From positions 257,611 through 321,610 of the forward strand of contig DAOUKM010000019.1 in NCBI GenBank assembly GCA_034421295.1: a stretch of 64,000 bases of DNA. Reading direction: 5' to 3'. The notes under the pieces are model-generated. The model had not been told where the DNA came from. It saw only the letters and a list, made by a program, of their open reading frames with translations, and searched no databases. Source of the DNA: Dehalococcoidia bacterium (lineage in GTDB: Bacteria > Chloroflexota > Dehalococcoidia > Lucifugimonadales > UBA2962). A program made the position numbers and the translations under genes. Numbering within the stretch: position 1 is the stretch's first letter; each line of letters opens with the position of its first letter. Shown one piece after another: positions 1 to 64,000 of this stretch.

Positions 1-1
1 A

Positions 2-655
2 AGACAGGCATTGCTGGCCGGGATCAACGCCGAGGACTTCATGTTCTCCCTTGGCCCGCAGGAACTGTGGATCAAGTGCGGCGCGGTCTTCTACTGCGGA
101 ACCCCGCTAGAGGTGGAAACGGGCCTGGAGTTCTACGACCAGGACGATATTCCGAGAGCCCAGGAGTTGCTGGCACAGTCGTCATACGACGGCGAGACGG
201 TCGTCATACTTAATCCGACCGACTACGCCACCATCACCCCGCTGGGCCTTGTCGCACAGCCCATGATGGACGAGATCGGCTTCAACACCGAGATGCCTTC
301 ACTGGACTGGTCATCCGTCACGACTAGGATTGGGGCCACGCAAACCTACAGCATGTTCACCGCCTGGTCTGCGCACTTCGACACCGGCCACCCGATCCTG
401 GACGTCAACTCTTCCGGAACGTTCGACTGGGTGATAAGGGACGAGGAGCTCAACGACCTGCAGCTCTCCTTCGTGAGGGCCACAAGTGCGGCTGAGCAGC
501 TGGAGATCGTCAGGGAAATGCAGCGACAGTACTACATCAAGGTGCCGACCGCCCCGCTCGGGCAGTTCTTCCCGATGGTAGCGGTTACCGCCGCCCTGAA
601 GAACTTTGAGATCAACGCCCTGCCGTTCTACACGAACTCCTGGCTTGAGAGGTAA
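2..655 (+). CDS. ABC-transporter substrate-binding protein, family 5 (peptide/nickel/opine type), C-terminal fragment; 5' end outside window
   Basis: Frame of track ORF 11..655 stays open to the window edge; sequence resembles the C-terminal lobe of SBP_bac_5 proteins; a hairpin terminator follows. Confidence 0.55.
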   Translation, partial: RQALLAGINAEDFMFSLGPQELWIKCGAVFYCGTPLEVETGLEFYDQDDIPRAQELLAQSSYDGETVVILNPTDYATITPLGLVAQPMMDEIGFNTEMPSLDWSSVTTRIGATQTYSMFTAWSAHFDTGHPILDVNSSGTFDWVIRDEELNDLQLSFVRATSAAEQLEIVREMQRQYYIKVPTAPLGQFFPMVAVTAALKNFEINALPFYTNSWLER

Positions 656-697
656 AGCAGCCTCAACTCGCGCCATAAGGTAAGTAGAAGCAGAGTG

Positions 698-742
698 CTG
701 CCCTGTGGCGACCTGAGAGTCGCCACAGGGCAGCCTATTTTC
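698..742 (+). terminator. Rho-independent terminator candidate
   Basis: Perfect 15-bp inverted repeat CTGCCCTGTGGCGAC (698-712) / GTCGCCACAGGGCAG (719-733), 6-nt loop, then CCTATTTTCC. Confidence 0.6.
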
Positions 743-760
743 CGCTAGGCTGGTGTCGCC

Positions 761-2296
761 ATGAGGCCCATCCGGCTCGTTGCGTTCCTTGGAGTCCTGG
801 TGGGCGTATTCGCCGCGGCAGCCTGCTCAGGCGGCGACCCGCCCCCCGGAACAGGCACCGCCGCGTCAGAGTTCAGAGATGAGCCTGTCGCTTCGGACTC
901 TGGTTCGCAGGAGAAAGAGGCCGGACGCCTGATCACCAGGGCCATGCAGCTGCAGGCGGATCGGCAGTACGAGCCGACAGTCAGGATGCTCACCGAGGCG
1001 ATACGACTCGATCCGGAAAACCCCAACGCCTACTACTTCCGCGCCAATGCCCACCGGGCCCTGGGCCAGCTCGCAGAGGCCGTCGAGGACTACTCTCACG
1101 TGGTAGAGCTTGATCCTACCTACCTTGAGGCCTTCATTCGCAGGGCAGCGAGCCGCGGCACCCTGGGCGACCTTGAGGGTGCCGCGCTGGACTTTACGGC
1201 CGCGATAGAACTGGACCCGGCTAATGCGGATCATTATCGCAACCGGGCGCTGGCGCGCTATCGTCAGGGAAACATGGTGGAGGCCATCAAGGATCTGGAT
1301 GCGGCGATCGAACTCGCCCCGAGCATGGCAATGGCCTACAACGACAGGGGCCTGGCCTATGTCCAGACGGGAGACTTCCTGGGGGCCATAGACGAGTACA
1401 CCAAGGCGATCGAACTCGACCCGGGCATGGCGGTGGCGTACGTTAACCGGGGGACCGCCTATCAGGCCCTTACAAACTTCCAGTGGGCGGTAAACGACTT
1501 CGATCAGGCGATCAGGCTGAACCCGAATTTTTCGGCAAACTACAACAACCGTGGAAACGCCTACAGGGGTCTTAAGCGATACGAGGAAGCGCTGGCGGAC
1601 TATGGCCGGGCCATCGCGCTCGATCCGAATAGCTCGGTCGCCTTTTTCAACCGGGCGCTGACGTTTGAGATTCTGGAGCGCTTCGAGGAGGCAATCCGGG
1701 ATTTCGGGACGGCGATCAGGCTGGCCCCCGGCTTTACCGAAGCCTATTTTCGAAGGGCGGGCACCGTCGGCAACCTGGGTGATTTTGGGGCGGCGGTCGC
1801 CGATCTCGATGTCGCCATCAGGCTTGATCCGAATCACGCCGGAGCCTACAGGAGCCGGGCGGCCGCCCGATCCAGGCTAGGCAACGTGGAGGCGGCGGTC
1901 ACGGATCTGGACATCGCCATCAGGCTCGATCCGCGCGGGGTTGATGCCTATAACGACCGGGGAGCCATCCGATTGGAGCTGGGGGATCTAGATGGCGCCC
2001 TTGCCGACCTTGACCGGGCGATCTTGCTGGCACCGGACAATGCGACAGCATTTAGCAATCGGGCCGGGGTTCACATGGCCCTCGGTGACTATCAGGCTGC
2101 GATAGACGATCTGGGCCGGCTGGTTCAACTGAGCCCTGACGATCCCAACACTTACTCTCGTAGGGCGCAGGCGTATACACTTGCCGGTCAATTGGATCTT
2201 GCCCGTAAGGACCTTCAGACGCTCTCGGACCTGGGATTTGACACTACCCAGTTGGAGGAAGCACTCGAGTCTGAGCCGTCGGTCTCCGGCGGATGA
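761..2296 (+). CDS. TPR-repeat lipoprotein
   Basis: Signal peptide MRPIRLVAFLGVLVGVFAAAAC with lipobox Cys; about 13 consecutive 34-aa TPR units (recurring A..Y.NRA.AY..LG....A..D...AI.LDP). Confidence 0.8.
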   Translation: MRPIRLVAFLGVLVGVFAAAACSGGDPPPGTGTAASEFRDEPVASDSGSQEKEAGRLITRAMQLQADRQYEPTVRMLTEAIRLDPENPNAYYFRANAHRALGQLAEAVEDYSHVVELDPTYLEAFIRRAASRGTLGDLEGAALDFTAAIELDPANADHYRNRALARYRQGNMVEAIKDLDAAIELAPSMAMAYNDRGLAYVQTGDFLGAIDEYTKAIELDPGMAVAYVNRGTAYQALTNFQWAVNDFDQAIRLNPNFSANYNNRGNAYRGLKRYEEALADYGRAIALDPNSSVAFFNRALTFEILERFEEAIRDFGTAIRLAPGFTEAYFRRAGTVGNLGDFGAAVADLDVAIRLDPNHAGAYRSRAAARSRLGNVEAAVTDLDIAIRLDPRGVDAYNDRGAIRLELGDLDGALADLDRAILLAPDNATAFSNRAGVHMALGDYQAAIDDLGRLVQLSPDDPNTYSRRAQAYTLAGQLDLARKDLQTLSDLGFDTTQLEEALESEPSVSGG

Positions 2297-2319
2297 ACAC
2301 CCGTTTTGAGGAGGCACTA

Positions 2320-3063
2320 ATGAACAGATTGAGAGTCGCAGCCGCGCTTTCCGCCGTCCTGCTTGTCGCCCTCATGGGGGCGGCGTGTTCCAGCGGATCG
2401 GAAGAGGCGGCTTCGACCGACGAGGTGGTGGAACCTGAGACGGTGGCCGAAGGCTCAGACGATGTGGACGAGTCAGGCGCGGACGGTGGCGTGGTCCGGA
2501 TCGGAGATACCGGCGAGGGTTACCAGTGGATAAACCACGAACTGTTCGGGCTGATAGCGGAGGGCGCTTACGGTCTCTCGGTGGAGATCGTGCCGATCGC
2601 ACCGGATGACCTGCAGCAGGCGCTGACTTCGGGGGAGGTGGATGTCCACCTGGAGGCTCGAACTCCGGAGACGGTGGAGTGGTTTGATGCCGCCGTGGAC
2701 GATGGATCAATCGTAAACCTGGGCACGACATACGAAGCAGAAGAGGGCTTTGAGGTTCAGAAGGGAGCCACCCCGGAGTTTGTTGCCGAGCATGCTGAAG
2801 TCGCCGCCATGCTGGAGAAGATGGACACCAGGGCCGGATCCCTGGCCAAGACGGAAAAGTGGGCGTCGAGACGAGACGGTCTGACCAATCAGGAGGTGGC
2901 GGCCTACTACATGTACACCTTCGATTTTGAGGACCGCATGAAGTCGTGGATGCCGTTTGAGAAGTACAGGACCGCAAAGCTCCACATGGAGACGCTGTAC
3001 CCGGAGTTCAGGCGCTGCACCAACTGTCCGGATCCGGATCCGGACGCGCCGGGTACCCGATGA
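2320..3063 (+). CDS. Secreted lipoprotein, possible OpuAC/ProX-like (glycine-betaine type) substrate-binding fold
   Basis: Track ORF 2293..3063; start moved to ATG 2320 because GAGGAGG (2308-2314) lies 5 nt upstream. Signal peptide MNRLRVAAALSAVLLVALMGAAC. Pattern VVRIGDTGEGYQW..L....YGLSVEIVP......QAL.SGEVDVHLE resembles SBP lobe 1. Function call is weak. Confidence 0.55.
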   Translation: MNRLRVAAALSAVLLVALMGAACSSGSEEAASTDEVVEPETVAEGSDDVDESGADGGVVRIGDTGEGYQWINHELFGLIAEGAYGLSVEIVPIAPDDLQQALTSGEVDVHLEARTPETVEWFDAAVDDGSIVNLGTTYEAEEGFEVQKGATPEFVAEHAEVAAMLEKMDTRAGSLAKTEKWASRRDGLTNQEVAAYYMYTFDFEDRMKSWMPFEKYRTAKLHMETLYPEFRRCTNCPDPDPDAPGTR

Positions 3064-4115
3064 TGTTCGGCCCCACCGGGCAGGTCCAGACGGTACTGGG
3101 CCCGGTGGAACCTTCGACGCTGGGAGTAACCCACACTCACGAGCATCTGCTCTGCGATCAGGTCTGCTACTTCGCGCCGCCTGAAGAGGCCAGCGAGCGC
3201 ATCTGGATAGATGCGGCGTTCACCATGGATCGTCGCGGAGCGGCGCTGTCCAGATTCCCCTACTTCCCCGACAACTACGAGCTTCTAGATGAGAGGGCTG
3301 CCATCAAGGAGGCGATGCGCTTCAGGCATGCGGGCGGCGGCACTCTGGTGGACGTTACCAGCCGCGGCATCGCCAGGGACCCGTTGGCCCTTGCCCGCAT
3401 CTCAAGGGCGACCGGGCTGAACGTGGTGATGGGTGGAGGCTACTACATCCCCCCGTCTTATCCTCTCGGTTTTGACGACGTGACGGAGGACGAAGTCTGC
3501 GAAGGGATTGTTGGCGACATACTGGATGGAGTTGGTCAGACTGGGGTCAGGTCCGGTGTGATCGGCGAACTTGGAAACCTGTGGCCTCCTTCCGATAACG
3601 AGACGAAAGTGTTGCGAGCAGCAGCCCGAGCCCAGGTCCGGACGGGAGCGCCCATCCTCATCCACCCGGGGTTCCATGCAAGTTCCCCGGCACACATCGT
3701 GGGTGTGCTGCTCGATGCGGGTGCCGATCCATCTGGTGTGATCGTTGGCCACCTGGATTTCATACAGTCGATCGAGACCATCGAGTGGCTGGCGGGCACC
3801 GGGTGCTTCATGGAGTGGGACATATTCGGATTCGAGGACTCGAACCTGGCCGCCGGTGCCCCTCCGCCCATCGTGGTACCCACCGACGCTCAACGCATCG
3901 AACGAATTGAGCGCGTGTTTGAACTCGACGGGGGCGACAGGGTGCTTGTGGGACACGATGTCTGCATGAAGTTTCACTACGCTGCCTATGGTGGCAAGTC
4001 CTACGATCACATCCTGTCCAACATAGTGCCGCGTATGAGACGGCGGGGCTTTTCAGAGCAAGATGTCCAGGCCATTCTGGTAGACAATCCGGCGCGTGCC
4101 CTGACCTTCTCATAG
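3060..4115 (+). CDS. Phosphotriesterase-homology protein (Php/PTER family, amidohydrolase fold), paralog 1
   Basis: Metal-ligand motifs in order: LGVTHTHEHLL (HxH), GVIGELGN (Glu at the bridging-ligand position as in E. coli Php), ILIHPG, VIVGHLD, LVGHDVC. ATGA start/stop overlap with the upstream gene. Confidence 0.85.
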   Translation: MMFGPTGQVQTVLGPVEPSTLGVTHTHEHLLCDQVCYFAPPEEASERIWIDAAFTMDRRGAALSRFPYFPDNYELLDERAAIKEAMRFRHAGGGTLVDVTSRGIARDPLALARISRATGLNVVMGGGYYIPPSYPLGFDDVTEDEVCEGIVGDILDGVGQTGVRSGVIGELGNLWPPSDNETKVLRAAARAQVRTGAPILIHPGFHASSPAHIVGVLLDAGADPSGVIVGHLDFIQSIETIEWLAGTGCFMEWDIFGFEDSNLAAGAPPPIVVPTDAQRIERIERVFELDGGDRVLVGHDVCMKFHYAAYGGKSYDHILSNIVPRMRRRGFSEQDVQAILVDNPARALTFS

Positions 4116-4247
4116 TGCAATCGGCAACGGCCGCTCGCATTGTTACGCCGGTCCCCTCCCCGCCCGCGAGGAGATGGCCCGCGCGGCCGATTCGACGCCT
4201 GCCCAGTACGCCCTGAGCCAGATGCCTGCGGCGTGTAGGCTTCCGGT

Positions 4248-4268
4248 CGATAAAATAGGCGGTCTATG
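4248..4268 (+). promoter_or_regulatory. Candidate -10 box (TAAAAT 4251-4256) giving a leaderless or near-leaderless transcript for the 1550-aa gene
   Basis: CGATAAAATAG at 4248-4258, ATG at 4266, only 9 nt after the hexamer, no Shine-Dalgarno. The same 11-mer recurs at 26618-26628 upstream of the SLC13 gene. Confidence 0.35.
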
Positions 4269-7200
4269 GGTCCAGAGGCGGTCGCGGACGCACATAAGGT
4301 AGAGGGGCGGCCGTCGCGCATGCGGCGGCGGTGGGTCCGAATAGCGGCGCTCCTGCTGGTCGTCGGACTGGCTCTGGCTCTGCGCATGTACGGTCTGGAT
4401 TGGGACCGTGAGATGCCCTTTACCCCCCACCCGGACGAGCGGGCCATCCTCTTCAGCGTTGCCGAGATTTCGCCTCCGGCCCTCCACGACCTGGGTTCCC
4501 TCTTGGACGCCGACGAGAGCAGCTGGAACCCGAGGTGGTTTCCCTACGGCTCCTTACCCCTGTACCTGCTCAGGGGTGTGCAGTTGGTCTCGGAGGCGGT
4601 CGGTAAGGACATAGTCGACCTCAGGGTGACCGGCCGGGCGATCTCGGGAATAGCCGACGTGGTAACCGTGCTTACCGTCTACCTGCTCGGATCCCGGCTG
4701 TACGGTCGGCGCGTCGGGATACTTGCGGCTGGACTGTTATCCGTGGCCGTGCTGCACATCCAGCTCAGCCACTTTTTTGCCGTCGACACACTGCAGGCGA
4801 TGTTCGCCGTCGTAGCCCTCCTCTTCCTGTACAGGGTGGCCCGCTACGGAGGGATGGGCAATTCGGCTCTCGCTGGGCTCTTTATCGGACTTGGATTGGC
4901 GACAAAGGCGAGCCAGCTGCCTATCTTCTTGGCCTTCGGAGTCGCACAGCTGATGTACCTGTTCGACCTGGCGGGGTCGAGCCGTAGCTCGAACGAGAGC
5001 TTCCGAACACGGCTGCTATCGGTCGCATTGTCATCGACCATTGGGCTGCTGGTTGCATTTGTCGCTTTCTTCGTGACCCAGCCGTATGCGCTGCTCGATT
5101 GGTCACGGTACAGGGCGGACTTTACCGAACAGTCGGAGATGGTCAGGCGAATCCGCGACTATCCATACACCCGGCAGTACGAGGACACCGTTCCCTACTG
5201 GTACTTCATCCGGCAGAACATCACTTGGGGCATGGGTGCGCCGCTGGGCATCCTCGCCTGGGGAGGGGCCCTTTTCGCAGCGGTGCGCGGCCTTGCCTTG
5301 CGGCCTGCGGTCGCCTATCTGGCACTCGGCCTGGTGCTCCCGGCGCTGATCTTGGTCTTTTTCAATTCCGCGGTCGCGGTCGCTGTTGCGGCCGCCATCG
5401 CCACGATCGCCCTGGTGTCGACGCTGCCGGTGCGCAGGGCGGACACGCGCGTCGGCGTACTGCTCTTGTCCTGGGTTGTTCCCTACTTCCTGATCACCGG
5501 TTCGTTCGAGGTCAAGTTCATGCGCTACATGATCCCGATCACGCCGGTGCTCGTGCTCTTCGGGTCATGGCTTGCCCTGTCCATCTGGCGGGAGGGATCG
5601 GGCAGGCTCCAGCGATTCAAAGGGGGTCGGTACCTGCGAGCAGGACGCTGGGTCATGATCGCCGCAGCCATCTTCCTGGTCGGCTCGACCGGCTTTTATG
5701 CGATTTCGTACATGTTCGTGTATTCCGGAACCCATACGGCCGTCAGGGCCTCGGAGTGGATAAATGCCAACGTCCGGCCGGTGAGCGTGGTGCTAAAGGA
5801 ACACTGGGAGGAGGGGCTGCCCGGACTACATTCCTACAGGGTGCGGGAACTGCCGATGTACGAACCGGACGGACAGGCCAAGCTCAAGGCGCTATCCGAG
5901 GAGCTGTCTGCGGCAGAGGCTCTGGTTTTCTACTCGAACAGGCTATACGGCACCCTGCCGAGGTTGCCCGAGCGATATCCGCTGAGCGCCGCCTACTATG
6001 ATCTCCTGTTCTCCGGAAGGCTGGGGTACGAGCTTGTGGAATACGAGGCTACCTACCCTTCGTTCCTCGGGGTCACCTTCGTGCACGACACCTTCAGACG
6101 GCCCGGGCTGCCGGAACCGGGACCGCTTGGAGAATTCCGGCCCTCTCCGATATCCCTTGACCTAGGTCACGCGGACGAGAGTTTCTCCGTCTACGATCAC
6201 CCAACGGTAATGGTGTTTCGCAACGAGGAGCGGTACGACGCGAACACCATCCGCAAGGTCATCTCTTCCGAGGTTTCCGCCAGGATCGCCCAGGCGACAA
6301 GGTCACGCGGCCCCGTTCTATCCCCGAGCGAGTTTGAGATCCAGCGAGAGGGCGGTACGTGGACCGATGTCTTCGCCATCGATCGGTGGACCTCGCGGGT
6401 TCCCATCCTTTCGTGGCTGCTGCTCGTCCAGGGCCTGGCCCTGCTGGCCCTTCCCCTGACCCTCTGGCTGATGCGGCCGCTGGCCGATCGTGGGTACATG
6501 TTCTCCAAGGCGATCGGCATCTTGCTTGTCGCAGTGCTGGTGTGGCTGCTGGCCAGTCTGCAGTGGGTCTCCTTCTCGCCGCGCGCCATAGCACTTGCGG
6601 CCTTACTACTCGCCGCCGCGTCGGTGATCGTGTTGATCTATCGGCGTGAGGACATCCTCGAGTTCTTGAGACGTAGATGGTCGGTCCTGGTCATAGGGGA
6701 GGTGGTCTTTCTCGCCGCGTTCTTTGCGTTCGTCGGGCTGCGCATGGCCAATCCCGACCTGTGGCACCCGTTCCGTGGTGGCGAGAAACCGATGGATCTC
6801 GCCTATCTGAATGCGGTCACGCGCTCGACGATCATGCCTCCCCTCGATCCGTGGTTTGCCGGAGGATTCATCAACTACTATTACTTCGGCCAGTTCATAA
6901 CGGGCACGCTGATAAAGGCCACCGGCATTGATGTGCGGGTGGCCTACAATTTGGCCGTACCTCTGTTTTTTGCGCTGACAGCTGGCGGCGCATTCAGCCT
7001 GGTCTTCAACCTGGCCCAGGCGTGCAGGGGAAGGTCAATACTCCGCCGCCCCGGTCACGGCGAGACCGAGCCCGGTTTCGCGTCGCCGGCAGGTGGCTCG
7101 GTCCTTCGTCGACTGTGGTCAGGTCGGCTGGGTGGCTCCCTGAAGCCCCATGACTTGGGACCGGTGTGGGCCGGGCTTACGGCCGTCGCTTTCGTTGCGG

Positions 7201-8918
7201 TGCTGGGCAATCTGGACGGGGCCATTCAGGTCGGTGAAGGTCTGGCAAACGTCGCGCGCGGGTTGTCTTTCGGTGAGTTTGATTTCTGGCGGTCTAGCCG
7301 GATGATGCCGCCGGACCCGCCCGGTTTTGAAATAACCGAATTCCCTTTCTTTACGTTCCTCTTCGCTGATCTTCACGCCCACCTGATGGCCGTACCGTTT
7401 ACGCTCCTGGCTCTCGGCCTGTCACTCTCGGTCGTGTTGAGAAGGTCGGGGTCGTCTCTATCTTGGGTATTGCTGCTGGCGGTTCTGGGCCTGGCGGTCG
7501 GGGTGCTGAGGTTGATAAACACGTGGGACTATCCCACCTATCTTGTTCTGGCCATCGCCGCTGTCTTGTTGGCCGGATACTTCCGCCATGGAGGACTCGG
7601 CCTGTCGATGCTGCTGCGCCCTGCGCTTGAGGCTGCATTCGTCTTTCTCGTAGGGTATCTGGTCTTCCTGCCCTTCCACCTGCGCTACGAGACCTTCTTC
7701 TCTAGTCTGGAGAAGACCACCAACACGACCGTGTTATGGCAGTTCCTCGCCGTCAGCGGCCTGTCGGTGTTCATACTCGGGAGCTTTTACGCCAGGGAGG
7801 GCTGGGCGGTTTACGGTGGCCGACTCCGGCGGCTGGTGATGCCGGTCGGGACGCCGCTTTCTCCGGGCCGAGTCCGTCCCGCTGCCGTGGCCGTCGCGAC
7901 GGTGTTGGCCCTTGCTGCACTGGTCTATGGACTGGTCGAGGTGGCAGGCAGCACAGTGCCTTTCGTGCTGGTTATGCTCATCGCGGTCACGGTAGTAGGT
8001 GTGGCCAGAGCCGTCTCGTTCGGTCGCACCGCGCGCGTGGACGCCTATGTCGCCGCCGTGATCGGACTATCGCTGCTGCTGGTACTGGGAGTTGATTTCC
8101 TTCGCGTCGAAGGCGATATCGACCGCATGAATACGCTCTTTAAGACGTATCTGCAGGTGTGGGTGCTGATGGGTGTCGGATCGGCCTACGCCCTCTGGCG
8201 GCTCTTGTCGCCGGGTGAGCAGGACCTCCAGGCACGGTGGGCGAACTTGGCCGAGCGCCGCCGGCGTGGCGGGTTGGAGGAGGGAGAGGTCAGGACGCGA
8301 CCTTCAATCGTTCGGGTCCTTGTAGTGGGCAGGAGTGTCTGGATCCTGGTGCTGGCGCTGCTGGTCGCGGCAGCCGCCATCTACACGGTCATGGGAACGC
8401 AGGATCGGCTGCGCGACAGGTTCCAGCCGGATGGCCAGCCTTTGACCCTGGATGGAATGGCCTACATGAGGGGAGCCACGTTCACTGACGAGATGGGCCC
8501 GGTACATCTCGTCCACGACTACGAGGCGATAACCTGGATACAGCGCAACATTGAGGGTACACCGGTCATCGTCGAGGCCAGCACACCGATTTACCGCTGG
8601 GGAGGGCGCGTCTCCATCTACACAGGCCTGCCCAGTGTTGTCGGATGGCAGTGGCATCAGGAACAGCAGCGGTGGGACTACCGGCAGGACGTGGCCCACC
8701 GCGTCTATCAGGTCAACACGCTGTACGAGACCGAAGATCCGGCCAGGGCCCTCTCGGTGATTGAGCGCTATGACGTGGACTACGTGTACGTCGGCGAACT
8801 GGAGAGACGTTACTATCCTGAGGCTGGGATAGCGAAGTTCGAAGGCGCGCTACGCCCGTTCCTGGAACCGGTCTATGCGAACCAGGAGGTCACCTTGTAC
8901 AGGGTCGTCGGTCGCTAG
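4266..8918 (+). CDS. Giant polytopic membrane protein: GT-C-like (PMT_2/ArnT-like) N-terminal half fused to a DUF2298 / Chlor_Arch_YYY C-terminal half
   Basis: 1550 aa with many TM segments. N-terminal half has a first-loop PHPDER motif typical of GT-C glycosyltransferases. Second half has GEKPMDLAYLNAVTRS...DPWFAGGFINYYYFGQ (YYY codons 6876-6884), the hallmark of TIGR03662/DUF2298. Alternative start at 4320. Confidence 0.75.
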   Translation: MGPEAVADAHKVEGRPSRMRRRWVRIAALLLVVGLALALRMYGLDWDREMPFTPHPDERAILFSVAEISPPALHDLGSLLDADESSWNPRWFPYGSLPLYLLRGVQLVSEAVGKDIVDLRVTGRAISGIADVVTVLTVYLLGSRLYGRRVGILAAGLLSVAVLHIQLSHFFAVDTLQAMFAVVALLFLYRVARYGGMGNSALAGLFIGLGLATKASQLPIFLAFGVAQLMYLFDLAGSSRSSNESFRTRLLSVALSSTIGLLVAFVAFFVTQPYALLDWSRYRADFTEQSEMVRRIRDYPYTRQYEDTVPYWYFIRQNITWGMGAPLGILAWGGALFAAVRGLALRPAVAYLALGLVLPALILVFFNSAVAVAVAAAIATIALVSTLPVRRADTRVGVLLLSWVVPYFLITGSFEVKFMRYMIPITPVLVLFGSWLALSIWREGSGRLQRFKGGRYLRAGRWVMIAAAIFLVGSTGFYAISYMFVYSGTHTAVRASEWINANVRPVSVVLKEHWEEGLPGLHSYRVRELPMYEPDGQAKLKALSEELSAAEALVFYSNRLYGTLPRLPERYPLSAAYYDLLFSGRLGYELVEYEATYPSFLGVTFVHDTFRRPGLPEPGPLGEFRPSPISLDLGHADESFSVYDHPTVMVFRNEERYDANTIRKVISSEVSARIAQATRSRGPVLSPSEFEIQREGGTWTDVFAIDRWTSRVPILSWLLLVQGLALLALPLTLWLMRPLADRGYMFSKAIGILLVAVLVWLLASLQWVSFSPRAIALAALLLAAASVIVLIYRREDILEFLRRRWSVLVIGEVVFLAAFFAFVGLRMANPDLWHPFRGGEKPMDLAYLNAVTRSTIMPPLDPWFAGGFINYYYFGQFITGTLIKATGIDVRVAYNLAVPLFFALTAGGAFSLVFNLAQACRGRSILRRPGHGETEPGFASPAGGSVLRRLWSGRLGGSLKPHDLGPVWAGLTAVAFVAVLGNLDGAIQVGEGLANVARGLSFGEFDFWRSSRMMPPDPPGFEITEFPFFTFLFADLHAHLMAVPFTLLALGLSLSVVLRRSGSSLSWVLLLAVLGLAVGVLRLINTWDYPTYLVLAIAAVLLAGYFRHGGLGLSMLLRPALEAAFVFLVGYLVFLPFHLRYETFFSSLEKTTNTTVLWQFLAVSGLSVFILGSFYAREGWAVYGGRLRRLVMPVGTPLSPGRVRPAAVAVATVLALAALVYGLVEVAGSTVPFVLVMLIAVTVVGVARAVSFGRTARVDAYVAAVIGLSLLLVLGVDFLRVEGDIDRMNTLFKTYLQVWVLMGVGSAYALWRLLSPGEQDLQARWANLAERRRRGGLEEGEVRTRPSIVRVLVVGRSVWILVLALLVAAAAIYTVMGTQDRLRDRFQPDGQPLTLDGMAYMRGATFTDEMGPVHLVHDYEAITWIQRNIEGTPVIVEASTPIYRWGGRVSIYTGLPSVVGWQWHQEQQRWDYRQDVAHRVYQVNTLYETEDPARALSVIERYDVDYVYVGELERRYYPEAGIAKFEGALRPFLEPVYANQEVTLYRVVGR

Positions 8919-8929
8919 CTCCAGCTAGC
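8914..8929. other. Hairpin GCTAGC-TCCA-GCTAGC containing the stop codons of both convergent genes
   Basis: TAG 8916-8918 (+ gene) and CTA 8925-8927 (complement TAG, - gene) sit in the two arms of a 6-bp/4-nt-loop inverted repeat. Confidence 0.5.
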
Positions 8930-9428
8930 CCCACTTCGGATCGGCGCCGTCATGGGCGACCCTGTTGAACTTCGATTCAAAGAATATCAGCGGCCTGCCC
9001 TCGCGCACGCTAAGGCTCTTGACCTCGCCGATGAAAATCGTGTGGTCTCCCTGGGTAACCTCATCGTGCACGGTGCAGTCCATGAACGCCAAACAGCCGC
9101 TGATGTGGGCCGCGCCGCTGCCGGTGATTTCGATTTCGGCATCAGGCTGGCCGATGCGTCTCTCCGGCGGTCGCGCGTAGTACTCGGCCACAGAGCTCTG
9201 ATCCTCGTTGAGAATGTTGATGGCAAACCGTCCGGTGTCGCGGATGAGCTTGTAGGTGTTACGCCGATGGTCAACGCATACCAGAACCAGCATCGGGTCC
9301 AGGGAGACAGAGGCGATTCCGTTGGCCGCCATGCCGTGGACGGAGCCGTTCTCCTCTATGGAGGTGATCACCGATACGCCGGTGGCGAATTTGGCCCAGG
9401 CCTTCCTGAACTTGTCGGTGTCGGGCAA
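8925..9428 (-). CDS. Flavin reductase (FMN-binding split-barrel domain) protein
   Basis: 167 aa; FATGVSVITS...HGMAANGIASVSLDPMLVLVCV pattern typical of Flavin_Reduct domain proteins. Confidence 0.8.
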   Translation of the reverse strand: MPDTDKFRKAWAKFATGVSVITSIEENGSVHGMAANGIASVSLDPMLVLVCVDHRRNTYKLIRDTGRFAINILNEDQSSVAEYYARPPERRIGQPDAEIEITGSGAAHISGCLAFMDCTVHDEVTQGDHTIFIGEVKSLSVREGRPLIFFESKFNRVAHDGADPKWG

Positions 9429-9490
9429 GGCCCTTCCTTTCCAGTTGGTCGCGGCGGCTTAGTGACTGGCCCGAATTATATTGCAGATGT

Positions 9491-9528
9491 TTGACACCCC
9501 TTCCGGGCCGATCCTAGAATCGGCCCGG
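9491..9528 (+). promoter_or_regulatory. Sigma-70-type promoter TTGACA-18-TAGAAT overlapped by a 10-bp-arm palindrome (operator candidate)
   Basis: TTGACA 9491-9496; TAGAAT 9515-9520; inverted repeat CCGGGCCGAT (9503-9512) / ATCGGCCCGG (9519-9528); RBS GGGGAGG 9530-9536; TTG start 9542. Confidence 0.5.
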
Positions 9529-9541
9529 TGGGGAGGTAAAG

Positions 9542-9784
9542 TTGAGCACCAAAGCCTACGTACTTATCGAGACTTCGGTCGGCAAGGCCCGGGATGTGTC
9601 CGAGGCGCTTGGTGACCTGCCGACCGTTGTGACGGTGGACGCTGTGACCGGACCCTATGACATCATTGCGGTCGTCGACGCGGACGACCTGGGCGCCGTG
9701 GGAGAGTTGGTCACCGGGAAGATTCACACGATCGGCGGAATCGTCCGAACTGTGACCTGCCTATCTATGGGGACGGCGATCTAG
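9542..9784 (+). CDS. Stand-alone Lrp/AsnC-type ligand-binding (RAM) domain protein
   Basis: 80 aa; KAYVLIETSVGKARDV...L..LP.V..VDAVTGPYDIIAVV.ADDL..V.....KIHTI.GI..T.T matches the AsnC_trans_reg/RAM fold pattern; no HTH domain. Confidence 0.7.
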   Translation: MSTKAYVLIETSVGKARDVSEALGDLPTVVTVDAVTGPYDIIAVVDADDLGAVGELVTGKIHTIGGIVRTVTCLSMGTAI

Positions 9785-9890
9785 GAGGGGTAGGGCACTC
9801 ATCGCGCACGGGCATCGGCAGCGTAGCCCTAACCGGCGCATCCTGCCGGACGCTGTCCACTGCTGACGCGATTCCCGGGGGAGAGCGGCG

Positions 9891-10958
9891 CTAGGCGAAC
9901 GTCAGCGCCCTTCGTGGGTTGTCAACTAGAAGTTGATCGATCAGACCCTGGTCGAGACCCCGCCGGCGCAGTCGCGGGACTATGTTGTCGAGGATGTGGG
10001 CGATTCCCTTACCACCGTAGCGGGTGAGCTGGTGTTTGAAGTTGGCGTCGTGAGAGATGACGACCTGATCGGCGAAACCCCTCTCGATTAGGAACTCTAT
10101 CTTGTCCATCTCCTGCGCGTCGCTGGCCGCGAACTCATTGTATTTTCCCATGTAGCGGATGCTCGAATCCTCGTAGGCGCCGAGGTGATCAAACTCCAGA
10201 AAGCACCCGGCCTGCCCAAGCTCTGTCATGGCGCCCATGTCCCAGATGGCCATGCCCAGATGGGCGAATATGATGTTTGTGGGGTCTGCGCCCGCGGCAA
10301 TGAGAACGTCCAGAATGCCGTGAGGAGACCAGTCGTTAAGTCCCGGGTGGATCATGATGGGCGCGCCGGTCTCAATCTGGGCGCATGCCGAGGCTCGCAG
10401 CACCTTGCGCTCGTTCTCGGTAAGCGGGTGGAAGTTTCCGACCTCGCCGATCAACCCGCTCTTGATGCCTGTGTCGTCGACGCCGAGCGTGATGTCGCGC
10501 ACGATCTTGTCGGAGAGTAGCTCCTCGGAGCGCTGGTCCATGTCCGCAGGGTGGGCGACGGGCACGTAGTAGCTGCCCCCCATGACGATGTTAAGCCCCG
10601 TGGCCCTGGAGATCCTGGCCAAGCCCCGGGGGTCCCGCCCTATGCCCAGGCTGGTGGCGTCGACCACCGAGACGCCCCCGGAGTACCGGTACTGGAGAGC
10701 CTCTTCGATGGCGACCTCAATGTCCCAGAGCCTGCCCGTGTCCTTGTTGTGCGACCAGTTGGCCATGATGCCCCCCAGCCGTTCGATAGAGACCGGTGCG
10801 TCTATCCAGACCCTCCGGCTCGCCTCCTCGGGCGGCTCGAAGTAGCATTCCAGGTCGACGAGCAGGTGCTCGTGCATGATCGTGAGACCGAGTTGTTCGG
10901 GTGGGATCGTTCCCAGAACGGTCTGTACCCATCCCGACTGCGGGCTGTTTGGCGCCAT
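9891..10958 (-). CDS. Phosphotriesterase-homology protein (Php/PTER family), paralog 2
   Basis: Track ORF 9891..11036 (GTG). ATG at 10958 gives an N-terminus (MAPNSPQSGWVQTVLG..) collinear with paralog 1. Motifs LGLTIMHEHLL, GLIGEVGN, IMIHPG, IIFAHLG, VISHDAN. Confidence 0.85.
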   Translation of the reverse strand: MAPNSPQSGWVQTVLGTIPPEQLGLTIMHEHLLVDLECYFEPPEEASRRVWIDAPVSIERLGGIMANWSHNKDTGRLWDIEVAIEEALQYRYSGGVSVVDATSLGIGRDPRGLARISRATGLNIVMGGSYYVPVAHPADMDQRSEELLSDKIVRDITLGVDDTGIKSGLIGEVGNFHPLTENERKVLRASACAQIETGAPIMIHPGLNDWSPHGILDVLIAAGADPTNIIFAHLGMAIWDMGAMTELGQAGCFLEFDHLGAYEDSSIRYMGKYNEFAASDAQEMDKIEFLIERGFADQVVISHDANFKHQLTRYGGKGIAHILDNIVPRLRRRGLDQGLIDQLLVDNPRRALTFA

Positions 10959-11086
10959 AACTGTCACGGTGCCTGCTGAGTTTGCATCAGAGTCTATAGA
11001 AATCGAGGGCGACCAACACTGTCGGCGCGCGAACACGAGGGGCGGGTAAGGTACTATGCGATCGGTCGACTGCCCAGGAGGATCAG

Positions 11087-12034
11087 ATGGACTACGATGC
11101 GATTCGCCAAGAGCTAAGAGGGCCGGCGGTGCTGGTGATGACGCCGTTCGACTCTGCCTATCAACTCAACCTGGACGCCCTGCGCATGAATATCCGCCAC
11201 ATCGTCCAGGGTGGAGTCTCAAGGGGCAAGGGATTCGTAATCTGCCCATCCGGGACGGGCGAGTACAACACCTTGTCCGGAGACGAACACAGGGCCGTCG
11301 TGGAGGCGGCCGTGGAGTCCGCGCAGGGGGACATAGAGATCGTCGCCGGAGTCGCGTCCAGTTCGCACTTCGAAGTCATAGAGCGCTGCAATCAGGCCCT
11401 CGATGCAGGCGCAAAGGTGGCTATGGTACCGCCTCAGTACTACTACCATGGCATGGACCGGGACGCACTTGTTCGCTGGTACGCAGAGATAGCCAGCCAG
11501 ACGCAGATCGGCCTTATGGTGTACGACCAGTCCTGGCGACGTCTGGGCGATAGCGTGGATTGCCGGACGACGGCCCGGTTGGTTGACATCCCCAGCGTGG
11601 TCTCAGTGAAGCGGGGATTCGAGCCCTCCTTCCAGGACTATGTGGAAACGATGGACCGCTTTGCCGAGAGGTTGGCTATCGTGGACAACTCGTATGGACA
11701 TACCGCGGGTATGGCTCATCAGCACGGCGCCTCCTCCTACATAACGGGCATCGCCGCCTTCTGGCCCCAGGGGGAAGCGAAGTACTGGTCGCTGCTTGAG
11801 GCCGGCAGGTACGCTGAAGCCGACAGGCTCCACTCTCGGCAATCCACCTTCTGGCACTTTGTCGACGACGATTTCGCCGGCTATGCCACCAACGTGCTGA
11901 AGGCTGCGGCCAGGTACGTAGGCATTGAAGCCGGATCCGTGCGACCTCCGTTCCGCGACCTCAGTGATGAGGAGCGGGCCAGGCTGGCCGATATTCTCCG
12001 TGAACTGGGGGTGCCTGAAGCGCACACAGTCTGA
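11087..12034 (+). CDS. Dihydrodipicolinate synthase / N-acetylneuraminate lyase family (class I aldolase) protein, paralog 1
   Basis: 315 aa; RBS AGGAGGA upstream; family pattern ..GTGE...LS..E...V......G...VVAGV....; VSVKRG supplies the Schiff-base Lys position. Confidence 0.75.
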   Translation: MDYDAIRQELRGPAVLVMTPFDSAYQLNLDALRMNIRHIVQGGVSRGKGFVICPSGTGEYNTLSGDEHRAVVEAAVESAQGDIEIVAGVASSSHFEVIERCNQALDAGAKVAMVPPQYYYHGMDRDALVRWYAEIASQTQIGLMVYDQSWRRLGDSVDCRTTARLVDIPSVVSVKRGFEPSFQDYVETMDRFAERLAIVDNSYGHTAGMAHQHGASSYITGIAAFWPQGEAKYWSLLEAGRYAEADRLHSRQSTFWHFVDDDFAGYATNVLKAAARYVGIEAGSVRPPFRDLSDEERARLADILRELGVPEAHTV

Positions 12035-12040
12035 GGGTCG

Positions 12041-12817
12041 ATGCGAATGCGTGTCGCCCGCGGCGTCCACATGATCCCGGGCATAAGGTGGTCCCGTGTC
12101 TGGCTGATTGAAGGGGAAGACGAACTGGCCCTGGTGGACGCTGGCCATCCCTGGACTTCATCTGCGGTGGCGGGTTATCTGCGGTCGATTGGCCGCGGCT
12201 TGCAGGAAGTGTCCCTGATCCTGATAACTCACGCTCATCCCGACCATTTCGGCGGTGCCGCCAGGCTGCGGATGACGACTGGGGCTCGCATCGTCGCCCA
12301 TCCGGCGGACTGTCGCCGATTGTCGGACGGGACGTGGAGCCTTAGCTACCTGGGGGCGGGGAGCGTAGCCGCTCCGGTACCGTTCTTTCGCAGGACGCCG
12401 GTCGATCTGTTGGTGGGGGATGGCGACGTCCTTCCGTTTTCCCGAGCCGTTCGTGTATTCCACACGCCAGGACATTCGCCGGGCAGCCTGTGTTACCTGC
12501 TGGAGCGAGACGGGGTCCTGTTCACCGGAGATACACTCTTCAGCGACGGTCGCAGGGTGGCCAGGTCGGCGCCCTTTCCCAAGTCGGACCGCAGCCTCTA
12601 CAGGCACTCGGTTGCAAGGATGTCGGACCTCGAGTTCGATGTTCTGTGCGGTGGCCATGGCCGGGCTCTGGAGGGAAGTGGCTCAGCTGCGGTCCGCGAG
12701 CTGGTCAGGCGTCGCCCGGAGCCTCCTGGCTGGGGACAGGTGCTGGCGCGCCTAGCCGGGCGCACACGGGGTCTTTCCAGATGTAATCGCCGTCGTGACC
12801 CGCCGCCCGGGCCCTAG
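12041..12817 (+). CDS. MBL-fold metallo-hydrolase
   Basis: ITHAHPDHFGG (HxHxDH) motif, later HTPGHSPG and GGHG; Arg/Pro-rich C-terminal tail. Confidence 0.8.
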   Translation: MRMRVARGVHMIPGIRWSRVWLIEGEDELALVDAGHPWTSSAVAGYLRSIGRGLQEVSLILITHAHPDHFGGAARLRMTTGARIVAHPADCRRLSDGTWSLSYLGAGSVAAPVPFFRRTPVDLLVGDGDVLPFSRAVRVFHTPGHSPGSLCYLLERDGVLFTGDTLFSDGRRVARSAPFPKSDRSLYRHSVARMSDLEFDVLCGGHGRALEGSGSAAVRELVRRRPEPPGWGQVLARLAGRTRGLSRCNRRRDPPPGP

Positions 12818-12851
12818 GTGCTGAGTCCCCGACCCTGGACCTGGCACGTCA

Positions 12852-14084
12852 CTAGACCAGGAGCAGTCCGTTTTCCTTGATCACGCGGCCCTGGCTGATT
12901 ATGGTGTCCACCTTGTGCAGCGTACGGATGTCTGACAGCGGATCGCCTGCGATCATCAGCGCATCCGCCGATTTTCCCGGCTCGAGAGTTCCGGTCTCGT
13001 CGTCTATATCCAGGCACTCGGCGGATGTGCGGGTGGCCGAGACTATTGCGTCCATCTCGGAGATGCCCATCCCCTCGACCATTACCTGCGGCGTGTAGGC
13101 AAAGTCGCCGAACTCAACGAAGGCCATGCCTGTGTCCAGTCCTGTGACGAACTTGACCCCCCGGTCCCACATGTCGCGGAGGATGGCATAGCGACCCTCG
13201 GGGTCGTCAAGAACCGCCGAGGTGGAGCCCGGATCGGGAGGCACACCCTTGAGAGCCCTGATGTCAGCAATTGCGATGGTTGGGTCGACCCACAGGCCCT
13301 TTTCGGCCATGCTGTCGGCCACCTTGGGTCGGTAGTCCCAGTTGTCCCCCTCGTCTGCCGGTAGCCAGGTGCTGTGAATCAGGTTGTGCACGCCGGCCTC
13401 AGTGCAGTTGACCACGCCTACCGTGCCATGGCAGTGGGCTGCGACCCTCACCCCCATTCGATCGGCGTCGGCAACAGCCGCCTTGAGGGTGGAGGCGGGA
13501 TACTGGGCTGCTCGCACGTTGGACCGCGGGGTGAACGCGCCGCCGGTCGACATGATCTTGATGTAGTCGGCCCCCAGCTTTATCTGCCGCCGGACGGCTG
13601 TAACGACCTCGTCGACGGTGTCGGCTTCGGTGCCGAAGCTGTTGCAGTGACCACCGGTAGTCGTGATCGGCGTGCCCGTTACGAGCATGCGAGGTCCCGG
13701 GATCTTGCCGTCCGCAACCGCCCTCTTGACCGGGAAGGCGATCTCGTTGCGGCTGCCCAGGTCGCGAACCGTGGTTACACCGGACGCCAGGGTCGCTCGA
13801 ACCGCGTTGACCGAACGCATCAGCAGTTCGTCGTGGCTCTCCCTTGTGACGTGTTCGTAGGCATCGGGGCTGGCCGAACAGTGCATGTGGGAGTGCACTT
13901 CAATGAAACCCGGCATGATGGTGCCGCCGGCCAGTTCCATGACTTCTCCGTTCGGGCTGCCGCCGAGCTGGTCCCGTGTTGTGACCGCAAGTATGCGGCC
14001 GTCCTCAATGATCAGGGCGCCGTTGGGGACGGGAGCCGCCCCTGTACCGTCGATCAGTCGGTCGGCGATGAGAATTCGTCGCAT
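12852..14084 (-). CDS. Amidohydrolase-family metal-dependent hydrolase
   Basis: 410 aa; GFIEVHSHMH (HxH), KIMSTGG, AAHCHG and a C-terminal LEPGKSADALMI..DPL pattern typical of the amidohydro_1/imidazolonepropionase-like group. Confidence 0.8.
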   Translation of the reverse strand: MRRILIADRLIDGTGAAPVPNGALIIEDGRILAVTTRDQLGGSPNGEVMELAGGTIMPGFIEVHSHMHCSASPDAYEHVTRESHDELLMRSVNAVRATLASGVTTVRDLGSRNEIAFPVKRAVADGKIPGPRMLVTGTPITTTGGHCNSFGTEADTVDEVVTAVRRQIKLGADYIKIMSTGGAFTPRSNVRAAQYPASTLKAAVADADRMGVRVAAHCHGTVGVVNCTEAGVHNLIHSTWLPADEGDNWDYRPKVADSMAEKGLWVDPTIAIADIRALKGVPPDPGSTSAVLDDPEGRYAILRDMWDRGVKFVTGLDTGMAFVEFGDFAYTPQVMVEGMGISEMDAIVSATRTSAECLDIDDETGTLEPGKSADALMIAGDPLSDIRTLHKVDTIISQGRVIKENGLLLV

Positions 14085-14117
14085 CGAGGGTTCCTTAAGG
14101 GTCCGGGAGGGAATGTC

Positions 14118-14152
14118 GGCGGGATTATAGGGTTATCGGATATAATCCCGCC
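14118..14152. promoter_or_regulatory. Perfect 12-bp-arm palindrome carrying mirrored TATAAT boxes between divergent genes
   Basis: GGCGGGATTATA (14118-14129) - 11 nt - TATAATCCCGCC (14141-14152); each strand reads TATAATCCCGCC pointing toward its gene (amidohydrolase on -, E1-alpha on +). Confidence 0.55.
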
Positions 14153-14218
14153 ACCGGCGGGCAAGCGGCCCAGCCGACTAGGATAGGCGCGGTTTTTCGA
14201 AGTTTTGGAGGGCGGTTT

Positions 14219-15202
14219 ATGGCCACCGCGAAAGCATCCGTACCCAAGGAAAAATTGCTGTGGATGTACGAAACCATGGTCCTGATCCGGCGCTTCGAGG
14301 AGCAGGCGAAACGTGAGGCCGACCAGGGCCGGATACTGGGGACGCACTCGGCTATAGGTGAGGAGGCGGTGCCGACCGGCATCTGCGCGCACCTGCGAGA
14401 TGATGACTACGTGCTCGGTAACCATCGCAGCCACCATCACTGCATCGCCAAGGGGGTCGGCGTCAAGGAGATGATGGCCGAACTGCTCGGTAAGGTGACC
14501 GGCACAAATCGGGGTAAGGGCGGCACGATGCACATCGCCGATGCGACCAAGGGAATGCTCGGCGCCAACGGCGTGGTTGGATCGAATATACCTGTTGCCA
14601 CGGGCTGCGCACTCGCCGCCAAGGTCCAGGGGCGTGACAGCGTGTCCGTCGTGTTCTTTGGTGACGGGGCATCAAGCCAGGGATCACTGCACGAGGCGAT
14701 GAACCTGGCGTCGATCTGGGATTTGCCGGTGATATTCATTTGCGAGAACAATCGCTACGCGGAGTCGACGCCTTACGAATACGCGGTCGCCGGAAAGTCC
14801 GTGGCCAGTCGTGCCGCCGGGTACGCGATGCCCGGGGTGACGGTGGATGGTCAGAACGTGATGGAGATGTACGAGGTGGCTGGCGAAGCGGTTGCCCGCG
14901 CACGTCGCGGAGAGGGCCCGACGCTCATCGAGGCGTTAACCTACCGCTATCACGGCCACTACGGTGCCGACAATCCGCTGGGCTATCGCACAGAGGATGA
15001 GGAGGAGTACTACAAGGACCGGGACTGCATAGACACCATGTCCAAGTTCCTGCTGGAGAGTGGCATCATGACCCAACAGGAATTGGACGAGGTTGACCGC
15101 GTGGCTACAGGGCAGGTCGAGGAGGCGTCCAAGTTTGCCATCGAGAGCCCTTACCCGGACCCGTCCGAGATCCTCAGCGACGTGTACGTAAACTACCCCT
15201 AG
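14219..15202 (+). CDS. 2-oxoacid (pyruvate/acetoin/branched-chain type) dehydrogenase E1 component, alpha subunit (TPP-dependent)
   Basis: 327 aa; FFGDGASSQGSLHEAMNLASIWDLPVIFICENNRYA (TPP-binding GDG...NN motif), YRYHGH. Confidence 0.9.
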   Translation: MATAKASVPKEKLLWMYETMVLIRRFEEQAKREADQGRILGTHSAIGEEAVPTGICAHLRDDDYVLGNHRSHHHCIAKGVGVKEMMAELLGKVTGTNRGKGGTMHIADATKGMLGANGVVGSNIPVATGCALAAKVQGRDSVSVVFFGDGASSQGSLHEAMNLASIWDLPVIFICENNRYAESTPYEYAVAGKSVASRAAGYAMPGVTVDGQNVMEMYEVAGEAVARARRGEGPTLIEALTYRYHGHYGADNPLGYRTEDEEEYYKDRDCIDTMSKFLLESGIMTQQELDEVDRVATGQVEEASKFAIESPYPDPSEILSDVYVNYP

Positions 15203-15326
15203 TTGTGCATGCACCCTTCCGCCGGGCTCTCTGGGAACGTCGCGGCATAGGGACCACTGCGGGTGAAGGCCACGGGTGACCATCCAGCGACGGCAGGATT
15301 GAACAGTCTGCGAGGAGAATCTACAT

Positions 15327-16355
15327 ATGGCGACGACAGCGGTTAGGGCACTCACATATGCGCAGGCGGTCAACGAGGGCTTCCATCAGGAGTTCGAGCG
15401 AGATCCGGCTGTCATCATCATGGGCGAGGACGTGGCCGGTGGGGCGGGCCGGGACGATTTCGAGGACGCGTGGGGAGGGGTCTTTAAGCTGACGCGGGGG
15501 CTGATCGGCAAGTACGGCCCCGAGCGGGTCCGAGACACCCCGATAGCGGAGAATGGCTTCATCGGTGCCGCCGTGGGTGCTTCGGCCGCCGGTCTCAGGC
15601 CGATCGCCGATCTGATGTTCGTGGGCTTTGTGGGTGTTTGCGGCGATCAGATCTTCAACAACATGGCGAAGATGCATTACATGTTCGGCGGAAAGGTGAA
15701 TCTGCCGCTCACCGTTATCACCTCCACGGGGGCCGGCGTCGGCTCGGCGGCCCAGCACTCCGAAACCCTGTACTCGATCTTTGTACACTTCCCGGGACTC
15801 AAGTGCGTTGCCCCCTCAAATCCGTACAACGCCAAGGGGCTGCATATAGCCGCCATCCGAGATGATGACCCCGTGATCGTCTTTAACAACAAGCTGCTCA
15901 TGGGGGGCGTGGGCACCGGCGCACATGTGCCTGAGGAGGCGTATGAGGTTCCCATCGGAAAGGCCCACATAGCCAGGGAGGGCGGTGACGTCACCCTGAT
16001 CGGCATCAGCTACACGACGTATCAATGCCTTAAGGCGGCCGATATTCTGGCCGATCGCGGGTATTCGGCCGAGGTCATAGATCTACTATCCCTGTCGCCG
16101 CTCGACGAAGACACCGTCCTGAGTTCTGTACAGAAGACTCGCAAGGTGGTGATCGTGGACGAGGACTACCCGCGCTGCTCGATGGCCTCGGAACTGTCTG
16201 CGGTGATAGCCGAGCAGGCCTTTGACTTTCTCGACGCACCCCCGAGGAGGGTGATGGCTCCTCACACGTCCGTTCCATACAGCCCCGTCCTGGAAGACCA
16301 GTTCATTCCCTCGCCGGAGCGAATCGCCGAAGAGGCGATCGCGTCCATGGAGTAG
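15327..16355 (+). CDS. 2-oxoacid dehydrogenase E1 component, beta subunit, copy 1
   Basis: 342 aa; GEDVA...RVRDTPIAENGFIGAAVGA, AAQHSE, FPGLKCVAPSNPY.AKGL, C-terminal transketolase-C domain. Confidence 0.9.
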   Translation: MATTAVRALTYAQAVNEGFHQEFERDPAVIIMGEDVAGGAGRDDFEDAWGGVFKLTRGLIGKYGPERVRDTPIAENGFIGAAVGASAAGLRPIADLMFVGFVGVCGDQIFNNMAKMHYMFGGKVNLPLTVITSTGAGVGSAAQHSETLYSIFVHFPGLKCVAPSNPYNAKGLHIAAIRDDDPVIVFNNKLLMGGVGTGAHVPEEAYEVPIGKAHIAREGGDVTLIGISYTTYQCLKAADILADRGYSAEVIDLLSLSPLDEDTVLSSVQKTRKVVIVDEDYPRCSMASELSAVIAEQAFDFLDAPPRRVMAPHTSVPYSPVLEDQFIPSPERIAEEAIASME

Positions 16356-16358
16356 CCC

Positions 16359-17387
16359 TTGGCCGATCAACGGCCGCTCACCTTCGTCCAGGCGACGAAC
16401 GAGGCGATTCGCACGATGATGCGTGAGGATCCCAATGTGATCGTGATGGGAGTGGATGTGGCCGGCGCGGCGGGCCGCGCCGATCAGGGATTCATCGACC
16501 ATTTTGGCGGCACTTTCCAGCTCACCAAGGGACTGATACAGGAGTTCGGTCCGGAGCGCGTTCGGGACACCCCCATTTCCGAGACCGGCTTCATGGGTGC
16601 GGGAGTCGGCGCGGCCGCGGCCGGGCTGAGGCCGTTGGTGGACATGATGTTCGTTGGCTTTGTGGGAGTCTGCGGGGACCAGATACTCAACAACATGGCC
16701 AAGATGCACTACATGTTCGGAGGCAAGGTCAAGCTGCCGATCACGGTCATGGCCCAGACCGGCGCCGGCCACGGCTATGCGGCGCAGCATTCAGAGACGC
16801 TCTGGTCCGTGTTCACACACTTTCCGGGCCTTAAGTGCGTCGTGCCGTCCGATCCCTACACGGCCAAGGGGCTTCAGATAGCGGCGATGCGCGACGACGA
16901 TCCGGTGATAATCTTCCAGTGTATCCGCTCCCTTGGAGCCAACTACGGCGGCCAGCACGTCCCGGAGGAGGCCTACGAGGTTCCGATCGGCCAGGCGAGG
17001 GTGGTTCGCGCCGGCACAGATGTGACTCTGATCGGCATCGGCTATGGCACACGCACGTGCTTGGAAGCCGCCGAGAAGCTGGCGGAGAGAGGGTACTCGG
17101 CGGAAGTCGTCGATCTTCTGTCCCTCTCTCCCCTGGACGAGCATACGATCATCGAGTCAATAAAGAAGACTCGCAAGGTGGTCATCACCGATGAAGATTA
17201 TCCGCGCTGCTCGATCGCGTCCGATCTCGCTGCGCTCGCGGTCGAGCAAGCATTCGATTTCCTCGATGCACCGCCAAAGAGGCTGAGCGCGCCCCACGCG
17301 TCCGTTGGCTACAGCCCGCCGCTGGAGGAGCGCCACCCCCCTAGGCCTGTCGACGTGGTTGAGGCCGCGGTCGCGGTCTTGGAATGA
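16359..17387 (+). CDS. 2-oxoacid dehydrogenase E1 component, beta subunit, copy 2 (tandem paralog)
   Basis: 342 aa, TTG start 3 nt after the stop of copy 1; collinear with copy 1 and roughly two-thirds identical by eye; retains AAQHSE and other conserved blocks. Confidence 0.85.
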   Translation: MADQRPLTFVQATNEAIRTMMREDPNVIVMGVDVAGAAGRADQGFIDHFGGTFQLTKGLIQEFGPERVRDTPISETGFMGAGVGAAAAGLRPLVDMMFVGFVGVCGDQILNNMAKMHYMFGGKVKLPITVMAQTGAGHGYAAQHSETLWSVFTHFPGLKCVVPSDPYTAKGLQIAAMRDDDPVIIFQCIRSLGANYGGQHVPEEAYEVPIGQARVVRAGTDVTLIGIGYGTRTCLEAAEKLAERGYSAEVVDLLSLSPLDEHTIIESIKKTRKVVITDEDYPRCSIASDLAALAVEQAFDFLDAPPKRLSAPHASVGYSPPLEERHPPRPVDVVEAAVAVLE

Positions 17388-17424
17388 GCGGCCGAACACC
17401 TACACTGGCGACTGGGAGGACCTA

Positions 17425-18624
17425 ATGGCAACCGAGATCATAATGCCCAAGCTCGGGATGGTAATGACCGAGGGCACGGTCTCGAAGTGGACTAAGGGAG
17501 CGGGCGAAAAGGTCTCTCAGGGCGAGGTGATCGCCGAGATTGAGACCGAGAAGATCAACTACGAGCTTGAGGCGACCGGCGACGGATTGCTGCACCAGTC
17601 GGTCCTGGAGGGGGCCGTGGTGGCGGTAAACGGCCTGATGGGCTATCTGCTCGGCGAAGGCGAGAATCCTCCCGAAGACCGCAAGGAAACGGGAGCGGTC
17701 GCGGCCGATCCCGTATCGGCGTCGGCCCCCAGACGTACCGGGCCAGCCAGGAGTGTCGGGGGCTCGGTACCATCGACTCCGGGCGCCCGCAAGCTCGCCG
17801 CAAAGCTCGGGGTCGATCTGACCAAGATCACTCCCACCGGACCGCGGGGTCGGGTGGTGGAGGCAGACGTTCGAAAATTCGCCGACGCCGGCGCTTCGTC
17901 GAGTGAGCCGGCCGGCCGGCCACCCGCCGTTTCACTGGGAGGGTTGCCGGAACCGGCCAAAGTCGACCAGATGTCGGGCATGCGCAAGGGCATAGCCGAC
18001 CACATGCGCGCTTCGATCCAGTCTACGGCCCAGCTCACGTTCACGCTGGAGGTGCCTGTAACCGAGCTACAGCGCCAGCGCAAGAGTTGGTCGCGGCTAA
18101 ACAGGACCCCGGTCACCAACACCCACATTTATGCAAAGGCCTGTGCACAGGTCCTTGGGGATCTGCCGATCCTCAACACGGTTCTGGCGGACGGCAAGAT
18201 CCACTATTTTGACCGCATTGACATCGGTGTTGCCGTTGCGCTCAGCGAGGGACTGATAGTGCCGGTGTTGCGGGACGTTGCAAACACTCCACTGGCAGAC
18301 ATCGCCAGGCAGACCTCTGACCTGACCAAGAGGGCGCAATCAGGGCAGCTCTCACCGGACGAGGTTGCCGGAGGCACCTTCACTATCAGTGTGCTGGGTA
18401 CGGTGGACACATTCACTCCAATCCTCAACCGTGGCCAGTCTGCCATCCTTGGCGTCGGCGCGACGAGGCGAAAGCCAGTCGTGGAGGGAGGCGAGATTGC
18501 CATCGGGGACGTATGTACTTTCAGCCTGACCGTCGACCATCAAACTGTAGATGGTGCGGTGGCAGCTGATTTCATGGCAAGGTTCTCGGAATTGATCCAG
18601 GATCCGACTCCTCTGCTGTCTTGA
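17425..18624 (+). CDS. Dihydrolipoamide acyltransferase (E2 component) with one lipoyl domain
   Basis: Track ORF 17305..18624 overlaps the E1-beta end. ATG 17425 is preceded by GGGAGGA (17414-17420) and opens MATEIIMPKLGMVMTEG. Lipoyl-Lys context IETEKINYE; E3/E1-binding domain PGARKLAAKLGVDL; catalytic DHQTVDG. Confidence 0.9.
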   Translation: MATEIIMPKLGMVMTEGTVSKWTKGAGEKVSQGEVIAEIETEKINYELEATGDGLLHQSVLEGAVVAVNGLMGYLLGEGENPPEDRKETGAVAADPVSASAPRRTGPARSVGGSVPSTPGARKLAAKLGVDLTKITPTGPRGRVVEADVRKFADAGASSSEPAGRPPAVSLGGLPEPAKVDQMSGMRKGIADHMRASIQSTAQLTFTLEVPVTELQRQRKSWSRLNRTPVTNTHIYAKACAQVLGDLPILNTVLADGKIHYFDRIDIGVAVALSEGLIVPVLRDVANTPLADIARQTSDLTKRAQSGQLSPDEVAGGTFTISVLGTVDTFTPILNRGQSAILGVGATRRKPVVEGGEIAIGDVCTFSLTVDHQTVDGAVAADFMARFSELIQDPTPLLS

Positions 18625-18768
18625 TTCCCTGCTCGGTCGGGTGGATGTCGCTACCGCGTCCTCCTGCCGACCCGGACGAGGTCATCCCCGCCTTAAACGA
18701 ATCGGCTGGCGATCTGAAGCGAGTCGCTTGCTCGCATAGGGCAGGCGACAGCCTGGGAGTTCCGTAGA

Positions 18769-19707
18769 ATGCAGTACATCAGTCTCGGGCGAACCGGCCT
18801 TAAGGTCTCGCCTCTGTGCCTAGGCACCAACATGTTTGGCGCCGGCTACGTCGACGATGAGAGGGCCGCTACCGTCATCAGGGCTGCCCTTGATATGGGT
18901 GTGAACTTCGTAGACACCGCCGATGTCTACCATGACGGCCTTTCAGAGAAGGTGGTCGGCAGGGCGATCACCCACATCCGTCACCGGGTGGTCTTGGCGA
19001 CGAAGGGCGGATACCCGATGGGAGACGGACCAAACGATAAAGGCCTGTCCCGCTCCCACCTCACCGAGGCAATTGACGCCAGCCTGCGGCGTCTTGGTAC
19101 GGACTACATCGATCTATACCAGGTCCATCTGTGGGACCCTGACACCCCGCTTGATGAGACTATGAGAGCACTGGACGATGCCGTCGCCGCAGGCAAGGTT
19201 CGCTACGTGGGGTGCTCCAACTTTTCGAGCTGGCAGTTGATCAGGGCACTCTGGGAGAGCGACGCGGGCGGCCGCATCCGGTTTGAGACGACGCAGCCGC
19301 CCTATAATCTCGCCCACCGGGATATAGAGACGGAGCTGGTGCCTGCCTGCTTGCAGGAGGACGTGGCGATCCTGCCGTACCAGGTGCTGGCCGGCGGAGT
19401 TCTGACAGGGACGTATGATCCGGAGTTGCCGCCGCCTCAGGACACCCACATGGCCTCCAAGCTGGCTGGGACGGCCCGTTTGCGCTACTGGAATCAGGCC
19501 ACCTTTGAGGTTGCAGACAGGCTGATGGAGGTGGCCGCCGACCTGGGGCACAGCGCAACCCAGGTGGCTATGGCCTGGGCGCTCGCCAAGCCCGGGATCA
19601 CCTCTTTGGTGGTGGGATCGAGTCGCCCCGAGCAGGTGCAGGCTAATATTGAGGCGCTCGACATCAGACTGGATGATGCCTTGATTGCCAGGTTGGAGGG
19701 GCGATAG
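18769..19707 (+). CDS. Aldo/keto reductase
   Basis: 312 aa; LGTNMFG, FVDTADVY, LATKGG, IDLYQVH, SNF motif series of the AKR superfamily. Confidence 0.85.
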   Translation: MQYISLGRTGLKVSPLCLGTNMFGAGYVDDERAATVIRAALDMGVNFVDTADVYHDGLSEKVVGRAITHIRHRVVLATKGGYPMGDGPNDKGLSRSHLTEAIDASLRRLGTDYIDLYQVHLWDPDTPLDETMRALDDAVAAGKVRYVGCSNFSSWQLIRALWESDAGGRIRFETTQPPYNLAHRDIETELVPACLQEDVAILPYQVLAGGVLTGTYDPELPPPQDTHMASKLAGTARLRYWNQATFEVADRLMEVAADLGHSATQVAMAWALAKPGITSLVVGSSRPEQVQANIEALDIRLDDALIARLEGR

Positions 19708-19750
19708 CCCGGGGCGACCGAGGCGCCGTATCGATGATGCGAGGGGCGTG

Positions 19751-20041
19751 GTGACGGTAGTGGTCACGGTGGAGCGCCGGATGAGGCCGGGCTCACTGAG
19801 GGAGATTCACAGGCTGCAGGCTGAGCTATGGGAGATCGCCAGCCGGACGCCGGGCTATATCTCTGGGGAAACCGTCTTCAGCGCCTCGGATCCGGACCGG
19901 TTCATGACCCTGAGCAGATGGGAGAGCATTGACCACTGGTGGGACTGGGAAAATAACGGCGAGCGCCACGACCTTTTCGAGAAATACAGCGGTATCTTAG
20001 AGGTCACCAGGGGTCCAAGAGTCTGGAGGACCACGCAGTGA
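19751..20041 (+). CDS. ABM (antibiotic-biosynthesis-monooxygenase-like) ferredoxin-fold protein
   Basis: Track ORF 19685..20041 overlaps the AKR end. GTG 19751 follows GAGGGG. Pattern beta-strand start VTVVVTVERR.. then F.TLSRWES.DHW..W typical of ABM domains. Confidence 0.6.
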   Translation: MTVVVTVERRMRPGSLREIHRLQAELWEIASRTPGYISGETVFSASDPDRFMTLSRWESIDHWWDWENNGERHDLFEKYSGILEVTRGPRVWRTTQ

Positions 20042-20051
20042 GAGGGAGGTA

Positions 20052-21359
20052 ATGGCTGATTCTCTGAGCATCACCGACAACAGGACAGGCGAAGTCTATG
20101 AAGTGCCTATCTTCGCCGGCACCTTCCCGGACAGGGGATCGGCGATAAATGCCTCGGAACTGCGCCGGATCAGGTCATCGGAGGCGGACTTTGGCCTGCT
20201 ATCCCATGACCCGGGCTTCCTAAACACCTCTTCTTGCCGGAGTCAGATCACCTTTATCGACGGAGACGCCGGGGTCCTGCGCTACCGCGGCTACTCCATC
20301 GAGCAGTTGGCGGCAAACAGCACCTATCTGGAGGTCGCCTACTTACTGATCAATGGAGAACTGCCCACGGAGTCCCAACTCGCGGCGTGGACCTATGACA
20401 TAACCCACCACACGATAATTAACGAGAAGATCAAGCGATTTCTGGACGGCTTCCACTACAACGCACATCCGATGGGTATTCTTGTCAGTGCCGTTGCCGC
20501 GCTCTCTACCTTCTATCCCAAGTCTCGGGACGTGCACGACCAGAGCGTACGCAGCCGTTCGATCATGCGATTGATCGCCAAGATGCCCACCCTGGCGGCA
20601 TTCGCATACAGATACAACGCCGGACAGCCCTACGCCTATCCAGACAACGATCTGAGTTACTCGGGGAACTTCCTGAACATGATGTTCAAGTCCACCGAGC
20701 TCAAGTATCGACCGGACCCGGTGCTGGAGCGGGCACTTGACGTCCTATTCGTTCTGCATGCCGACCACGAGCAGAATTGCAGCACGTCGGCGATGAGAAA
20801 CGTGGGCAGCTCCGACGCCGACCCCTACGTGTCCGTCTCGGCGGCCGTGGCCGCACTCTACGGGCCTCTTCACGGAGGTGCGAACGAGGCCGTCTTGCGC
20901 ATGCTCACGGAGATCGGCGACGTCAGGAACGTGCCTGAGTACGTACGACGGGTCAAGAGCCGCGAATTTCGGCTGATGGGCTTTGGCCATCGCGTCTACA
21001 AGAGCTATGACCCCCGGGCGAAGATCCTCCGCGAACTGGCCGAGCAGGTATTTGAGGTATGCGGCCGCAACCCGCTTATCGAGGTGGCCACCGAGCTGGA
21101 GAAGATCGCCCTTCAGGATGAGTTCTTCGTAGAACGCGGCCTGTATCCGAATGTGGACTTTTACTCGGGGATCATCTACCAGGCCATGGGTTTTCCCATT
21201 TCCCTGTTCCCCGTGCTGTTCGCGATCCCGAGGACGTCGGGGTGGCTGGCACATTGGGAGGAGATGCGCAGCGATCCGGAGCTGCGCATAGCACGACCAC
21301 GCCAAGTCTACGCTGGCGAGGCCGGGCGCTCTTATGTGCCACTGGCCGAACGGGCATGA
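20052..21359 (+). CDS. gltA: Citrate synthase
   Basis: 435 aa; LHADHEQNCSTS, GPLHGGANE, MGFGHRVYK..DPR catalytic signature blocks. Confidence 0.9.
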   Translation: MADSLSITDNRTGEVYEVPIFAGTFPDRGSAINASELRRIRSSEADFGLLSHDPGFLNTSSCRSQITFIDGDAGVLRYRGYSIEQLAANSTYLEVAYLLINGELPTESQLAAWTYDITHHTIINEKIKRFLDGFHYNAHPMGILVSAVAALSTFYPKSRDVHDQSVRSRSIMRLIAKMPTLAAFAYRYNAGQPYAYPDNDLSYSGNFLNMMFKSTELKYRPDPVLERALDVLFVLHADHEQNCSTSAMRNVGSSDADPYVSVSAAVAALYGPLHGGANEAVLRMLTEIGDVRNVPEYVRRVKSREFRLMGFGHRVYKSYDPRAKILRELAEQVFEVCGRNPLIEVATELEKIALQDEFFVERGLYPNVDFYSGIIYQAMGFPISLFPVLFAIPRTSGWLAHWEEMRSDPELRIARPRQVYAGEAGRSYVPLAERA

Positions 21360-21413
21360 CCGGATTCCGCCAAGGCAATCCTGGACGGCACGCTACATGT
21401 TGTTAAAGGGGGA

Positions 21414-21463
21414 CGCCACCCCACTGCATATCGTGCAGTCGGCCGTGGCGGTGGTGATTTTCT
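21414..21463 (+). terminator. Rho-independent terminator candidate after citrate synthase
   Basis: Nested stem CGCCAC (21414-21419)/GTGGCG (21445-21450) enclosing ACTGCA-tatcg-TGCAGT, followed by GATTTTCT. Confidence 0.5.
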
Positions 21464-21477
21464 AGAGGGTTTCAGGC

Positions 21478-21491
21478 CATAATACCGTGTG
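21478..21491 (+). promoter_or_regulatory. -10 box CATAAT placed 5 nt before the GTG start (leaderless transcript candidate)
   Basis: CATAAT 21478-21483, GTG 21489, no Shine-Dalgarno in between. Confidence 0.35.
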
Positions 21492-22457
21492 GCCTCCAAA
21501 CCCACTCCGGTTGAAAACCCTCAGCACGGGGAGATTCGCTTTGCTCACCCGAGCGAGCAGGAATTTGCCTCGATACTGGACTTTTACGGCGTTAGATGGG
21601 AGTACGAGCCGAAATCGTTCCCCCTCAGGTGGGACGCCGAGAGGGTGGCAGAGATGTTCACCCCGGACTTCTACCTCCCTGACCTCGGCCTGTACCTGGA
21701 GCTGACCACCCTCAAGCAGAGCCTGGTCACCGAGAAGAATCGCAAGCTCAGGCGCATGCGGAAGCTGTACCCGGATGTGGCGGTCAAGCTCCTTTATCGG
21801 CGCGATTATCACCGGCTATTGGCCAAGTATGGGTTTGGCCCTCTTGCCACCGCGGATTTCGGCGGCGTGGACCGCGTGTTGTTCTCCGCCCGGGGCATAG
21901 CCGATAAGGTGCGCCAGCTGGGGCGAGAGATATCGGTCGATTACGAGGGTAAGGAGCCGGTGCTTGTGGGTGTCCAGCGAGGCATGGTGTGCTTCATGGC
22001 CGATTTGATAAGGCAAATCACCCTGCCGATAGAGCTGGACTTCATGTCGGTTTCATACTACGGATCGTCGGAGGAAGGCGTGAGGGTGGTAAAGGATCTG
22101 GACCTTGGACTTACCGGGCGGGACGTACTGTTGATCGAAGACATAGTCGACACCGGTATGACGCTGAATTACCTGCTCAATTACCTGAGGGTCAAAGAGC
22201 CGGCCACCTTAAGTGTGTGTACGCTCGTGGACAAGCGAATCAGGCGCATCGTCGATGTCGACATCCGCTACGTCGGATTCGAGGTAGGGGATGAATTTCT
22301 CGTCGGCTACGGTTTGGACCACATGGAAAAGTACCGCAACCTGCCATTCTTGGGGGTCCTGAGGCCCGGACAGGGGGATTCCGAAGACAAAAAAAGAGGC
22401 CCCAAGGAACCTTGCTCTCCGCTCACCTCGCCGGACGCCCCGCAGTTGCCCACTTGA
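21489..22457 (+). CDS. hpt: Hypoxanthine phosphoribosyltransferase with ~125-aa N-terminal extra domain and Pro/Ser-rich C-terminal tail
   Basis: C-terminal two-thirds: EPVLVGVQRGMVCFMADL, LLIEDIVDTGMTL (PRPP motif), FLVGYGLD..EKYRNLP = HPRT. Residues 1-~125 unrelated to HPRT. Confidence 0.8.
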   Translation: MASKPTPVENPQHGEIRFAHPSEQEFASILDFYGVRWEYEPKSFPLRWDAERVAEMFTPDFYLPDLGLYLELTTLKQSLVTEKNRKLRRMRKLYPDVAVKLLYRRDYHRLLAKYGFGPLATADFGGVDRVLFSARGIADKVRQLGREISVDYEGKEPVLVGVQRGMVCFMADLIRQITLPIELDFMSVSYYGSSEEGVRVVKDLDLGLTGRDVLLIEDIVDTGMTLNYLLNYLRVKEPATLSVCTLVDKRIRRIVDVDIRYVGFEVGDEFLVGYGLDHMEKYRNLPFLGVLRPGQGDSEDKKRGPKEPCSPLTSPDAPQLPT

Positions 22458-22549
22458 CCCCGGTCCGGTAGCTTCCTTCGCAGCCCCTTGGGACCAAGGA
22501 CAATCTATCAGTCGGTCGGTATTATGTCAAGTACAATCCGCGGCGAGAC

Positions 22550-22858
22550 ATGCGAAATCCGGGCCCGCGGTTGATATCTTGGCTGGGCGTGGAGATGGAC
22601 AGCCGGGCGGCGGCCTTGAGCACTGCAAAGGATGTGAGAGGCCAATTTCAACTGTTATCGTCCGGGTATTCCGACTACCGCCAGGACGCGAAGGAACCGG
22701 CCCTACGGGGCGAAATCACAAGGCGATTGCCCTTCAGACGCCTAGACACTTTTGGGCGACTGTGTGAAATTGAACCGGTCGCCAAGGTGACCACAGCCGT
22801 ATCGTCGGATAATGCTGCCCTTCTAGCCTTGCCGAGAGGTCCGGAAGGGGCCATTTAG
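22550..22858 (+). CDS. Hypothetical protein (weak call; could instead be a 5' leader RNA)
   Basis: 102-aa ORF filling an otherwise empty 409-bp gap and ending 8 nt before the next start. Third-codon-position GC looks similar to neighbouring genes by eye. TACAAT at 22532-22537. No recognisable motif. Confidence 0.3.
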   Translation: MRNPGPRLISWLGVEMDSRAAALSTAKDVRGQFQLLSSGYSDYRQDAKEPALRGEITRRLPFRRLDTFGRLCEIEPVAKVTTAVSSDNAALLALPRGPEGAI

Positions 22859-22866
22859 GAGGAGAT

Positions 22867-23418
22867 ATGGAAGCTGCGTTCTTAGTTTTGATCGGGGGTG
22901 CACTCTTTGCACAGTCCTGGAACCACCTAGGCCTGTTTTCCGAAGGGCGCTCGATGGGAGTGGTAGTGGCTGGGCTTGGCCTGCTGTCATTGGTTGGCCT
23001 TGTGATGACGCCGATGCTCCTGGAGGGAAGGTCCACCGAGGCAGATGTCCTGACGAACATCACGATGATGAAGGCGCTGATCCTGGTCTGGGCGGTATAC
23101 GCGGTGGCCGTGGCGGCTCAGGCCTACCTGGATCTGGAGGAACGTGCGGTCGGCTTTTATGCGGGCTTCCTGTGCGTATTCAACGTTTTCGCGCTGATCT
23201 ACTTCGCGGCTGAGATGTCAAGTGGCTACGGCGACGGTCCATGGCTCACGATGTCAGCGGCCACACTGATTCTGGCGATCAACGCGGGTCTGGTTTTCTT
23301 CCACCAGGCCATCCCCTTCCAGGCGATCAGGCTTGTGACCGGGTGGTTCCTGCTGATCGGCGGCGCAGCCGTGGCCGTGCTGGGCGCGCTGGTCGCGACG
23401 TCGGTGATACAGATCTAG
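22867..23418 (+). CDS. Six-TM small membrane protein, possibly AmiS/UreI-type amide/urea channel
   Basis: 183 aa; RBS AGGAGG 5 nt upstream; size, TM layout and several segments resemble UreI/AmiS proteins recalled from memory; not verified. Confidence 0.5.
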   Translation: MEAAFLVLIGGALFAQSWNHLGLFSEGRSMGVVVAGLGLLSLVGLVMTPMLLEGRSTEADVLTNITMMKALILVWAVYAVAVAAQAYLDLEERAVGFYAGFLCVFNVFALIYFAAEMSSGYGDGPWLTMSAATLILAINAGLVFFHQAIPFQAIRLVTGWFLLIGGAAVAVLGALVATSVIQI

Positions 23419-23438
23419 GACCCACGGAACTTGACTCC

Positions 23439-23479
23439 TGCGCCCCTGCGAGTTCCGCTCGACAGGGGCGCATTTGTCT
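23439..23479 (+). terminator. Rho-independent terminator
   Basis: TGCGCCCCTG (23439-23448) / CAGGGGCGCA (23463-23472), 14-nt loop, then TTTGTCT. Confidence 0.6.
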
Positions 23480-23524
23480 GGAATCGACGGATCGCGAAGG
23501 GACGGAGGGTGACGAACCGCAGTT

Positions 23525-25606
23525 ATGGTTGATTCCCTTACAGAGGAGACGACAGGCACGGCGGACCCTCGAATCGTAGGTTCAGATGAATCTGGGGCTG
23601 GGCACCCGACCAGCCGGAGCCAAAGAATCTCCGTTGCGCAGATCCTGGCTGAAAGCGAACGGGAAACGGACAGGTACTCTTGGGAGGGGACCTTCGCTCA
23701 GTACCTGGAGAAGGTAATCGCGACGCCGGCGCTGTCGCGACTGTCCCATGGTCTCGTCTATGACGCCATAGGTTCTGCAGGAGCTGAAGAGGACCTCAAC
23801 GGAGAGCCTGTCTACGGGCTATTTGACGGGCAGATCTTTGGTCTGGAGTCGGCCCTGGATCGAATCGTTGGCTATTTCGAGGCTTCGGCCCGGCGCCTGG
23901 AGGTCAGGAAACGAATTCTGCTCCTGCTGGGCCCGCCGGCCAGTGGAAAATCGTCGATTATAGACATCATCAAGCGTGGTCTTGAGGATTACACCAAGAC
24001 TCAGGATGGGGCGGTCTACACCATCCAGGGTTGTCCAATGCAGGAGGACCCCCTGCACTTGATCCCAAGCGGGCTAAGGGCCAGGCTAGCCGGGGATCAC
24101 GGCCTGTACATTGAGGGCGACCTTTGCTTCCATTGCCGATTCCTCCTGGAGCGCGATTACAGGGGCAATCCCGCGGAGGTGCCCGTGACCCGGATCGTGT
24201 TCTCCGAGTCCCAGGCCAGGGGTATCGGCTACTACGTTGCCAACAATCCAAGGCCGCCCGACCCGTCCGTTCTGGTGGGCAGCTACAACGAGAAGAAGCT
24301 CGACGGAGAACGCCAGGAGGTCGCCGCCCGCGCCTTCCGGCTGGACGGTGAACTGAACGTTGCCAACCGGGGCATCATGGACTTTGTCGAGATCTTCAAG
24401 GCTGACCGCAGGTTGCTGACCACGCTGCTGTCGCTGGCGCAAGAGCAACTCATCAAGATGGAAAAGTTCGGATCCGTCTACGGAGACGAGGTGATCATAG
24501 GGCACTCCAACGAGGGCGATTTCAATACGTTCAGTCAGGACGAGTCCTCAGAGGCGCTGAAAGACCGGATCATAGCCATCAAGATCCCCTACAACCTGCG
24601 GGTTTCAGAAGAGGTCAAAATCCTCAACAAGATGCTCGGACAGAGCACCGTGCAGGATGTGGACATCGCACCGCTGACCATGCAGGTGGTCAGCACTTTC
24701 GCCATCCTGTCTCGGCTTGAGGCTCCCTCGCGACAGGGTATGAGCCTGTTGGACAAGGTCAAGCTCTATAACGGCGAGCTCGTCGGTTCATACACCCATC
24801 GTGACGTAGTTGAAATGCAGCGCCACCACCCCAATGAGGGCATGGGGGGCATATCCCCCCGCTATGTGATGAACCGCATAGGGGTGGTGGCCAGCGCAGA
24901 ATCCGGAGTCGTGACGCCCCTGGCGGCCATAGACAGCCTGTGGCGGGGGCTCAAAGAGAACATCAGCCTGGATCAGGCCGACATCGTCACTTACGTGGGC
25001 TTCATCGCCGACACCGTCAAGGAGTACGACCGGCTCGCCGTGAAGGAGCTGCAGATGGCGCTGACCGACTCGTTTGACGACAGCGCCAACGAACTCTTCG
25101 AGAACTACGTCACCAGCATAGCCGACTTCTGCCAGTCAAATGGTAAATCGGGAGTTAGAACCCGTTCGCCCAACGAGCGGGATATGCAGGAACTGGAGAG
25201 GGCCGTGGGTGTGATGGCGCGGGATAAGCGCGCCTTTCGACAGGAGCTTCACGATCGAATCAGCGGGTGGAAGCTGAAGGGCAAATCGTTTGATTACCGC
25301 TCGGAGCCACGCTTGCGGACGGCTGTGGAGCTGAGGTTGCTACCCGCGCCCCGGGCCGTGGAGCGAGCGTTGACCGAACCTCGCTTCGCCCGCCAGAAGG
25401 TGGAGTGGCGCAGACGCTATGAAGCCGTGATCAGTCACCTTGTAGACTCCTTCGGCTACTCCCACGCCACGGCCGAGGATCTGATCGCCTACGGGATGCA
25501 TGTAATCAAGAGGCGCCCCGTGATCAAGACGCCCCGCAACGAGGGAGTCGAATGGCTCTGGCCCCTTTACCCTGATTCACCCGTTGGGGGTAGCGGTTCC
25601 GCCTAG
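23525..25606 (+). CDS. prkA: PrkA-family AAA+ serine protein kinase
   Basis: 693 aa; Walker A LLLGPPASGKSS; long collinear PrkA pattern (GIMDFVEIFK, IIGHSNE, ALKDRI..IKIPYNL). Confidence 0.9.
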   Translation: MVDSLTEETTGTADPRIVGSDESGAGHPTSRSQRISVAQILAESERETDRYSWEGTFAQYLEKVIATPALSRLSHGLVYDAIGSAGAEEDLNGEPVYGLFDGQIFGLESALDRIVGYFEASARRLEVRKRILLLLGPPASGKSSIIDIIKRGLEDYTKTQDGAVYTIQGCPMQEDPLHLIPSGLRARLAGDHGLYIEGDLCFHCRFLLERDYRGNPAEVPVTRIVFSESQARGIGYYVANNPRPPDPSVLVGSYNEKKLDGERQEVAARAFRLDGELNVANRGIMDFVEIFKADRRLLTTLLSLAQEQLIKMEKFGSVYGDEVIIGHSNEGDFNTFSQDESSEALKDRIIAIKIPYNLRVSEEVKILNKMLGQSTVQDVDIAPLTMQVVSTFAILSRLEAPSRQGMSLLDKVKLYNGELVGSYTHRDVVEMQRHHPNEGMGGISPRYVMNRIGVVASAESGVVTPLAAIDSLWRGLKENISLDQADIVTYVGFIADTVKEYDRLAVKELQMALTDSFDDSANELFENYVTSIADFCQSNGKSGVRTRSPNERDMQELERAVGVMARDKRAFRQELHDRISGWKLKGKSFDYRSEPRLRTAVELRLLPAPRAVERALTEPRFARQKVEWRRRYEAVISHLVDSFGYSHATAEDLIAYGMHVIKRRPVIKTPRNEGVEWLWPLYPDSPVGGSGSA

Positions 25607-26466
25607 GCGGCCTCCACAGCTTCCGATGGCCCTCGCCTGAGCAGTATCTCGTGCACGGCGGCTCCCACTGGACCGCCGATGAGTGGGCCGACGATGTACA
25701 CCCAAAAGCCATATTGCGGCCCGGGGATCGCTATCGATCCCCATCCCGCCGCCAAGGCCACTAGGCGAGGTCCGAAATCTCTGGCAGGATTCCAGCCGGC
25801 CTGGGTCAGTGGAGCGAACAGGCTGATAAGAATCGCAACGGTGAAGCCTATGAATAGGGGCGTCATGCGTCCCGGTGAAAAACCGCCTGCGCGCTTGTCA
25901 ACGAGGCTGAAGATCAGAAGCACGAGGATGCCGGTGCCGAAGGCCTCCACGACCATCGCCCCGACCGGCGAGATCAGATCTTGGGCCGCGGCACCGGTGC
26001 CGAAGACGTCCGGATTGGGAAAGTACTCTCCGAATACCATGGCGGAATGCTGGCTGCCCGGCTCACCCCTGACGAGGCCGTTCGCGGCCTCGAAACGGCC
26101 GATGAAGTTTCCGAACAGCCACCAGATGGTCGCGCCGGCCATAACCCCCCCGGCCATCTGTGAAAGCCAGTAGAGGGGAAGCCTGCGCGCGGGGAACTCC
26201 TTGGGCCTAAAGATCGCGAATGCGAGGCTGACGGCAGGATTCAGGTGTGCCCCCGAGAGCGCCGCCGTCGCGTATATTGCGAGAGCGACGCCGAAGCCCC
26301 ATACTGCGGCCACCTGCCACAGGCCGACCTGGGCCCCTGTGATGACGGCAGCGGCTACGGAACCGGTGCCGAACAGCACGAGCAGGTATGTGCCCACGGT
26401 CTCCCCGGCGGCCATCCTAAGGTGCTCCAGCTCAGGTTTGATCATCTTCACCTCCTTCAGATCCAA
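25603..26466 (-). CDS. MIP-family channel (GlpF-like aquaglyceroporin)
   Basis: Two NPA boxes: GAHLNPAVS and GWNPARDFGPR (the NPARDFGP form is typical of glycerol facilitators); six TM segments; possible later start at the MIKPE codon. Confidence 0.85.
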   Translation of the reverse strand: MDLKEVKMIKPELEHLRMAAGETVGTYLLVLFGTGSVAAAVITGAQVGLWQVAAVWGFGVALAIYATAALSGAHLNPAVSLAFAIFRPKEFPARRLPLYWLSQMAGGVMAGATIWWLFGNFIGRFEAANGLVRGEPGSQHSAMVFGEYFPNPDVFGTGAAAQDLISPVGAMVVEAFGTGILVLLIFSLVDKRAGGFSPGRMTPLFIGFTVAILISLFAPLTQAGWNPARDFGPRLVALAAGWGSIAIPGPQYGFWVYIVGPLIGGPVGAAVHEILLRRGPSEAVEAA

Positions 26467-26700
26467 CGTAGGCCCAGTTTTTCTGCAAAGTCAACCTGGC
26501 CGAAGGGATCCATGAAGGGGCCGCAGGGGCCGAATCCGGCCAAGTAGATCCATTGCCCGTCCCGACCATTACGGACTCGGGAGCAGTGGACAATACTGGC
26601 GCGTACGCCGATAGGGCCGATAAAATAGCGCCCCGATGACTGGCGCGGGAGACACGATGATCGAGCAAGAAGGTAAGGACATGGGCGCGGTGGAATCCGA

Positions 26701-28488
26701 ATGTTGTCGGACCAAACCTTCGTTTTTGCCGTCATCGGTGCGGCGCTGGTGCTCTTTCTGTGGGGGCGCTGGCGCTTTGATGTCGTTGCGCTACTCACGC
26801 TACTTGTCCTTGTAATCTCAGGCATCGTTCCGCCGGAGACGGCGTTCTCGGGGCTTGGTCACCCCGCCGTCGTCACCGTGGCCGCAGTCCTGGTTGCCGG
26901 TCGAAGTCTGGCCAATTCCGGGGTCGCCGAATTTATCAGCCGCAGGCTGGCTGCGCTCGGCGATGGGCGCCTCGTTCAACTCATCGCCATGACCTGCCTG
27001 ACGGTCCTGTTGTCGGCGTTCATGAACAACGTGGGGGCGTTGGTCCTGATGATGCCCGTGGCCATCGAGACCGCCCGTCGGACAGGCCTATCGCCTTCGC
27101 GCATACTTATGCCGCTTGCGTTCGGCTCGCTGTTGGGCGGCCTTCTGACCGTCATCGGCACACCGCCAAACATCGTCATAGCCACGTTCAGGGCAGAGAC
27201 CGGTCAAGACCCCTTCCGAATGTTTGACTTCCTGCCGGTGGGCATCGCAGTCGCAGCGGTTGGGATCATCTTCATCGTGCTGCTGGGCTGGCGTCTTATA
27301 CCCAGGCGCCGATCCCGCGCTCTGGATCCGCAGGCCTTCAGCATCCAGGAGTACCTTGCCGAAGTAAGCGTGCCGGCCGGCGCGCGCATGGCCGGCCGGC
27401 TGCTCGGTGAGATCAAGAACGCGATGGACGCGGATTTCGGCGTCGTCGGCCTCATCCGCGATGAGAGGCGCTTTGAGGCTCCATCCACCCTCCAGGAGAT
27501 CAGGGCTGGCGACGTCCTGATAGTGAAGGCAGATCCCAAGGTCCTAGACGAATTGATGGCGGTATCGGGTTTTGAGATGGCCGGCAGCGACGGTTCGGCC
27601 TCGCGCTCCGGCCATGGGGGCGAGATAGTGGTCCTGGAGGCCGTCGTCGCCCCCGATTCCGATCTCGAAGGGCGAACGCCCTCCGATATCGGGATGCTGG
27701 CCAGATACGGAATCAACCTGCTTGCTATAGCCCGTGGCGGCGAGCGGATCCAGGAGCGGCTGGGCGACGTCAGGTTGACCGTCGGGGACGTCCTGCTGCT
27801 TCAGGGGCGCTCGGATGCGGTGATGGAGGGACTGAGCCGCATGGGAGGACTGCCCCTGGTCGAACGAGATCTGGGGCTCGGGAGGCCCAGGCCCAGGCCG
27901 ATCATAACCGTTGCCATCTTTGGCCTTGCTATAGGGCTGACAGCCAGCGGAGTGCTCTCGGTCCAGGTTGCCTTCGTCGGAGCGGCCCTGCTGATGGCCG
28001 TCTCCGGCGCCGTTACCCTGCGCGAGGCTTATGAGAGCGTTAACTGGCCCATAATCATCCTGCTCGGGGCGATGATTCCTATTGAGGGTGCTCTCGTTAG
28101 CACGGGTGGTTCCGGGACGATTGCAGGGTTCTTAAATGCGGCCGGTGGCGACACGCCCGACTACCTGATCCTGCTCATCGTGCTGGCGGGTACCATGGTC
28201 CTTTCCGGGATCGTCAACAATACGGCGGCAGCGGTCATCATGGCGCCGATCGCGATCGACATCGCAAGAGATCTGGGTGTCAGCGTCGACCCATTCCTGA
28301 TGGCGGTCGCCGTGGGCGCTTCGGCCGCGTTCCTGACGCCGATAGGCCATCAGTCCAACACCCTGGTGATGGGCCCCGGAGGATATCGGTTCGCCGACTA
28401 CTGGAGGATGGGGCTGCCGCTTTCGATTCTGGTGGGTGCTGTGGCGGTGCCGGTGATCTTGGTTGTTTGGCCGCTCGGGGGGACCTAG
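26701..28488 (+). CDS. SLC13/DASS-family anion permease with two central TrkA-C domains
   Basis: 595 aa; N- and C-terminal TM bundles with SAFMNNVG / NNTAAAVIMAPI repeats, flanking two TrkA_C-like soluble segments (LAEV.VP.G....G..L.E.....D..V.GL.R). Confidence 0.85.
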   Translation: MLSDQTFVFAVIGAALVLFLWGRWRFDVVALLTLLVLVISGIVPPETAFSGLGHPAVVTVAAVLVAGRSLANSGVAEFISRRLAALGDGRLVQLIAMTCLTVLLSAFMNNVGALVLMMPVAIETARRTGLSPSRILMPLAFGSLLGGLLTVIGTPPNIVIATFRAETGQDPFRMFDFLPVGIAVAAVGIIFIVLLGWRLIPRRRSRALDPQAFSIQEYLAEVSVPAGARMAGRLLGEIKNAMDADFGVVGLIRDERRFEAPSTLQEIRAGDVLIVKADPKVLDELMAVSGFEMAGSDGSASRSGHGGEIVVLEAVVAPDSDLEGRTPSDIGMLARYGINLLAIARGGERIQERLGDVRLTVGDVLLLQGRSDAVMEGLSRMGGLPLVERDLGLGRPRPRPIITVAIFGLAIGLTASGVLSVQVAFVGAALLMAVSGAVTLREAYESVNWPIIILLGAMIPIEGALVSTGGSGTIAGFLNAAGGDTPDYLILLIVLAGTMVLSGIVNNTAAAVIMAPIAIDIARDLGVSVDPFLMAVAVGASAAFLTPIGHQSNTLVMGPGGYRFADYWRMGLPLSILVGAVAVPVILVVWPLGGT

Positions 28489-28535
28489 CGGGTTCTTTGC
28501 CGGCCAGGCACGCCTGGTCCCGAATCTACGGTCGG

Positions 28536-29159
28536 CTACTGGATGTGGCTCGCTGACGGTCCTCTCCGAGCGTTGTGGGAGCCAACCAGCTTCCTAAAGC
28601 GCTCCAGATAGGAAGCGTCGCCAATGACTCCAGTGGTCATGATCACGGCGTCCTCCCGGTTGTCGGAATAGTACGCTCTGCGTCTTCCCCGCTCCGTGAA
28701 CCCGTATTTGGTGTACAGGTTGCGGGCGATGTAATTGGACTCGCGCACCTCCAGCGTCACCGTGGTCGAGCGGCGCTCAAGCGCCTGTTCGATGGCCGAG
28801 ATCAACAGAAGTTCCCCGATACCGCGACCACGGTGCTCAGCGAGAACTCCGAGATTGACCACGTGGGCTTCGTCCGCCATGTACCAAATGCCGATGAAGC
28901 CCACCGTTCTGCCACCGTCCTCTCCGACGCTGGTTGTGCGTTCTGGGGGCTCCGTTTGATCCCTCTTTGTGATCGCCCCGGTTCGATGTCTTCCCTGCGG
29001 CTCTACCCCGATCGAATCTGCTACGAGGTAGCTTGCCATGCGATTGTCAAGTTCCCTTCGAAACGAAGTGGGCGGAAAGAGTGTGGGCAGGGCCTCACGT
29101 TCTACCAGTGCGCAGCGCAGGACATCGGCATTAGTCATTGGTCTGACTAGGTAAGCCAT
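28536..29159 (-). CDS. rimI: GNAT N-acetyltransferase, RimI-like (ribosomal-protein-alanine acetyltransferase)
   Basis: Track ORF 28536..29234. ATG 29159 opens MAYLVRPMTNADV. HRGRGIGELLL acetyl-CoA motif. A ~40-aa charged insertion is present. TATATA (29166-29171, - strand) lies 6 nt upstream, so possibly leaderless. Confidence 0.7.
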   Translation of the reverse strand: MAYLVRPMTNADVLRCALVEREALPTLFPPTSFRRELDNRMASYLVADSIGVEPQGRHRTGAITKRDQTEPPERTTSVGEDGGRTVGFIGIWYMADEAHVVNLGVLAEHRGRGIGELLLISAIEQALERRSTTVTLEVRESNYIARNLYTKYGFTERGRRRAYYSDNREDAVIMTTGVIGDASYLERFRKLVGSHNARRGPSASHIQ

Positions 29160-29245
29160 ATCAGGTATATAGGGTCGGTGGCCGCGCAACCGGTCAATTG
29201 CCCGGTTCCGGCCGCGCCGATCGGCAGCGTCCACCTTTGGGCGGA

Positions 29246-29283
29246 GAACTAACTTCGTGCCCGAATCGTACGTTAACTATAAT
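29246..29283 (+). promoter_or_regulatory. Candidate promoters of the ECF sigma gene: ECF-like GAAC-N17-CGTA and a TATAAT box
   Basis: GAAC 29246-29249, CGTA 29267-29270 (and CGTT 29271-29274), TATAAT 29278-29283; the GTG start at 29321 is preceded by GAGGAGG. Confidence 0.3.
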
Positions 29284-29320
29284 TGCAGTAGATCGTAGTC
29301 TAGTAGAGGAGGTCAAAACG

Positions 29321-29911
29321 GTGAGCGCCGACAGGTCGCCTTCCAATGAGCGCATCGAGGCTCTGGTAAGGCGCGCCCAGCGCGGTGAGAAGGCCGCTTT
29401 CGAGACGCTCTACGACCTCTTCTACGATAAGGTCTTTCGCTACCTGTCGTTCAAGACAGGCGACGCAATGCTGGCCGAGGATCTCGCAGAGGACGTTTTC
29501 ATCCGCATGCTGACGTCCATCGGCAGCTACGAGCACCGGGGACATCCCTTCTCCTCCTGGCTATTCCGCATAGCCCACAATCTCGCGGTCGATCACTTCC
29601 GCAGGCAAGGGCGCCAGAAGACAGTATCGCTCGAAAAGGTGTCTTCGGTGGTTGGACAGTCCGGTGTCGATCTCGACAAGTACGTGCAGACAAAGCTGAC
29701 CATGAGGGAGGTCAATAAGGCGATGGAGGGTCTTACCGACCTACAGCGTCAGGTGATCTCCATGAGGTTCGCCGGAGAGCTTTCGGTCAGGGAGACGGCC
29801 TTGGCCCTCGGGCGAAAGGAGAACGCCATCAAGGCACTCCAGCACGCCGGGATAAAGAAGCTACGCCGCATCCTGATGCCGGCAGGCAGTCCTTCTCATC
29901 AGCACATCTAG
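29321..29911 (+). CDS. ECF-type RNA polymerase sigma factor (sigma-70 family)
   Basis: Track ORF 29198..29911; GTG 29321 follows GAGGAGG (29305-29311). Region 2 (FETLYDLFYDKVFRYL..DLAEDVFIRML) and region 4 HTH (LSVRETALALGRKENAIKALQHAGIKKLR). Confidence 0.85.
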   Translation: MSADRSPSNERIEALVRRAQRGEKAAFETLYDLFYDKVFRYLSFKTGDAMLAEDLAEDVFIRMLTSIGSYEHRGHPFSSWLFRIAHNLAVDHFRRQGRQKTVSLEKVSSVVGQSGVDLDKYVQTKLTMREVNKAMEGLTDLQRQVISMRFAGELSVRETALALGRKENAIKALQHAGIKKLRRILMPAGSPSHQHI

Positions 29912-29922
29912 CTAAAGGTCAT

Positions 29923-30807
29923 ATGGATCCTTTCGAGATCGACAGGGAACTCGACGAGGTCTTCGATGCCTGCCTCGACCGCATGGCCGAGGGCCAGAGC
30001 ATCGAGGAGTGCCTTCGCGATTTCGCCGGCCACAAAGAGCGATTACTACCCTTGTTGGAGGCCGCGCAGGCCACCCTATCGGCCGCCTCTGCGGTAGAGC
30101 CATCAAGTGCCGCAAGGATCCGGGGCAGGGGCAGGCTCCGCGAGCGGCTCGATGCCGCACCTCCGATTCACTCGCCTTCATGGTGGCGGCGTTTGCGAAT
30201 ACCCAGACCGGTGGCCGTTCCCATGACCGCCGCGCTGGCGATTGCACTGATTGTTCTTGGTGGCGGAAGCATCGCAGCGGTCGTGGCCGAAGACTCTGTT
30301 CCCGGAGACAATCTCTACTGGGTTAAGCGCACCAAGGAGAGCCTGGTGCTGACGCTCTCGCGCTCTGACACGGGTAAGGCACAGACCCATGCCGAATTGG
30401 CGGGTGTGCGCGGCGAGGAGATGCGCAAGCTTATCGAACAGGGCAGAATCGCCGCTGCTGAAAGGCATCTGGCGTCCGTACACCAGCATCTCCGGGCTTC
30501 GGCGGAGCACGTAGGCGTGGTGGTAACCTTGAACCGAATCGAGATGCCTTCAGCTCCCATCGCAATCGAGGGCACCGCGGAGCTGGTCGCATTGGTGGTG
30601 ACGCTCGAGAGGGACGGCGAACTGCTGAGAATCAATCCAATTCATGTCCGCGGCGCGGCGTTGCCAGAACAGCGACAGCGCATTGAACGAATAAAGAGGG
30701 AATTCGAACTCTCGTACAGGGCGTTGGTCTCGGCCCTTTACCCTGACGTCCTGTCAGGCCCCTTCTGGCGCGTCGAGACTATCGGCATCCAGTCCTCGAT
30801 TCGATAG
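29923..30807 (+). CDS. Putative anti-sigma factor, single-pass membrane protein with DUF5667-like extracytoplasmic domain
   Basis: Immediately downstream of the sigma gene. N-terminal CL..M.EGQSIEECL segment, one TM (VAVPMTAALAIALIVLGGGSIAAVVA), helical C-terminal domain. Confidence 0.5.
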   Translation: MDPFEIDRELDEVFDACLDRMAEGQSIEECLRDFAGHKERLLPLLEAAQATLSAASAVEPSSAARIRGRGRLRERLDAAPPIHSPSWWRRLRIPRPVAVPMTAALAIALIVLGGGSIAAVVAEDSVPGDNLYWVKRTKESLVLTLSRSDTGKAQTHAELAGVRGEEMRKLIEQGRIAAAERHLASVHQHLRASAEHVGVVVTLNRIEMPSAPIAIEGTAELVALVVTLERDGELLRINPIHVRGAALPEQRQRIERIKREFELSYRALVSALYPDVLSGPFWRVETIGIQSSIR

Positions 30808-30837
30808 CCGTCGCCTGAGGCGACCGATCGGGTCTGC

Positions 30838-32640
30838 ATGGATACTGTCCTCAGGATAACGCGCGCCTTGCTGCGCTACCGCAAGCTGGTTGCTGCGGTC
30901 TATCTGGCCACTCTGGCGGCAACCGCTGCGCAGTTGCTCCTGCCACGCTTTCTCGGAGGCGCGGTCGATCGCCTCTCGGATGCTGTTGCGGGCAAGGGGC
31001 TGGATGAGGGTGCCATACTTGTCATCGCCATCTGGCTGGTGGTCCTGAGCGTCCTCCGCGGAACCTTCTCATACGTGCAGACCTATCTGGGTGAGGCCGT
31101 ATCCCAGAACGTTGCCTACGATCTGCGCAACTCCTTCTACCGCCAGGTCCAAGACCAGAGCTTCTCCTTCCACGACCGCCATCACACTGGCAATCTGATG
31201 TCCCGGGCGGTCAACGATGTGGAGAACATCCGCCTCTTTATCTTCATGGGCTTGCTCAGAGCGCCGTTCTACCTCATCCAGTTCGTGGCCGTGGCCGTCA
31301 TCCTGCTCGTGCTCGACTGGCGTCTCGGCCTACTGAGTGTCCTCCTAATGCCTCTCGTCGTATCCCTCTCACTGGGTGTGAGGTCCAAGATGCGGGACCT
31401 GTGGCAGCGCATACAGGAGCACATGGCGGACCTGAGTACCGTCTTACAGGAGAACCTGACCGGGGTGAGGGTGGTGCGTGCCTTTGGAGCCGAGCGCCAC
31501 GAGGAGGCCAGGTTCGACCTGGTCAACCAAAAGGTTGCGCGGGACAACGTTCGAGCGACCGCCCTAAGGACCCGGAGCATCTCTCTTACCGTCTTCGGCT
31601 TCATGATGACCATGGTGGCGATCATCGGGTTCGGAGGCTACCTGGTGGTCCGGGGCGACATCAGCCCGGGTGAGCTGGCGCAGTTCATCTTTTTCATGCA
31701 GACGATGATGATGCCGGTACGCATGGTGGGCTGGATAATCAATACCGCTGCCCGGGGCATTGCTGCAGGCCAAAGGATGTTCGAGATCCTGGATGGTCGG
31801 CCTGCCGTAGTCGACCGGGCCGGTGCCGTCGACCTCGGGAGGGCGAAGGGCCTGGTGCGCTTCGAGGGCGTTAGCTTCGGCTACGAGGCGGATAGACCGG
31901 TTCTGAACGCCATAGACCTTGAGGTGGAGCCGGGGCAGGTGGTGGCCATCATGGGCGCTCCCGGTTCCGGAAAGAGCACCTTGGTCAGCTTGCTTCCACG
32001 CTTTTACGATGTCTCTTCAGGGCGCATCACCATCGACGGCACGGATGTGCGGAATGTAGCGATAAGCTCGTTGCGGTCCAACATAGGCATCGTCCAGCAG
32101 GACGTGTTCCTCTTCTCAGGGTCCTTGGGCGAGAACATAGCCTACGGGCACGTGGGCGCGACCCCGGAGGAGCTTTCTCGTGTGGTCGAGTTGGCGATGC
32201 TTGCCGATTTCGTGGACAGCCTGGAGGCCGGGCTGGACACTCAGGTGGCCGAGCGGGGAGCGTCGCTGTCCGGTGGTCAACGCCAGCGGGTGGCCATCGC
32301 CAGAACGCTTCTGCTCAACCCGCCCCTGCTGATACTGGATGACTCGACGTCGAGTGTGGATGCCGATACCGAGCATCAACTGCGCCGCGCTCTGGAGACG
32401 GTCATGAGGGGGAGAACGACCTTTGTGACTGCCCATCGCCTTAGCACGGTGGAGCGGGCGGACCTGGTAGTGGTGCTGGACGGTGGACGAATCGTGGAGC
32501 TTGGCACGCATGGCGAGCTGCTGGAGTCCGGCGGGATCTACCGGCGGTTGTTCGATCTCCACCTTCGGCCCCACGACGAGGCGAGTTGGCGGGGTTCTTT
32601 GGCCAACCCGCATCCGGGTTACGGGAGCGCTCGGACATGA
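30838..32640 (+). CDS. ABC exporter, fused permease/ATPase (MdlA/MsbA-like half transporter)
   Basis: Six TM + NBD; Walker A GAPGSGKST, signature LSGGQRQR, Walker B LLILDD. Confidence 0.9.
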   Translation: MDTVLRITRALLRYRKLVAAVYLATLAATAAQLLLPRFLGGAVDRLSDAVAGKGLDEGAILVIAIWLVVLSVLRGTFSYVQTYLGEAVSQNVAYDLRNSFYRQVQDQSFSFHDRHHTGNLMSRAVNDVENIRLFIFMGLLRAPFYLIQFVAVAVILLVLDWRLGLLSVLLMPLVVSLSLGVRSKMRDLWQRIQEHMADLSTVLQENLTGVRVVRAFGAERHEEARFDLVNQKVARDNVRATALRTRSISLTVFGFMMTMVAIIGFGGYLVVRGDISPGELAQFIFFMQTMMMPVRMVGWIINTAARGIAAGQRMFEILDGRPAVVDRAGAVDLGRAKGLVRFEGVSFGYEADRPVLNAIDLEVEPGQVVAIMGAPGSGKSTLVSLLPRFYDVSSGRITIDGTDVRNVAISSLRSNIGIVQQDVFLFSGSLGENIAYGHVGATPEELSRVVELAMLADFVDSLEAGLDTQVAERGASLSGGQRQRVAIARTLLLNPPLLILDDSTSSVDADTEHQLRRALETVMRGRTTFVTAHRLSTVERADLVVVLDGGRIVELGTHGELLESGGIYRRLFDLHLRPHDEASWRGSLANPHPGYGSART

Positions 32641-34442
32641 TGGCAGGGTGGATGCTGGGCGGCTCTACAGGTGCTCAGGGCGATGAGGAGGTCTTCGGAA
32701 GCGTCTATGACCAGCGTGTGGTGTCACGCATGCTGGGCTACGTAAAGCCCTACAGGCGAGAGTTAGCGATTGCTATCGTGGCGATGCTGGCCTTCACGGC
32801 GTCGCTGGCCGCAGTCCCCTGGGTCATCAAGGTAGCGATTGATGACTTCATAGCAAAGGGCGATCTGGGCGGTCTGTGGTGGGTGGTGGCAGTGTTCGTC
32901 GGCCTGGCGTCGATCAACTGGGGCGCGAACTACCTGCAGCAAACGGCGATGGAGCGGGTGGGACAAGGACTCCTGCGCGCCCTGCGCAGGGACATGTTCG
33001 TCCACCTTCAGCGCCAATCGGTCGCTTTCTTCAACCGCACCGAGGCGGGAAGGCTGATCTCTCGGGTCATCGGCGATGTTGGCCAGATGCAGGAGTTGAC
33101 CTCCATAGTCGTGATGACACTGGGAGACCTTGTGAGCCTGGTGTTCATAATCGGCGCCGTGCTCGCCCTCGACGTGCGGCTCGGACTGATCTCGATGGCT
33201 ACTCTCCCGGTTCTTGTACTGGTGGTCGCGTTCTGGCAGCCGTTTGCCAAGCGCGAGTTCCTCAGGGTCCGCCATGCGATCTCGGTCGTAAACGCCGACC
33301 TGAACGAGAATCTGGCCGGCGTGCGTGTTGTGCAGTCTATGAATCGGCAGTCCGTCAATCTCGACCGCTTCGAGAGGAAGAACCGACACCATCTGGACGC
33401 TAACAAGGTCGCAAGCAGGTGGTCCGCGGGTCTCCTACCTTCCGTCGACGCATTGACCGGCGTCGCGATAGGCCTGGTGGTCTTTTTCGGAAGCCGTATG
33501 GTTTCCGGCGGGGCCATAGAGGTCGGCGCGCTTATCGCATACGTCCTCTACATCCAGCGCTTCTTCGATCCAGTTCGAAGTCTCACTATGCAGTACACGC
33601 AGCTGCAGCGCTCAATGACCTCCGGCGCTCGCATCTTCGACCTTCTAGACGCGCGGCCTGAGGTCGTAGATGCTCCCGGCGCCCCCGACCTTGGTGAAAT
33701 GAAGGGAAGGGTGGAATTCAGGGGAGTGAGCTTTTCCTACGAGTCCGGCACAGACGTACTTGACCGGGTCAGTTTCATCGCAGAGCCGGGCGAGGCCGTG
33801 GCGATCGTTGGGCCCTCCGGTGCCGGGAAGACCACCTTGGTGTCGCTGCTCGCCCGGTTTGCCGACGTTGACAGAGGAAGGGGAGTCATAGAGGTCGACG
33901 GTCGGGATCTTAGGGAGGTAACGCGCCTGTCAATCGTTTCCCAGATGAGCATGGTGCTGCAGGAACCCTTCCTGTTCTCAGGTACCGTCCGAGAGAACAT
34001 CAAGTTCAGCCGCCCCGGCATCACTGATGAGCGCATGATCGAATCGGCCAGGGCGGTCGGCGCCCACGAGTTCATATCGGCCCTGCCGGACGGGTACGAT
34101 ACCCGGATTGCCGAGCTGGGCATGAACCTGAGCCTGGGTCAGCGACAGCTCATTAGCTTCGCCCGCGCCCTTGTCGCCGATCCCCGCATCCTCGTTCTGG
34201 ACGAGGCGACGGCGTCGGTTGATAGCGAGACTGAGGTGCAGATACAGAACGCGCTCAGTGTCCTGCTGAAGGGTCGCACCGCCATCTTGATCGCCCACCG
34301 CCTCTCCACCATCAGGCATGCCGGGCGCATATTGGTCATGGACAAGGGAAGGATTGTAGAGGAGGGGGACCATTACCAATTGATGGAATCCGGGGGCCTT
34401 TACGCGCGCCTATATCGCCTAAACCAGATCAGGGCCAGCTAG
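32637..34442 (+). CDS. ABC exporter, fused permease/ATPase (MdlB-like partner)
   Basis: Track ORF 32586..34442; ATG 32637 forms an ATGA overlap with the upstream stop. Walker A GPSGAGKTT, signature LSLGQRQL, Walker B ILVLDE. Confidence 0.9.
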   Translation: MMAGWMLGGSTGAQGDEEVFGSVYDQRVVSRMLGYVKPYRRELAIAIVAMLAFTASLAAVPWVIKVAIDDFIAKGDLGGLWWVVAVFVGLASINWGANYLQQTAMERVGQGLLRALRRDMFVHLQRQSVAFFNRTEAGRLISRVIGDVGQMQELTSIVVMTLGDLVSLVFIIGAVLALDVRLGLISMATLPVLVLVVAFWQPFAKREFLRVRHAISVVNADLNENLAGVRVVQSMNRQSVNLDRFERKNRHHLDANKVASRWSAGLLPSVDALTGVAIGLVVFFGSRMVSGGAIEVGALIAYVLYIQRFFDPVRSLTMQYTQLQRSMTSGARIFDLLDARPEVVDAPGAPDLGEMKGRVEFRGVSFSYESGTDVLDRVSFIAEPGEAVAIVGPSGAGKTTLVSLLARFADVDRGRGVIEVDGRDLREVTRLSIVSQMSMVLQEPFLFSGTVRENIKFSRPGITDERMIESARAVGAHEFISALPDGYDTRIAELGMNLSLGQRQLISFARALVADPRILVLDEATASVDSETEVQIQNALSVLLKGRTAILIAHRLSTIRHAGRILVMDKGRIVEEGDHYQLMESGGLYARLYRLNQIRAS

Positions 34443-34467
34443 GATCGCTGCGCGGGGATTCGACCGG

Positions 34468-34497
34468 GGACGGGCCCGTCCGGGCCGGTGCTATAAT
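34468..34497 (+). promoter_or_regulatory. Extended -10 promoter TGCTATAAT preceded by 14-bp palindrome GGACGGGCCCGTCC
   Basis: Palindrome 34468-34481; TATAAT 34492-34497 with TG at 34489-34490; GAGGAG 34513-34518; ATG 34526. Confidence 0.4.
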
Positions 34498-34525
34498 CCC
34501 GGCCACGAAAGCGAGGAGACGCCTG

Positions 34526-35812
34526 ATGAGCACCATTACGGAGCGCTTTTTCGAGCTCCATCCCAAGTCCGCCGCCCTAGCTGACCGCGGGCGACGACTC
34601 TTCCCGGATGGTGTAACCCACGATATACGCCGGTTTGATCCATTCACCATGTACATGGACCGCGGCGCTGGCCCGCGTAAGTGGGACATCGACGGCAATG
34701 AGTACATCGACTATCGGACGGGCCACGGATCGATGATTCTTGGTCAGGCCAATCCCCGCGTCGTTGAGGCCGTCTCAGCAGCGATTGCCAGGGGCACGCA
34801 TCTGTCAGCCTCATCCGAGATGGAGGTCCGCTGGGCCGAGCTGGTGCATGAGCTGGTTCCCTCCGCCGAAAAGATGCGCTTCCACAGTTCCGGAACCGAG
34901 GCGGTCATGATGGCATTCCGCATGGCCCGCACCTATACGGGAAAAGAGAAGATCGTAAAGTTCAAGGACGCCTTCCATGGCTGGGCGGACAATCCCTACG
35001 TCGGCACCGACACCGACCTGGGAGGAAACGGCATACCTCAGGGCGTGAGGGACACCATGATCCTTGTCGACTACGACCTGGATGAGGTGGAGGAGGCTCT
35101 CAAGTCCCACGATGATATAGCGGCCCTGATCTACCAGGGCAACATCGTGGTCAGGCCCGAATTCATCCAGGCCCTGCGAGAGTTGACGGCGCGCTACGGG
35201 GTTCTGTTCATTATTGACGAGGTCGTATCGGGCTTCCGCTGGTCGAAAGGTGGAAACCAGGGCCGCTATGGCGTGACGCCCGATCTGTCGACCATGGCCA
35301 AGATCCTCGCAGGAGGTCTGCCCGGTGGGGCTGTGGCCGGCCGTGCAGAGGTAATCGACACCATCGGAAAGGGCAAGATCGCTCATCCCGGAACATTCAA
35401 CGCGAACCCCCTTTCAGCCACCGCGGGTGCGACCGCGCTGCAGATCGTGCGCGATGAGCCTGTTCTCGAACGCGCTGACTCGATGGCCGAGCGGCTCAAG
35501 TCCGGTTTGAATGAGGTCCTGACCCGGAACGAGGTCCCGGGATTTGCCTACGGCGTCGCGTCAATCGTCAATACCGATCTGGGTGCCGAGCGCGATTTCG
35601 ATCCGGTCTTTGGCGGGACGGGAGAGGCCGCCGGAAACCCGTATCCGGCAGGGGTGCGTGCGGTGCTCGATCAGGGGATGATCAACAACGGCATCTACTG
35701 CCAGACCTCCAGCTTCATACTGTCCGCAACCCATTCCGAACAGGATGTCGACCGGACGATAGATGCCTTCGAGACAACCCTGCGACAGGCTAGAGAGCAG
35801 GGCACCATTTAG
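34526..35812 (+). CDS. Class-III PLP aminotransferase (glutamate-1-semialdehyde aminomutase-like)
   Basis: 428 aa; SGTEAVM.A.R.AR..TG, FIIDEVVSGFR, TMAKILAGGLP (PLP Lys region). Confidence 0.85.
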   Translation: MSTITERFFELHPKSAALADRGRRLFPDGVTHDIRRFDPFTMYMDRGAGPRKWDIDGNEYIDYRTGHGSMILGQANPRVVEAVSAAIARGTHLSASSEMEVRWAELVHELVPSAEKMRFHSSGTEAVMMAFRMARTYTGKEKIVKFKDAFHGWADNPYVGTDTDLGGNGIPQGVRDTMILVDYDLDEVEEALKSHDDIAALIYQGNIVVRPEFIQALRELTARYGVLFIIDEVVSGFRWSKGGNQGRYGVTPDLSTMAKILAGGLPGGAVAGRAEVIDTIGKGKIAHPGTFNANPLSATAGATALQIVRDEPVLERADSMAERLKSGLNEVLTRNEVPGFAYGVASIVNTDLGAERDFDPVFGGTGEAAGNPYPAGVRAVLDQGMINNGIYCQTSSFILSATHSEQDVDRTIDAFETTLRQAREQGTI

Positions 35813-35890
35813 CCGGCCTGCCCTACCTGGTGCCCGACTCCGGTGGGTGAGTGACGGTTATAATGACCGCCACTTAGCTGTGGATACTAG

Positions 35891-37504
35891 GTGACCGTGC
35901 CCTCCAGCGTCTCCTTCCATAACTTAAGCCCCGTGTCTTTCTTGGACAGGAGCGCCATGGTCTATCCGAACAAGACGGCCGTGGTATACAGGGATCTGCA
36001 GCTTACCTACGCGGAGTTCGACGAGCGTGTGAACCGTCTCGCCGGCGCGCTCAAGGAAGCCGGAGTGCGCAAGGGTGACCGGGTTGGCTTTCTGTGTCCT
36101 AACGTGCCTGCGATGCTCGAGGGCCACTACGGACCCATGCGGATCGGGGCCGTCCTGGTGGCGATCAATTTTCGCCTATCAGCTCGCGAGATCACCTACA
36201 TCCTGAACCACTCCGGATCTAAGGTTCTGGTGTTCGATTCGGAGTTTGCTCCAAAGGTCCGCCAGATGATGGACGACCTTGAGACGGTCAACACCTTCGT
36301 CCAGGTGGTGGATGCCGTTGCCAGAGATGAGGGCATCCCCGGGCCGGAGTACGAGACCTTCCTGGCCTCGGCTCCGCCCGGAGTTCACCGGGAGGAGCTT
36401 GGCTCGGAACTGGACACGATAGCCATCAACTACACATCGGGCACTACGGGTCTGCCGAAGGGTGTTGAGTACCATGCCAGGGGCGCCTACCTGAACGGAC
36501 TCGGAGAGATCCTTGAAATAGGGATGAACTGGAGGGGCGTCTACCTTTGGACGCTGCCGATGTTCCACTGCAACGGCTGGTGTTTCACGTGGGGAGTCAC
36601 CTCGGTCGGGGGAACCCACGTCTGCTTGAGGCGCATCGATCCTGTCGAGATCTTTGGGCTGATACGCGACGAGGGCATAACCCATATGTGCGCGGCTCCC
36701 ACCGTCCTAACAAGCATGTACTCCTCTCAGGCCGCCGAAGGACAGGATCTGTCAGGCCTGACGATAATGACCGCCGGAGCTCCGCCCGCCCCTCAGGTAA
36801 TCCGCAGCATGGAGGGGATGGGTGCATTCATTCACCACGCCTATGGCCTGACTGAGACCTACGGCCCGCACACCATTTGCGCGGTGCAGCCCGGGTGGGA
36901 ATCGCTTCCGGTGGCCGAGCGCTCGCGGCTCAAGTCGCGCCAGGGAGTGCCCTACGTAGTCGCCCAGACCGGGCTACGGGTGGTCGACGAGCACATGGAG
37001 GACGTCCCCCGCGATGGCTTGACCATGGGAGAGGTGGTGATGCAGGGCAACAATGTTGCCACCGGCTACTTCGACAATCCCGAGGCTACAGCCGAGTCTT
37101 TCAGGGAGGGATGGTTCCATTCCGGCGACCTGGCCGTCTGGCACTCGGATGGTTACATCGAGCTTCAGGACCGCGCCAAGGACGTGATCATCTCGGGCGG
37201 AGAGAACATATCCAGCCAGGAGGTGGAGAAGGTCTTGATGGAGCACCCGGGCGTGCTGGAGGTCTGCGTCGTCGGGGTGCCCGACGAAAAGTGGGGCGAA
37301 GTCCCCAAGGCCTTTGTGGTGCAGCGTATCGAAGGTGGCGTTTCTGGAGTCGAGCTGATCGAGTTTTGCAGGGAACGCATCGCCCACTTCAAGGCTCCCA
37401 AGTACGTCGAGTTCGGCGACCTGCCGAAGACGGCGACCGGCAAGATACAGAAATACGTCCTGCGGGAACGTGAATGGCAGGGAATTACCAAGCGGATTAA
37501 CTGA
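35891..37504 (+). CDS. AMP-dependent acyl-CoA synthetase/ligase
   Basis: 537 aa; AMP-binding motif YTSGTTGLPKGV, GYGLTET, SGDLA.....GY..L.DR.KD.IISGGENI, C-terminal PKT.TGKI. Confidence 0.9.
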   Translation: MTVPSSVSFHNLSPVSFLDRSAMVYPNKTAVVYRDLQLTYAEFDERVNRLAGALKEAGVRKGDRVGFLCPNVPAMLEGHYGPMRIGAVLVAINFRLSAREITYILNHSGSKVLVFDSEFAPKVRQMMDDLETVNTFVQVVDAVARDEGIPGPEYETFLASAPPGVHREELGSELDTIAINYTSGTTGLPKGVEYHARGAYLNGLGEILEIGMNWRGVYLWTLPMFHCNGWCFTWGVTSVGGTHVCLRRIDPVEIFGLIRDEGITHMCAAPTVLTSMYSSQAAEGQDLSGLTIMTAGAPPAPQVIRSMEGMGAFIHHAYGLTETYGPHTICAVQPGWESLPVAERSRLKSRQGVPYVVAQTGLRVVDEHMEDVPRDGLTMGEVVMQGNNVATGYFDNPEATAESFREGWFHSGDLAVWHSDGYIELQDRAKDVIISGGENISSQEVEKVLMEHPGVLEVCVVGVPDEKWGEVPKAFVVQRIEGGVSGVELIEFCRERIAHFKAPKYVEFGDLPKTATGKIQKYVLREREWQGITKRIN

Positions 37505-37553
37505 CCGGCTTTAAGCTCCAGATGGACACCGCCGCCGGGACAGACCTGAGGCG

Positions 37554-37571
37554 CCGGCCAGCGCTGGCCGG
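37554..37571. terminator. GC-rich palindrome in convergent gap (bidirectional terminator candidate)
   Basis: CCGGCCAGC|GCTGGCCGG perfect 18-nt palindrome between the acyl-CoA synthetase stop (37504) and the zinc-ribbon gene stop (37588); no U-tract. Confidence 0.3.
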
Positions 37572-37587
37572 GCAAACAGCGGCGCTG

Positions 37588-38022
37588 CTACCTAAACAGA
37601 TCCTTGATGCGATCGGTGAAGGATCTGCCTCCTCCCCGCCGTACCGTCCTGTCCCAGCCGACCTGGGCAGTCGCGGATCGATTCAGGTCTCGCACCCGCC
37701 TCTTCATCAGGTCCATGACCTGTTTGTCTTCTCCCGGGTCTAACCAGAATCCGTGCTGGTCCGGGCACTGGTCGATCGGGAGGTTGTATGCCCTGTAGTT
37801 GAAGGTTGACATTTGCTTACCGCATTTGACGCAGGAGATGTCGCTCTCACGCTCTGCGTAAATGCGAGTACCCTTGCGGTGACCGCTGTCGAAGGCCCTA
37901 TCCTCCAGATCGTCGAGCTCGTGGTGGTCAAGCCACATGCCCTTGCAGGCCGGACACTCGTCCACCTCGATTCCCTTGTGGGTCCTGACCTGTAAAAGGG
38001 TGTTGTCTCGCGGGCAATTCAT
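37588..38022 (-). CDS. Double zinc-ribbon protein (zf-TFIIB-like / PF13453-type)
   Basis: Two CxxC...CxxC-type modules: MNCPRD...CPACKGMWLD and CVKCG...CPDQHGFWLD, then a basic tail. Confidence 0.65.
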   Translation of the reverse strand: MNCPRDNTLLQVRTHKGIEVDECPACKGMWLDHHELDDLEDRAFDSGHRKGTRIYAERESDISCVKCGKQMSTFNYRAYNLPIDQCPDQHGFWLDPGEDKQVMDLMKRRVRDLNRSATAQVGWDRTVRRGGGRSFTDRIKDLFR

Positions 38023-38102
38023 CGGGCCGACCGTAGCCTAATTTTACGTTGGCGTGGCCGCCGGCGCATAGCGGGAAAGGCTTCCAAGCCGAATCGAGCC
38101 GA

Positions 38103-39392
38103 CTAGAGGCCCCGCAGCCGAATCGCTTCCGACACGCGCGAGACGGCCAGGATGGTCGCCCCGGTACGCATGTCAGCCCCGTAGCTGTTGGCAGTATCCA
38201 GCACCTGGTCGAAAGCCCGCGTGAGTATTTGCTCCATCTTGAGGTTGACGTCTGCGAGTCCCCAAGCGTAACCCTGTATGTTCTGGACCCACTCGAGGTA
38301 GGAGACCACTACCCCGCCGGCGTTCGCCAGGATATCCGGCACGATATGCACTCCCTTGTCGCGCAATATAGCCTCGGCGCCGCCGGTCGTCGGACCATTG
38401 GCGCCCTCCACTATCATCCCGGCCGTGATGGCGCCGGCGTTGCCCTCGTCGATTTGCCGCTCCTTGGCCGCTGGAACCAGGATGTCCATCTGTACCCCGA
38501 GGAGGTCTTTGGGGTCGATCTCCTCGGCAAGCGTGTAGCCTGCGAAAGAGCCATTTTCTCGCTTGTGCCGAAGCAGGTCCGACGGGTCGATGCCGCAGGC
38601 CGAGTGCACGGCGCCGGTGCTGTCGGCCGCGGTGACCAGGCGCGCCCCCTCCAGACTCAGCAGATGGGCGGCCCAGTACCCGACCTTGCCATAGCCGATC
38701 ACCCCTACGCGCGCGCCCTCTAGGCCCATGTCCAGGAAGGCTCTGGCTCGTTTAGTCGCCACCATGACGCCCCTCCCGGTGGCTTCGGCTCTCGCCGGGG
38801 ACCCCCCAAGATCGACCGGCTTACCGGTAACCGCGGCGTACTGGGGCGCGCCTCCCGCGCTCAGCGCATCCATGAACCAGGCCATGGTCTGCTCCGTCGT
38901 GTTGACGTCGGGTGCGGGAATGTCAACCTGGGGTCCGATGATTGGTGCCAGCTCCTGTGCGAACCGCCTGGTGAGCCTTTCGATCTCTGTCTCGGACATC
39001 GTCCCTGGGTCGCATGCCACACCGCCCTTGCTGCCGCCGAAGGGTATTCCGGTGATTGCACCTTTCCAGGTCATCCACATCGCCAGTGCTCGGATCTCGT
39101 CAAGGGAGACGTCGGGGTGATAACGCATCCCGCCCTTTCCCGGTCCGCGGTGCAAGCTGTGCTGAACCCTGTGACCGGTGAACACCCTGACGCCGCCGTC
39201 ATCCATTCTCACGGGCACCGCCACGGTCAACTCGCGCTTGGGACTGCGCAGCTGCGCATGAATGTCGTCCTCCAGTCCGAGGCGGTCAGCAGCATCGTCG
39301 AGCTGGTCCAGGGCACGCCTGTAGACCGGCTCGTGAACCTGTTGCGCCCGTTGCCTGGACCCGGTCATTGCTTGCGTGTCCTTCTCTGCCAC
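38103..39392 (-). CDS. gdhA: Glutamate dehydrogenase (Glu/Leu/Phe/Val dehydrogenase family)
   Basis: 429 aa; catalytic-Lys block PFGGSKGGV, NAD(P) fold GYGKVG, ANGP. Confidence 0.9.
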   Translation of the reverse strand: MAEKDTQAMTGSRQRAQQVHEPVYRRALDQLDDAADRLGLEDDIHAQLRSPKRELTVAVPVRMDDGGVRVFTGHRVQHSLHRGPGKGGMRYHPDVSLDEIRALAMWMTWKGAITGIPFGGSKGGVACDPGTMSETEIERLTRRFAQELAPIIGPQVDIPAPDVNTTEQTMAWFMDALSAGGAPQYAAVTGKPVDLGGSPARAEATGRGVMVATKRARAFLDMGLEGARVGVIGYGKVGYWAAHLLSLEGARLVTAADSTGAVHSACGIDPSDLLRHKRENGSFAGYTLAEEIDPKDLLGVQMDILVPAAKERQIDEGNAGAITAGMIVEGANGPTTGGAEAILRDKGVHIVPDILANAGGVVVSYLEWVQNIQGYAWGLADVNLKMEQILTRAFDQVLDTANSYGADMRTGATILAVSRVSEAIRLRGL

Positions 39393-39424
39393 TTATCGCT
39401 CCGACCTGTCCTCAAACCCTGGTT

Positions 39425-40270
39425 TTAGCCCAGGTGGCGGATTATCTCGTCAATGGTGGGGTCACCGCCGCCTGGCGGCCGAGATTCGGCAAACCGCTTG
39501 AGGTCGGAAAGGGCCTGGGCCCGGTTGCCTCGCCTGAAGTGCGCCAGTCCCCTATCCCTGCGCTCCTCGGGAAGGTCGGGGTGGATGGCTACCAGCATGT
39601 CGAGCACCTTGATCGCCCGTCCATAGTCCTGGAACCGAAGGTGGATGGCCTTTAGGTTGCGTAGCATGCGGGTGATAAATCCCCGGTTCGTCACCGGGAA
39701 CAGGTAGGCGTCACGCCATTCCGAGGAAGCCCCGACGGGCGCGCTGGCCATCATCCGGGAAAAGAGGTTCTTGGCCTCCTTGCGTGAGATCAGCGAGCCA
39801 TCGTGGAATGGGTCCAGATAGATGTCGGCGGCCCCGCTGTGGCCGACCAGGAAATGGCCTGGCATGCCGATCCCAATCAGGGGTACGCCTGCCCGCCTGC
39901 CCACCTCAACGTAGATCAGCGACAGGCTGATAGGGATACCGACGCGTCGATCCAGCACGTCGTTCAGGTAACTGTTGCGGGGGTCGTAGTAGTTTTCGTG
40001 GCTCCCAGTGAAGCCCAGGTCGTCGGCTAGCCAGCGTCCGATGGCGTTCATGTGATGCGCTGGGCTCTCATCGTCGTCTTTCTCTATCCGCCTGCGGGCG
40101 ACCGACGCCATGTCCTCCAGGGCCTCGAGCTCGGACTCGCCCTCGAGATCGGGGTACTCTGACTGGGCTATCAGGAGCGCAGCCACGGCCAGATCGATGT
40201 CCTCATCGGGCATGTGACTGAGTCGTTCGAACTCGGTGGTCCAGGTCGGTTCGTGGCCGACTACTTCCAT
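39425..40270 (-). CDS. SirB1-like protein (transglutaminase-like core + TPR)
   Basis: NYYDPRNSYLNDVLDRRVGIPISLSLIYVEVGRRAGVPL.GIGMPGHFLV is the SirB1/YchA family signature; C-terminal TPR-like helices. Confidence 0.7.
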   Translation of the reverse strand: MEVVGHEPTWTTEFERLSHMPDEDIDLAVAALLIAQSEYPDLEGESELEALEDMASVARRRIEKDDDESPAHHMNAIGRWLADDLGFTGSHENYYDPRNSYLNDVLDRRVGIPISLSLIYVEVGRRAGVPLIGIGMPGHFLVGHSGAADIYLDPFHDGSLISRKEAKNLFSRMMASAPVGASSEWRDAYLFPVTNRGFITRMLRNLKAIHLRFQDYGRAIKVLDMLVAIHPDLPEERRDRGLAHFRRGNRAQALSDLKRFAESRPPGGGDPTIDEIIRHLG

Positions 40271-41136
40271 GTCGGCTCCTCGTTCGTCGGGCCGATTACG
40301 CTCTGGTGCCCCTCTGATGCCAGGCAGGCAGCGAATCCCTCCCTGTAAGTGGGGAACCCGTAGTGGCCGCCAAGAAGCCCGTCCGCATACTTGCTGACCA
40401 CCATCCGGCCCTTCGGCGCCTCGCTGCGCCAGTTGCCCGGAACGGTGATCCCCAGCACTCGCTCCAGGTGCTCAAAGGTCTCTCGATTGGACGAAGGCCT
40501 GCGGTCGACGGCGTTAACGAGATTGGCCTGGATCCCGGTCTGAACCCGGCCGAATGAGAGTATGAGCCTGCACAGATCGTGGACGTGAATGCGCGTGACC
40601 ATTCGATTGCCGGTCGCAGTGCGGGAGAAATCGCCCTTGATAAAGCGTGTGGCCAAGCTTCTGCCAGGGCCGTAGATGCCTCCGCACCGCAGTATTCGTG
40701 CTCCAGAGTATGTGTCGACAATCGCCTCTTCAAGGAGTAAACGGTCCTTGGCACGGCCAGATTCGGGGTGCGGGATGGAGTCCTCATTGTGCGTGGGCAG
40801 ATCCTCGTCCCGCTGCGCCGTGAGGCCTGACGGATAGACGGCGGTTGTCGACAGGTGCAGGTAGACGGGCCGGCTCGCTCCTTCCATCAGCGCCGAGAGC
40901 GCCGACTGATATGGCAGCTGGAGTTTGCCGTCCCGCCTCAAGGCGGGCACGGTGTCCAGGATGAGTGACGTCGGGATGTCGCAGGCGGAGGACAGGCCGG
41001 TAGCCGTGACGGCGCTAAACCCCTCAGATCTCAGAGGCTCCGGGTTGCGTGTCAGGAACGTAACCGCCGCCTCTCCAGCGAAGTTGCTGGCCAGGTACCT
41101 GCCGGTAAAGCTGCCTCCAAGGCAAAGGATCTTCAT
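40261..41136 (-). CDS. NAD-dependent epimerase/dehydratase-family (atypical SDR) protein
   Basis: N-terminal Rossmann MKILCLGGSFTGRY; 10-nt overlap with the downstream SirB1-like gene. Confidence 0.65.
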   Translation of the reverse strand: MKILCLGGSFTGRYLASNFAGEAAVTFLTRNPEPLRSEGFSAVTATGLSSACDIPTSLILDTVPALRRDGKLQLPYQSALSALMEGASRPVYLHLSTTAVYPSGLTAQRDEDLPTHNEDSIPHPESGRAKDRLLLEEAIVDTYSGARILRCGGIYGPGRSLATRFIKGDFSRTATGNRMVTRIHVHDLCRLILSFGRVQTGIQANLVNAVDRRPSSNRETFEHLERVLGITVPGNWRSEAPKGRMVVSKYADGLLGGHYGFPTYREGFAACLASEGHQSVIGPTNEEPTWK

Positions 41137-41170
41137 CTGCTGTTCAGGGCCTCCGTTAGCCGCTCCTTCG

Positions 41171-41199
41171 TTGACACGCTATTTCGGTGACGGTACGCT
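41171..41199 (+). promoter_or_regulatory. Sigma-70-type promoter candidate TTGACA-17-TACGCT upstream of kbl
   Basis: TTGACA 41171-41176, TACGCT 41194-41199; GAGGAGG precedes ATG 41260. Confidence 0.4.
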
Positions 41200-41259
41200 C
41201 CCGGCGCAAGTCGGCTGCATGCCAGACCGGCACTTTCCCGACCCTGCGAGGAGGAGTCG

Positions 41260-42450
41260 ATGACCGCGTACGCGCGCTTTCAAGTCCAGCTTGAGGCTGA
41301 GTTGGGGGACATCCGCAAATCCGGACTCTACAAGGACGAGAAGGTCATCACCTCCGCTCAACGGGCCGAGGTGCGAACCGACGGCGGGAGCATGGTTAAC
41401 TTCTGCGCCAACAACTACCTGGGGCTCGCCGACTCCGAAGAGGTGCAAAGGGCGGCCATCGGGGCTATGCAAACGCACGGGTTCGGCATGGCTTCGGTAC
41501 GCTTCATCTGCGGCACTCAGGATATCCACCTCGAGCTAGAGCGTGAGGTAACCCGGTTCATGGGCACCGAGGACACAATTCTCTACGCTTCCTGCTTCGA
41601 TGCCAACGCGGGCCTGTTCGAGACGCTTCTCGGACCGCAGGACGCGATCATCTCCGATGCACTCAACCACGCATCCATCATCGATGGGGTGCGACTGTGC
41701 AAGGCTGCCCGGAAGGTCTACAAGCACGCGGACATGGCCGACCTGGAAGAAAAGCTAAGGGAGACCGCCGATGCAAGATTCCGCCTGATCGCCACTGACG
41801 GCGTGTTCTCGATGCAGGGCGACCTCGCTCCGCTACCGGAGATCTGCGATCTAGCCGAAAGACATGACGCAATGGTGATGGTGGACGATTCCCATGCCAC
41901 GGGCTTCATAGGCCCGAGCGGCAAGGGCACGGCGGAGGAGCTGGAGGTGCAGGACCGAGTAGATGTCACCACTTCGACTATGGGCAAGACCTTCGGAGGT
42001 GCCTCCGGCGGCTTTACGACCGGCCGAAGAGAGATCGTTGAGTTGCTGCGCCAGCGTTCCCGTCCCTACCTGTTCTCAAATTCCCTGGCTCCACCGATAG
42101 TGGCCGGGGCCCTGAAGTCCCTGCGCATATTGCAGGACTTCCCCGAGCTACGGGAGAGACTGCACCGCAACACCCGTTATTTCAGATCCGAGATCGTCAG
42201 ACTCGGATTCGACGTGATACCGGGGTCGCACCCCATCGTTCCGATCATGATTGGTGACGAGATCAAGAACGTGGAGCTCGTAAAGGCCGTAAACGAACGG
42301 GGCATCTTCTGCGTCGGCTTTTCCTACCCGGTTGTGCCTAGGGGCGAGGCGCGGATCAGGCTTCAGATGTCGGCGGCCCACACCAGGGACCATCTCGATA
42401 AAGCCCTTGCCGCGTTTGAAGAGGCCGGCAGGGAGCAGGGAGTAATCTGA
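41260..42450 (+). CDS. kbl: Glycine C-acetyltransferase (2-amino-3-ketobutyrate CoA ligase)
   Basis: 396 aa; NNYLGL, DALNHASIIDG, VDDSHATG, PLP-Lys block TSTMGKTFGGASGG. Confidence 0.9.
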   Translation: MTAYARFQVQLEAELGDIRKSGLYKDEKVITSAQRAEVRTDGGSMVNFCANNYLGLADSEEVQRAAIGAMQTHGFGMASVRFICGTQDIHLELEREVTRFMGTEDTILYASCFDANAGLFETLLGPQDAIISDALNHASIIDGVRLCKAARKVYKHADMADLEEKLRETADARFRLIATDGVFSMQGDLAPLPEICDLAERHDAMVMVDDSHATGFIGPSGKGTAEELEVQDRVDVTTSTMGKTFGGASGGFTTGRREIVELLRQRSRPYLFSNSLAPPIVAGALKSLRILQDFPELRERLHRNTRYFRSEIVRLGFDVIPGSHPIVPIMIGDEIKNVELVKAVNERGIFCVGFSYPVVPRGEARIRLQMSAAHTRDHLDKALAAFEEAGREQGVI

Positions 42451-42487
42451 TCTCGAGGGCCTACCGGTCTTGAGAGGAGTTGGTGGA

Positions 42488-43252
42488 TTGAACGTTGATC
42501 CCAGTGAACTTGATGGCCGTGTTGCCATCGTCACCGGCGCTGGACAGGGTATGGGACGTGCTGTTGCAGAGCGTCTGGCGGCCGCCGGAGCCTCGATGGT
42601 TGTCAATGATGTCCGCCAGGACGCGGCCACGGAGGTGGCGGCGGCACTGCGGTCCGGCGGTGCCGACGCGGTGGGGATTGGCGGAGATGTGACCGTCAGG
42701 TCCGATGTTCAGCGGTTGGTGGAGGGGGCGACAGACCGGTTCGGAGCGATAAATGTGCTCGTGAACAACGCCGGGGTGCTGCGTCCAACCAAGGTCATCG
42801 ATATACCCGAGGACGAGTGGGACTGGGTAGTGGCGGTTAACCTCAAGGGCACCTTCCTGTGTTCACAGGCAGTCTTGCCTTCGATGCGGACCGCAGGCTG
42901 GGGGCGAATAGTAAATTTCTCCTCCACCGCAGGCAAGAACATATCCACCGTCGGGGGCGCACACTACACCTCGGCGAAGGCCGGAATACTGGGGTTCACG
43001 CGCCATCTCGCGAAGGAAGAGGCGGGGTACGGCATCACCGTAAACTCCGTCTGTCCGGGCCTGATAGACACAGAGATGGTGAGAAACACAATCGACGAGG
43101 TACGTGCTGACGCCTACGCGGAATCCTTCCCCATTTCGCGTCTGGGCGAGCCGTGGGAGGTTGCCGAGCTGGTGGCTTTTCTGGCCTCCGATCGCGCCTC
43201 GTACATCACCGGAGCCTCCCTGGACATTAATGGCGGAGACCTGATGATCTAA
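42488..43252 (+). CDS. Short-chain dehydrogenase/reductase (FabG-like)
   Basis: Track ORF 42470..43252; TTG 42488 sits 8 nt after GAGAGGAG. TGAGQGMG cofactor motif, NNAG, YTSAK catalytic tetrad segment. Confidence 0.85.
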   Translation: MNVDPSELDGRVAIVTGAGQGMGRAVAERLAAAGASMVVNDVRQDAATEVAAALRSGGADAVGIGGDVTVRSDVQRLVEGATDRFGAINVLVNNAGVLRPTKVIDIPEDEWDWVVAVNLKGTFLCSQAVLPSMRTAGWGRIVNFSSTAGKNISTVGGAHYTSAKAGILGFTRHLAKEEAGYGITVNSVCPGLIDTEMVRNTIDEVRADAYAESFPISRLGEPWEVAELVAFLASDRASYITGASLDINGGDLMI

Positions 43253-43308
43253 CGGAAGGCCTGAAAATGGCCTTGATAAAGTGCCGTCTGTTCGGCGAGG
43301 AGGACTGT

Positions 43309-44430
43309 ATGAACGCCGCAGAGATTAGAGACCTTTACCCCATTACCCGGAAGCGAGCCTACATGTTCAGCGGCGGAATCGCGCCCGTGTCGACCCGTCA
43401 TGACGCTGCCATGAAGGCGCATATGGACTGGCTCTCGAACGACCCGGATGATCTGTATGCGAACGGCCTCGACGCGGATGCCTCCGACTGTCGACGAATG
43501 TTCGCAGAACTCATGGGTTGCTATGAAGACGAGGTGGCCGTCGTGAACTCGACCTCGGAGGGCTCGGCGGTCTCGATAGACGTGATCGAGCCAAGGCCCG
43601 GGGCGAACGTCGTGTTCGACGACTTCTCATATCCGTCATCGGTCTTCCCGTGGCACCTGCCCCCGCATCAGGACGTGACCAAGCGCTTTGTGCACGCGCG
43701 CGAGGGTGTGATGCACCTTGAGGACTTTGAGGCGGCGATAGATGAGGACACCCTCGCGGTGTGCATCTCTCACGTCACACCCATGGAGGGCTTTCGACAG
43801 GACATCGGCGCACTTTCCGAGATCGCTCACGCCAAGGGTGCGCTGGTCATGGTCGACGGTGCGCAGAGCGCCGGAGCGATGCACATAGACCTGCACGAGA
43901 CCGGGGTCGACTTTTACACCTCCACCGCGATGAAGTGGCTGCTCGGCGCCGCGGGCGTGGCTTTCCTGTACGTTGCCCGGCGTCACCACGATCGCCTTCC
44001 TACGCGGGCCGCCTACGCCAGCGCATACGACTTTGACATCCACAATTTCCAACTCAGGTCGGATGCCCGACGCTTCGAGCTGGGCATGCTGAACCTCATG
44101 GGGCTGGCGTTTACCAAGCCTGGCCTGCAGATACTGCTGGAGACCGACATGCATATGGTCGAGTCACACAATCTCGACCTGTCGGGTCGCTGCATCGCCG
44201 GAATGCGGGAACGTGGAATGGAGGTTACGACCTCGGACGAACCGCAATACAGGCTCGGTGTCGTAGCTGCGATCCACGAGGATGCCCAGGGGCTGTGGCG
44301 GTTCCTGCATGACCGCGGCGTCGACACGTATTTTCATGGCAACCTGTTCAGGGTCGATCCACACGTCTTTAATAATGCTGATGACGTGGACCGATTCCTG
44401 GATGGTCTGGACGCTTACAACTCCCGCTAG
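43309..44430 (+). CDS. Class-V PLP aminotransferase-fold enzyme (cysteine desulfurase / epimerase-like)
   Basis: Track ORF 43267..44430; ATG 43309 follows GAGGAGG. VDGAQSAG and the PLP-Lys block YTSTAMKWLLG. Confidence 0.75.
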   Translation: MNAAEIRDLYPITRKRAYMFSGGIAPVSTRHDAAMKAHMDWLSNDPDDLYANGLDADASDCRRMFAELMGCYEDEVAVVNSTSEGSAVSIDVIEPRPGANVVFDDFSYPSSVFPWHLPPHQDVTKRFVHAREGVMHLEDFEAAIDEDTLAVCISHVTPMEGFRQDIGALSEIAHAKGALVMVDGAQSAGAMHIDLHETGVDFYTSTAMKWLLGAAGVAFLYVARRHHDRLPTRAAYASAYDFDIHNFQLRSDARRFELGMLNLMGLAFTKPGLQILLETDMHMVESHNLDLSGRCIAGMRERGMEVTTSDEPQYRLGVVAAIHEDAQGLWRFLHDRGVDTYFHGNLFRVDPHVFNNADDVDRFLDGLDAYNSR

Positions 44431-44529
44431 GGAGCCGAAAAACCCGGACTGGTCTGCGTCTTCTGTACTGCAGGGACGGCGCGTCCCGTCTCGCCAACTG
44501 CCACCAGGCTCCCTGGAAATGCCACTGCC

Positions 44530-45450
44530 ATGTCCGAGGTAATGACCGTCACCGGCCCGGTGCGTGGCAGCGATCTGGGCTTTACGCTGATGCACGAGCA
44601 CCTGCTGCTCGACTTGCTCAAGGATTCGTGGTCGGTTAACAACCTCCTCTACGAGCCGGAATTGGCGACCCTGGAGGTGATGAGATACAGGAACGCCGGC
44701 GGCGTGACGCTTGTCGACCTCACCAACCGGGGGCTGGGGCAGCGACCCCTGGCGGTCCGTTCCATTGCCGAAGAGACGGGCCTTCAGATAGTCCTTGGTT
44801 GCGGCTGGTACCGGGAGCCCTACTATGAGCCCTTCCTGCACCGCTGGTACGTCGACCGCATGGCCGAGCAGATGGTCACCGACCTGACCGTCGGGATCGA
44901 CGACACGGGCGTTCGCGCGGGCATCATCGGCGAACTTGGCGCCCACGAGCGATGGGTGTCGCCGGTCGAGGAAAGGATGCTTCGGGCAGGCGCGCGGGCG
45001 CAGCGGAAGACGGGCGTGACCTTGACCACCCACGGCACCAAGAGCCCGGTGGCCTTGCAGCAACTCGACATCCTGGGCGAGGAGGGCGTGGACCCGGCAA
45101 GGATCGTGGTAGGCCACTCGCACAGCTGGCCGTACCCGGAGTTCCATGAGGAGATCGTGCGCAGGGGGGCGTGGTTATCCTTCGACACGATGTCTGACAG
45201 TAACGAGTACGAGCTCGGCAAGATGATTAGGCTTATCAAGGCGGTACTCGACGCGGGCCACATCGACCGTTTGCTGCTTTCGCATGACGTCTGTTACAGG
45301 ACGCACTACGTTTCCTACGGTGGCTGTGGGTACGATTTCATACCCACTCGCCTGTTGGCCCACCTGGCCAGCATCGGCGTCACCGACGACATGTTCGAGC
45401 AGATCATGGTCGACAATCCGAGGAGGGCGCTGACAGGGTCGGCGGCGTGA
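44530..45450 (+). CDS. Phosphotriesterase-homology protein (Php/PTER family), paralog 3
   Basis: LGFTLMHEHLL, GIIGELGA, LTTHGT, IVVGHSH, LLSHDVC; full ligand set. Confidence 0.85.
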   Translation: MSEVMTVTGPVRGSDLGFTLMHEHLLLDLLKDSWSVNNLLYEPELATLEVMRYRNAGGVTLVDLTNRGLGQRPLAVRSIAEETGLQIVLGCGWYREPYYEPFLHRWYVDRMAEQMVTDLTVGIDDTGVRAGIIGELGAHERWVSPVEERMLRAGARAQRKTGVTLTTHGTKSPVALQQLDILGEEGVDPARIVVGHSHSWPYPEFHEEIVRRGAWLSFDTMSDSNEYELGKMIRLIKAVLDAGHIDRLLLSHDVCYRTHYVSYGGCGYDFIPTRLLAHLASIGVTDDMFEQIMVDNPRRALTGSAA

Positions 45451-45522
45451 CTGTATGGTGCCGCCTTGCCCTGGGATCCGCACGTTTGAACGGGGTCGGC
45501 CGGCGAACTGCGAGGCAAACAG

Positions 45523-46437
45523 TTGACAGATGTCCAGACCGTAACGGGACCGGTTCCCGCAGAATCGCTGGGGACAACGCTTCCACACGAGCACGTGGTT
45601 ATCGACCACATGCTCGACAACTGGATGCCTGGCAACCTGCTCAGCGACCCGGTCCTTGCCGAGCTGGAGCTGAGAGCGGCGCGCGAGGCAGGCGTGTCGA
45701 CCGTGGTTGATCAGACCGGACGCGGCGTCCACCGCGACCCTGCGTTGCTCAGGGATCTGTCCGAAAGCGCTGACGTGAACATCGTCACCGGCACGGGCTG
45801 GTTCAAAGAACGCTTTTACGATCTCGACTTTGCAAAGATGAAAGCCGATGCGCTCGCGGCGATCATGGTGGCCGATCTGACCGAAGGGATAGCAGATACA
45901 GGGGTGCGCGCGGGACTCATAGGTGAGATCAACGTCCACGCCCGCTGGGTGACCCCGGGCGAGGAGCGCATGCATCGCGCCGCGGCCCGGGCTCAGAAGG
46001 TCACCGGCGTGGCACTCGCCGTAGCAGGCACGCACACCTCAACCGTCATGGACCAGCTCGACATACTGGAGGAGGAGGGCGTAGACCTGCGGAGGGTCAT
46101 TGTCGACCACGTAAACGGCATCGCCGATCACCAGTTACACTCGGCGATAGCAGCCCGGGGTCCGTTCACGTGCTTTAGCTCGTTTGCCACCGACAGCGCC
46201 GAGCAGCTCGACAGGGATGCACTTCTCATCAAGGCGATGATGAGGGCTGGCCTTGCCGACCACGTGCTGGTTTCAACCGGGGTATCCACCCGTCGCCATC
46301 TGATCGCCTACGGTGGCGCTGGCTACGCATTTGCGTCCACCGGGATACGGCAGCGGACGAGGTCGGTCGGTCTATCGCAGGAGGAGTGGAACCAGATCAT
46401 GGTGAGAAACCCCCGCCGGGCGCTGGCCGGAGAGTAG
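45523..46437 (+). CDS. Phosphotriesterase-homology protein (Php/PTER family), paralog 4, divergent (last metal ligand missing)
   Basis: TTG start; LGTTLPHEHVV, GLIGEINV, AGTHTS, IVDHVN are present, but the SHD position reads STG (HVLVSTGVS). Confidence 0.8.
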   Translation: MTDVQTVTGPVPAESLGTTLPHEHVVIDHMLDNWMPGNLLSDPVLAELELRAAREAGVSTVVDQTGRGVHRDPALLRDLSESADVNIVTGTGWFKERFYDLDFAKMKADALAAIMVADLTEGIADTGVRAGLIGEINVHARWVTPGEERMHRAAARAQKVTGVALAVAGTHTSTVMDQLDILEEEGVDLRRVIVDHVNGIADHQLHSAIAARGPFTCFSSFATDSAEQLDRDALLIKAMMRAGLADHVLVSTGVSTRRHLIAYGGAGYAFASTGIRQRTRSVGLSQEEWNQIMVRNPRRALAGE

Positions 46438-46441
46438 TTAA

Positions 46442-47365
46442 GTGGTGCTTTCCGAGGTCATGACCGTGACCGGCCCCGTCACGCCGGACGATCTGGGGTT
46501 CACTCTAATCCATGAGCACATCTTCCTGTCGCTCCTGATGGACCATCTGGACACCGATCGGGTGCTCGACGATCCGGGCGCCGCGAGGACCGAACTGCAG
46601 CGGTACAAGGATGCCGGCGGTGTCACGCTCGTAGATCAGACCAACAGGGGACTGGAGCAACAGCCGGAGGCGGTTCGGCAAATGGCCCTTGAGACCGGTC
46701 TATTGGTCGTTCTCGGTTGCGGGTGGTACCGTGAGCCCTTCTACGAACAGCGCCTGTACAGGGAGTCGGCCAGTCAGATCGCCGACGAGATGATCCGGGA
46801 TATGCGGGAAGGGATCGACGGGAGCTGCGTCCGAGCCGGGTTAATTGGTGAGCTCGGCGCACACGAGACCTGGATATCGCCGGTTGAGGAACGCGTGCTT
46901 CGGGCCGGAGCCCGCGCTCATCTCCAAACGGACGTCACCATCGCCACACATGGCCTCTTCGCGCCGGTGGGACTGGACCAGCTGGATATCCTCGAGGAGG
47001 AGGGAGTCGACCCGAGAAGGGTGATCGTGGGCCATGCCCACGACTACCCCGAGCACGAATACCATGCGGAGATCGCCCGCAGGGGTGCGTTCGTGTCGTT
47101 CGACGGTATGTCCGATCGAAACCGCTTTTTGCTTGAACGCGACTTGAGGAACATCAAGAAGATCGTCGATGCGGGTTACATAAATCAGCTCCTGCTGGCT
47201 CACGACGTGTGCCTGAGGTCCGCCTACGTGTCGGCCGGGGGGGAGGGGTACCAGTTCATCTCCACGGGTCTGTATCCGTACCTGAGGGAAATCGGCATCA
47301 CGGAAGAGCAGTTTCAGAACATCATGGTGGACAATCCCCGCCGGGCTCTTACCGGCGAGGGCTGA
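46442..47365 (+). CDS. Phosphotriesterase-homology protein (Php/PTER family), paralog 5
   Basis: LGFTLIHEHIF, GLIGELGA, IATHGL, IVGHAH, LLAHDVC; over half identical to paralog 3 by eye; alternative ATG start at 46460. Confidence 0.85.
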   Translation: MVLSEVMTVTGPVTPDDLGFTLIHEHIFLSLLMDHLDTDRVLDDPGAARTELQRYKDAGGVTLVDQTNRGLEQQPEAVRQMALETGLLVVLGCGWYREPFYEQRLYRESASQIADEMIRDMREGIDGSCVRAGLIGELGAHETWISPVEERVLRAGARAHLQTDVTIATHGLFAPVGLDQLDILEEEGVDPRRVIVGHAHDYPEHEYHAEIARRGAFVSFDGMSDRNRFLLERDLRNIKKIVDAGYINQLLLAHDVCLRSAYVSAGGEGYQFISTGLYPYLREIGITEEQFQNIMVDNPRRALTGEG

Positions 47366-47382
47366 TCCACAGCCCTTCAGAC

Positions 47383-48675
47383 TTGCTCCACAGCGTCATA
47401 TTCATCGCGGCGCTCCTCGTGACCATGGCCGCCGCCGCATGCAGCTCCCAGCCCGGCTCCAGCGCAGAGGCTACTGCGACGGCGGCATGGAGATTCACGA
47501 TTGTGCCGGCCGCCACGCCCACGCCCGCGCCAACTCCGAATCTCGAGCCGGTCGCCACCGTCGAGCAGTCACAGGTCAAACTGGGTCCGGGCTTCGAACT
47601 GGCCGGCCGGCTCTCTCAGGGTCGTTGGGGCCTTACGGCTACTCTCCTTACGGGAGGCGAGGTGGTGATAGTAGGAGGACAGGAGCGCATTAGCTTCAGG
47701 CGCACCTCGCCCATGGAGGCCGAAGTTCTGTCCACCGGCGGCTCGGAGTGGGTCAAGACTGAACCCCTGGCATTTCAGCGTAGTTTTCACACCGCCACGC
47801 TCCTAGATGATGGCAGGCTGCTGGTGGCGGGCGGCAGCGGCCGCGAGATCGTGGACGATGACCGACCCTTCTGGAGCCGGAAGGATCTCGCAACGGTAGA
47901 GATCTATGATCCCGAGACCGGCGATTGGTCGAACGCCTCGTCCATGCGCACAGCCAGGCAGGGTGCACGCGCCGCCCTGCTGGGGGACGGTATGGTCCTG
48001 GTGGTCGGGGGAACGTCCGGCTTTAGCGTCATTAGCGATGCCGAGCTGTACGACTACTCGACAGACAGGTGGGGGAGAGCGGCCTCGATGTCCGTACCCA
48101 GACGGTTCCACACGGCGACGCTGCTATCCAGCGGACGGGTGCTGGTGGTAGGAGGGGAAACGCAGGAAGCGGCCCTATCTTCGGCCGAGATATACGATCC
48201 GGAGACCGACTCGTGGACCGCCACATCCGATATGACCAGGCCCAGGTCCGGGCACGCGGCCACGCTGCTCGATGACGGCAGGATCATGGTTGTGGGGGGA
48301 TCTGACCTGGGGGTCTCCGAAGCGCTCGGCCCCGAGACCACCGCCGAGGTGTACGACCCGGTCGCTGGTTCCTGGACTGTAGTTGCGACAGGTCTTCAGC
48401 CGCGGCGGGGCCACGAGGTGGTAACGATCCCCGACGGCCGCGTGCTGGTCATCGGCGGCGAGGATCTGGTGGGTCTGCCGGTGACGGTGATGGAGATCTA
48501 CGATCCCTTCTCCGGCCAATGGGGATTCGCTGGGTCGCTGCCCGACGAGCGCAGTCAGCTGGCGGTGGTAGTGATGCCCGACGACAGCGTGCTGATCGTC
48601 GGCGGTGGGACCGCCATAGGCTTTGGAAGCTTCCCGGACTACGCCCTGCGCTTCAGAGTCCCCGAAGAGCGCTAG
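47383..48675 (+). CDS. Kelch-repeat beta-propeller lipoprotein, paralog 1
   Basis: Track ORF 47209..48675 overlaps the PTER gene. TTG 47383 gives signal peptide (M)LHSVIFIAALLVTMAAAAC; start uncertain. About 7 blades with recurring H.ATLL.DGRVLVVGG....L.SAEIYDP.T..W. Confidence 0.7.
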   Translation: MLHSVIFIAALLVTMAAAACSSQPGSSAEATATAAWRFTIVPAATPTPAPTPNLEPVATVEQSQVKLGPGFELAGRLSQGRWGLTATLLTGGEVVIVGGQERISFRRTSPMEAEVLSTGGSEWVKTEPLAFQRSFHTATLLDDGRLLVAGGSGREIVDDDRPFWSRKDLATVEIYDPETGDWSNASSMRTARQGARAALLGDGMVLVVGGTSGFSVISDAELYDYSTDRWGRAASMSVPRRFHTATLLSSGRVLVVGGETQEAALSSAEIYDPETDSWTATSDMTRPRSGHAATLLDDGRIMVVGGSDLGVSEALGPETTAEVYDPVAGSWTVVATGLQPRRGHEVVTIPDGRVLVIGGEDLVGLPVTVMEIYDPFSGQWGFAGSLPDERSQLAVVVMPDDSVLIVGGGTAIGFGSFPDYALRFRVPEER

Positions 48676-48723
48676 CATCCGGGACTTGGGCAGGTGTCCC
48701 GCGGAGCCGGTCGCCTTCTCATT

Positions 48724-49134
48724 TCAAACGATTCTGAAATCGCGCTCCAGGATGTTGCCGTCGGGAGAGATCCTGTACAGACGGACTTCTGGCTCCTGCT
48801 CGTCCTGCAGGGAGACGAGCAGGTAGTAGGGATCCAGCCACCCGCTCTCCAGGGCCATGCGAACGTCTGTGGAGGACGGGTAGGGGCTGCTGTGGGTGTG
48901 GGAATGGTAAAAGACGATCAGGTTCAGCCCCTGCATTTCGGCGTCCCTGTCCGCGTTCAGGAACTCCTGCGGATCCATGAGGTAGCGAAACGGGCTCTTG
49001 GCCGTGTTCGTAATTCGATACCCCCGAACGGCGGTGGAGTCTACGCCGGCGATTACGCCGCAGCACTCGTTCGGGTTCTCCGCCAATGCGTGGGTGATCA
49101 GGTCGTCGATCACCGCGCGTGGAAATTTAAGCAC
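48724..49134 (-). CDS. JAMM/MPN+ metallopeptidase (Mov34/Mec-like)
   Basis: 136 aa; complete JAMM signature: NECCG Glu, then HSHTHSSPYPSSTD (HxH-x7-S-x2-D). Confidence 0.8.
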   Translation of the reverse strand: MLKFPRAVIDDLITHALAENPNECCGVIAGVDSTAVRGYRITNTAKSPFRYLMDPQEFLNADRDAEMQGLNLIVFYHSHTHSSPYPSSTDVRMALESGWLDPYYLLVSLQDEQEPEVRLYRISPDGNILERDFRIV

Positions 49135-49182
49135 GCGGCTACCGGTGCCTGAAAATACCGGGCGACTGCCTCAAGAACGGGG

Positions 49183-49926
49183 CTACGTACGTATCGGCGG
49201 GCCGGCGCTCAGGTCGCCTGAGGCCAGACCTTCTGCCGCCCTGATCACCATGCCGGCGGCGTATTCTAGACCGACTGCGCTGGTGTTGATGTAGAAGTGG
49301 AATTGTCGGACGTCCTCGGGATTGTCTAGCTGGAAAAAGCGCTTGAAATGATACTCTCTTGCGCGGTCCCGGTCGGTGATGACCGCGATAGCCTCGTCCC
49401 TGCCGATGCTGTCGCGCTCCTTTATGCGGGCGACCCGGTCCTCGTACTCGGCCGCCACCCCTATCCGAAGAACCCTCGGGTCATCCTTGAGGATGTACGA
49501 TCCGGTCCGCCCGACGATGACCACGTTGTCGGAGGATGCCAGGTCATTGAATACGCTCCGAAGGCCCTCCAGATAGGCCTCATCTTCGACCTCGTGGCCC
49601 TTGGTTATCGTCGGCTGAGGGAGGTCTTCGTATTCCTGGGTCAGAAATGCGACGGCACCGGGGCCGAAGTAGGGGTCCCCCCCTGCGCCGCTTACGGCCG
49701 ATCTCTCCAGTATGCGCTGAATCAACCTTGAGAAGCGCTCGCCCCTGGTGGGGGGACGCTCCTCGCGCTCGAGCAGGGCCTCCACCGTGGCGCCGACCTC
49801 TTTGGCCGCTCCGGTCAGGATGAGGCGGTCCACGTAGTCGGCCCCCAGCCTTTCGGCCACCATCTGGCCCAGCTGTCTTCCGCCGCATCCTGTAAGCCCG
49901 CCCATCGTTATTACGGCCATGGCCAC
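49183..49926 (-). CDS. Cytidylate-kinase-like family P-loop protein (PF13189-like)
   Basis: 247 aa; N-terminal ITMGGLTGCGGRQLGQMVAERLG P-loop variant and overall pattern of the cytidylate kinase-like family. Confidence 0.6.
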   Translation of the reverse strand: MAMAVITMGGLTGCGGRQLGQMVAERLGADYVDRLILTGAAKEVGATVEALLEREERPPTRGERFSRLIQRILERSAVSGAGGDPYFGPGAVAFLTQEYEDLPQPTITKGHEVEDEAYLEGLRSVFNDLASSDNVVIVGRTGSYILKDDPRVLRIGVAAEYEDRVARIKERDSIGRDEAIAVITDRDRAREYHFKRFFQLDNPEDVRQFHFYINTSAVGLEYAAGMVIRAAEGLASGDLSAGPPIRT

Positions 49927-50065
49927 ATCCTCGCGCCTAACCGCCGGACCGAATCAGTCAGCATCCAATGCCGTAACGGACCCGCGGATGAAGGGTTATC
50001 AAGGGGTGCTAAATGGTGACAGCGGCCTTTGTTCAATGTCAACCTCGTACCGGTGCCAGGCCCTG

Positions 50066-50584
50066 TCAGACGGCGACCATGTTGTGGACCGGCCACCTCG
50101 AGAGTCGCTGACGGCCTCCCAGCGACTCCAGTTCCACGAGAACGCCCAGTTCAGCCACATCACTGCCCGCGCTCTCCACAAGCTCGGCGGTGGCAGCCAG
50201 GGTCCCGCCGGTCGCAAGCAGATCGTCTATTACGGCCACCCTGCGGCCCTCCGGGATGGCGTCGATGTGCATCTCCATCACGTTGCGACCGTACTCGAGT
50301 TCGTAGGCCACCGAACGGGTGCCAAACGGCAATTTGCCCTGCTTTCGCACGGGAATAAGTGGCAGGGCGAGACGATAGGCGACAGGAGCCGCGAGCAGAA
50401 AGCCGCGGGCGTCGATGCCTACCACCGCATCCACGGCGGCGCATCTGTAGCGCTCGACGAAGTGATCCACAACCAGCGAGAAAGCGTCGGGACAGGAGAG
50501 AACCGGTGTGATGTCCCGAAACAGTATGCCGGGCTCGGGAAAGTCCGGGATCTCCCGTATCAGGGCTTTGATGTCCATGGCCAT
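50066..50584 (-). CDS. apt: Adenine phosphoribosyltransferase
   Basis: Track ORF 50066..50671; ATG 50584 opens MAMDIKALIREIPDFPEPGILFRDITPVL. PRPP motif VAVIDDLLATGGT. Confidence 0.9.
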   Translation of the reverse strand: MAMDIKALIREIPDFPEPGILFRDITPVLSCPDAFSLVVDHFVERYRCAAVDAVVGIDARGFLLAAPVAYRLALPLIPVRKQGKLPFGTRSVAYELEYGRNVMEMHIDAIPEGRRVAVIDDLLATGGTLAATAELVESAGSDVAELGVLVELESLGGRQRLSRWPVHNMVAV

Positions 50585-50661
50585 AGATGGTATATCAGCC
50601 AGACGATGGGTCGCCGCAGGTCGTGGCTTACCCCAGCTGCCAGTACCTATTAGGGGGAGAC

Positions 50662-50997
50662 ATGTTTGCAATATTCGTAACGATCGACATAAGGGAAGGG
50701 TTCAGGGATCGATTCGTCCAGGAAAGCTACGGTGACGCGCGAGGCTCTGTGGGGGATGAGCCCGGGTGCTTTCGATTCGACATCTCGCAGGATCCGGACA
50801 ATCCCGACCGCTTCTATCTTTACGAGGTATACGCCGACGAAGCGGCCTTTCAGGCGCACCAGACCTATCCGCACTACCTTGCCTGGAGGTCCGCCGTGGA
50901 GGATTGGTTCGATGGCGATCCCCAGCTCGTACGCATGGAAACCCTGTTCCCGTCGGATGATGGCTGGCGCGCCCAGAAACCACATCTTCTGGACTGA
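50662..50997 (+). CDS. ABM-fold (antibiotic biosynthesis monooxygenase-like) protein
   Basis: Track ORF 50587..50997; ATG 50662 follows GGGGGAGA. MFAIFVTIDI...F.LYEVYADEAAFQAHQ.TPHY typical ABM pattern. Confidence 0.7.
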   Translation: MFAIFVTIDIREGFRDRFVQESYGDARGSVGDEPGCFRFDISQDPDNPDRFYLYEVYADEAAFQAHQTYPHYLAWRSAVEDWFDGDPQLVRMETLFPSDDGWRAQKPHLLD

Positions 50998-51156
50998 TTG
51001 CCCGCCAGAACGGGCCGTCTCCCCCGCCGGGCGGCGGCCGAGATGAAGGGCCAGGGCCGGATCCTGCGGAGCCGGGCCGCTAGAGGGCCACTATCCGCTG
51101 GCTGCGGTCAGCCGAGAAGGGCGCTTGGGACGAGGAAACCCGCCGGATCCCCGGCC

Positions 51157-52812
51157 CTATTCCATGCGAGAGCCGCCCCAGGCCGGTGACGCGCCGGCGG
51201 CGGTCGGCTCGACTATGACGTCTACCACGGCGGGGCGCCCCGAAGAGAATGCACGTTCCAGGGCAGGGGTTATCTCATCTGGGTCCTCGATCCTCTCCCC
51301 GTGACAGCCAAGGGACTTGGCCATCTCGTGGAATGCGGTAAAGCCAAGCTCGCGGCCCGGCTTGCGTGTATACGGGGTACGTGCGGTCCAGCCCGCGTTA
51401 TTGGCAACGACGGTGACGACCGGCAGATTGAATCGCACCAGTGTGTCGAGCTCCATGGCGTTCATGCCCATTGAACCGTCCCCGTGCAGCACCAGGACCT
51501 GCTTATCCGGCTTGGCCAGCTTGGCACCGATCCCGTAGGGAAGGCCTACCCCCATCGTGCCGGTCACCCCGGAATTGAGGCGGTGCCCTGGTATATAGGT
51601 GCTGATGGACTGCCGTCCAAAGTGGAGTATCTCGTTTCCGTCCACAGAGACGATCGCGTCTCGGTCTAGGAAGCTGTTGATCTCGTTGCAGAGCCGGAGT
51701 GGATGTATGGGGGTCTGAGGCGAGGTGAGCAGGGACTGCATCTGGGCCGCCTTCGATTCCTGGTATTCGGACAGCCTGGCGATCCAGGGCGACTCACGCC
51801 GACCGGCAAACTCGTGACCGCGTGCCTCGGCCGCGTCGGCCAGCTGTCCCAGGGCCATCCGGGCGTCGGCGACGATTCCGAGGTCGCAGTCCCGATTGTG
51901 GCCGACCTCTGAGGCGTCGATGTCGATCTGGATGATCTTTGCGTCCCGGGCAAAGCGGCCCCCGTACTGCATCATCCAGTTGAGCCGGGTGCCCACAACG
52001 AACACCAGGTCCGCCTCTCGCATCGCTGTGCTGCGTGCCGCAGGGAACGAGACGGGATGGTCCTCGGGCGCCAGGCCCCGGGACATCGGAGCGGTGTAGA
52101 ACGGGGTACTGGTCAGGTCGACGAACCGCTCGAACTCCGATGCGCCTTCCGAGAAAAAGACTCCGCCACCGGCAAAGATGATGGGCCGCTCGGCCTCGGC
52201 CAGCATCGCGGCGGCGCGGTCGATGGCGGCGGGGTCGGCTGCCGGCCTGGACTTCGTGCGCGATCTGCTAGGTCTGATCGCACTGCCCTCCTCGATCTCC
52301 TCGTATAGCACGTCGGCTCCGCAATCCACGTACACGGGGCCCGGCCTGCCGGAGGAGGCCTGCCGGAAGGCGGTGCTCACTATCTCCGGGTAGCGTTCCG
52401 CCCGGGTGGGCTGGTGGACGTACTTGCACAGGGGCTCGAAGATTCCGACCTGGTCGACCTCTTGGAAGGCCTCGCGACCTATCTCGTGGACCGGGCCCGC
52501 GCCACCAAGAATCACCATCGGGGCGCAGTCGATCGAGGCCGTGTAGGCTCCGGTGAGCAGGTTGAGCGTTCCCGGCCCGGAAGCCGCAGTGCATACCCCC
52601 GGCCTGCCGGTCACACGGGCGTAGGCATGCGCCGCAAAGGCGGCGGCCTGCTCGTGGCGAAAGTCAACGGTCTTGATGCCGAGATCCTGCGCCGCCATCA
52701 CGATATCGAAGTTTGGACCGCCCATCAGGTAGAAGAGGACCGATACGCCCTCTTCCTTCAGGGTCCGGGCCACCAGGTAGCTTCCGGTTACCGTGCCCAT
52801 GGACTCCTCCAA
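51157..52812 (-). CDS. Thiamine-pyrophosphate enzyme of the acetolactate synthase / oxalyl-CoA decarboxylase / 2-hydroxyacyl-CoA lyase group
   Basis: 551 aa; three-domain layout, TPP motif LHGDGSMGMNAMELDT...NN; alternative start at 52800. Confidence 0.85.
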   Translation of the reverse strand: MEESMGTVTGSYLVARTLKEEGVSVLFYLMGGPNFDIVMAAQDLGIKTVDFRHEQAAAFAAHAYARVTGRPGVCTAASGPGTLNLLTGAYTASIDCAPMVILGGAGPVHEIGREAFQEVDQVGIFEPLCKYVHQPTRAERYPEIVSTAFRQASSGRPGPVYVDCGADVLYEEIEEGSAIRPSRSRTKSRPAADPAAIDRAAAMLAEAERPIIFAGGGVFFSEGASEFERFVDLTSTPFYTAPMSRGLAPEDHPVSFPAARSTAMREADLVFVVGTRLNWMMQYGGRFARDAKIIQIDIDASEVGHNRDCDLGIVADARMALGQLADAAEARGHEFAGRRESPWIARLSEYQESKAAQMQSLLTSPQTPIHPLRLCNEINSFLDRDAIVSVDGNEILHFGRQSISTYIPGHRLNSGVTGTMGVGLPYGIGAKLAKPDKQVLVLHGDGSMGMNAMELDTLVRFNLPVVTVVANNAGWTARTPYTRKPGRELGFTAFHEMAKSLGCHGERIEDPDEITPALERAFSSGRPAVVDVIVEPTAAGASPAWGGSRME

Positions 52813-52982
52813 GTCGCCAAAGTGGAGGCCAGATTAACACAGAGGCCCTCAAGGGCCGTACCGTGCGGAGCGCGGGCAAAGTCCTGCTTACATGCGTTAG
52901 ACTTACCGCCCCACACCCGCTACAGAACGTCAATCAGGACCGCTCGTCCGCCCACTTGGTCGGACCCTTCCGGGAGGTGTTT

Positions 52983-54173
52983 ATGCGCAGGCTGGCTGCA
53001 CTGATCTTGATTATGGCTTTCGTCCTGGCCGCCCTGGCCTGTAGCAGCAGTCCCGCGGCTCCATCTTCCCAGGAGGCCGGCGAGGTTGTCACCGACGCCG
53101 GAGGGGAGGTTGAGACGGCCGGTGTGACCACCCCGGCCGGACCGGGCAGGTTCGTCGCAACGGACAAGATGGTGGACGCGCGTGGCTACCACGCCGCCGT
53201 CAAGCTTGCGGACGGCAGGGTAATGGCCATCGCCGGCAAGAGCCGGGGCGGGGCCTCGGCCTGGAAGCCGTCGTCGATCGAGGCCACCGCGATCTACGAT
53301 CCCTCCACTGGGAAGTGGACGGACTCGGCGCTGCTTTCCACCGTTCGCGAGCACCCGACCGGCCACCTGCTTCAGGACGGGCGGATCATAGTCATAGGGG
53401 GCTCAGCTGTTCGCCAGGAGCCGCTCGCCTCGGTTGAGGTCTACGACGTTGCGGCCGACAGCTGGACGGAGGTGGCCCCAATGTCCGCCCAACGCTGGCG
53501 ACACGCCTCGGTGGTTCTCGACGACGGCAGGGTGCTGGTGGTAGGTGGCGAAGAGCAGGATCTCGTGCTGGTGGCCGAGGCCGAGATCTGGGACCCGGTA
53601 AGCGACGCCTGGACGGAAGCCGGTTCCCTGACGGATGCGCGGGCCCTTCATACAGCCACGCTCCTGGCGGATGGAAGGGTGCTCGTAGTCGGCGGGGGCA
53701 AGCGCGAGTCTCCATACCTGAAGACCACTGAGATCTTCGACCCGCAGACGGGTGAGTGGACCCAGGCGGCGCCGACGCAGGTTGCTCATTCGGCACACAC
53801 GGCAACGCTCCTGTCAGACGGCCGTGTGCTGGTGACCGGTGGCAAGGGCAAGGTGACCCTGACCGAGCTGTACGATCCCGAAGCCGATGCATGGACCAGC
53901 GCGGGCGAGCTGTCGGAGTGGCGGGCTGAGCATGCCGCGGTGCTGCTCTCAGACGGGCGCGTGCTAGTGACCGGTGGTATCGGCAAGGTCGCGACAACGG
54001 ATATCTTCGATCCGCAGACGGACGAGTGGTCCGAAGGCGCGAACATGGTCGAGACCCGCTACGCACACAGCATGACCCGGCTCGACGACGGGCGGGTCCT
54101 GGTGATCGGTGGGAATTCAACCGACGGCGACCAGAGGGGCGTAACCACGGAGGTCGAACTGTGGGAGCCGTAG
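52983..54173 (+). CDS. Kelch-repeat beta-propeller lipoprotein, paralog 2
   Basis: Track ORF 52713..54173 overlaps the TPP gene. ATG 52983 follows GGGAGGTG and opens MRRLAALILIMAFVLAALAC (lipobox). Seven to eight blades H.ATLL.DGRVLV.GG...T.EI.DP.T..W. Confidence 0.75.
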   Translation: MRRLAALILIMAFVLAALACSSSPAAPSSQEAGEVVTDAGGEVETAGVTTPAGPGRFVATDKMVDARGYHAAVKLADGRVMAIAGKSRGGASAWKPSSIEATAIYDPSTGKWTDSALLSTVREHPTGHLLQDGRIIVIGGSAVRQEPLASVEVYDVAADSWTEVAPMSAQRWRHASVVLDDGRVLVVGGEEQDLVLVAEAEIWDPVSDAWTEAGSLTDARALHTATLLADGRVLVVGGGKRESPYLKTTEIFDPQTGEWTQAAPTQVAHSAHTATLLSDGRVLVTGGKGKVTLTELYDPEADAWTSAGELSEWRAEHAAVLLSDGRVLVTGGIGKVATTDIFDPQTDEWSEGANMVETRYAHSMTRLDDGRVLVIGGNSTDGDQRGVTTEVELWEP

Positions 54174-54272
54174 GATGGGCCGCAGGTCTTGGATTCGCGC
54201 ACGGCTCCAGGGGTGCGTTTAGCGTAGCTTGACGTAGGCCGTCCCGCCCGAAAGACCCGCCTAAACGGTCCA

Positions 54273-54302
54273 TTGTTGCGTGTCAAAAATGTCTGTTATA
54301 CT
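54273..54302 (+). promoter_or_regulatory. Promoter candidate TTGTTG-18-TATACT upstream of the molybdoenzyme operon
   Basis: TTGTTG 54273-54278, TATACT 54297-54302; leaves a ~120-nt leader before TTG 54431. Confidence 0.35.
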
Positions 54303-54430
54303 GGGCGCGGTTTCCGGCCCTATATGGGCCTGCAACGGCGGTAAGGGGTGTTAGCCAACTCTTCCGATGTGTTTCGGGAGGGCACCTTTGGCCGCCGAAT
54401 TTGTGCGAACCACGCCAAGGAGGCGGACCA

Positions 54431-55303
54431 TTGAAGTGGATTGACTACCACAGGCCTACGTCCGTCGATGAGGCGGTCGGGTTGCTTGGCCGATACAAGG
54501 ACAAGGCTCGCATCCTGGCCGGTGGCACCGACCTGCTCGTCCAGCTGAGGGGCGGCCGGTACCAGCTCGACGCGATCATCGACGGCAAGCACATCGCAGA
54601 GCTGAACGAGCTCACCTACGACCCGGCCGGCGGATTGACGGTTGGAGCGTCGGTGCCCTGCTACAGGCTCTACCAGGATGAAGCGGTTGCGTCCGCTTAC
54701 CCTGGCCTAATGGATTCGGCCACGTTGATAGGCGGAATCCAGATCCAGGGCCGGGCCACCTTCGGCGGCAACCTGATGAACGCCGCGCCGAGTGCGGACG
54801 CCATACCGGCCCTGATCGCCCACCGGGCAACCGCCAAGGTCGCCGGGTCTGGCGGGACCAGGGAAATCGCGGTTGAGGAGGTGTGCACCGGTCCTGGTAC
54901 GACTCAGCTGGCAGCTGACGAGATGCTGGTGTCGTTGCATGTCCCGTCGCCTCCGAGTGGCTTTGGAGCGAGGTACATAAGGTTCATACCGCGCAATGAG
55001 ATGGACATCGCCGTTGCCGGCGCCGGCGTGTCGGTCGTGCTGGCCAATGGAACGGTGGAGTCCGCCCGCGTCGCCCTCGCATCCGTGGCGCCTACGCCCC
55101 TGGTCGTCGACGGTGCGGAGTCGGCCCTGGTCGGCAAGGAGCCCAGCGACGAGAACATCCAGGCAGCCGCAGATGCCGCCAAGGCAGCCGCAAGGCCTAT
55201 AACCGACATGCGCGGCACCATCGAGTACCGAAAACACCTCTGCGAGGTACTTACCCGCAGAGCACTTCACACTGCTGTTGAGCGGGCGCGGGAGGGCAAG
55301 TAG
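54431..55303 (+). CDS. Xanthine-dehydrogenase-family FAD-binding (medium, CoxM/CutM-like) subunit
   Basis: Track ORF 54401..55303; TTG 54431 follows AAGGAGG. ILAGGTDLLVQL FAD-binding motif, C-terminal CO_deh_flav_C pattern (DMRGTIEYRKHL). Confidence 0.85.
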   Translation: MKWIDYHRPTSVDEAVGLLGRYKDKARILAGGTDLLVQLRGGRYQLDAIIDGKHIAELNELTYDPAGGLTVGASVPCYRLYQDEAVASAYPGLMDSATLIGGIQIQGRATFGGNLMNAAPSADAIPALIAHRATAKVAGSGGTREIAVEEVCTGPGTTQLAADEMLVSLHVPSPPSGFGARYIRFIPRNEMDIAVAGAGVSVVLANGTVESARVALASVAPTPLVVDGAESALVGKEPSDENIQAAADAAKAAARPITDMRGTIEYRKHLCEVLTRRALHTAVERAREGK

Positions 55304-55792
55304 ATGTCGGGCAAGAAGGTTCACGTTACGACCACGATAAACGGCGAGACCGTAGAGTTTCTCTGCGAGCCACGCCAAAGCCTTCTGGAGGTCCTGCGGG
55401 ACGTGGTCCTGCTGACCGGAGCAAAGGAAGGCTGCAACGATGGCAACTGCGGCGCCTGCACGGTCAACATGGACGGCCGGATCGTCGACAGCTGTCTGGT
55501 TCTTGGAGTAGAGGCCGAAGGCGCAGCCATAGGCACGGTTGAGGGGATAGCCTCCCCGCAGGGCCTTCACCCGATCCAGCAGGCGTTCCTTGAGCACGCC
55601 GCCCTGCAATGCGGCATATGTACGCCGGGTTTCCTGGTTGCCTCAAAGGCGCTGCTGGAAAAGGAACCGGATCCATCGGAGGAACGGATACGCATGTGGC
55701 TGGCGGGCAATCTGTGCCGGTGCACCGGCTACGACAAGATCGTTCGTGCCGTGATGGACGCCGCTGGCCGTATGGCTGGCGCGGCAGCTTAG
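55304..55792 (+). CDS. Xanthine-dehydrogenase-family [2Fe-2S] (small, CoxS/CutS-like) subunit
   Basis: 162 aa; CNDGNCGACTV and CGICTPG...CRCTGY cluster motifs; ATG abuts the upstream stop. Confidence 0.9.
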   Translation: MSGKKVHVTTTINGETVEFLCEPRQSLLEVLRDVVLLTGAKEGCNDGNCGACTVNMDGRIVDSCLVLGVEAEGAAIGTVEGIASPQGLHPIQQAFLEHAALQCGICTPGFLVASKALLEKEPDPSEERIRMWLAGNLCRCTGYDKIVRAVMDAAGRMAGAAA

Positions 55793-55804
55793 GAGGCTTT
55801 CGGG

Positions 55805-58108
55805 ATGACCACCACTTACGAACCCAACCAGGTTCTGGCGAACGAGACCTTCAAGGTTGTCGGCACCAGGCCGATCCGCCACGACGGTGCCGACAAGGTA
55901 ACCGGCAGGGCCCAGTACGGCGCGGATTTCAATGCAGCCGGCCTGCTGCATGGAAAGACCCTGCGGAGCCCGCACGCCCACGCCCGGATCAAGTCTATCG
56001 ACACCTCCAAGGCCGAGGCGCTCGCGGGCGTAAGGGCCGTAGTGACCTCAAAGGACTTTCCGCCGGCCAAGGAGACCGCCAACTACGGGCTAGGCGACCA
56101 GCCCATGGACAGGTTCCGGGGCAACATACTAGCCGGGGATAAGGTACTTTACACAGGGCATGCTATAGCCGCCGTGGCGGCCACCAGCCCGCACATCGCC
56201 GAGGAGGCGGTCGACCTCATCGAGGTCGATTACGAGGTGCTGCCCGCCGTGCTGACGGCGCCCGACGCCATGGCTGACGGCGCGCCCATCCTGATATCCG
56301 ACCTGACCACGCAGGAATTCGGAAAGGATACCGGGGTCAACTCTAATGTCGCGGACCATTTCCAGCACAAGATGGGCGACATAGACAGCGGCTTTGGCAA
56401 GGCGGACGTGGTCGTGGAGCGCACGTTCGATACCAAGACCGTCCATCAGGGATACATAGAGCCCCACAACGTGACGGCGCTGTGGAATGACGATGACCGG
56501 ATCCACGTCTGGAGCAGCACTCAGGGGGCCTTCGTGGTCCGGGCGGCGGTGGCGGAGGCGTTGGCGGTCCCCGTATCCCAGGTCAAGGCAACGCCGATGG
56601 AGATCGGCGGTGGATTCGGGGGCAAGATCAACGTCTACGGCGAGCCGGTAGCGGCCATGCTCTCCAAGAAAGCCGGCCACAAGCCGGTCAAGATCGTAAT
56701 GTCCAGGGCCGAAGTGTTCGAGGGGACGGGTCCTACTTGTGGCTCCCATTTGACGATAAAGATGGGGGCGACCAAGGAGGGCAAGATCGTCGCCGCCCAG
56801 GCCGATCTGCAGTTCGAGGCCGGCGCCTATCCGGGCTCGCCTGTGGGTGCGGCGGGGATGTGCGTATTCACCGCTTACGACATCGAGAACGTGGTGATCG
56901 ACGGTTACGACGTCGTGGTCAACAAGCCCAAGACTGCCGCATATCGCGCGCCGGGCGCGCCCAACGCAGCATTCGGCGCCGAGCAGGTGCTGGATGAACT
57001 GGCGATGAAGCTGGGCATCGACCCGATGGAGCTACGGCTGATGAACGCCGCGAAGGAGGGGACCCGCCGCGCAGACGGTCCCGTTCATCCCCGCATCGGA
57101 TGCGTCGAGGTGCTCGAGGCGATGCGCGACCATGACCACTATAACGCTCCCGTTGCACCGGCCGTCAGAGGGGGCAAGACGGGACGAGGTGTGGCGATCG
57201 GATTCTGGTTCAACATCGGCTTCGCCTCCTCCTGCAACATCTCGGTGAACAACGACGGTACCGTTAACCTCGTCGAAGGCTCGACCGACATCGGCGGCAG
57301 CAGGGCGGCGATAGCCATGCAGGCCGCCGAGGTCCTCGGGATAGCCGCCGAGGACGTTAACCCACAGGTAGTGGACACCGACTCGGTCGGTTACACGGCC
57401 GTTACGGGTGGCAGTCGGACCGCCTTCGCCACCGGCTGGGCTGCCTACGAGGCGGCCAATGATGTCAAGCAGCAGATGGTTGAGAGGGCGGCGAAGTTGT
57501 GGGGGGTCGAGGCCGATTCCGTCGAGATGATGGACGGGGTTATCCGGTCCAAGACGGACACCGAACTCACCATGACATTTAAGGAGTTGGCCGGACAGAT
57601 AAACGATACCGGTGGTCCGATCGTGGGCCGCGCCGCCGTGGACCCCGCGGGTGCCGGAGGCTCTTACTGCGGTCAGATCGTCGATGTCGAGGTCGATCCG
57701 GAGACCGGAAAGGTGGATATCCTCAGGTTCACCACCGTGCAGGATGCCGGTAAGGCGATCCACCCGAGCTACGTCGAGGGCCAGATGCAGGGCGGAAGCG
57801 TCCAGGGCATAGGCTGGGCGCTGAACGAAGAGTATTACTACTCCGAGGACGGCCGCATGAACAACTCGAGCTTCCTGGACTATCGGATGCCCACGAGCCT
57901 CGACCTGCCGATGATCGACACCGTGATAGTGGAGGTAGCCAACCCTGGACACCCATATGGTGCTAGGGGCGTCGGCGAGGCCAATATCGTCTCGCCCCAG
58001 GCGGCTGTTGCGAACGCGATTCACAATGCGTCCGGGCTTCGCATGACGGCGCTGCCCATCAACCCGGCCGCGGTTATGGAGGCCACCTGGTCGAGGGACG
58101 GAGAGTAG
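55805..58108 (+). CDS. Xanthine-dehydrogenase-family molybdopterin-binding large subunit, paralog L
   Basis: 767 aa; GRAQYGAD, LRSPHAHARI, QGYIEP, loop KTAAYRAPGAPN, catalytic-Glu block YGARGVGE; RBS AGGAGG. Confidence 0.9.
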   Translation: MTTTYEPNQVLANETFKVVGTRPIRHDGADKVTGRAQYGADFNAAGLLHGKTLRSPHAHARIKSIDTSKAEALAGVRAVVTSKDFPPAKETANYGLGDQPMDRFRGNILAGDKVLYTGHAIAAVAATSPHIAEEAVDLIEVDYEVLPAVLTAPDAMADGAPILISDLTTQEFGKDTGVNSNVADHFQHKMGDIDSGFGKADVVVERTFDTKTVHQGYIEPHNVTALWNDDDRIHVWSSTQGAFVVRAAVAEALAVPVSQVKATPMEIGGGFGGKINVYGEPVAAMLSKKAGHKPVKIVMSRAEVFEGTGPTCGSHLTIKMGATKEGKIVAAQADLQFEAGAYPGSPVGAAGMCVFTAYDIENVVIDGYDVVVNKPKTAAYRAPGAPNAAFGAEQVLDELAMKLGIDPMELRLMNAAKEGTRRADGPVHPRIGCVEVLEAMRDHDHYNAPVAPAVRGGKTGRGVAIGFWFNIGFASSCNISVNNDGTVNLVEGSTDIGGSRAAIAMQAAEVLGIAAEDVNPQVVDTDSVGYTAVTGGSRTAFATGWAAYEAANDVKQQMVERAAKLWGVEADSVEMMDGVIRSKTDTELTMTFKELAGQINDTGGPIVGRAAVDPAGAGGSYCGQIVDVEVDPETGKVDILRFTTVQDAGKAIHPSYVEGQMQGGSVQGIGWALNEEYYYSEDGRMNNSSFLDYRMPTSLDLPMIDTVIVEVANPGHPYGARGVGEANIVSPQAAVANAIHNASGLRMTALPINPAAVMEATWSRDGE

Positions 58109-58146
58109 CTGGCGGCCCACCTGAGGGCCGAACTGGTCGGGAATAA

Positions 58147-58446
58147 ATGGCGACCGTCTTCATACCGTCACTGATGCAGGATCTTACCGGCGGTGAGCAG
58201 ACCGTCGATATGCCCGGTAAGACGGTGCGCGAGATCGTTAACGGCCTTGACGGCCGTTATCCCGGCATGAAGGATCGCCTGATGGACGGGTTTCGCCTCA
58301 AGGGGAACATCACCGTCGCAGTCGATGGAGAGGTCAGCCCCGTAGGCGTGCTGGCCGAGGTCGGCGAGAGCAGCGAGGTGCACTTCTTGCCGGCCATAGC
58401 CGGAGGCTCGGGCGCGTGTACAGGGTTACCGGCAGACAAGTTCTAA
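58147..58446 (+). CDS. MoaD/ThiS/CysO-type ubiquitin-fold sulfur-carrier protein with 13-aa extension after the di-glycine
   Basis: 99 aa; L.DLTGGE..V...G.TV.E....L...YPG.KDRL......L...I.V.V.G and EVHFLPAIAGG match the CysO/MoaD pattern; then SGACTGLPADKF before the stop. Confidence 0.75.
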   Translation: MATVFIPSLMQDLTGGEQTVDMPGKTVREIVNGLDGRYPGMKDRLMDGFRLKGNITVAVDGEVSPVGVLAEVGESSEVHFLPAIAGGSGACTGLPADKF

Positions 58447-58473
58447 GAGCCTTTAAGGAGAGTTTGGGACACG

Positions 58474-60780
58474 ATGACGACCACTTATGAGCCGAACGTC
58501 GTACTGTCAACGAGCGACTACAATGTGGTAGGCAGCAGGCCAATACGCCATGACGGTGCCGACAAGGTCACCGGTCGGGCGCAGTACGGGGCCGATTACA
58601 ATGCCACCGGTCTGCTATATGGCAAGGTGCTGCGAAGCCCGCACGCCCACGCCCGGATCAAGTCCATAGACACGTCCAGGGCGGAGGCCCTTACAGGAGT
58701 CGCCGCCGTTGTGACCGGGGCCGATATGCCTTCGACCAGGGAGTCCGATCCGGCGGATTTCGGCCTCGGCCCGCAACCCATGAAGTACCTGCGCGACAAC
58801 GCCATCGCGAGGGAAAAGGTTCTGTACGAGGGGCAAGCGGTCGCGGCTGTGGCGGCGGCTAATGCCCACGTTGCCGAGGAGGCGGTCGAGCTCATAGAGG
58901 TAGAGTATGAGGTCCTGCCGCCCGTGCTGACCGCTCCGGAGGCGATGGCCGAGGACGCGCCGCTCCTGCACGACGACCTGTTCACCACTGAATTCGGTAA
59001 GAATACCGGCAAGAACTCCAACGTCGCCGATCACTTCCAGCACAAGATGGGGGACACGGAGAAGGGATTCGCCGAGGCCGACCTCGTTGTTGAGCGGGAG
59101 TTCGACACCGCCACCGTACACCAGGGCTACATCGAGCCGATGAACGTGACCGCGCTGTGGAACGACGATGATCGGATCCACGTGTGGATGAGCACGCAGG
59201 GACCGTTCCAGTTCAGGGACGCCATAGCACTGGCCCTAGAGGTCCCTCAGTCCCAGGTCCGCGTTACCCCCATGGAGATTGGCGGCGGGTTCGGCGGCAA
59301 GTTTCCTCTCTACCATGAGATAGCCGCCATCCTTCTGTCCAAGAAGACCGGTCATCCCGTCAAGATCACGATGACTCGAAAAGAGGTCTTTGAGGGCACG
59401 GGTCCGACGCCGGGCTCCCGCGTATGGGTAAAGATGGGCGCTACCAAAGAGGGCAAGATCACGGCCGCCGAGTCATCCCTCAAGTTCGAGGCCGGGGCTT
59501 TCCCCGGTTCCCCTGTCGGCGCTGCGGCCATGTGCGTGTTTGCCTGCTACGACATCCCCAACGTTACGGTCGACGGTTACGACGTGGTTGTTAACAAGCC
59601 GAAGACTGCCGCGTATCGAGCTCCCGGTGCGACCCATGCGGCCATGGGCGTCGAGACTGTGGTCGACGAACTGTGTAAAGGCCTCGGACTCGACCCGCTG
59701 GAGTTTCGGTTCGCTAACTGTGCCAAGGAGGGCACTCGCAGGGCCGACGGACCGGTCAATCCCAAGATCGGCGGTATAGAGACCCTGGAGGCTGTGAAGA
59801 ACCATCCGCACTGGAGCGCCCCTCTGAGCCCTGCCAAGAAGGGAGGCAAGGTGGGAAGAGGTTTTGCCTTTGGGTACTGGTTCAATGCCGGCCTTCACTC
59901 GGCCGCCACGATAAGCGTCAACGCGGACGGCACGATCAACCTGCTTGAGGGTAACCCCGATATCGGCGGCAGCCGGGCCGCCATCGCCATGCAGGCGGCC
60001 GAGGTGCTGGGTTTGAGTGCCGAGCAGGTCCACCCGCAGGTGGTCGACACCGACACGATAGGTTTCTCCTTTGGGACGGGCGGCTCCCGTACCACGTTCG
60101 CCACCGGATGGGCTGCTTACGAGGCCGCGAACGACGTAAAGAGGCAGATGGTCGACAGGGCGGCCACCATCTGGGGGGTGGATGCCGACTCGGTGGAGAT
60201 GGAGGAAGGGATCGTACGCTCAAAGACCGATACGGAACTGAGCATGTCCTTTGGTGACCTGGCGGCCCAGTTGAACGAGACGGGCGGCCCCATCGTCGGG
60301 CGAGGCTCGGTCAATCCGCCGGGCGTAGGCGGGGCCTTCGCGGCCAACCTGGTCGATGTCGAGGTAGACCCGGAAACCGGTAAGGTGGACGTACTCCGAT
60401 TCACGATTGCACAGGATGCCGGCAAGGCCATCCACCCGAGCTACGTCGAGGGCCAGATGCAGGGCGGAAGCGTGCAGGGCATCGGCTGGGGGCTGAACGA
60501 GGAGTATCACTACTCCGAGGGAGGCCACATGAACAACTCGAGCTTTCTGGACTACCGGATGCCCACCAGCCTCGATTTGCCCATGATCGATACGGTGATA
60601 GTTGAGGTTGCAAACCCCGGCCATCCGTACGGGGTCCGGGGCGTGGGAGAGGTCAACATCGTACCCCCGCCACCAGCGCTGGCAAACGCGATTTACGACG
60701 CCATTGGAATCCGGATGGAAGTCCTTCCCATGAACCCGAACGCGGTCATGGAGGCGATCTGGCAGGGGAACGGCTCTTAA
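58474..60780 (+). CDS. Xanthine-dehydrogenase-family molybdopterin-binding large subunit, paralog L'
   Basis: 768 aa; same blocks as L (loop KTAAYRAPGATH, YGVRGVGE); RBS AAGGAG; roughly three-quarters identical to L by eye. Confidence 0.9.
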   Translation: MTTTYEPNVVLSTSDYNVVGSRPIRHDGADKVTGRAQYGADYNATGLLYGKVLRSPHAHARIKSIDTSRAEALTGVAAVVTGADMPSTRESDPADFGLGPQPMKYLRDNAIAREKVLYEGQAVAAVAAANAHVAEEAVELIEVEYEVLPPVLTAPEAMAEDAPLLHDDLFTTEFGKNTGKNSNVADHFQHKMGDTEKGFAEADLVVEREFDTATVHQGYIEPMNVTALWNDDDRIHVWMSTQGPFQFRDAIALALEVPQSQVRVTPMEIGGGFGGKFPLYHEIAAILLSKKTGHPVKITMTRKEVFEGTGPTPGSRVWVKMGATKEGKITAAESSLKFEAGAFPGSPVGAAAMCVFACYDIPNVTVDGYDVVVNKPKTAAYRAPGATHAAMGVETVVDELCKGLGLDPLEFRFANCAKEGTRRADGPVNPKIGGIETLEAVKNHPHWSAPLSPAKKGGKVGRGFAFGYWFNAGLHSAATISVNADGTINLLEGNPDIGGSRAAIAMQAAEVLGLSAEQVHPQVVDTDTIGFSFGTGGSRTTFATGWAAYEAANDVKRQMVDRAATIWGVDADSVEMEEGIVRSKTDTELSMSFGDLAAQLNETGGPIVGRGSVNPPGVGGAFAANLVDVEVDPETGKVDVLRFTIAQDAGKAIHPSYVEGQMQGGSVQGIGWGLNEEYHYSEGGHMNNSSFLDYRMPTSLDLPMIDTVIVEVANPGHPYGVRGVGEVNIVPPPPALANAIYDAIGIRMEVLPMNPNAVMEAIWQGNGS

Positions 60781-60806
60781 GGTCCTGCTTAAGACTGGGT
60801 CAAGCG

Positions 60807-60833
60807 GCGGGCCGGGGGCTGACCCCGGCCCGC
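60807..60833 (+). terminator. Strong GC hairpin after the operon (terminator candidate, no U-tract)
   Basis: GCGGGCCGGGG (60807-60817) - GCTGA - CCCCGGCCCGC (60823-60833), perfect 11-bp stem. Confidence 0.45.
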
Positions 60834-60852
60834 GTACTTACTGGAGGTGAGC

Positions 60853-61779
60853 ATGACCAGTAGCGACTGTGGCGGCGTAATCACCCCACTGCTTACCCCA
60901 ATAACCGAAGACGAAAAGGTGCATGAGCATTCGCTCAGGAACCTTGTCGACTACCAGCTCGATAACGGCGTTTCCGGGCTCTGGGCGTCCGGCACGACTG
61001 CCGAGTTTGCCGCCCTCACTGATTTTGAGCGCGTCAGGAGCATCGAGGTGGTTGCCGATCATGCGGCTGGTCGGGTGCCGGTGATCGCCAATATCAGTAT
61101 GTCCAGCACGTCGCTGACGATCGAGATGGGGCGGTCCGTCGCCCGGCAGGTCGCGGCCGTTGCGGCCACTCCGCCCTATTACTATCCGCACTCGCAGCAG
61201 GAACTCAAGGAGCACTACCGGCGCATCCGGCAGGCCTTGGGCGTGCCGCTGTGGGTGTACAACATCCCGCAGATGCATAAGACGGTCGTCGCGCCCTCGA
61301 CCCTGGCCGATCTGGCGGAGGAAGGCGTGGTAGAGGGTGTGAAGGACAGCTCTGGTGATGGTGAATCGCTGGCTCAGTTGCATGCGCTGCGCTCCGGACG
61401 CGGGTTTGAGTTGGTGTCCACTCTCGGGACCACTCAGCGGGCCACGACCGCGGTGGCGCTCGGCGCGCAGGGCATCGTTCCGGGACTGGCGAATGCGGTG
61501 CCGGCCGTCTTCGCCGAGGCGTGGGAGGCGGGCCGCGTGGGCGACGCGGAGATGGCCAGGGCCTGTGACGATCGGATAGTTGCGGCGACGCGGCTGCAGA
61601 TGCTCGCCAGGGATGGTGCGAGCGTCCAGGGCTCGGTCTATGCCGGCCTGAAGGCGGCCCTGATGCACATGGGGGTGATTGAAGCCGACCACGTGACCGC
61701 TCCGTTCAGGAAACTCACAGACGGTGAGCGCCGCGAAATACCTGAAGTTCTTGCTGGGCTTGGCCTGGACGGCAGGTAG
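60853..61779 (+). CDS. Dihydrodipicolinate synthase / N-acetylneuraminate lyase family protein, paralog 2
   Basis: Track ORF 60847..61779 (GTG); ATG 60853 lies 5 nt after GGAGG. GVITPLLTP, ASGTTAEF, WVYNIP, Schiff-base Lys in VEGVKDSSGD. Confidence 0.8.
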   Translation: MTSSDCGGVITPLLTPITEDEKVHEHSLRNLVDYQLDNGVSGLWASGTTAEFAALTDFERVRSIEVVADHAAGRVPVIANISMSSTSLTIEMGRSVARQVAAVAATPPYYYPHSQQELKEHYRRIRQALGVPLWVYNIPQMHKTVVAPSTLADLAEEGVVEGVKDSSGDGESLAQLHALRSGRGFELVSTLGTTQRATTAVALGAQGIVPGLANAVPAVFAEAWEAGRVGDAEMARACDDRIVAATRLQMLARDGASVQGSVYAGLKAALMHMGVIEADHVTAPFRKLTDGERREIPEVLAGLGLDGR

Positions 61780-61919
61780 GAGCGGCTACGGGAGCGGGGA
61801 ACGGCCAGGGGACCGGCACCAAGCACCGGTTCGGACGGCGGGTTATAATCGACGAAATTGTGACCTGGATGATCTGGCCGAACTCGTATTTGAGGTGCTG
61901 GCGGAGGGACTAGGAACCT

Positions 61920-62738
61920 ATGGGCGACGAAGATTACACGTTTGCGGCGTTTTCCAAAAATCCTTTCTACCAGAACCTGACGGACAGGCTCATTGAGCTG
62001 GCGGAGGTCAAGGACGGCGAGCGTATCGTCGATCTCGCATGCGGTACGGGCCTGGTCACAAGGCGGATAATGGCCAATCTCAGGGAGGCCAAGGAGACCG
62101 TGATCATAGGCGTTGATCACTCAGCGGCAGCCCTGAGGCAGGCGGTGGCGGATCTCAAGGATGCCAGGGACTCGGCTGTGGTCTTCGTTCACAGCCAGGT
62201 GGAGCACATCTCCGACGCGGTCAAGGAGAAGGTGGACACTGTTTTCTTCTGCAATGCCATCCACTATGTTCCCGACAAGGGCGAGCTGCTTGACCGGATA
62301 GCCGGCACCATCAAGCCCGGTGGCAAGCTGGTGTTCAACACTTCCTTCTACAGCGGGCCGCTGGACGAGGAGACCCAGCTGTTTTACCGCAAGTGGATGT
62401 TCAAGGCCCGGCGCATATTGCGCAGGGAGCACGGGCTGTCGATTCAAAAGATCGACAAGGTGGAGTCGCGCAAGCAGCTGACCGCCGAGGAGTACAAGGA
62501 ACTCGTAGAGGGGCACGGATTCAGGATAGAAAAGCAGGAGGTGGACCCGGTAAAGGTCCCCCTCCAGGGTTGGCTGGACATATCATCGTTTTCCGACTTC
62601 ATCGAAGGCGCCATGCCTGGCGTGCCCCTTGATAAGGCGAGCATGGCGCTGAAGAAGGCGGCGCGGGAGACGTTCGAGGAGATGAAAATCTCCTACACCA
62701 CCCGCAACTGGCTCGACATAGTCGCCGTTCGCATCTGA
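61920..62738 (+). CDS. Class I SAM-dependent methyltransferase
   Basis: RIVDLACGTG (motif I), FCNAIHYV, LKPGGKLVF. Confidence 0.8.
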   Translation: MGDEDYTFAAFSKNPFYQNLTDRLIELAEVKDGERIVDLACGTGLVTRRIMANLREAKETVIIGVDHSAAALRQAVADLKDARDSAVVFVHSQVEHISDAVKEKVDTVFFCNAIHYVPDKGELLDRIAGTIKPGGKLVFNTSFYSGPLDEETQLFYRKWMFKARRILRREHGLSIQKIDKVESRKQLTAEEYKELVEGHGFRIEKQEVDPVKVPLQGWLDISSFSDFIEGAMPGVPLDKASMALKKAARETFEEMKISYTTRNWLDIVAVRI

Positions 62739-62803
62739 CAGTCCGCGCCCTGACATGGCGCAGCTAGGGCTGTAGGACTCGTTTCGCCGGGGCCCTTCGC
62801 AGG

Positions 62804-63862
62804 CTAGGCTGTCTGCGGTAGCAGTATGACCTTGCCCGCCTGCCCTCTGGCGAGCAGTGTCATCGCCTCGTCCATGGCCTCAAGGGGCATGCGGTGCGTT
62901 ACCAGGGGCGCCAGGTCTACGACGCCGGTTTCCAGCAGCAGCCGCGTCTTGTACCAGGTCTCGAATATGCGCCTGCCATTGAAAGCCAGCACCGTCAGGT
63001 TCTTGAAGATCATGTCCTCGGCCACGTCAATGAGCACGGGCTTTGCGGGTATGCCAACAAGACTGACGTGCCCTCCGCGCCTTACGCCCTTGAACGCGCC
63101 GTCGATCGCGGCGGGCGCCCCGCTCATCTCAAGCACTATGTCAACCCCATATCCACCCGCCTGCGACAGCCATGCCGCCGTCTCCTGGCCGGTTCCCTCG
63201 GAGGGCCGAAAGACCTCGTCCGCCCCCACCGCACGGGCAAGGGAAAGCCGGTAGTCGTTGACGTCAGAGGCGACCACGCGCGAGGCCCCTGAAGTCTTGG
63301 CTATAGCTATCGAGAACAGGCCGATCGGACCGCAGCCCAGGACGCCGACGCTCTGGCCGGTCAGATGGTGGGCGAGCGCGGAGAAGACGGCGTTGCCGAA
63401 AGGCTCCTGCAGCGTGGCTATCTCCGGGGGCAGCCGGTTGCGGTCTGTGTGCCACAGGACCTTTTCGGGTATGACCACGTATTCAGCAAAGCATCCGTCT
63501 CGGTCGACGCCCAGGATGGATGTCTGCGGGCACATGTGGGCCTGTCCTGTCCTGCACTGAAAGCACACCCCGCAGGTGACGTGGCTCTCGGCGGATACGA
63601 AATCGCCGACGGCCGTGCGCTCCATCCCGGCGCCGACTTCGACTACCGTACCTGCCATCTCGTGCCCCAGCGTTATCGGCGGCCGCACGCGGGCTGCGCT
63701 CCAATCGTCCCAGTTCCAGATGTGCAGATCGGTTCCGCATATGCTGGCGGCCTCGACACGTATCAGGACTTCATTGGAACCTACAGGGGGTATGGGCACA
63801 TCCACCACGGCGCCTCCGCGCCCGGCGCCCAGTTTGCGGACCGCCCGCATGGTGCCCTTCAT
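62804..63862 (-). CDS. tdh: L-threonine 3-dehydrogenase (Zn-dependent MDR family)
   Basis: 352 aa; ICGTDLHIWNWD.W, GHEMAG, structural-Zn CGVCFQCRTGQAHMC, GCGPIG Rossmann; collinear with Tdh proteins. Confidence 0.8.
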   Translation of the reverse strand: MKGTMRAVRKLGAGRGGAVVDVPIPPVGSNEVLIRVEAASICGTDLHIWNWDDWSAARVRPPITLGHEMAGTVVEVGAGMERTAVGDFVSAESHVTCGVCFQCRTGQAHMCPQTSILGVDRDGCFAEYVVIPEKVLWHTDRNRLPPEIATLQEPFGNAVFSALAHHLTGQSVGVLGCGPIGLFSIAIAKTSGASRVVASDVNDYRLSLARAVGADEVFRPSEGTGQETAAWLSQAGGYGVDIVLEMSGAPAAIDGAFKGVRRGGHVSLVGIPAKPVLIDVAEDMIFKNLTVLAFNGRRIFETWYKTRLLLETGVVDLAPLVTHRMPLEAMDEAMTLLARGQAGKVILLPQTA

Positions 63863-63899
63863 ATCTCAGACCTCCCTGTCGGCCGGACGGCCGCGATGA

Positions 63900-64000
63900 T
63901 CAAAACACCGCTATCGGGTTGACCGGCGAGCCGGTGCCACCTCTCAAAAAGAGCGGAGCGCACACGAGCAGGAACTCGTAACGGCCCATTTCTCTGCACG
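63900..64000 (-). CDS. 3' end of a gene running in from beyond the window (possibly cyclase/formamidase-family C-terminus)
   Basis: Open frame on the - strand from the window edge to TGA (complement of 63900-63902): ..CREMGRYEFLLVCAPLFLRGGTGSPVNPIAVF. Sits 37 nt upstream of tdh. Family guess from memory only. Confidence 0.3.
   Translation of the reverse strand, partial: CREMGRYEFLLVCAPLFLRGGTGSPVNPIAVF

What the first reader, a model, noticed from the sequence alone, without database searches (positions are those of the whole stretch)
58147..58446. Sulfur-carrier/ubiquitin-like protein made as a precursor: GG followed by SGACTGLPADKF
The ORF ends ...EVHFLPAIAGG-SGACTGLPADKF-stop. MoaD, ThiS and CysO act through a free C-terminal Gly-Gly that is adenylated and thiocarboxylated. 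Carriers synthesised with residues after GG (QbsE in thioquinolobactin biosynthesis, archaeal SAMPs, ubiquitin precursors) must be trimmed, typically by a JAMM/MPN+ peptidase. A 13-residue, Cys-containing cap is long for a bacterial carrier. It implies regulated activation or even protein conjugation chemistry. The window contains a catalytically intact JAMM gene (48724-49134) but no E1-like ThiF/MoeB gene.
Basis: partly seen in the sequence, partly recalled or inferred. Interest (0 to 1): 0.65.

Follow-up and report, generated by a model that had tools for sequence, protein, structure and literature searches.

The report
Capped sulfur-carrier in molybdoenzyme operon
A small ubiquitin-like sulfur-carrier gene sits inside a molybdenum-enzyme operon of a marine SAR202 bacterium; its 12 extra residues after the Gly-Gly are real but are an unconserved read-through tail of a kind common in this gene family, not a special regulatory cap.

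Summary
ORF 58147-58446 (+) encodes a 99-aa ThiS/MoaD/CysO-type beta-grasp protein.

Across 80 species-level SAR202/Dehalococcoidia genomes the 87-aa core and the GG are conserved. The post-GG tail varies from 0 to 57 residues with no sequence conservation; 84% of genomes have at least one extra residue. The Cys is Ser in a 97%-identical relative and Trp in others. A syntenic 88%-identical relative ends GG-Ala. So the tail looks like tolerated read-through of the spacer, not a regulated or chemically special cap.

Capped carriers trimmed by JAMM peptidases are already known (QbsE/QbsD, CxnE/CxnF, MoaD-MoaE fusions). The intact JAMM gene (48724-49134, minus strand) is a plausible trimmer. It is stand-alone, 9 kb away, and only loosely syntenic with the carrier. 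No E1, MoaE or CysM gene lies nearby in any relative examined.

The more notable result is context. In 59 of 71 genomes the carrier lies directly downstream of xanthine-oxidase-family coxM-coxS-coxL genes. This suggests a molybdoenzyme-linked sulfur carrier, analogous to the MoaD genes linked to aldehyde ferredoxin oxidoreductase (AOR). That function is inferred, not shown.

The parts
58147..58407 (+). Conserved 87-residue beta-grasp core of the ThiS/MoaD/CysO-type carrier, ending in Gly86-Gly87 (codons 58402-58407)
   Evidence: Pfam ThiS 32.1 bits, with the GG at the profile end. GG aligned to the terminal GG of CysO 4n6e_B and 3dwg_C. AF2 core pLDDT 82-88; Foldseek target-normalised TM 0.84-0.87 to CysO. 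GG invariant in 120 cluster representatives and 80 species genomes.
58408..58446 (+). 12-codon post-GG tail SGACTGLPADKF plus the TAA stop; a lineage-specific, unconstrained extension
   Evidence: Sequence read directly. Predicted disordered, pLDDT below 50 for residues 86-99. Same length only in the closest clade, with Cys replaced by Ser or Trp. Absent in the syntenic L004/L015, which end GG-A.
58447..58473 (+). 27-nt spacer with the AAGGAG ribosome-binding site of coxL2; strongly conserved at the nucleotide level together with the 3' half of the tail
   Evidence: 0-2 differences per 27 nt among the window, L008, L009, L010 and L016, against 15-23 of 87 at core third codon positions.
54401..55303 (+). 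coxM-like FAD-binding subunit of a xanthine-oxidase-family enzyme (the true start may lie about 30 nt downstream)
   Evidence: Pfam FAD_binding_5 4.9e-40 and CO_deh_flav_C 5.1e-27. Orthologues are 290 aa.
55304..55792 (+). coxS-like [2Fe-2S] subunit
   Evidence: Pfam Fer2_2 4.8e-31 and Fer2.
55805..58108 (+). coxL1, molybdopterin-binding large subunit of the xanthine-oxidase family; stop codon 38 nt upstream of the carrier start
   Evidence: Pfam Ald_Xan_dh_C, MoCoBD_1 and MoCoBD_2. Motifs GGGFGG, AYRAPGA and GVGE. No NCBIfam equivalog cut-off reached.
58474..60780 (+). coxL2, a 72%-identical paralogue of coxL1 immediately downstream of the carrier
60847..61779 (+). DHDPS-family (class I aldolase-like) gene; a conserved downstream partner of the cluster
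   Evidence: Pfam DHDPS 1.3e-45. Present downstream of the carrier in 58 of 71 loci.
48724..49134 (-). Stand-alone JAMM/MPN+ metallopeptidase; candidate trimming enzyme
   Evidence: Prok-JAB 1.5e-23. NCBIfam desampylase 75.8 bits, below the 130 cut-off. Glu in NPNECCG plus HSHTHSSPYPSSTD, i.e. E...HxHx7SxxD. An orthologue lies within 10 kb upstream of the carrier, always on the opposite strand, in 17 of 80 loci.

Best explanation
The gene encodes a genuine CysO/MoaD/SAMP1-type beta-grasp sulfur-carrier protein. It belongs to a subfamily that, in the genome collection scanned, was found only in SAR202/Dehalococcoidia.

The functional unit is the 87-residue core ending in Gly-Gly. The 12 residues that follow are an evolutionarily unconstrained, lineage-specific continuation of the reading frame into the spacer before coxL2.

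Inferred mechanism:
1. The tail is clipped after Gly87 by a trans-acting JAMM/MPN+ peptidase. The stand-alone gene at 48724-49134 is the obvious candidate.
2. The exposed GG is adenylated and thiocarboxylated by an E1-like ThiF/MoeB/MoeZ enzyme encoded elsewhere in the genome.
3. The thiocarboxylate donates sulfur.

The carrier sits inside or directly after xanthine-oxidase-family coxM-coxS-coxL operons in most genomes. The most likely sulfur acceptor is therefore the molybdenum cofactor of these enzymes: the molybdopterin dithiolene, i.e. a MoaD-like role, or possibly the terminal sulfido ligand.

Shown here: gene reality, fold, GG alignment, tail variability and operon context. Inferred: trimming, E1 activation and the sulfur acceptor.
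For: Family, fold and GG register:
- Pfam ThiS is above its cut-off, with the GG at the profile end. NCBIfam moaD_arch, SAMP1 and moaD alignments all end at residue 87.
- PDB sequence hits to CysO end exactly at the GG.
- The AF2 model is a beta-grasp with a disordered tail. Top Foldseek hits are CysO, SAMP1, a MoaD-related protein and MoaD.

Core constrained, tail not:
- The GG and the [ED]VHFLPAIxGG motif are invariant in 120 homologues and 80 species genomes. Tails run from 0 to 57 aa with unrelated sequences.
- In the close clade, core changes are 22 synonymous to 4 non-synonymous, against 0 to 3 in the tail.
- In the same clade tails differ widely (1, 5, 12, 13, 23 and 31 aa). In L011 and L014 the frame runs up to the coxL2 start.

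Operon context:
- coxM-coxS-coxL lies directly upstream in 59 of 71 loci that have at least 8 kb of upstream sequence.
- A 54%-identical metagenomic relative is also abutted by a MoCoBD_2 gene.

JAMM:
- The motif is intact.
- An orthologue lies within 10 kb upstream in 17 of 80 loci. Among the 71 loci with at least 8 kb upstream, that is 9 of 15 near and 7 of 56 distant loci. The TPP-enzyme neighbour is retained in 0 of 56 distant loci.
- JAMM orthologues exist on the same contigs as the long-tail carriers L011 and L014, judged by matching contig lengths.

Precedents:
- QbsE (GG-CF) with QbsD, and CxnE (GG plus a decapeptide) with CxnF and a MoeZ acting in trans (PMC5925218).
- JAMM cleavage of MoaD-MoaE fusions is needed for molybdopterin synthase activity (PMC8832034, PMC4326299).
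- MoaD paralogues lie strictly adjacent to tungsten aldehyde ferredoxin oxidoreductase genes (PMC1779556).
Against: - No E1, MoaE, rhodanese or XdhC-type gene is linked to the carrier. None appears in the window or in 1.74 Mb of window plus related loci, nor in the Pfam gene tables. The partners are therefore hypothetical.
- The protein scores far below the curated MoaD equivalog cut-off (18.4 against 66 bits) and is closer to CysO.
- In 11 genomes the carrier is an orphan without coxMSL nearby. Its role therefore cannot be confined to the adjacent enzyme.
- JAMM is not co-operonic. It occurs next to carriers with no tail and at loci without a carrier.
- No expression, mass-spectrometry or biochemical data exist.
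Confidence: 0.55

Rival explanations
1. One reading: the long, Cys-containing cap is a purposeful pro-sequence. It would impose regulated activation, or take part in special chemistry such as intramolecular thioester or persulfide formation, or protein conjugation.
For: A tail of the same length, ending in a similar [LF][PR]AD[KR]F motif, is kept in the closest clade. An intact JAMM gene is in the window.
Against: The Cys is Ser in the 97%-identical L008 and Trp in L009, L010, L016 and P0001-3. Tail length and sequence are unconserved across the family, and 13 of 80 genomes have no tail. The apparent conservation of the 3' half of the tail is at the nucleotide level and continues through the non-coding spacer, which suggests a coxL2 translation-initiation constraint. 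The tail is predicted to be disordered.
Confidence: 0.05
2. The protein is a non-catalytic accessory subunit or assembly chaperone of the xanthine-oxidase-family enzyme. The tail is never removed, and the GG is conserved for structural or docking reasons without adenylation.
For: Tight operon embedding between two coxL paralogues. No linked E1, MoaE or sulfurtransferase. Tails of any length are tolerated.
Against: Absolute conservation of the terminal GG followed by immediate loss of all conservation is the signature of carriers that act through a free GG. Orphan copies without coxMSL stay conserved. The closest structural relatives are all E1-activated carriers. No xanthine-oxidase-family enzyme with such a subunit turned up in the PDB matches.
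Confidence: 0.15
3. It is a CysO-type carrier for cysteine or another thiol or thio-metabolite. Its position next to coxMSL would be incidental, or reflect a pathway in which the DHDPS-like and methyltransferase genes build a sulfur-containing product.
For: The best sequence and structure matches are CysO proteins at 30-39% identity. The JAMM is annotated by one source as CysO-S-L-cysteine hydrolase (P0138). Single-residue caps, seen in 30 of 80 genomes, resemble the CysO-Cys adduct that Mec+ hydrolyses. The DHDPS-like gene is conserved downstream in most loci and the methyltransferase in some.
Against: A CysK/CysM-like gene is present in only 2 of 90 loci, 6-8 kb away. There is no mec-cysO-cysM operon. 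The consistent partners are coxM, coxS and coxL.
Confidence: 0.13
4. It is a SAMP/Urm1-like protein modifier. It would be conjugated through the GG to lysines of target proteins, for example CoxL, with the JAMM acting both as the processing and the deconjugating enzyme.
For: NCBIfam SAMP1 alignment at 4e-07 ending at the GG. SAMP1 structures are among the top Foldseek hits. The JAMM's best NCBIfam hit is the haloarchaeal desampylase.
Against: Both NCBIfam scores are well below their cut-offs (30.5 against 60 bits, and 75.8 against 130 bits). No E1 or E2 is linked. There are no data on conjugates. In the known dual-function cases the sulfur-carrier role co-exists with conjugation.
Confidence: 0.07
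5. The tail is an artefact: a sequencing or assembly error, or a decaying pseudogene that has lost its stop codon.
For: A close syntenic relative ends GG-A.
Against: The same 12-residue tail occurs in at least seven independent assemblies, including MAG records titled 'chromosome: 1'. The core is under strong purifying selection. Tails are the rule in the family.
Confidence: 0.02

Closest known systems
CysO (Mycobacterium tuberculosis Rv1335; Amycolatopsis orientalis CysO, PDB 3dwg_C, 3dwm_A, 4n6e_B) with the Mec+ JAMM hydrolase
   Same: Closest in sequence (E 2.8e-11 and 1.6e-08) and in predicted structure (30-39% identity, target-normalised TM 0.84-0.87). About 90-residue beta-grasp with the same ...LPA[IV]AGG C-terminal motif. 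A small stand-alone Mec+/HvJAMM1-like JAMM exists in the genome.
   Different: CysO ends at the GG and is encoded with cysM and mec. Here the product is capped. The neighbours are xanthine-oxidase-family subunits, and a CysM-like gene is nearby in only 2 of 90 loci.
Capped sulfur-carrier precursors of secondary metabolism: QbsE (GG-CF) with QbsD, and CxnE (GG-SEAARAEESR) with CxnF
   Same: A ThiS/MoaD-type carrier made with residues after the GG and needing a JAMM/MPN+ peptidase. For CxnE the activating E1 (MoeZ) is encoded elsewhere (PMC5925218). The tail length is comparable: 10 residues in CxnE, 12 here.
   Different: In those systems the JAMM gene is in the same cluster and the cluster makes a thio-metabolite. 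Here the JAMM is 9 kb away on the other strand, the cluster encodes a molybdoenzyme, and the cap varies freely between species.
MoaD genes linked to aldehyde ferredoxin oxidoreductase (AOR) (Iyer, Burroughs and Aravind 2006, PMC1779556)
   Same: A MoaD/ThiS-family paralogue lying strictly adjacent to the structural genes of a pterin-dependent oxidoreductase. It is interpreted as a dedicated sulfur carrier for that enzyme's cofactor.
   Different: The partner there is the tungsten aldehyde ferredoxin oxidoreductase, often with MoeB, MoaE or MoaA nearby. Here the partner is a three-subunit xanthine-oxidase-family enzyme (CoxMSL type), no other cofactor-biosynthesis gene is nearby, and the carrier is CysO-like and usually capped.
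MoaD-MoaE fusions (M. tuberculosis MoaX, Deinococcus DR2607) and archaeal SAMP1 with HvJAMM1
   Same: A MoaD-type domain followed by further polypeptide that must be cut at the GG before molybdopterin synthase works; for DR2607 and SAMP1-MoaE the cut is made by a JAMM peptidase. SAMP1 and moaD_arch are the best NCBIfam matches (PMC8832034, PMC4326299).
   Different: There the C-terminal extension is a functional domain (MoaE). Here it is a short, disordered, unconserved peptide, and curated cut-offs for SAMP1 and MoaD are not met.

Membership tests
ThiS/MoaD superfamily (Pfam PF02597) | Profile score above the curated gathering threshold | tested here: met
   32.1 bits against a 22.5 cut-off; residues 10-87 match profile positions 7-76 of 76.
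ThiS/MoaD superfamily (Pfam PF02597) | Ubiquitin-like beta-grasp fold | tested here: met
   AF2 model with core pLDDT 82-88. Foldseek top hits are CysO, SAMP1, a MoaD-related protein and MoaD, all at probability 1.00.
ThiS/MoaD superfamily (Pfam PF02597) | Gly-Gly at the position of the family's C-terminus | tested here: met
   Gly86-Gly87 align with the terminal GG of 4n6e_B and 3dwg_C and with the ends of the Pfam and NCBIfam profiles. Invariant in all homologues read.
ThiS/MoaD superfamily (Pfam PF02597) | GG is the free C-terminus of the translated product | tested here: not met
   12 residues follow the GG. 67 of 80 species orthologues also carry at least one extra residue. Processing would be required.
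ThiS/MoaD superfamily (Pfam PF02597) | C-terminal adenylation and thiocarboxylation by an E1-like ThiF/MoeB enzyme | not testable with these tools
   No E1-like ORF in the window or in the related loci; 1.74 Mb was searched in all (with the query validated). The rest of the genome could not be searched.
MoaD (molybdopterin synthase small subunit, NCBIfam TIGR01682) | Equivalog score above cut-off | tested here: not met
   18.4 bits against 66.15. moaD_arch TIGR01687 gives 32.8 against 49.5.
MoaD (molybdopterin synthase small subunit, NCBIfam TIGR01682) | Genomic association with moaE or other Moco-biosynthesis genes | tested here: not met
   No MoaE-like ORF in the window plus 90 loci (query validated). 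No Moco-biosynthesis Pfam families in the gene tables.
CysO-type carrier of the CysM/Mec+ cysteine pathway | Closest sequence and structure similarity to CysO | tested here: met
   4n6e_B at 2.8e-11 and 39% identity, TM 0.87. 3dwg_C at 1.6e-08, TM 0.84.
CysO-type carrier of the CysM/Mec+ cysteine pathway | Operon with cysM (a PLP-dependent sulfhydrylase) and mec | tested here: not met
   A CysK/CysM-like ORF is present in only 2 of 90 loci, 6-8 kb away. The JAMM is on the opposite strand 5.5-9.5 kb away in 17 of 80 loci.
SAMP1 (NCBIfam NF041918) | Equivalog score above cut-off; conjugation to proteins | tested here: not met
   30.5 bits against 60. Conjugation is not testable here.
Capped sulfur-carrier precursor processed by JAMM (QbsE/CxnE type) | Residues after the GG in the primary product | tested here: met
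   12-residue tail.
Capped sulfur-carrier precursor processed by JAMM (QbsE/CxnE type) | JAMM/MPN+ peptidase gene in the same cluster | tested here: not met
   The JAMM is 9 kb upstream on the opposite strand and separated by unrelated genes. It is absent from the flanks in 63 of 80 loci.
Capped sulfur-carrier precursor processed by JAMM (QbsE/CxnE type) | Cleavage after the GG by the JAMM enzyme | not testable with these tools
   Needs an in vitro assay or mass spectrometry.
Oxidoreductase-linked MoaD paralogue (as for AOR, PMC1779556) | Carrier gene strictly adjacent to structural genes of a pterin-dependent oxidoreductase across many genomes | tested here: met
   coxM-coxS-coxL lies directly upstream in 59 of 71 loci, and also next to a 54%-identical relative. 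The partner enzyme family differs: xanthine-oxidase family rather than AOR.
JAMM/MPN+ metallopeptidase (Pfam PF14464), for the gene at 48724-49134 | Profile score above cut-off and an intact E...H[ST]Hx7SxxD motif | tested here: met
   83.3 bits against 25. Motif NPNE...HSHTHSSPYPSSTD. The desampylase equivalog gives 75.8 against 130 bits, so it is not met.

The most novel reading that the evidence does not exclude
SAR202 bacteria carry a dedicated CysO-like ubiquitin-fold carrier, usually made as a capped precursor, as an integral maturation component of their expanded xanthine-oxidase-family molybdoenzymes. One possibility is that it delivers the terminal sulfido (Mo=S) sulfur in place of an XdhC-type chaperone. 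Another is that it is conjugated to CoxL. A stand-alone JAMM would act as the gatekeeper. This would be a new route of molybdoenzyme maturation in one of the ocean's most abundant bacterial clades.
Probability: 0.15. Interest if true: 0.7.

Novelty: new variant of a known kind. Interest (0 to 1): 0.38.

Why it matters
SAR202 are among the most abundant deep-ocean bacteria, and their expanded xanthine-oxidase-family enzymes are thought to attack recalcitrant dissolved organic matter (PMC5395668).

A ubiquitin-like sulfur carrier is embedded in these operons across the clade. That gives a concrete, testable handle on how these enzymes acquire their sulfur-containing molybdenum cofactor. It also says what must be co-expressed to obtain active enzyme heterologously: the carrier trimmed to GG, a JAMM and an E1.

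The family is also a natural experiment. When a trans-acting GG-specific peptidase is present, the stop codon after the GG is free to drift. This is useful for annotation, because carriers should not be rejected for lacking a terminal GG.

The specific claim of a regulated, Cys-dependent cap does not hold up.

Tried and rejected
- Searched the window for partner genes (ThiF/MoeB, rhodanese, MoaE, CysM, XdhC). Pfam scans of all main ORFs and phmmer found none.
- Searched 1.74 Mb (the window plus 90 related loci) with E. coli ThiF, MoaE, CysK and GlpE sequences written from memory. ThiF and MoaE were validated as essentially exact against PDB 1zud and 1fm0. The result was no E1, no MoaE, no rhodanese hit (a single-sequence search, so low sensitivity), and CysK-like ORFs in only 2 loci.
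- Looked for a dedicated JAMM-carrier operon by tracing JAMM orthologues. JAMM is stand-alone and often far from any carrier, so the idea of a dedicated pair was rejected.
- Tested whether tail presence correlates with a nearby JAMM. It does not: 6 of 17 carriers with a JAMM in the flank have no tail.
- Examined the unknown ORFs of about 163-166 aa next to the carrier in L005 and L092 as possible conserved partners. They are unrelated to each other and have no Pfam family.
- Checked a small hairpin (AGGCTC...GAGCCT) bracketing the tail. Its 5' arm is not conserved in L009 and L010, so it was dropped.
- Literature searches for a ThiS/MoaD gene in xanthine-oxidase or CoxL operons, or in SAR202, found nothing relevant.
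Full report
**Observation.** ORF 58147-58446 (+) exists exactly as described. It translates to a 99-residue protein ending ...SEVHFLPAIAGG-SGACTGLPADKF-stop. The Gly-Gly is residues 86-87 (codons 58402-58407).

The protein matches Pfam ThiS above the curated threshold (32.1 against 22.5 bits). Residues 10-87 cover profile positions 7-76 of 76, so the GG coincides with the family's C-terminus. The NCBIfam moaD_arch, SAMP1 and moaD alignments also all stop at residue 87, though none reaches its cut-off.

Against PDB sequences the best matches are CysO of Amycolatopsis orientalis (4n6e_B, 2.8e-11) and of M. tuberculosis (3dwg_C, 1.6e-08). Both alignments run to their terminal GG. Next is the Thermus MoaD-related protein 1v8c.

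An AlphaFold2 model built on 68 homologues is a beta-grasp with core pLDDT of 82-88 and a disordered C-terminus (residues 86-99 below 50). Foldseek ranks CysO first (target-normalised TM 0.84-0.87), then SAMP1, 1v8c and MoaD.

**The tail in relatives.** A protein search returned 663 homologues, and the best 120 were read. All keep the motif [ED]VHFLPAIxGG, but what follows varies: nothing in 31, one residue in 25, four in 21, and up to 39, with no sequence similarity.

A scan of one genome per species found 186 relatives. The best 80 loci are all Dehalococcoidia, SAR202 or Chloroflexota MAGs, and the closest (L008) is 97% identical. Translating each locus to the first stop gives tails of 0 aa in 13 genomes, 1 aa in 30, and 2-57 aa in 37. 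So 84% of species make a capped product, and the cap is unconstrained.

The window's 12-residue tail is shared only by its closest clade:
- L008: SGASTGLRADKF
- L009: WGAWAGLPADKF
- L010 and L016: LGAWAGLPADKF

The cysteine is therefore not conserved even at 97% identity. In that clade, core substitutions are mostly synonymous (window against L009: 22 synonymous, 4 non-synonymous). Tail substitutions are mostly non-synonymous (0 synonymous, 3 non-synonymous for the same pair).

The next relatives in the same synteny end GG-A (L004/L015, 88% identical). Others carry 5, 13, 23 or 31 unrelated residues, and in L011 and L014 the frame runs to the coxL2 start. The DNA alignment shows about 45 extra nucleotides in the window lineage between the GG and the ribosome-binding site of the next gene.

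The residual similarity of the 3' half of the tail in the near clade is at the nucleotide level and continues through the non-coding spacer. The last 21 nt of the ORF show 0-2 differences and the 27-nt spacer 0-2, against 15-23 of 87 at core third codon positions. It probably reflects the coxL2 translation-initiation region rather than selection on the peptide.

The tail occurs in several independent assemblies, including MAG records titled 'chromosome: 1'. It is real, not an error. A wider HMMER scan of 1.8 billion cluster representatives gave 1023 hits at E up to 0.001. It shows the same mixture of GG-terminated and extended proteins in more distant relatives, with the caveat that cluster representatives may include mis-called ends.

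**Context.** The carrier lies in a co-directional cluster:
- coxM-like FAD subunit (54401-55303)
- coxS-like 2Fe-2S subunit (55304-55792)
- coxL1 (55805-58108)
- the carrier
- coxL2 (58474-60780)
- a DHDPS-family gene (60847-61779)
- a methyltransferase (61920-62738)

The two large subunits are 72%-identical paralogues. Both have the GGGFGG, AYRAPGA and GVGE motifs, that is, generic xanthine-oxidase-family hydroxylase or aldehyde-oxidoreductase features rather than the CO-dehydrogenase loops. (The comparison with the CO-dehydrogenase motifs rests on my own knowledge of them.) Neither reaches any NCBIfam equivalog cut-off.

By tblastn with the window's proteins, coxM-coxS-coxL sits directly upstream of the carrier in 59 of the 71 species loci that have at least 8 kb of upstream sequence. 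The DHDPS-like gene sits downstream in 58. Gene tables with precomputed Pfam hits confirm this for seven loci. A 54%-identical metagenomic relative is also abutted by a MoCoBD_2 gene.

Eleven genomes carry the carrier as a still-conserved orphan with no coxMSL within 10 kb. None of the annotated neighbourhoods contains XdhC/CoxI, MocA, MoaE, MoeB or rhodanese families.

**Partners.** The JAMM gene at 48724-49134 is on the minus strand. It matches Prok-JAB (1.5e-23) and has the full E...HSHx7SxxD motif. Its best NCBIfam hit is the haloarchaeal desampylase, below cut-off. Its PDB relatives include Pyrococcus JAMM1.

The JAMM is not in the carrier's operon. A cytidylate-kinase-like gene, an unknown gene, an ABM-domain gene, a TPP enzyme and a Kelch protein lie between them.

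An orthologue lies within 10 kb upstream of the carrier, always on the opposite strand, in 17 of 80 loci. Among the 71 loci with at least 8 kb upstream, that is 9 of 15 near and 7 of 56 distant loci. The TPP enzyme is retained in none of the distant ones. I estimate that a single-copy gene would fall in such a window in well under 1% of roughly 3-Mb genomes by chance, so the linkage is suggestive. It may still be inherited synteny.

In other genomes the JAMM orthologue sits in unrelated neighbourhoods without any carrier or E1. It also occurs beside carriers with no tail: L017, L020, L021 and L024. It is best seen as a general, stand-alone GG-specific peptidase.

No E1-like, MoaE-like or rhodanese-like ORF was found in the window or in the 90 related loci (1.74 Mb in all). 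The search used E. coli sequences whose accuracy I checked against PDB for ThiF and MoaE. CysK/CysM-like ORFs occur in only two loci. The rest of the genome could not be searched.

**Mechanism.** Three things are shown: a strongly constrained beta-grasp core ending in an invariant GG, a freely drifting extension, and operon membership with a molybdoenzyme.

The rest is inferred from what is established for the ThiS/MoaD/CysO/SAMP families. The extension is clipped after Gly87. An E1 encoded elsewhere adenylates and thiocarboxylates the GG. The sulfur is then passed on.

Processing of capped or fused carriers by JAMM enzymes has direct precedents:
- QbsE (GG-CF) with QbsD, and CxnE (GG plus a decapeptide) with CxnF and a MoeZ acting in trans (PMC5925218).
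- MoaD-MoaE fusions that must be cleaved, by JAMM in the Deinococcus case (PMC8832034, PMC4326299).
- Mec+ removing a single cysteine from CysO (my own knowledge of Burns et al. 2005).

For the acceptor, the best analogy is the MoaD paralogues found strictly adjacent to tungsten aldehyde ferredoxin oxidoreductase genes. These were interpreted as cofactor-dedicated carriers (PMC1779556). I therefore favour a role in supplying sulfur to the molybdenum cofactor of the CoxMSL-type enzymes, with about 0.45 probability for that specific step.

The orphan copies suggest the carrier acts in trans, possibly for the many CoxL paralogues that SAR202 genomes encode (PMC5395668).

The alternatives remain open but less likely: a non-covalent accessory subunit, a CysO-like role in a thiol pathway, or SAMP-like conjugation. 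A purposeful Cys-containing cap is contradicted by the comparative data.

**Comparison and novelty.** As a capped ThiS/MoaD-type carrier this is a further example of a known kind, and its 12-residue cap is not exceptional.

Two features are not described in the literature I could search. First, this is a CysO-like subfamily that the genome scan found only in SAR202. It is embedded in xanthine-oxidase-family operons across dozens of species, with no other cofactor-biosynthesis gene beside it. Second, the great majority of its members are capped by random sequence. I rate it a new variant of a known kind, of moderate interest. The function is inferred from context only.

**Verdict.**
- Observation: confirmed, with a one-residue miscount.
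- Interpretation: partly supported. It is a carrier made with a post-GG tail, so a precursor if the GG must be freed, and a JAMM is plausible. There is no evidence for regulation, Cys chemistry or conjugation.
- Interest: 0.38.

Noticed in passing
window 58426-58473: The last 21 nt of the carrier ORF plus the 27-nt spacer before coxL2 are almost invariant among the window, L008, L009, L010 and L016 (0-2 differences in each segment). Synonymous sites in the carrier core differ at 15-23 of 87. This suggests an RNA-level constraint, probably the coxL2 translation-initiation region with AAGGAG, and possibly translational coupling.
   Followed up: partly
window 55805-58108 and 58474-60780: Tandem 72%-identical coxL paralogues flank the carrier. 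Other SAR202 genomes have coxL-coxL-carrier or a single coxL. Both lack CO-dehydrogenase active-site loops and reach no NCBIfam equivalog cut-off, so the substrate is unknown. The conserved DHDPS-like neighbour hints at an aldolase plus aldehyde-oxidoreductase pair (speculative).
   Followed up: partly
window 48724-49926 (minus strand): The JAMM gene is paired with a Cytidylate_kin2-family gene (49183-49926) in many SAR202 loci. Makarova and Koonin (PMC2948915) noted a JAB-cytidylyltransferase pairing in archaea and proposed a conjugation role. Whether this pairing is related is unknown.
   Followed up: no
window 3060-4115, 9891-11036 (-), 44530-45450, 45523-46437, 46442-47365: Five phosphotriesterase-family (PF02126) paralogues lie in 64 kb, three of them in tandem. 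This is a marked local expansion.
   Followed up: no
window 47209-48675 and 52713-54173: Two Kelch-repeat beta-propeller proteins. The second lies directly upstream of coxM, and a gene of similar size in the same position is seen in L001 and L004.
   Followed up: no
L026, L027, L028, L037, L040, L042, L044, L048, L053, L063, L071 (carrier at about 10001): In 11 SAR202 genomes the carrier is an orphan gene with no coxMSL within 10 kb, convergent with a Zn-dependent alcohol dehydrogenase. It is still 61-69% identical to the window protein, with 1-5-residue caps. This argues that it acts in trans.
   Followed up: partly
window 14219-18624: A 2-oxoacid dehydrogenase cluster with one E1-alpha, two E1-beta paralogues (15327-16355 and 16359-17387) and an E2.
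   Followed up: no
P0259 (372 aa) and P0288 (291 aa), distant relatives: Some distant family members continue for 200-285 residues after the GG, possibly as genuine fusions to a downstream domain. These were not examined and may be mis-called or read-through ORFs.
   Followed up: no
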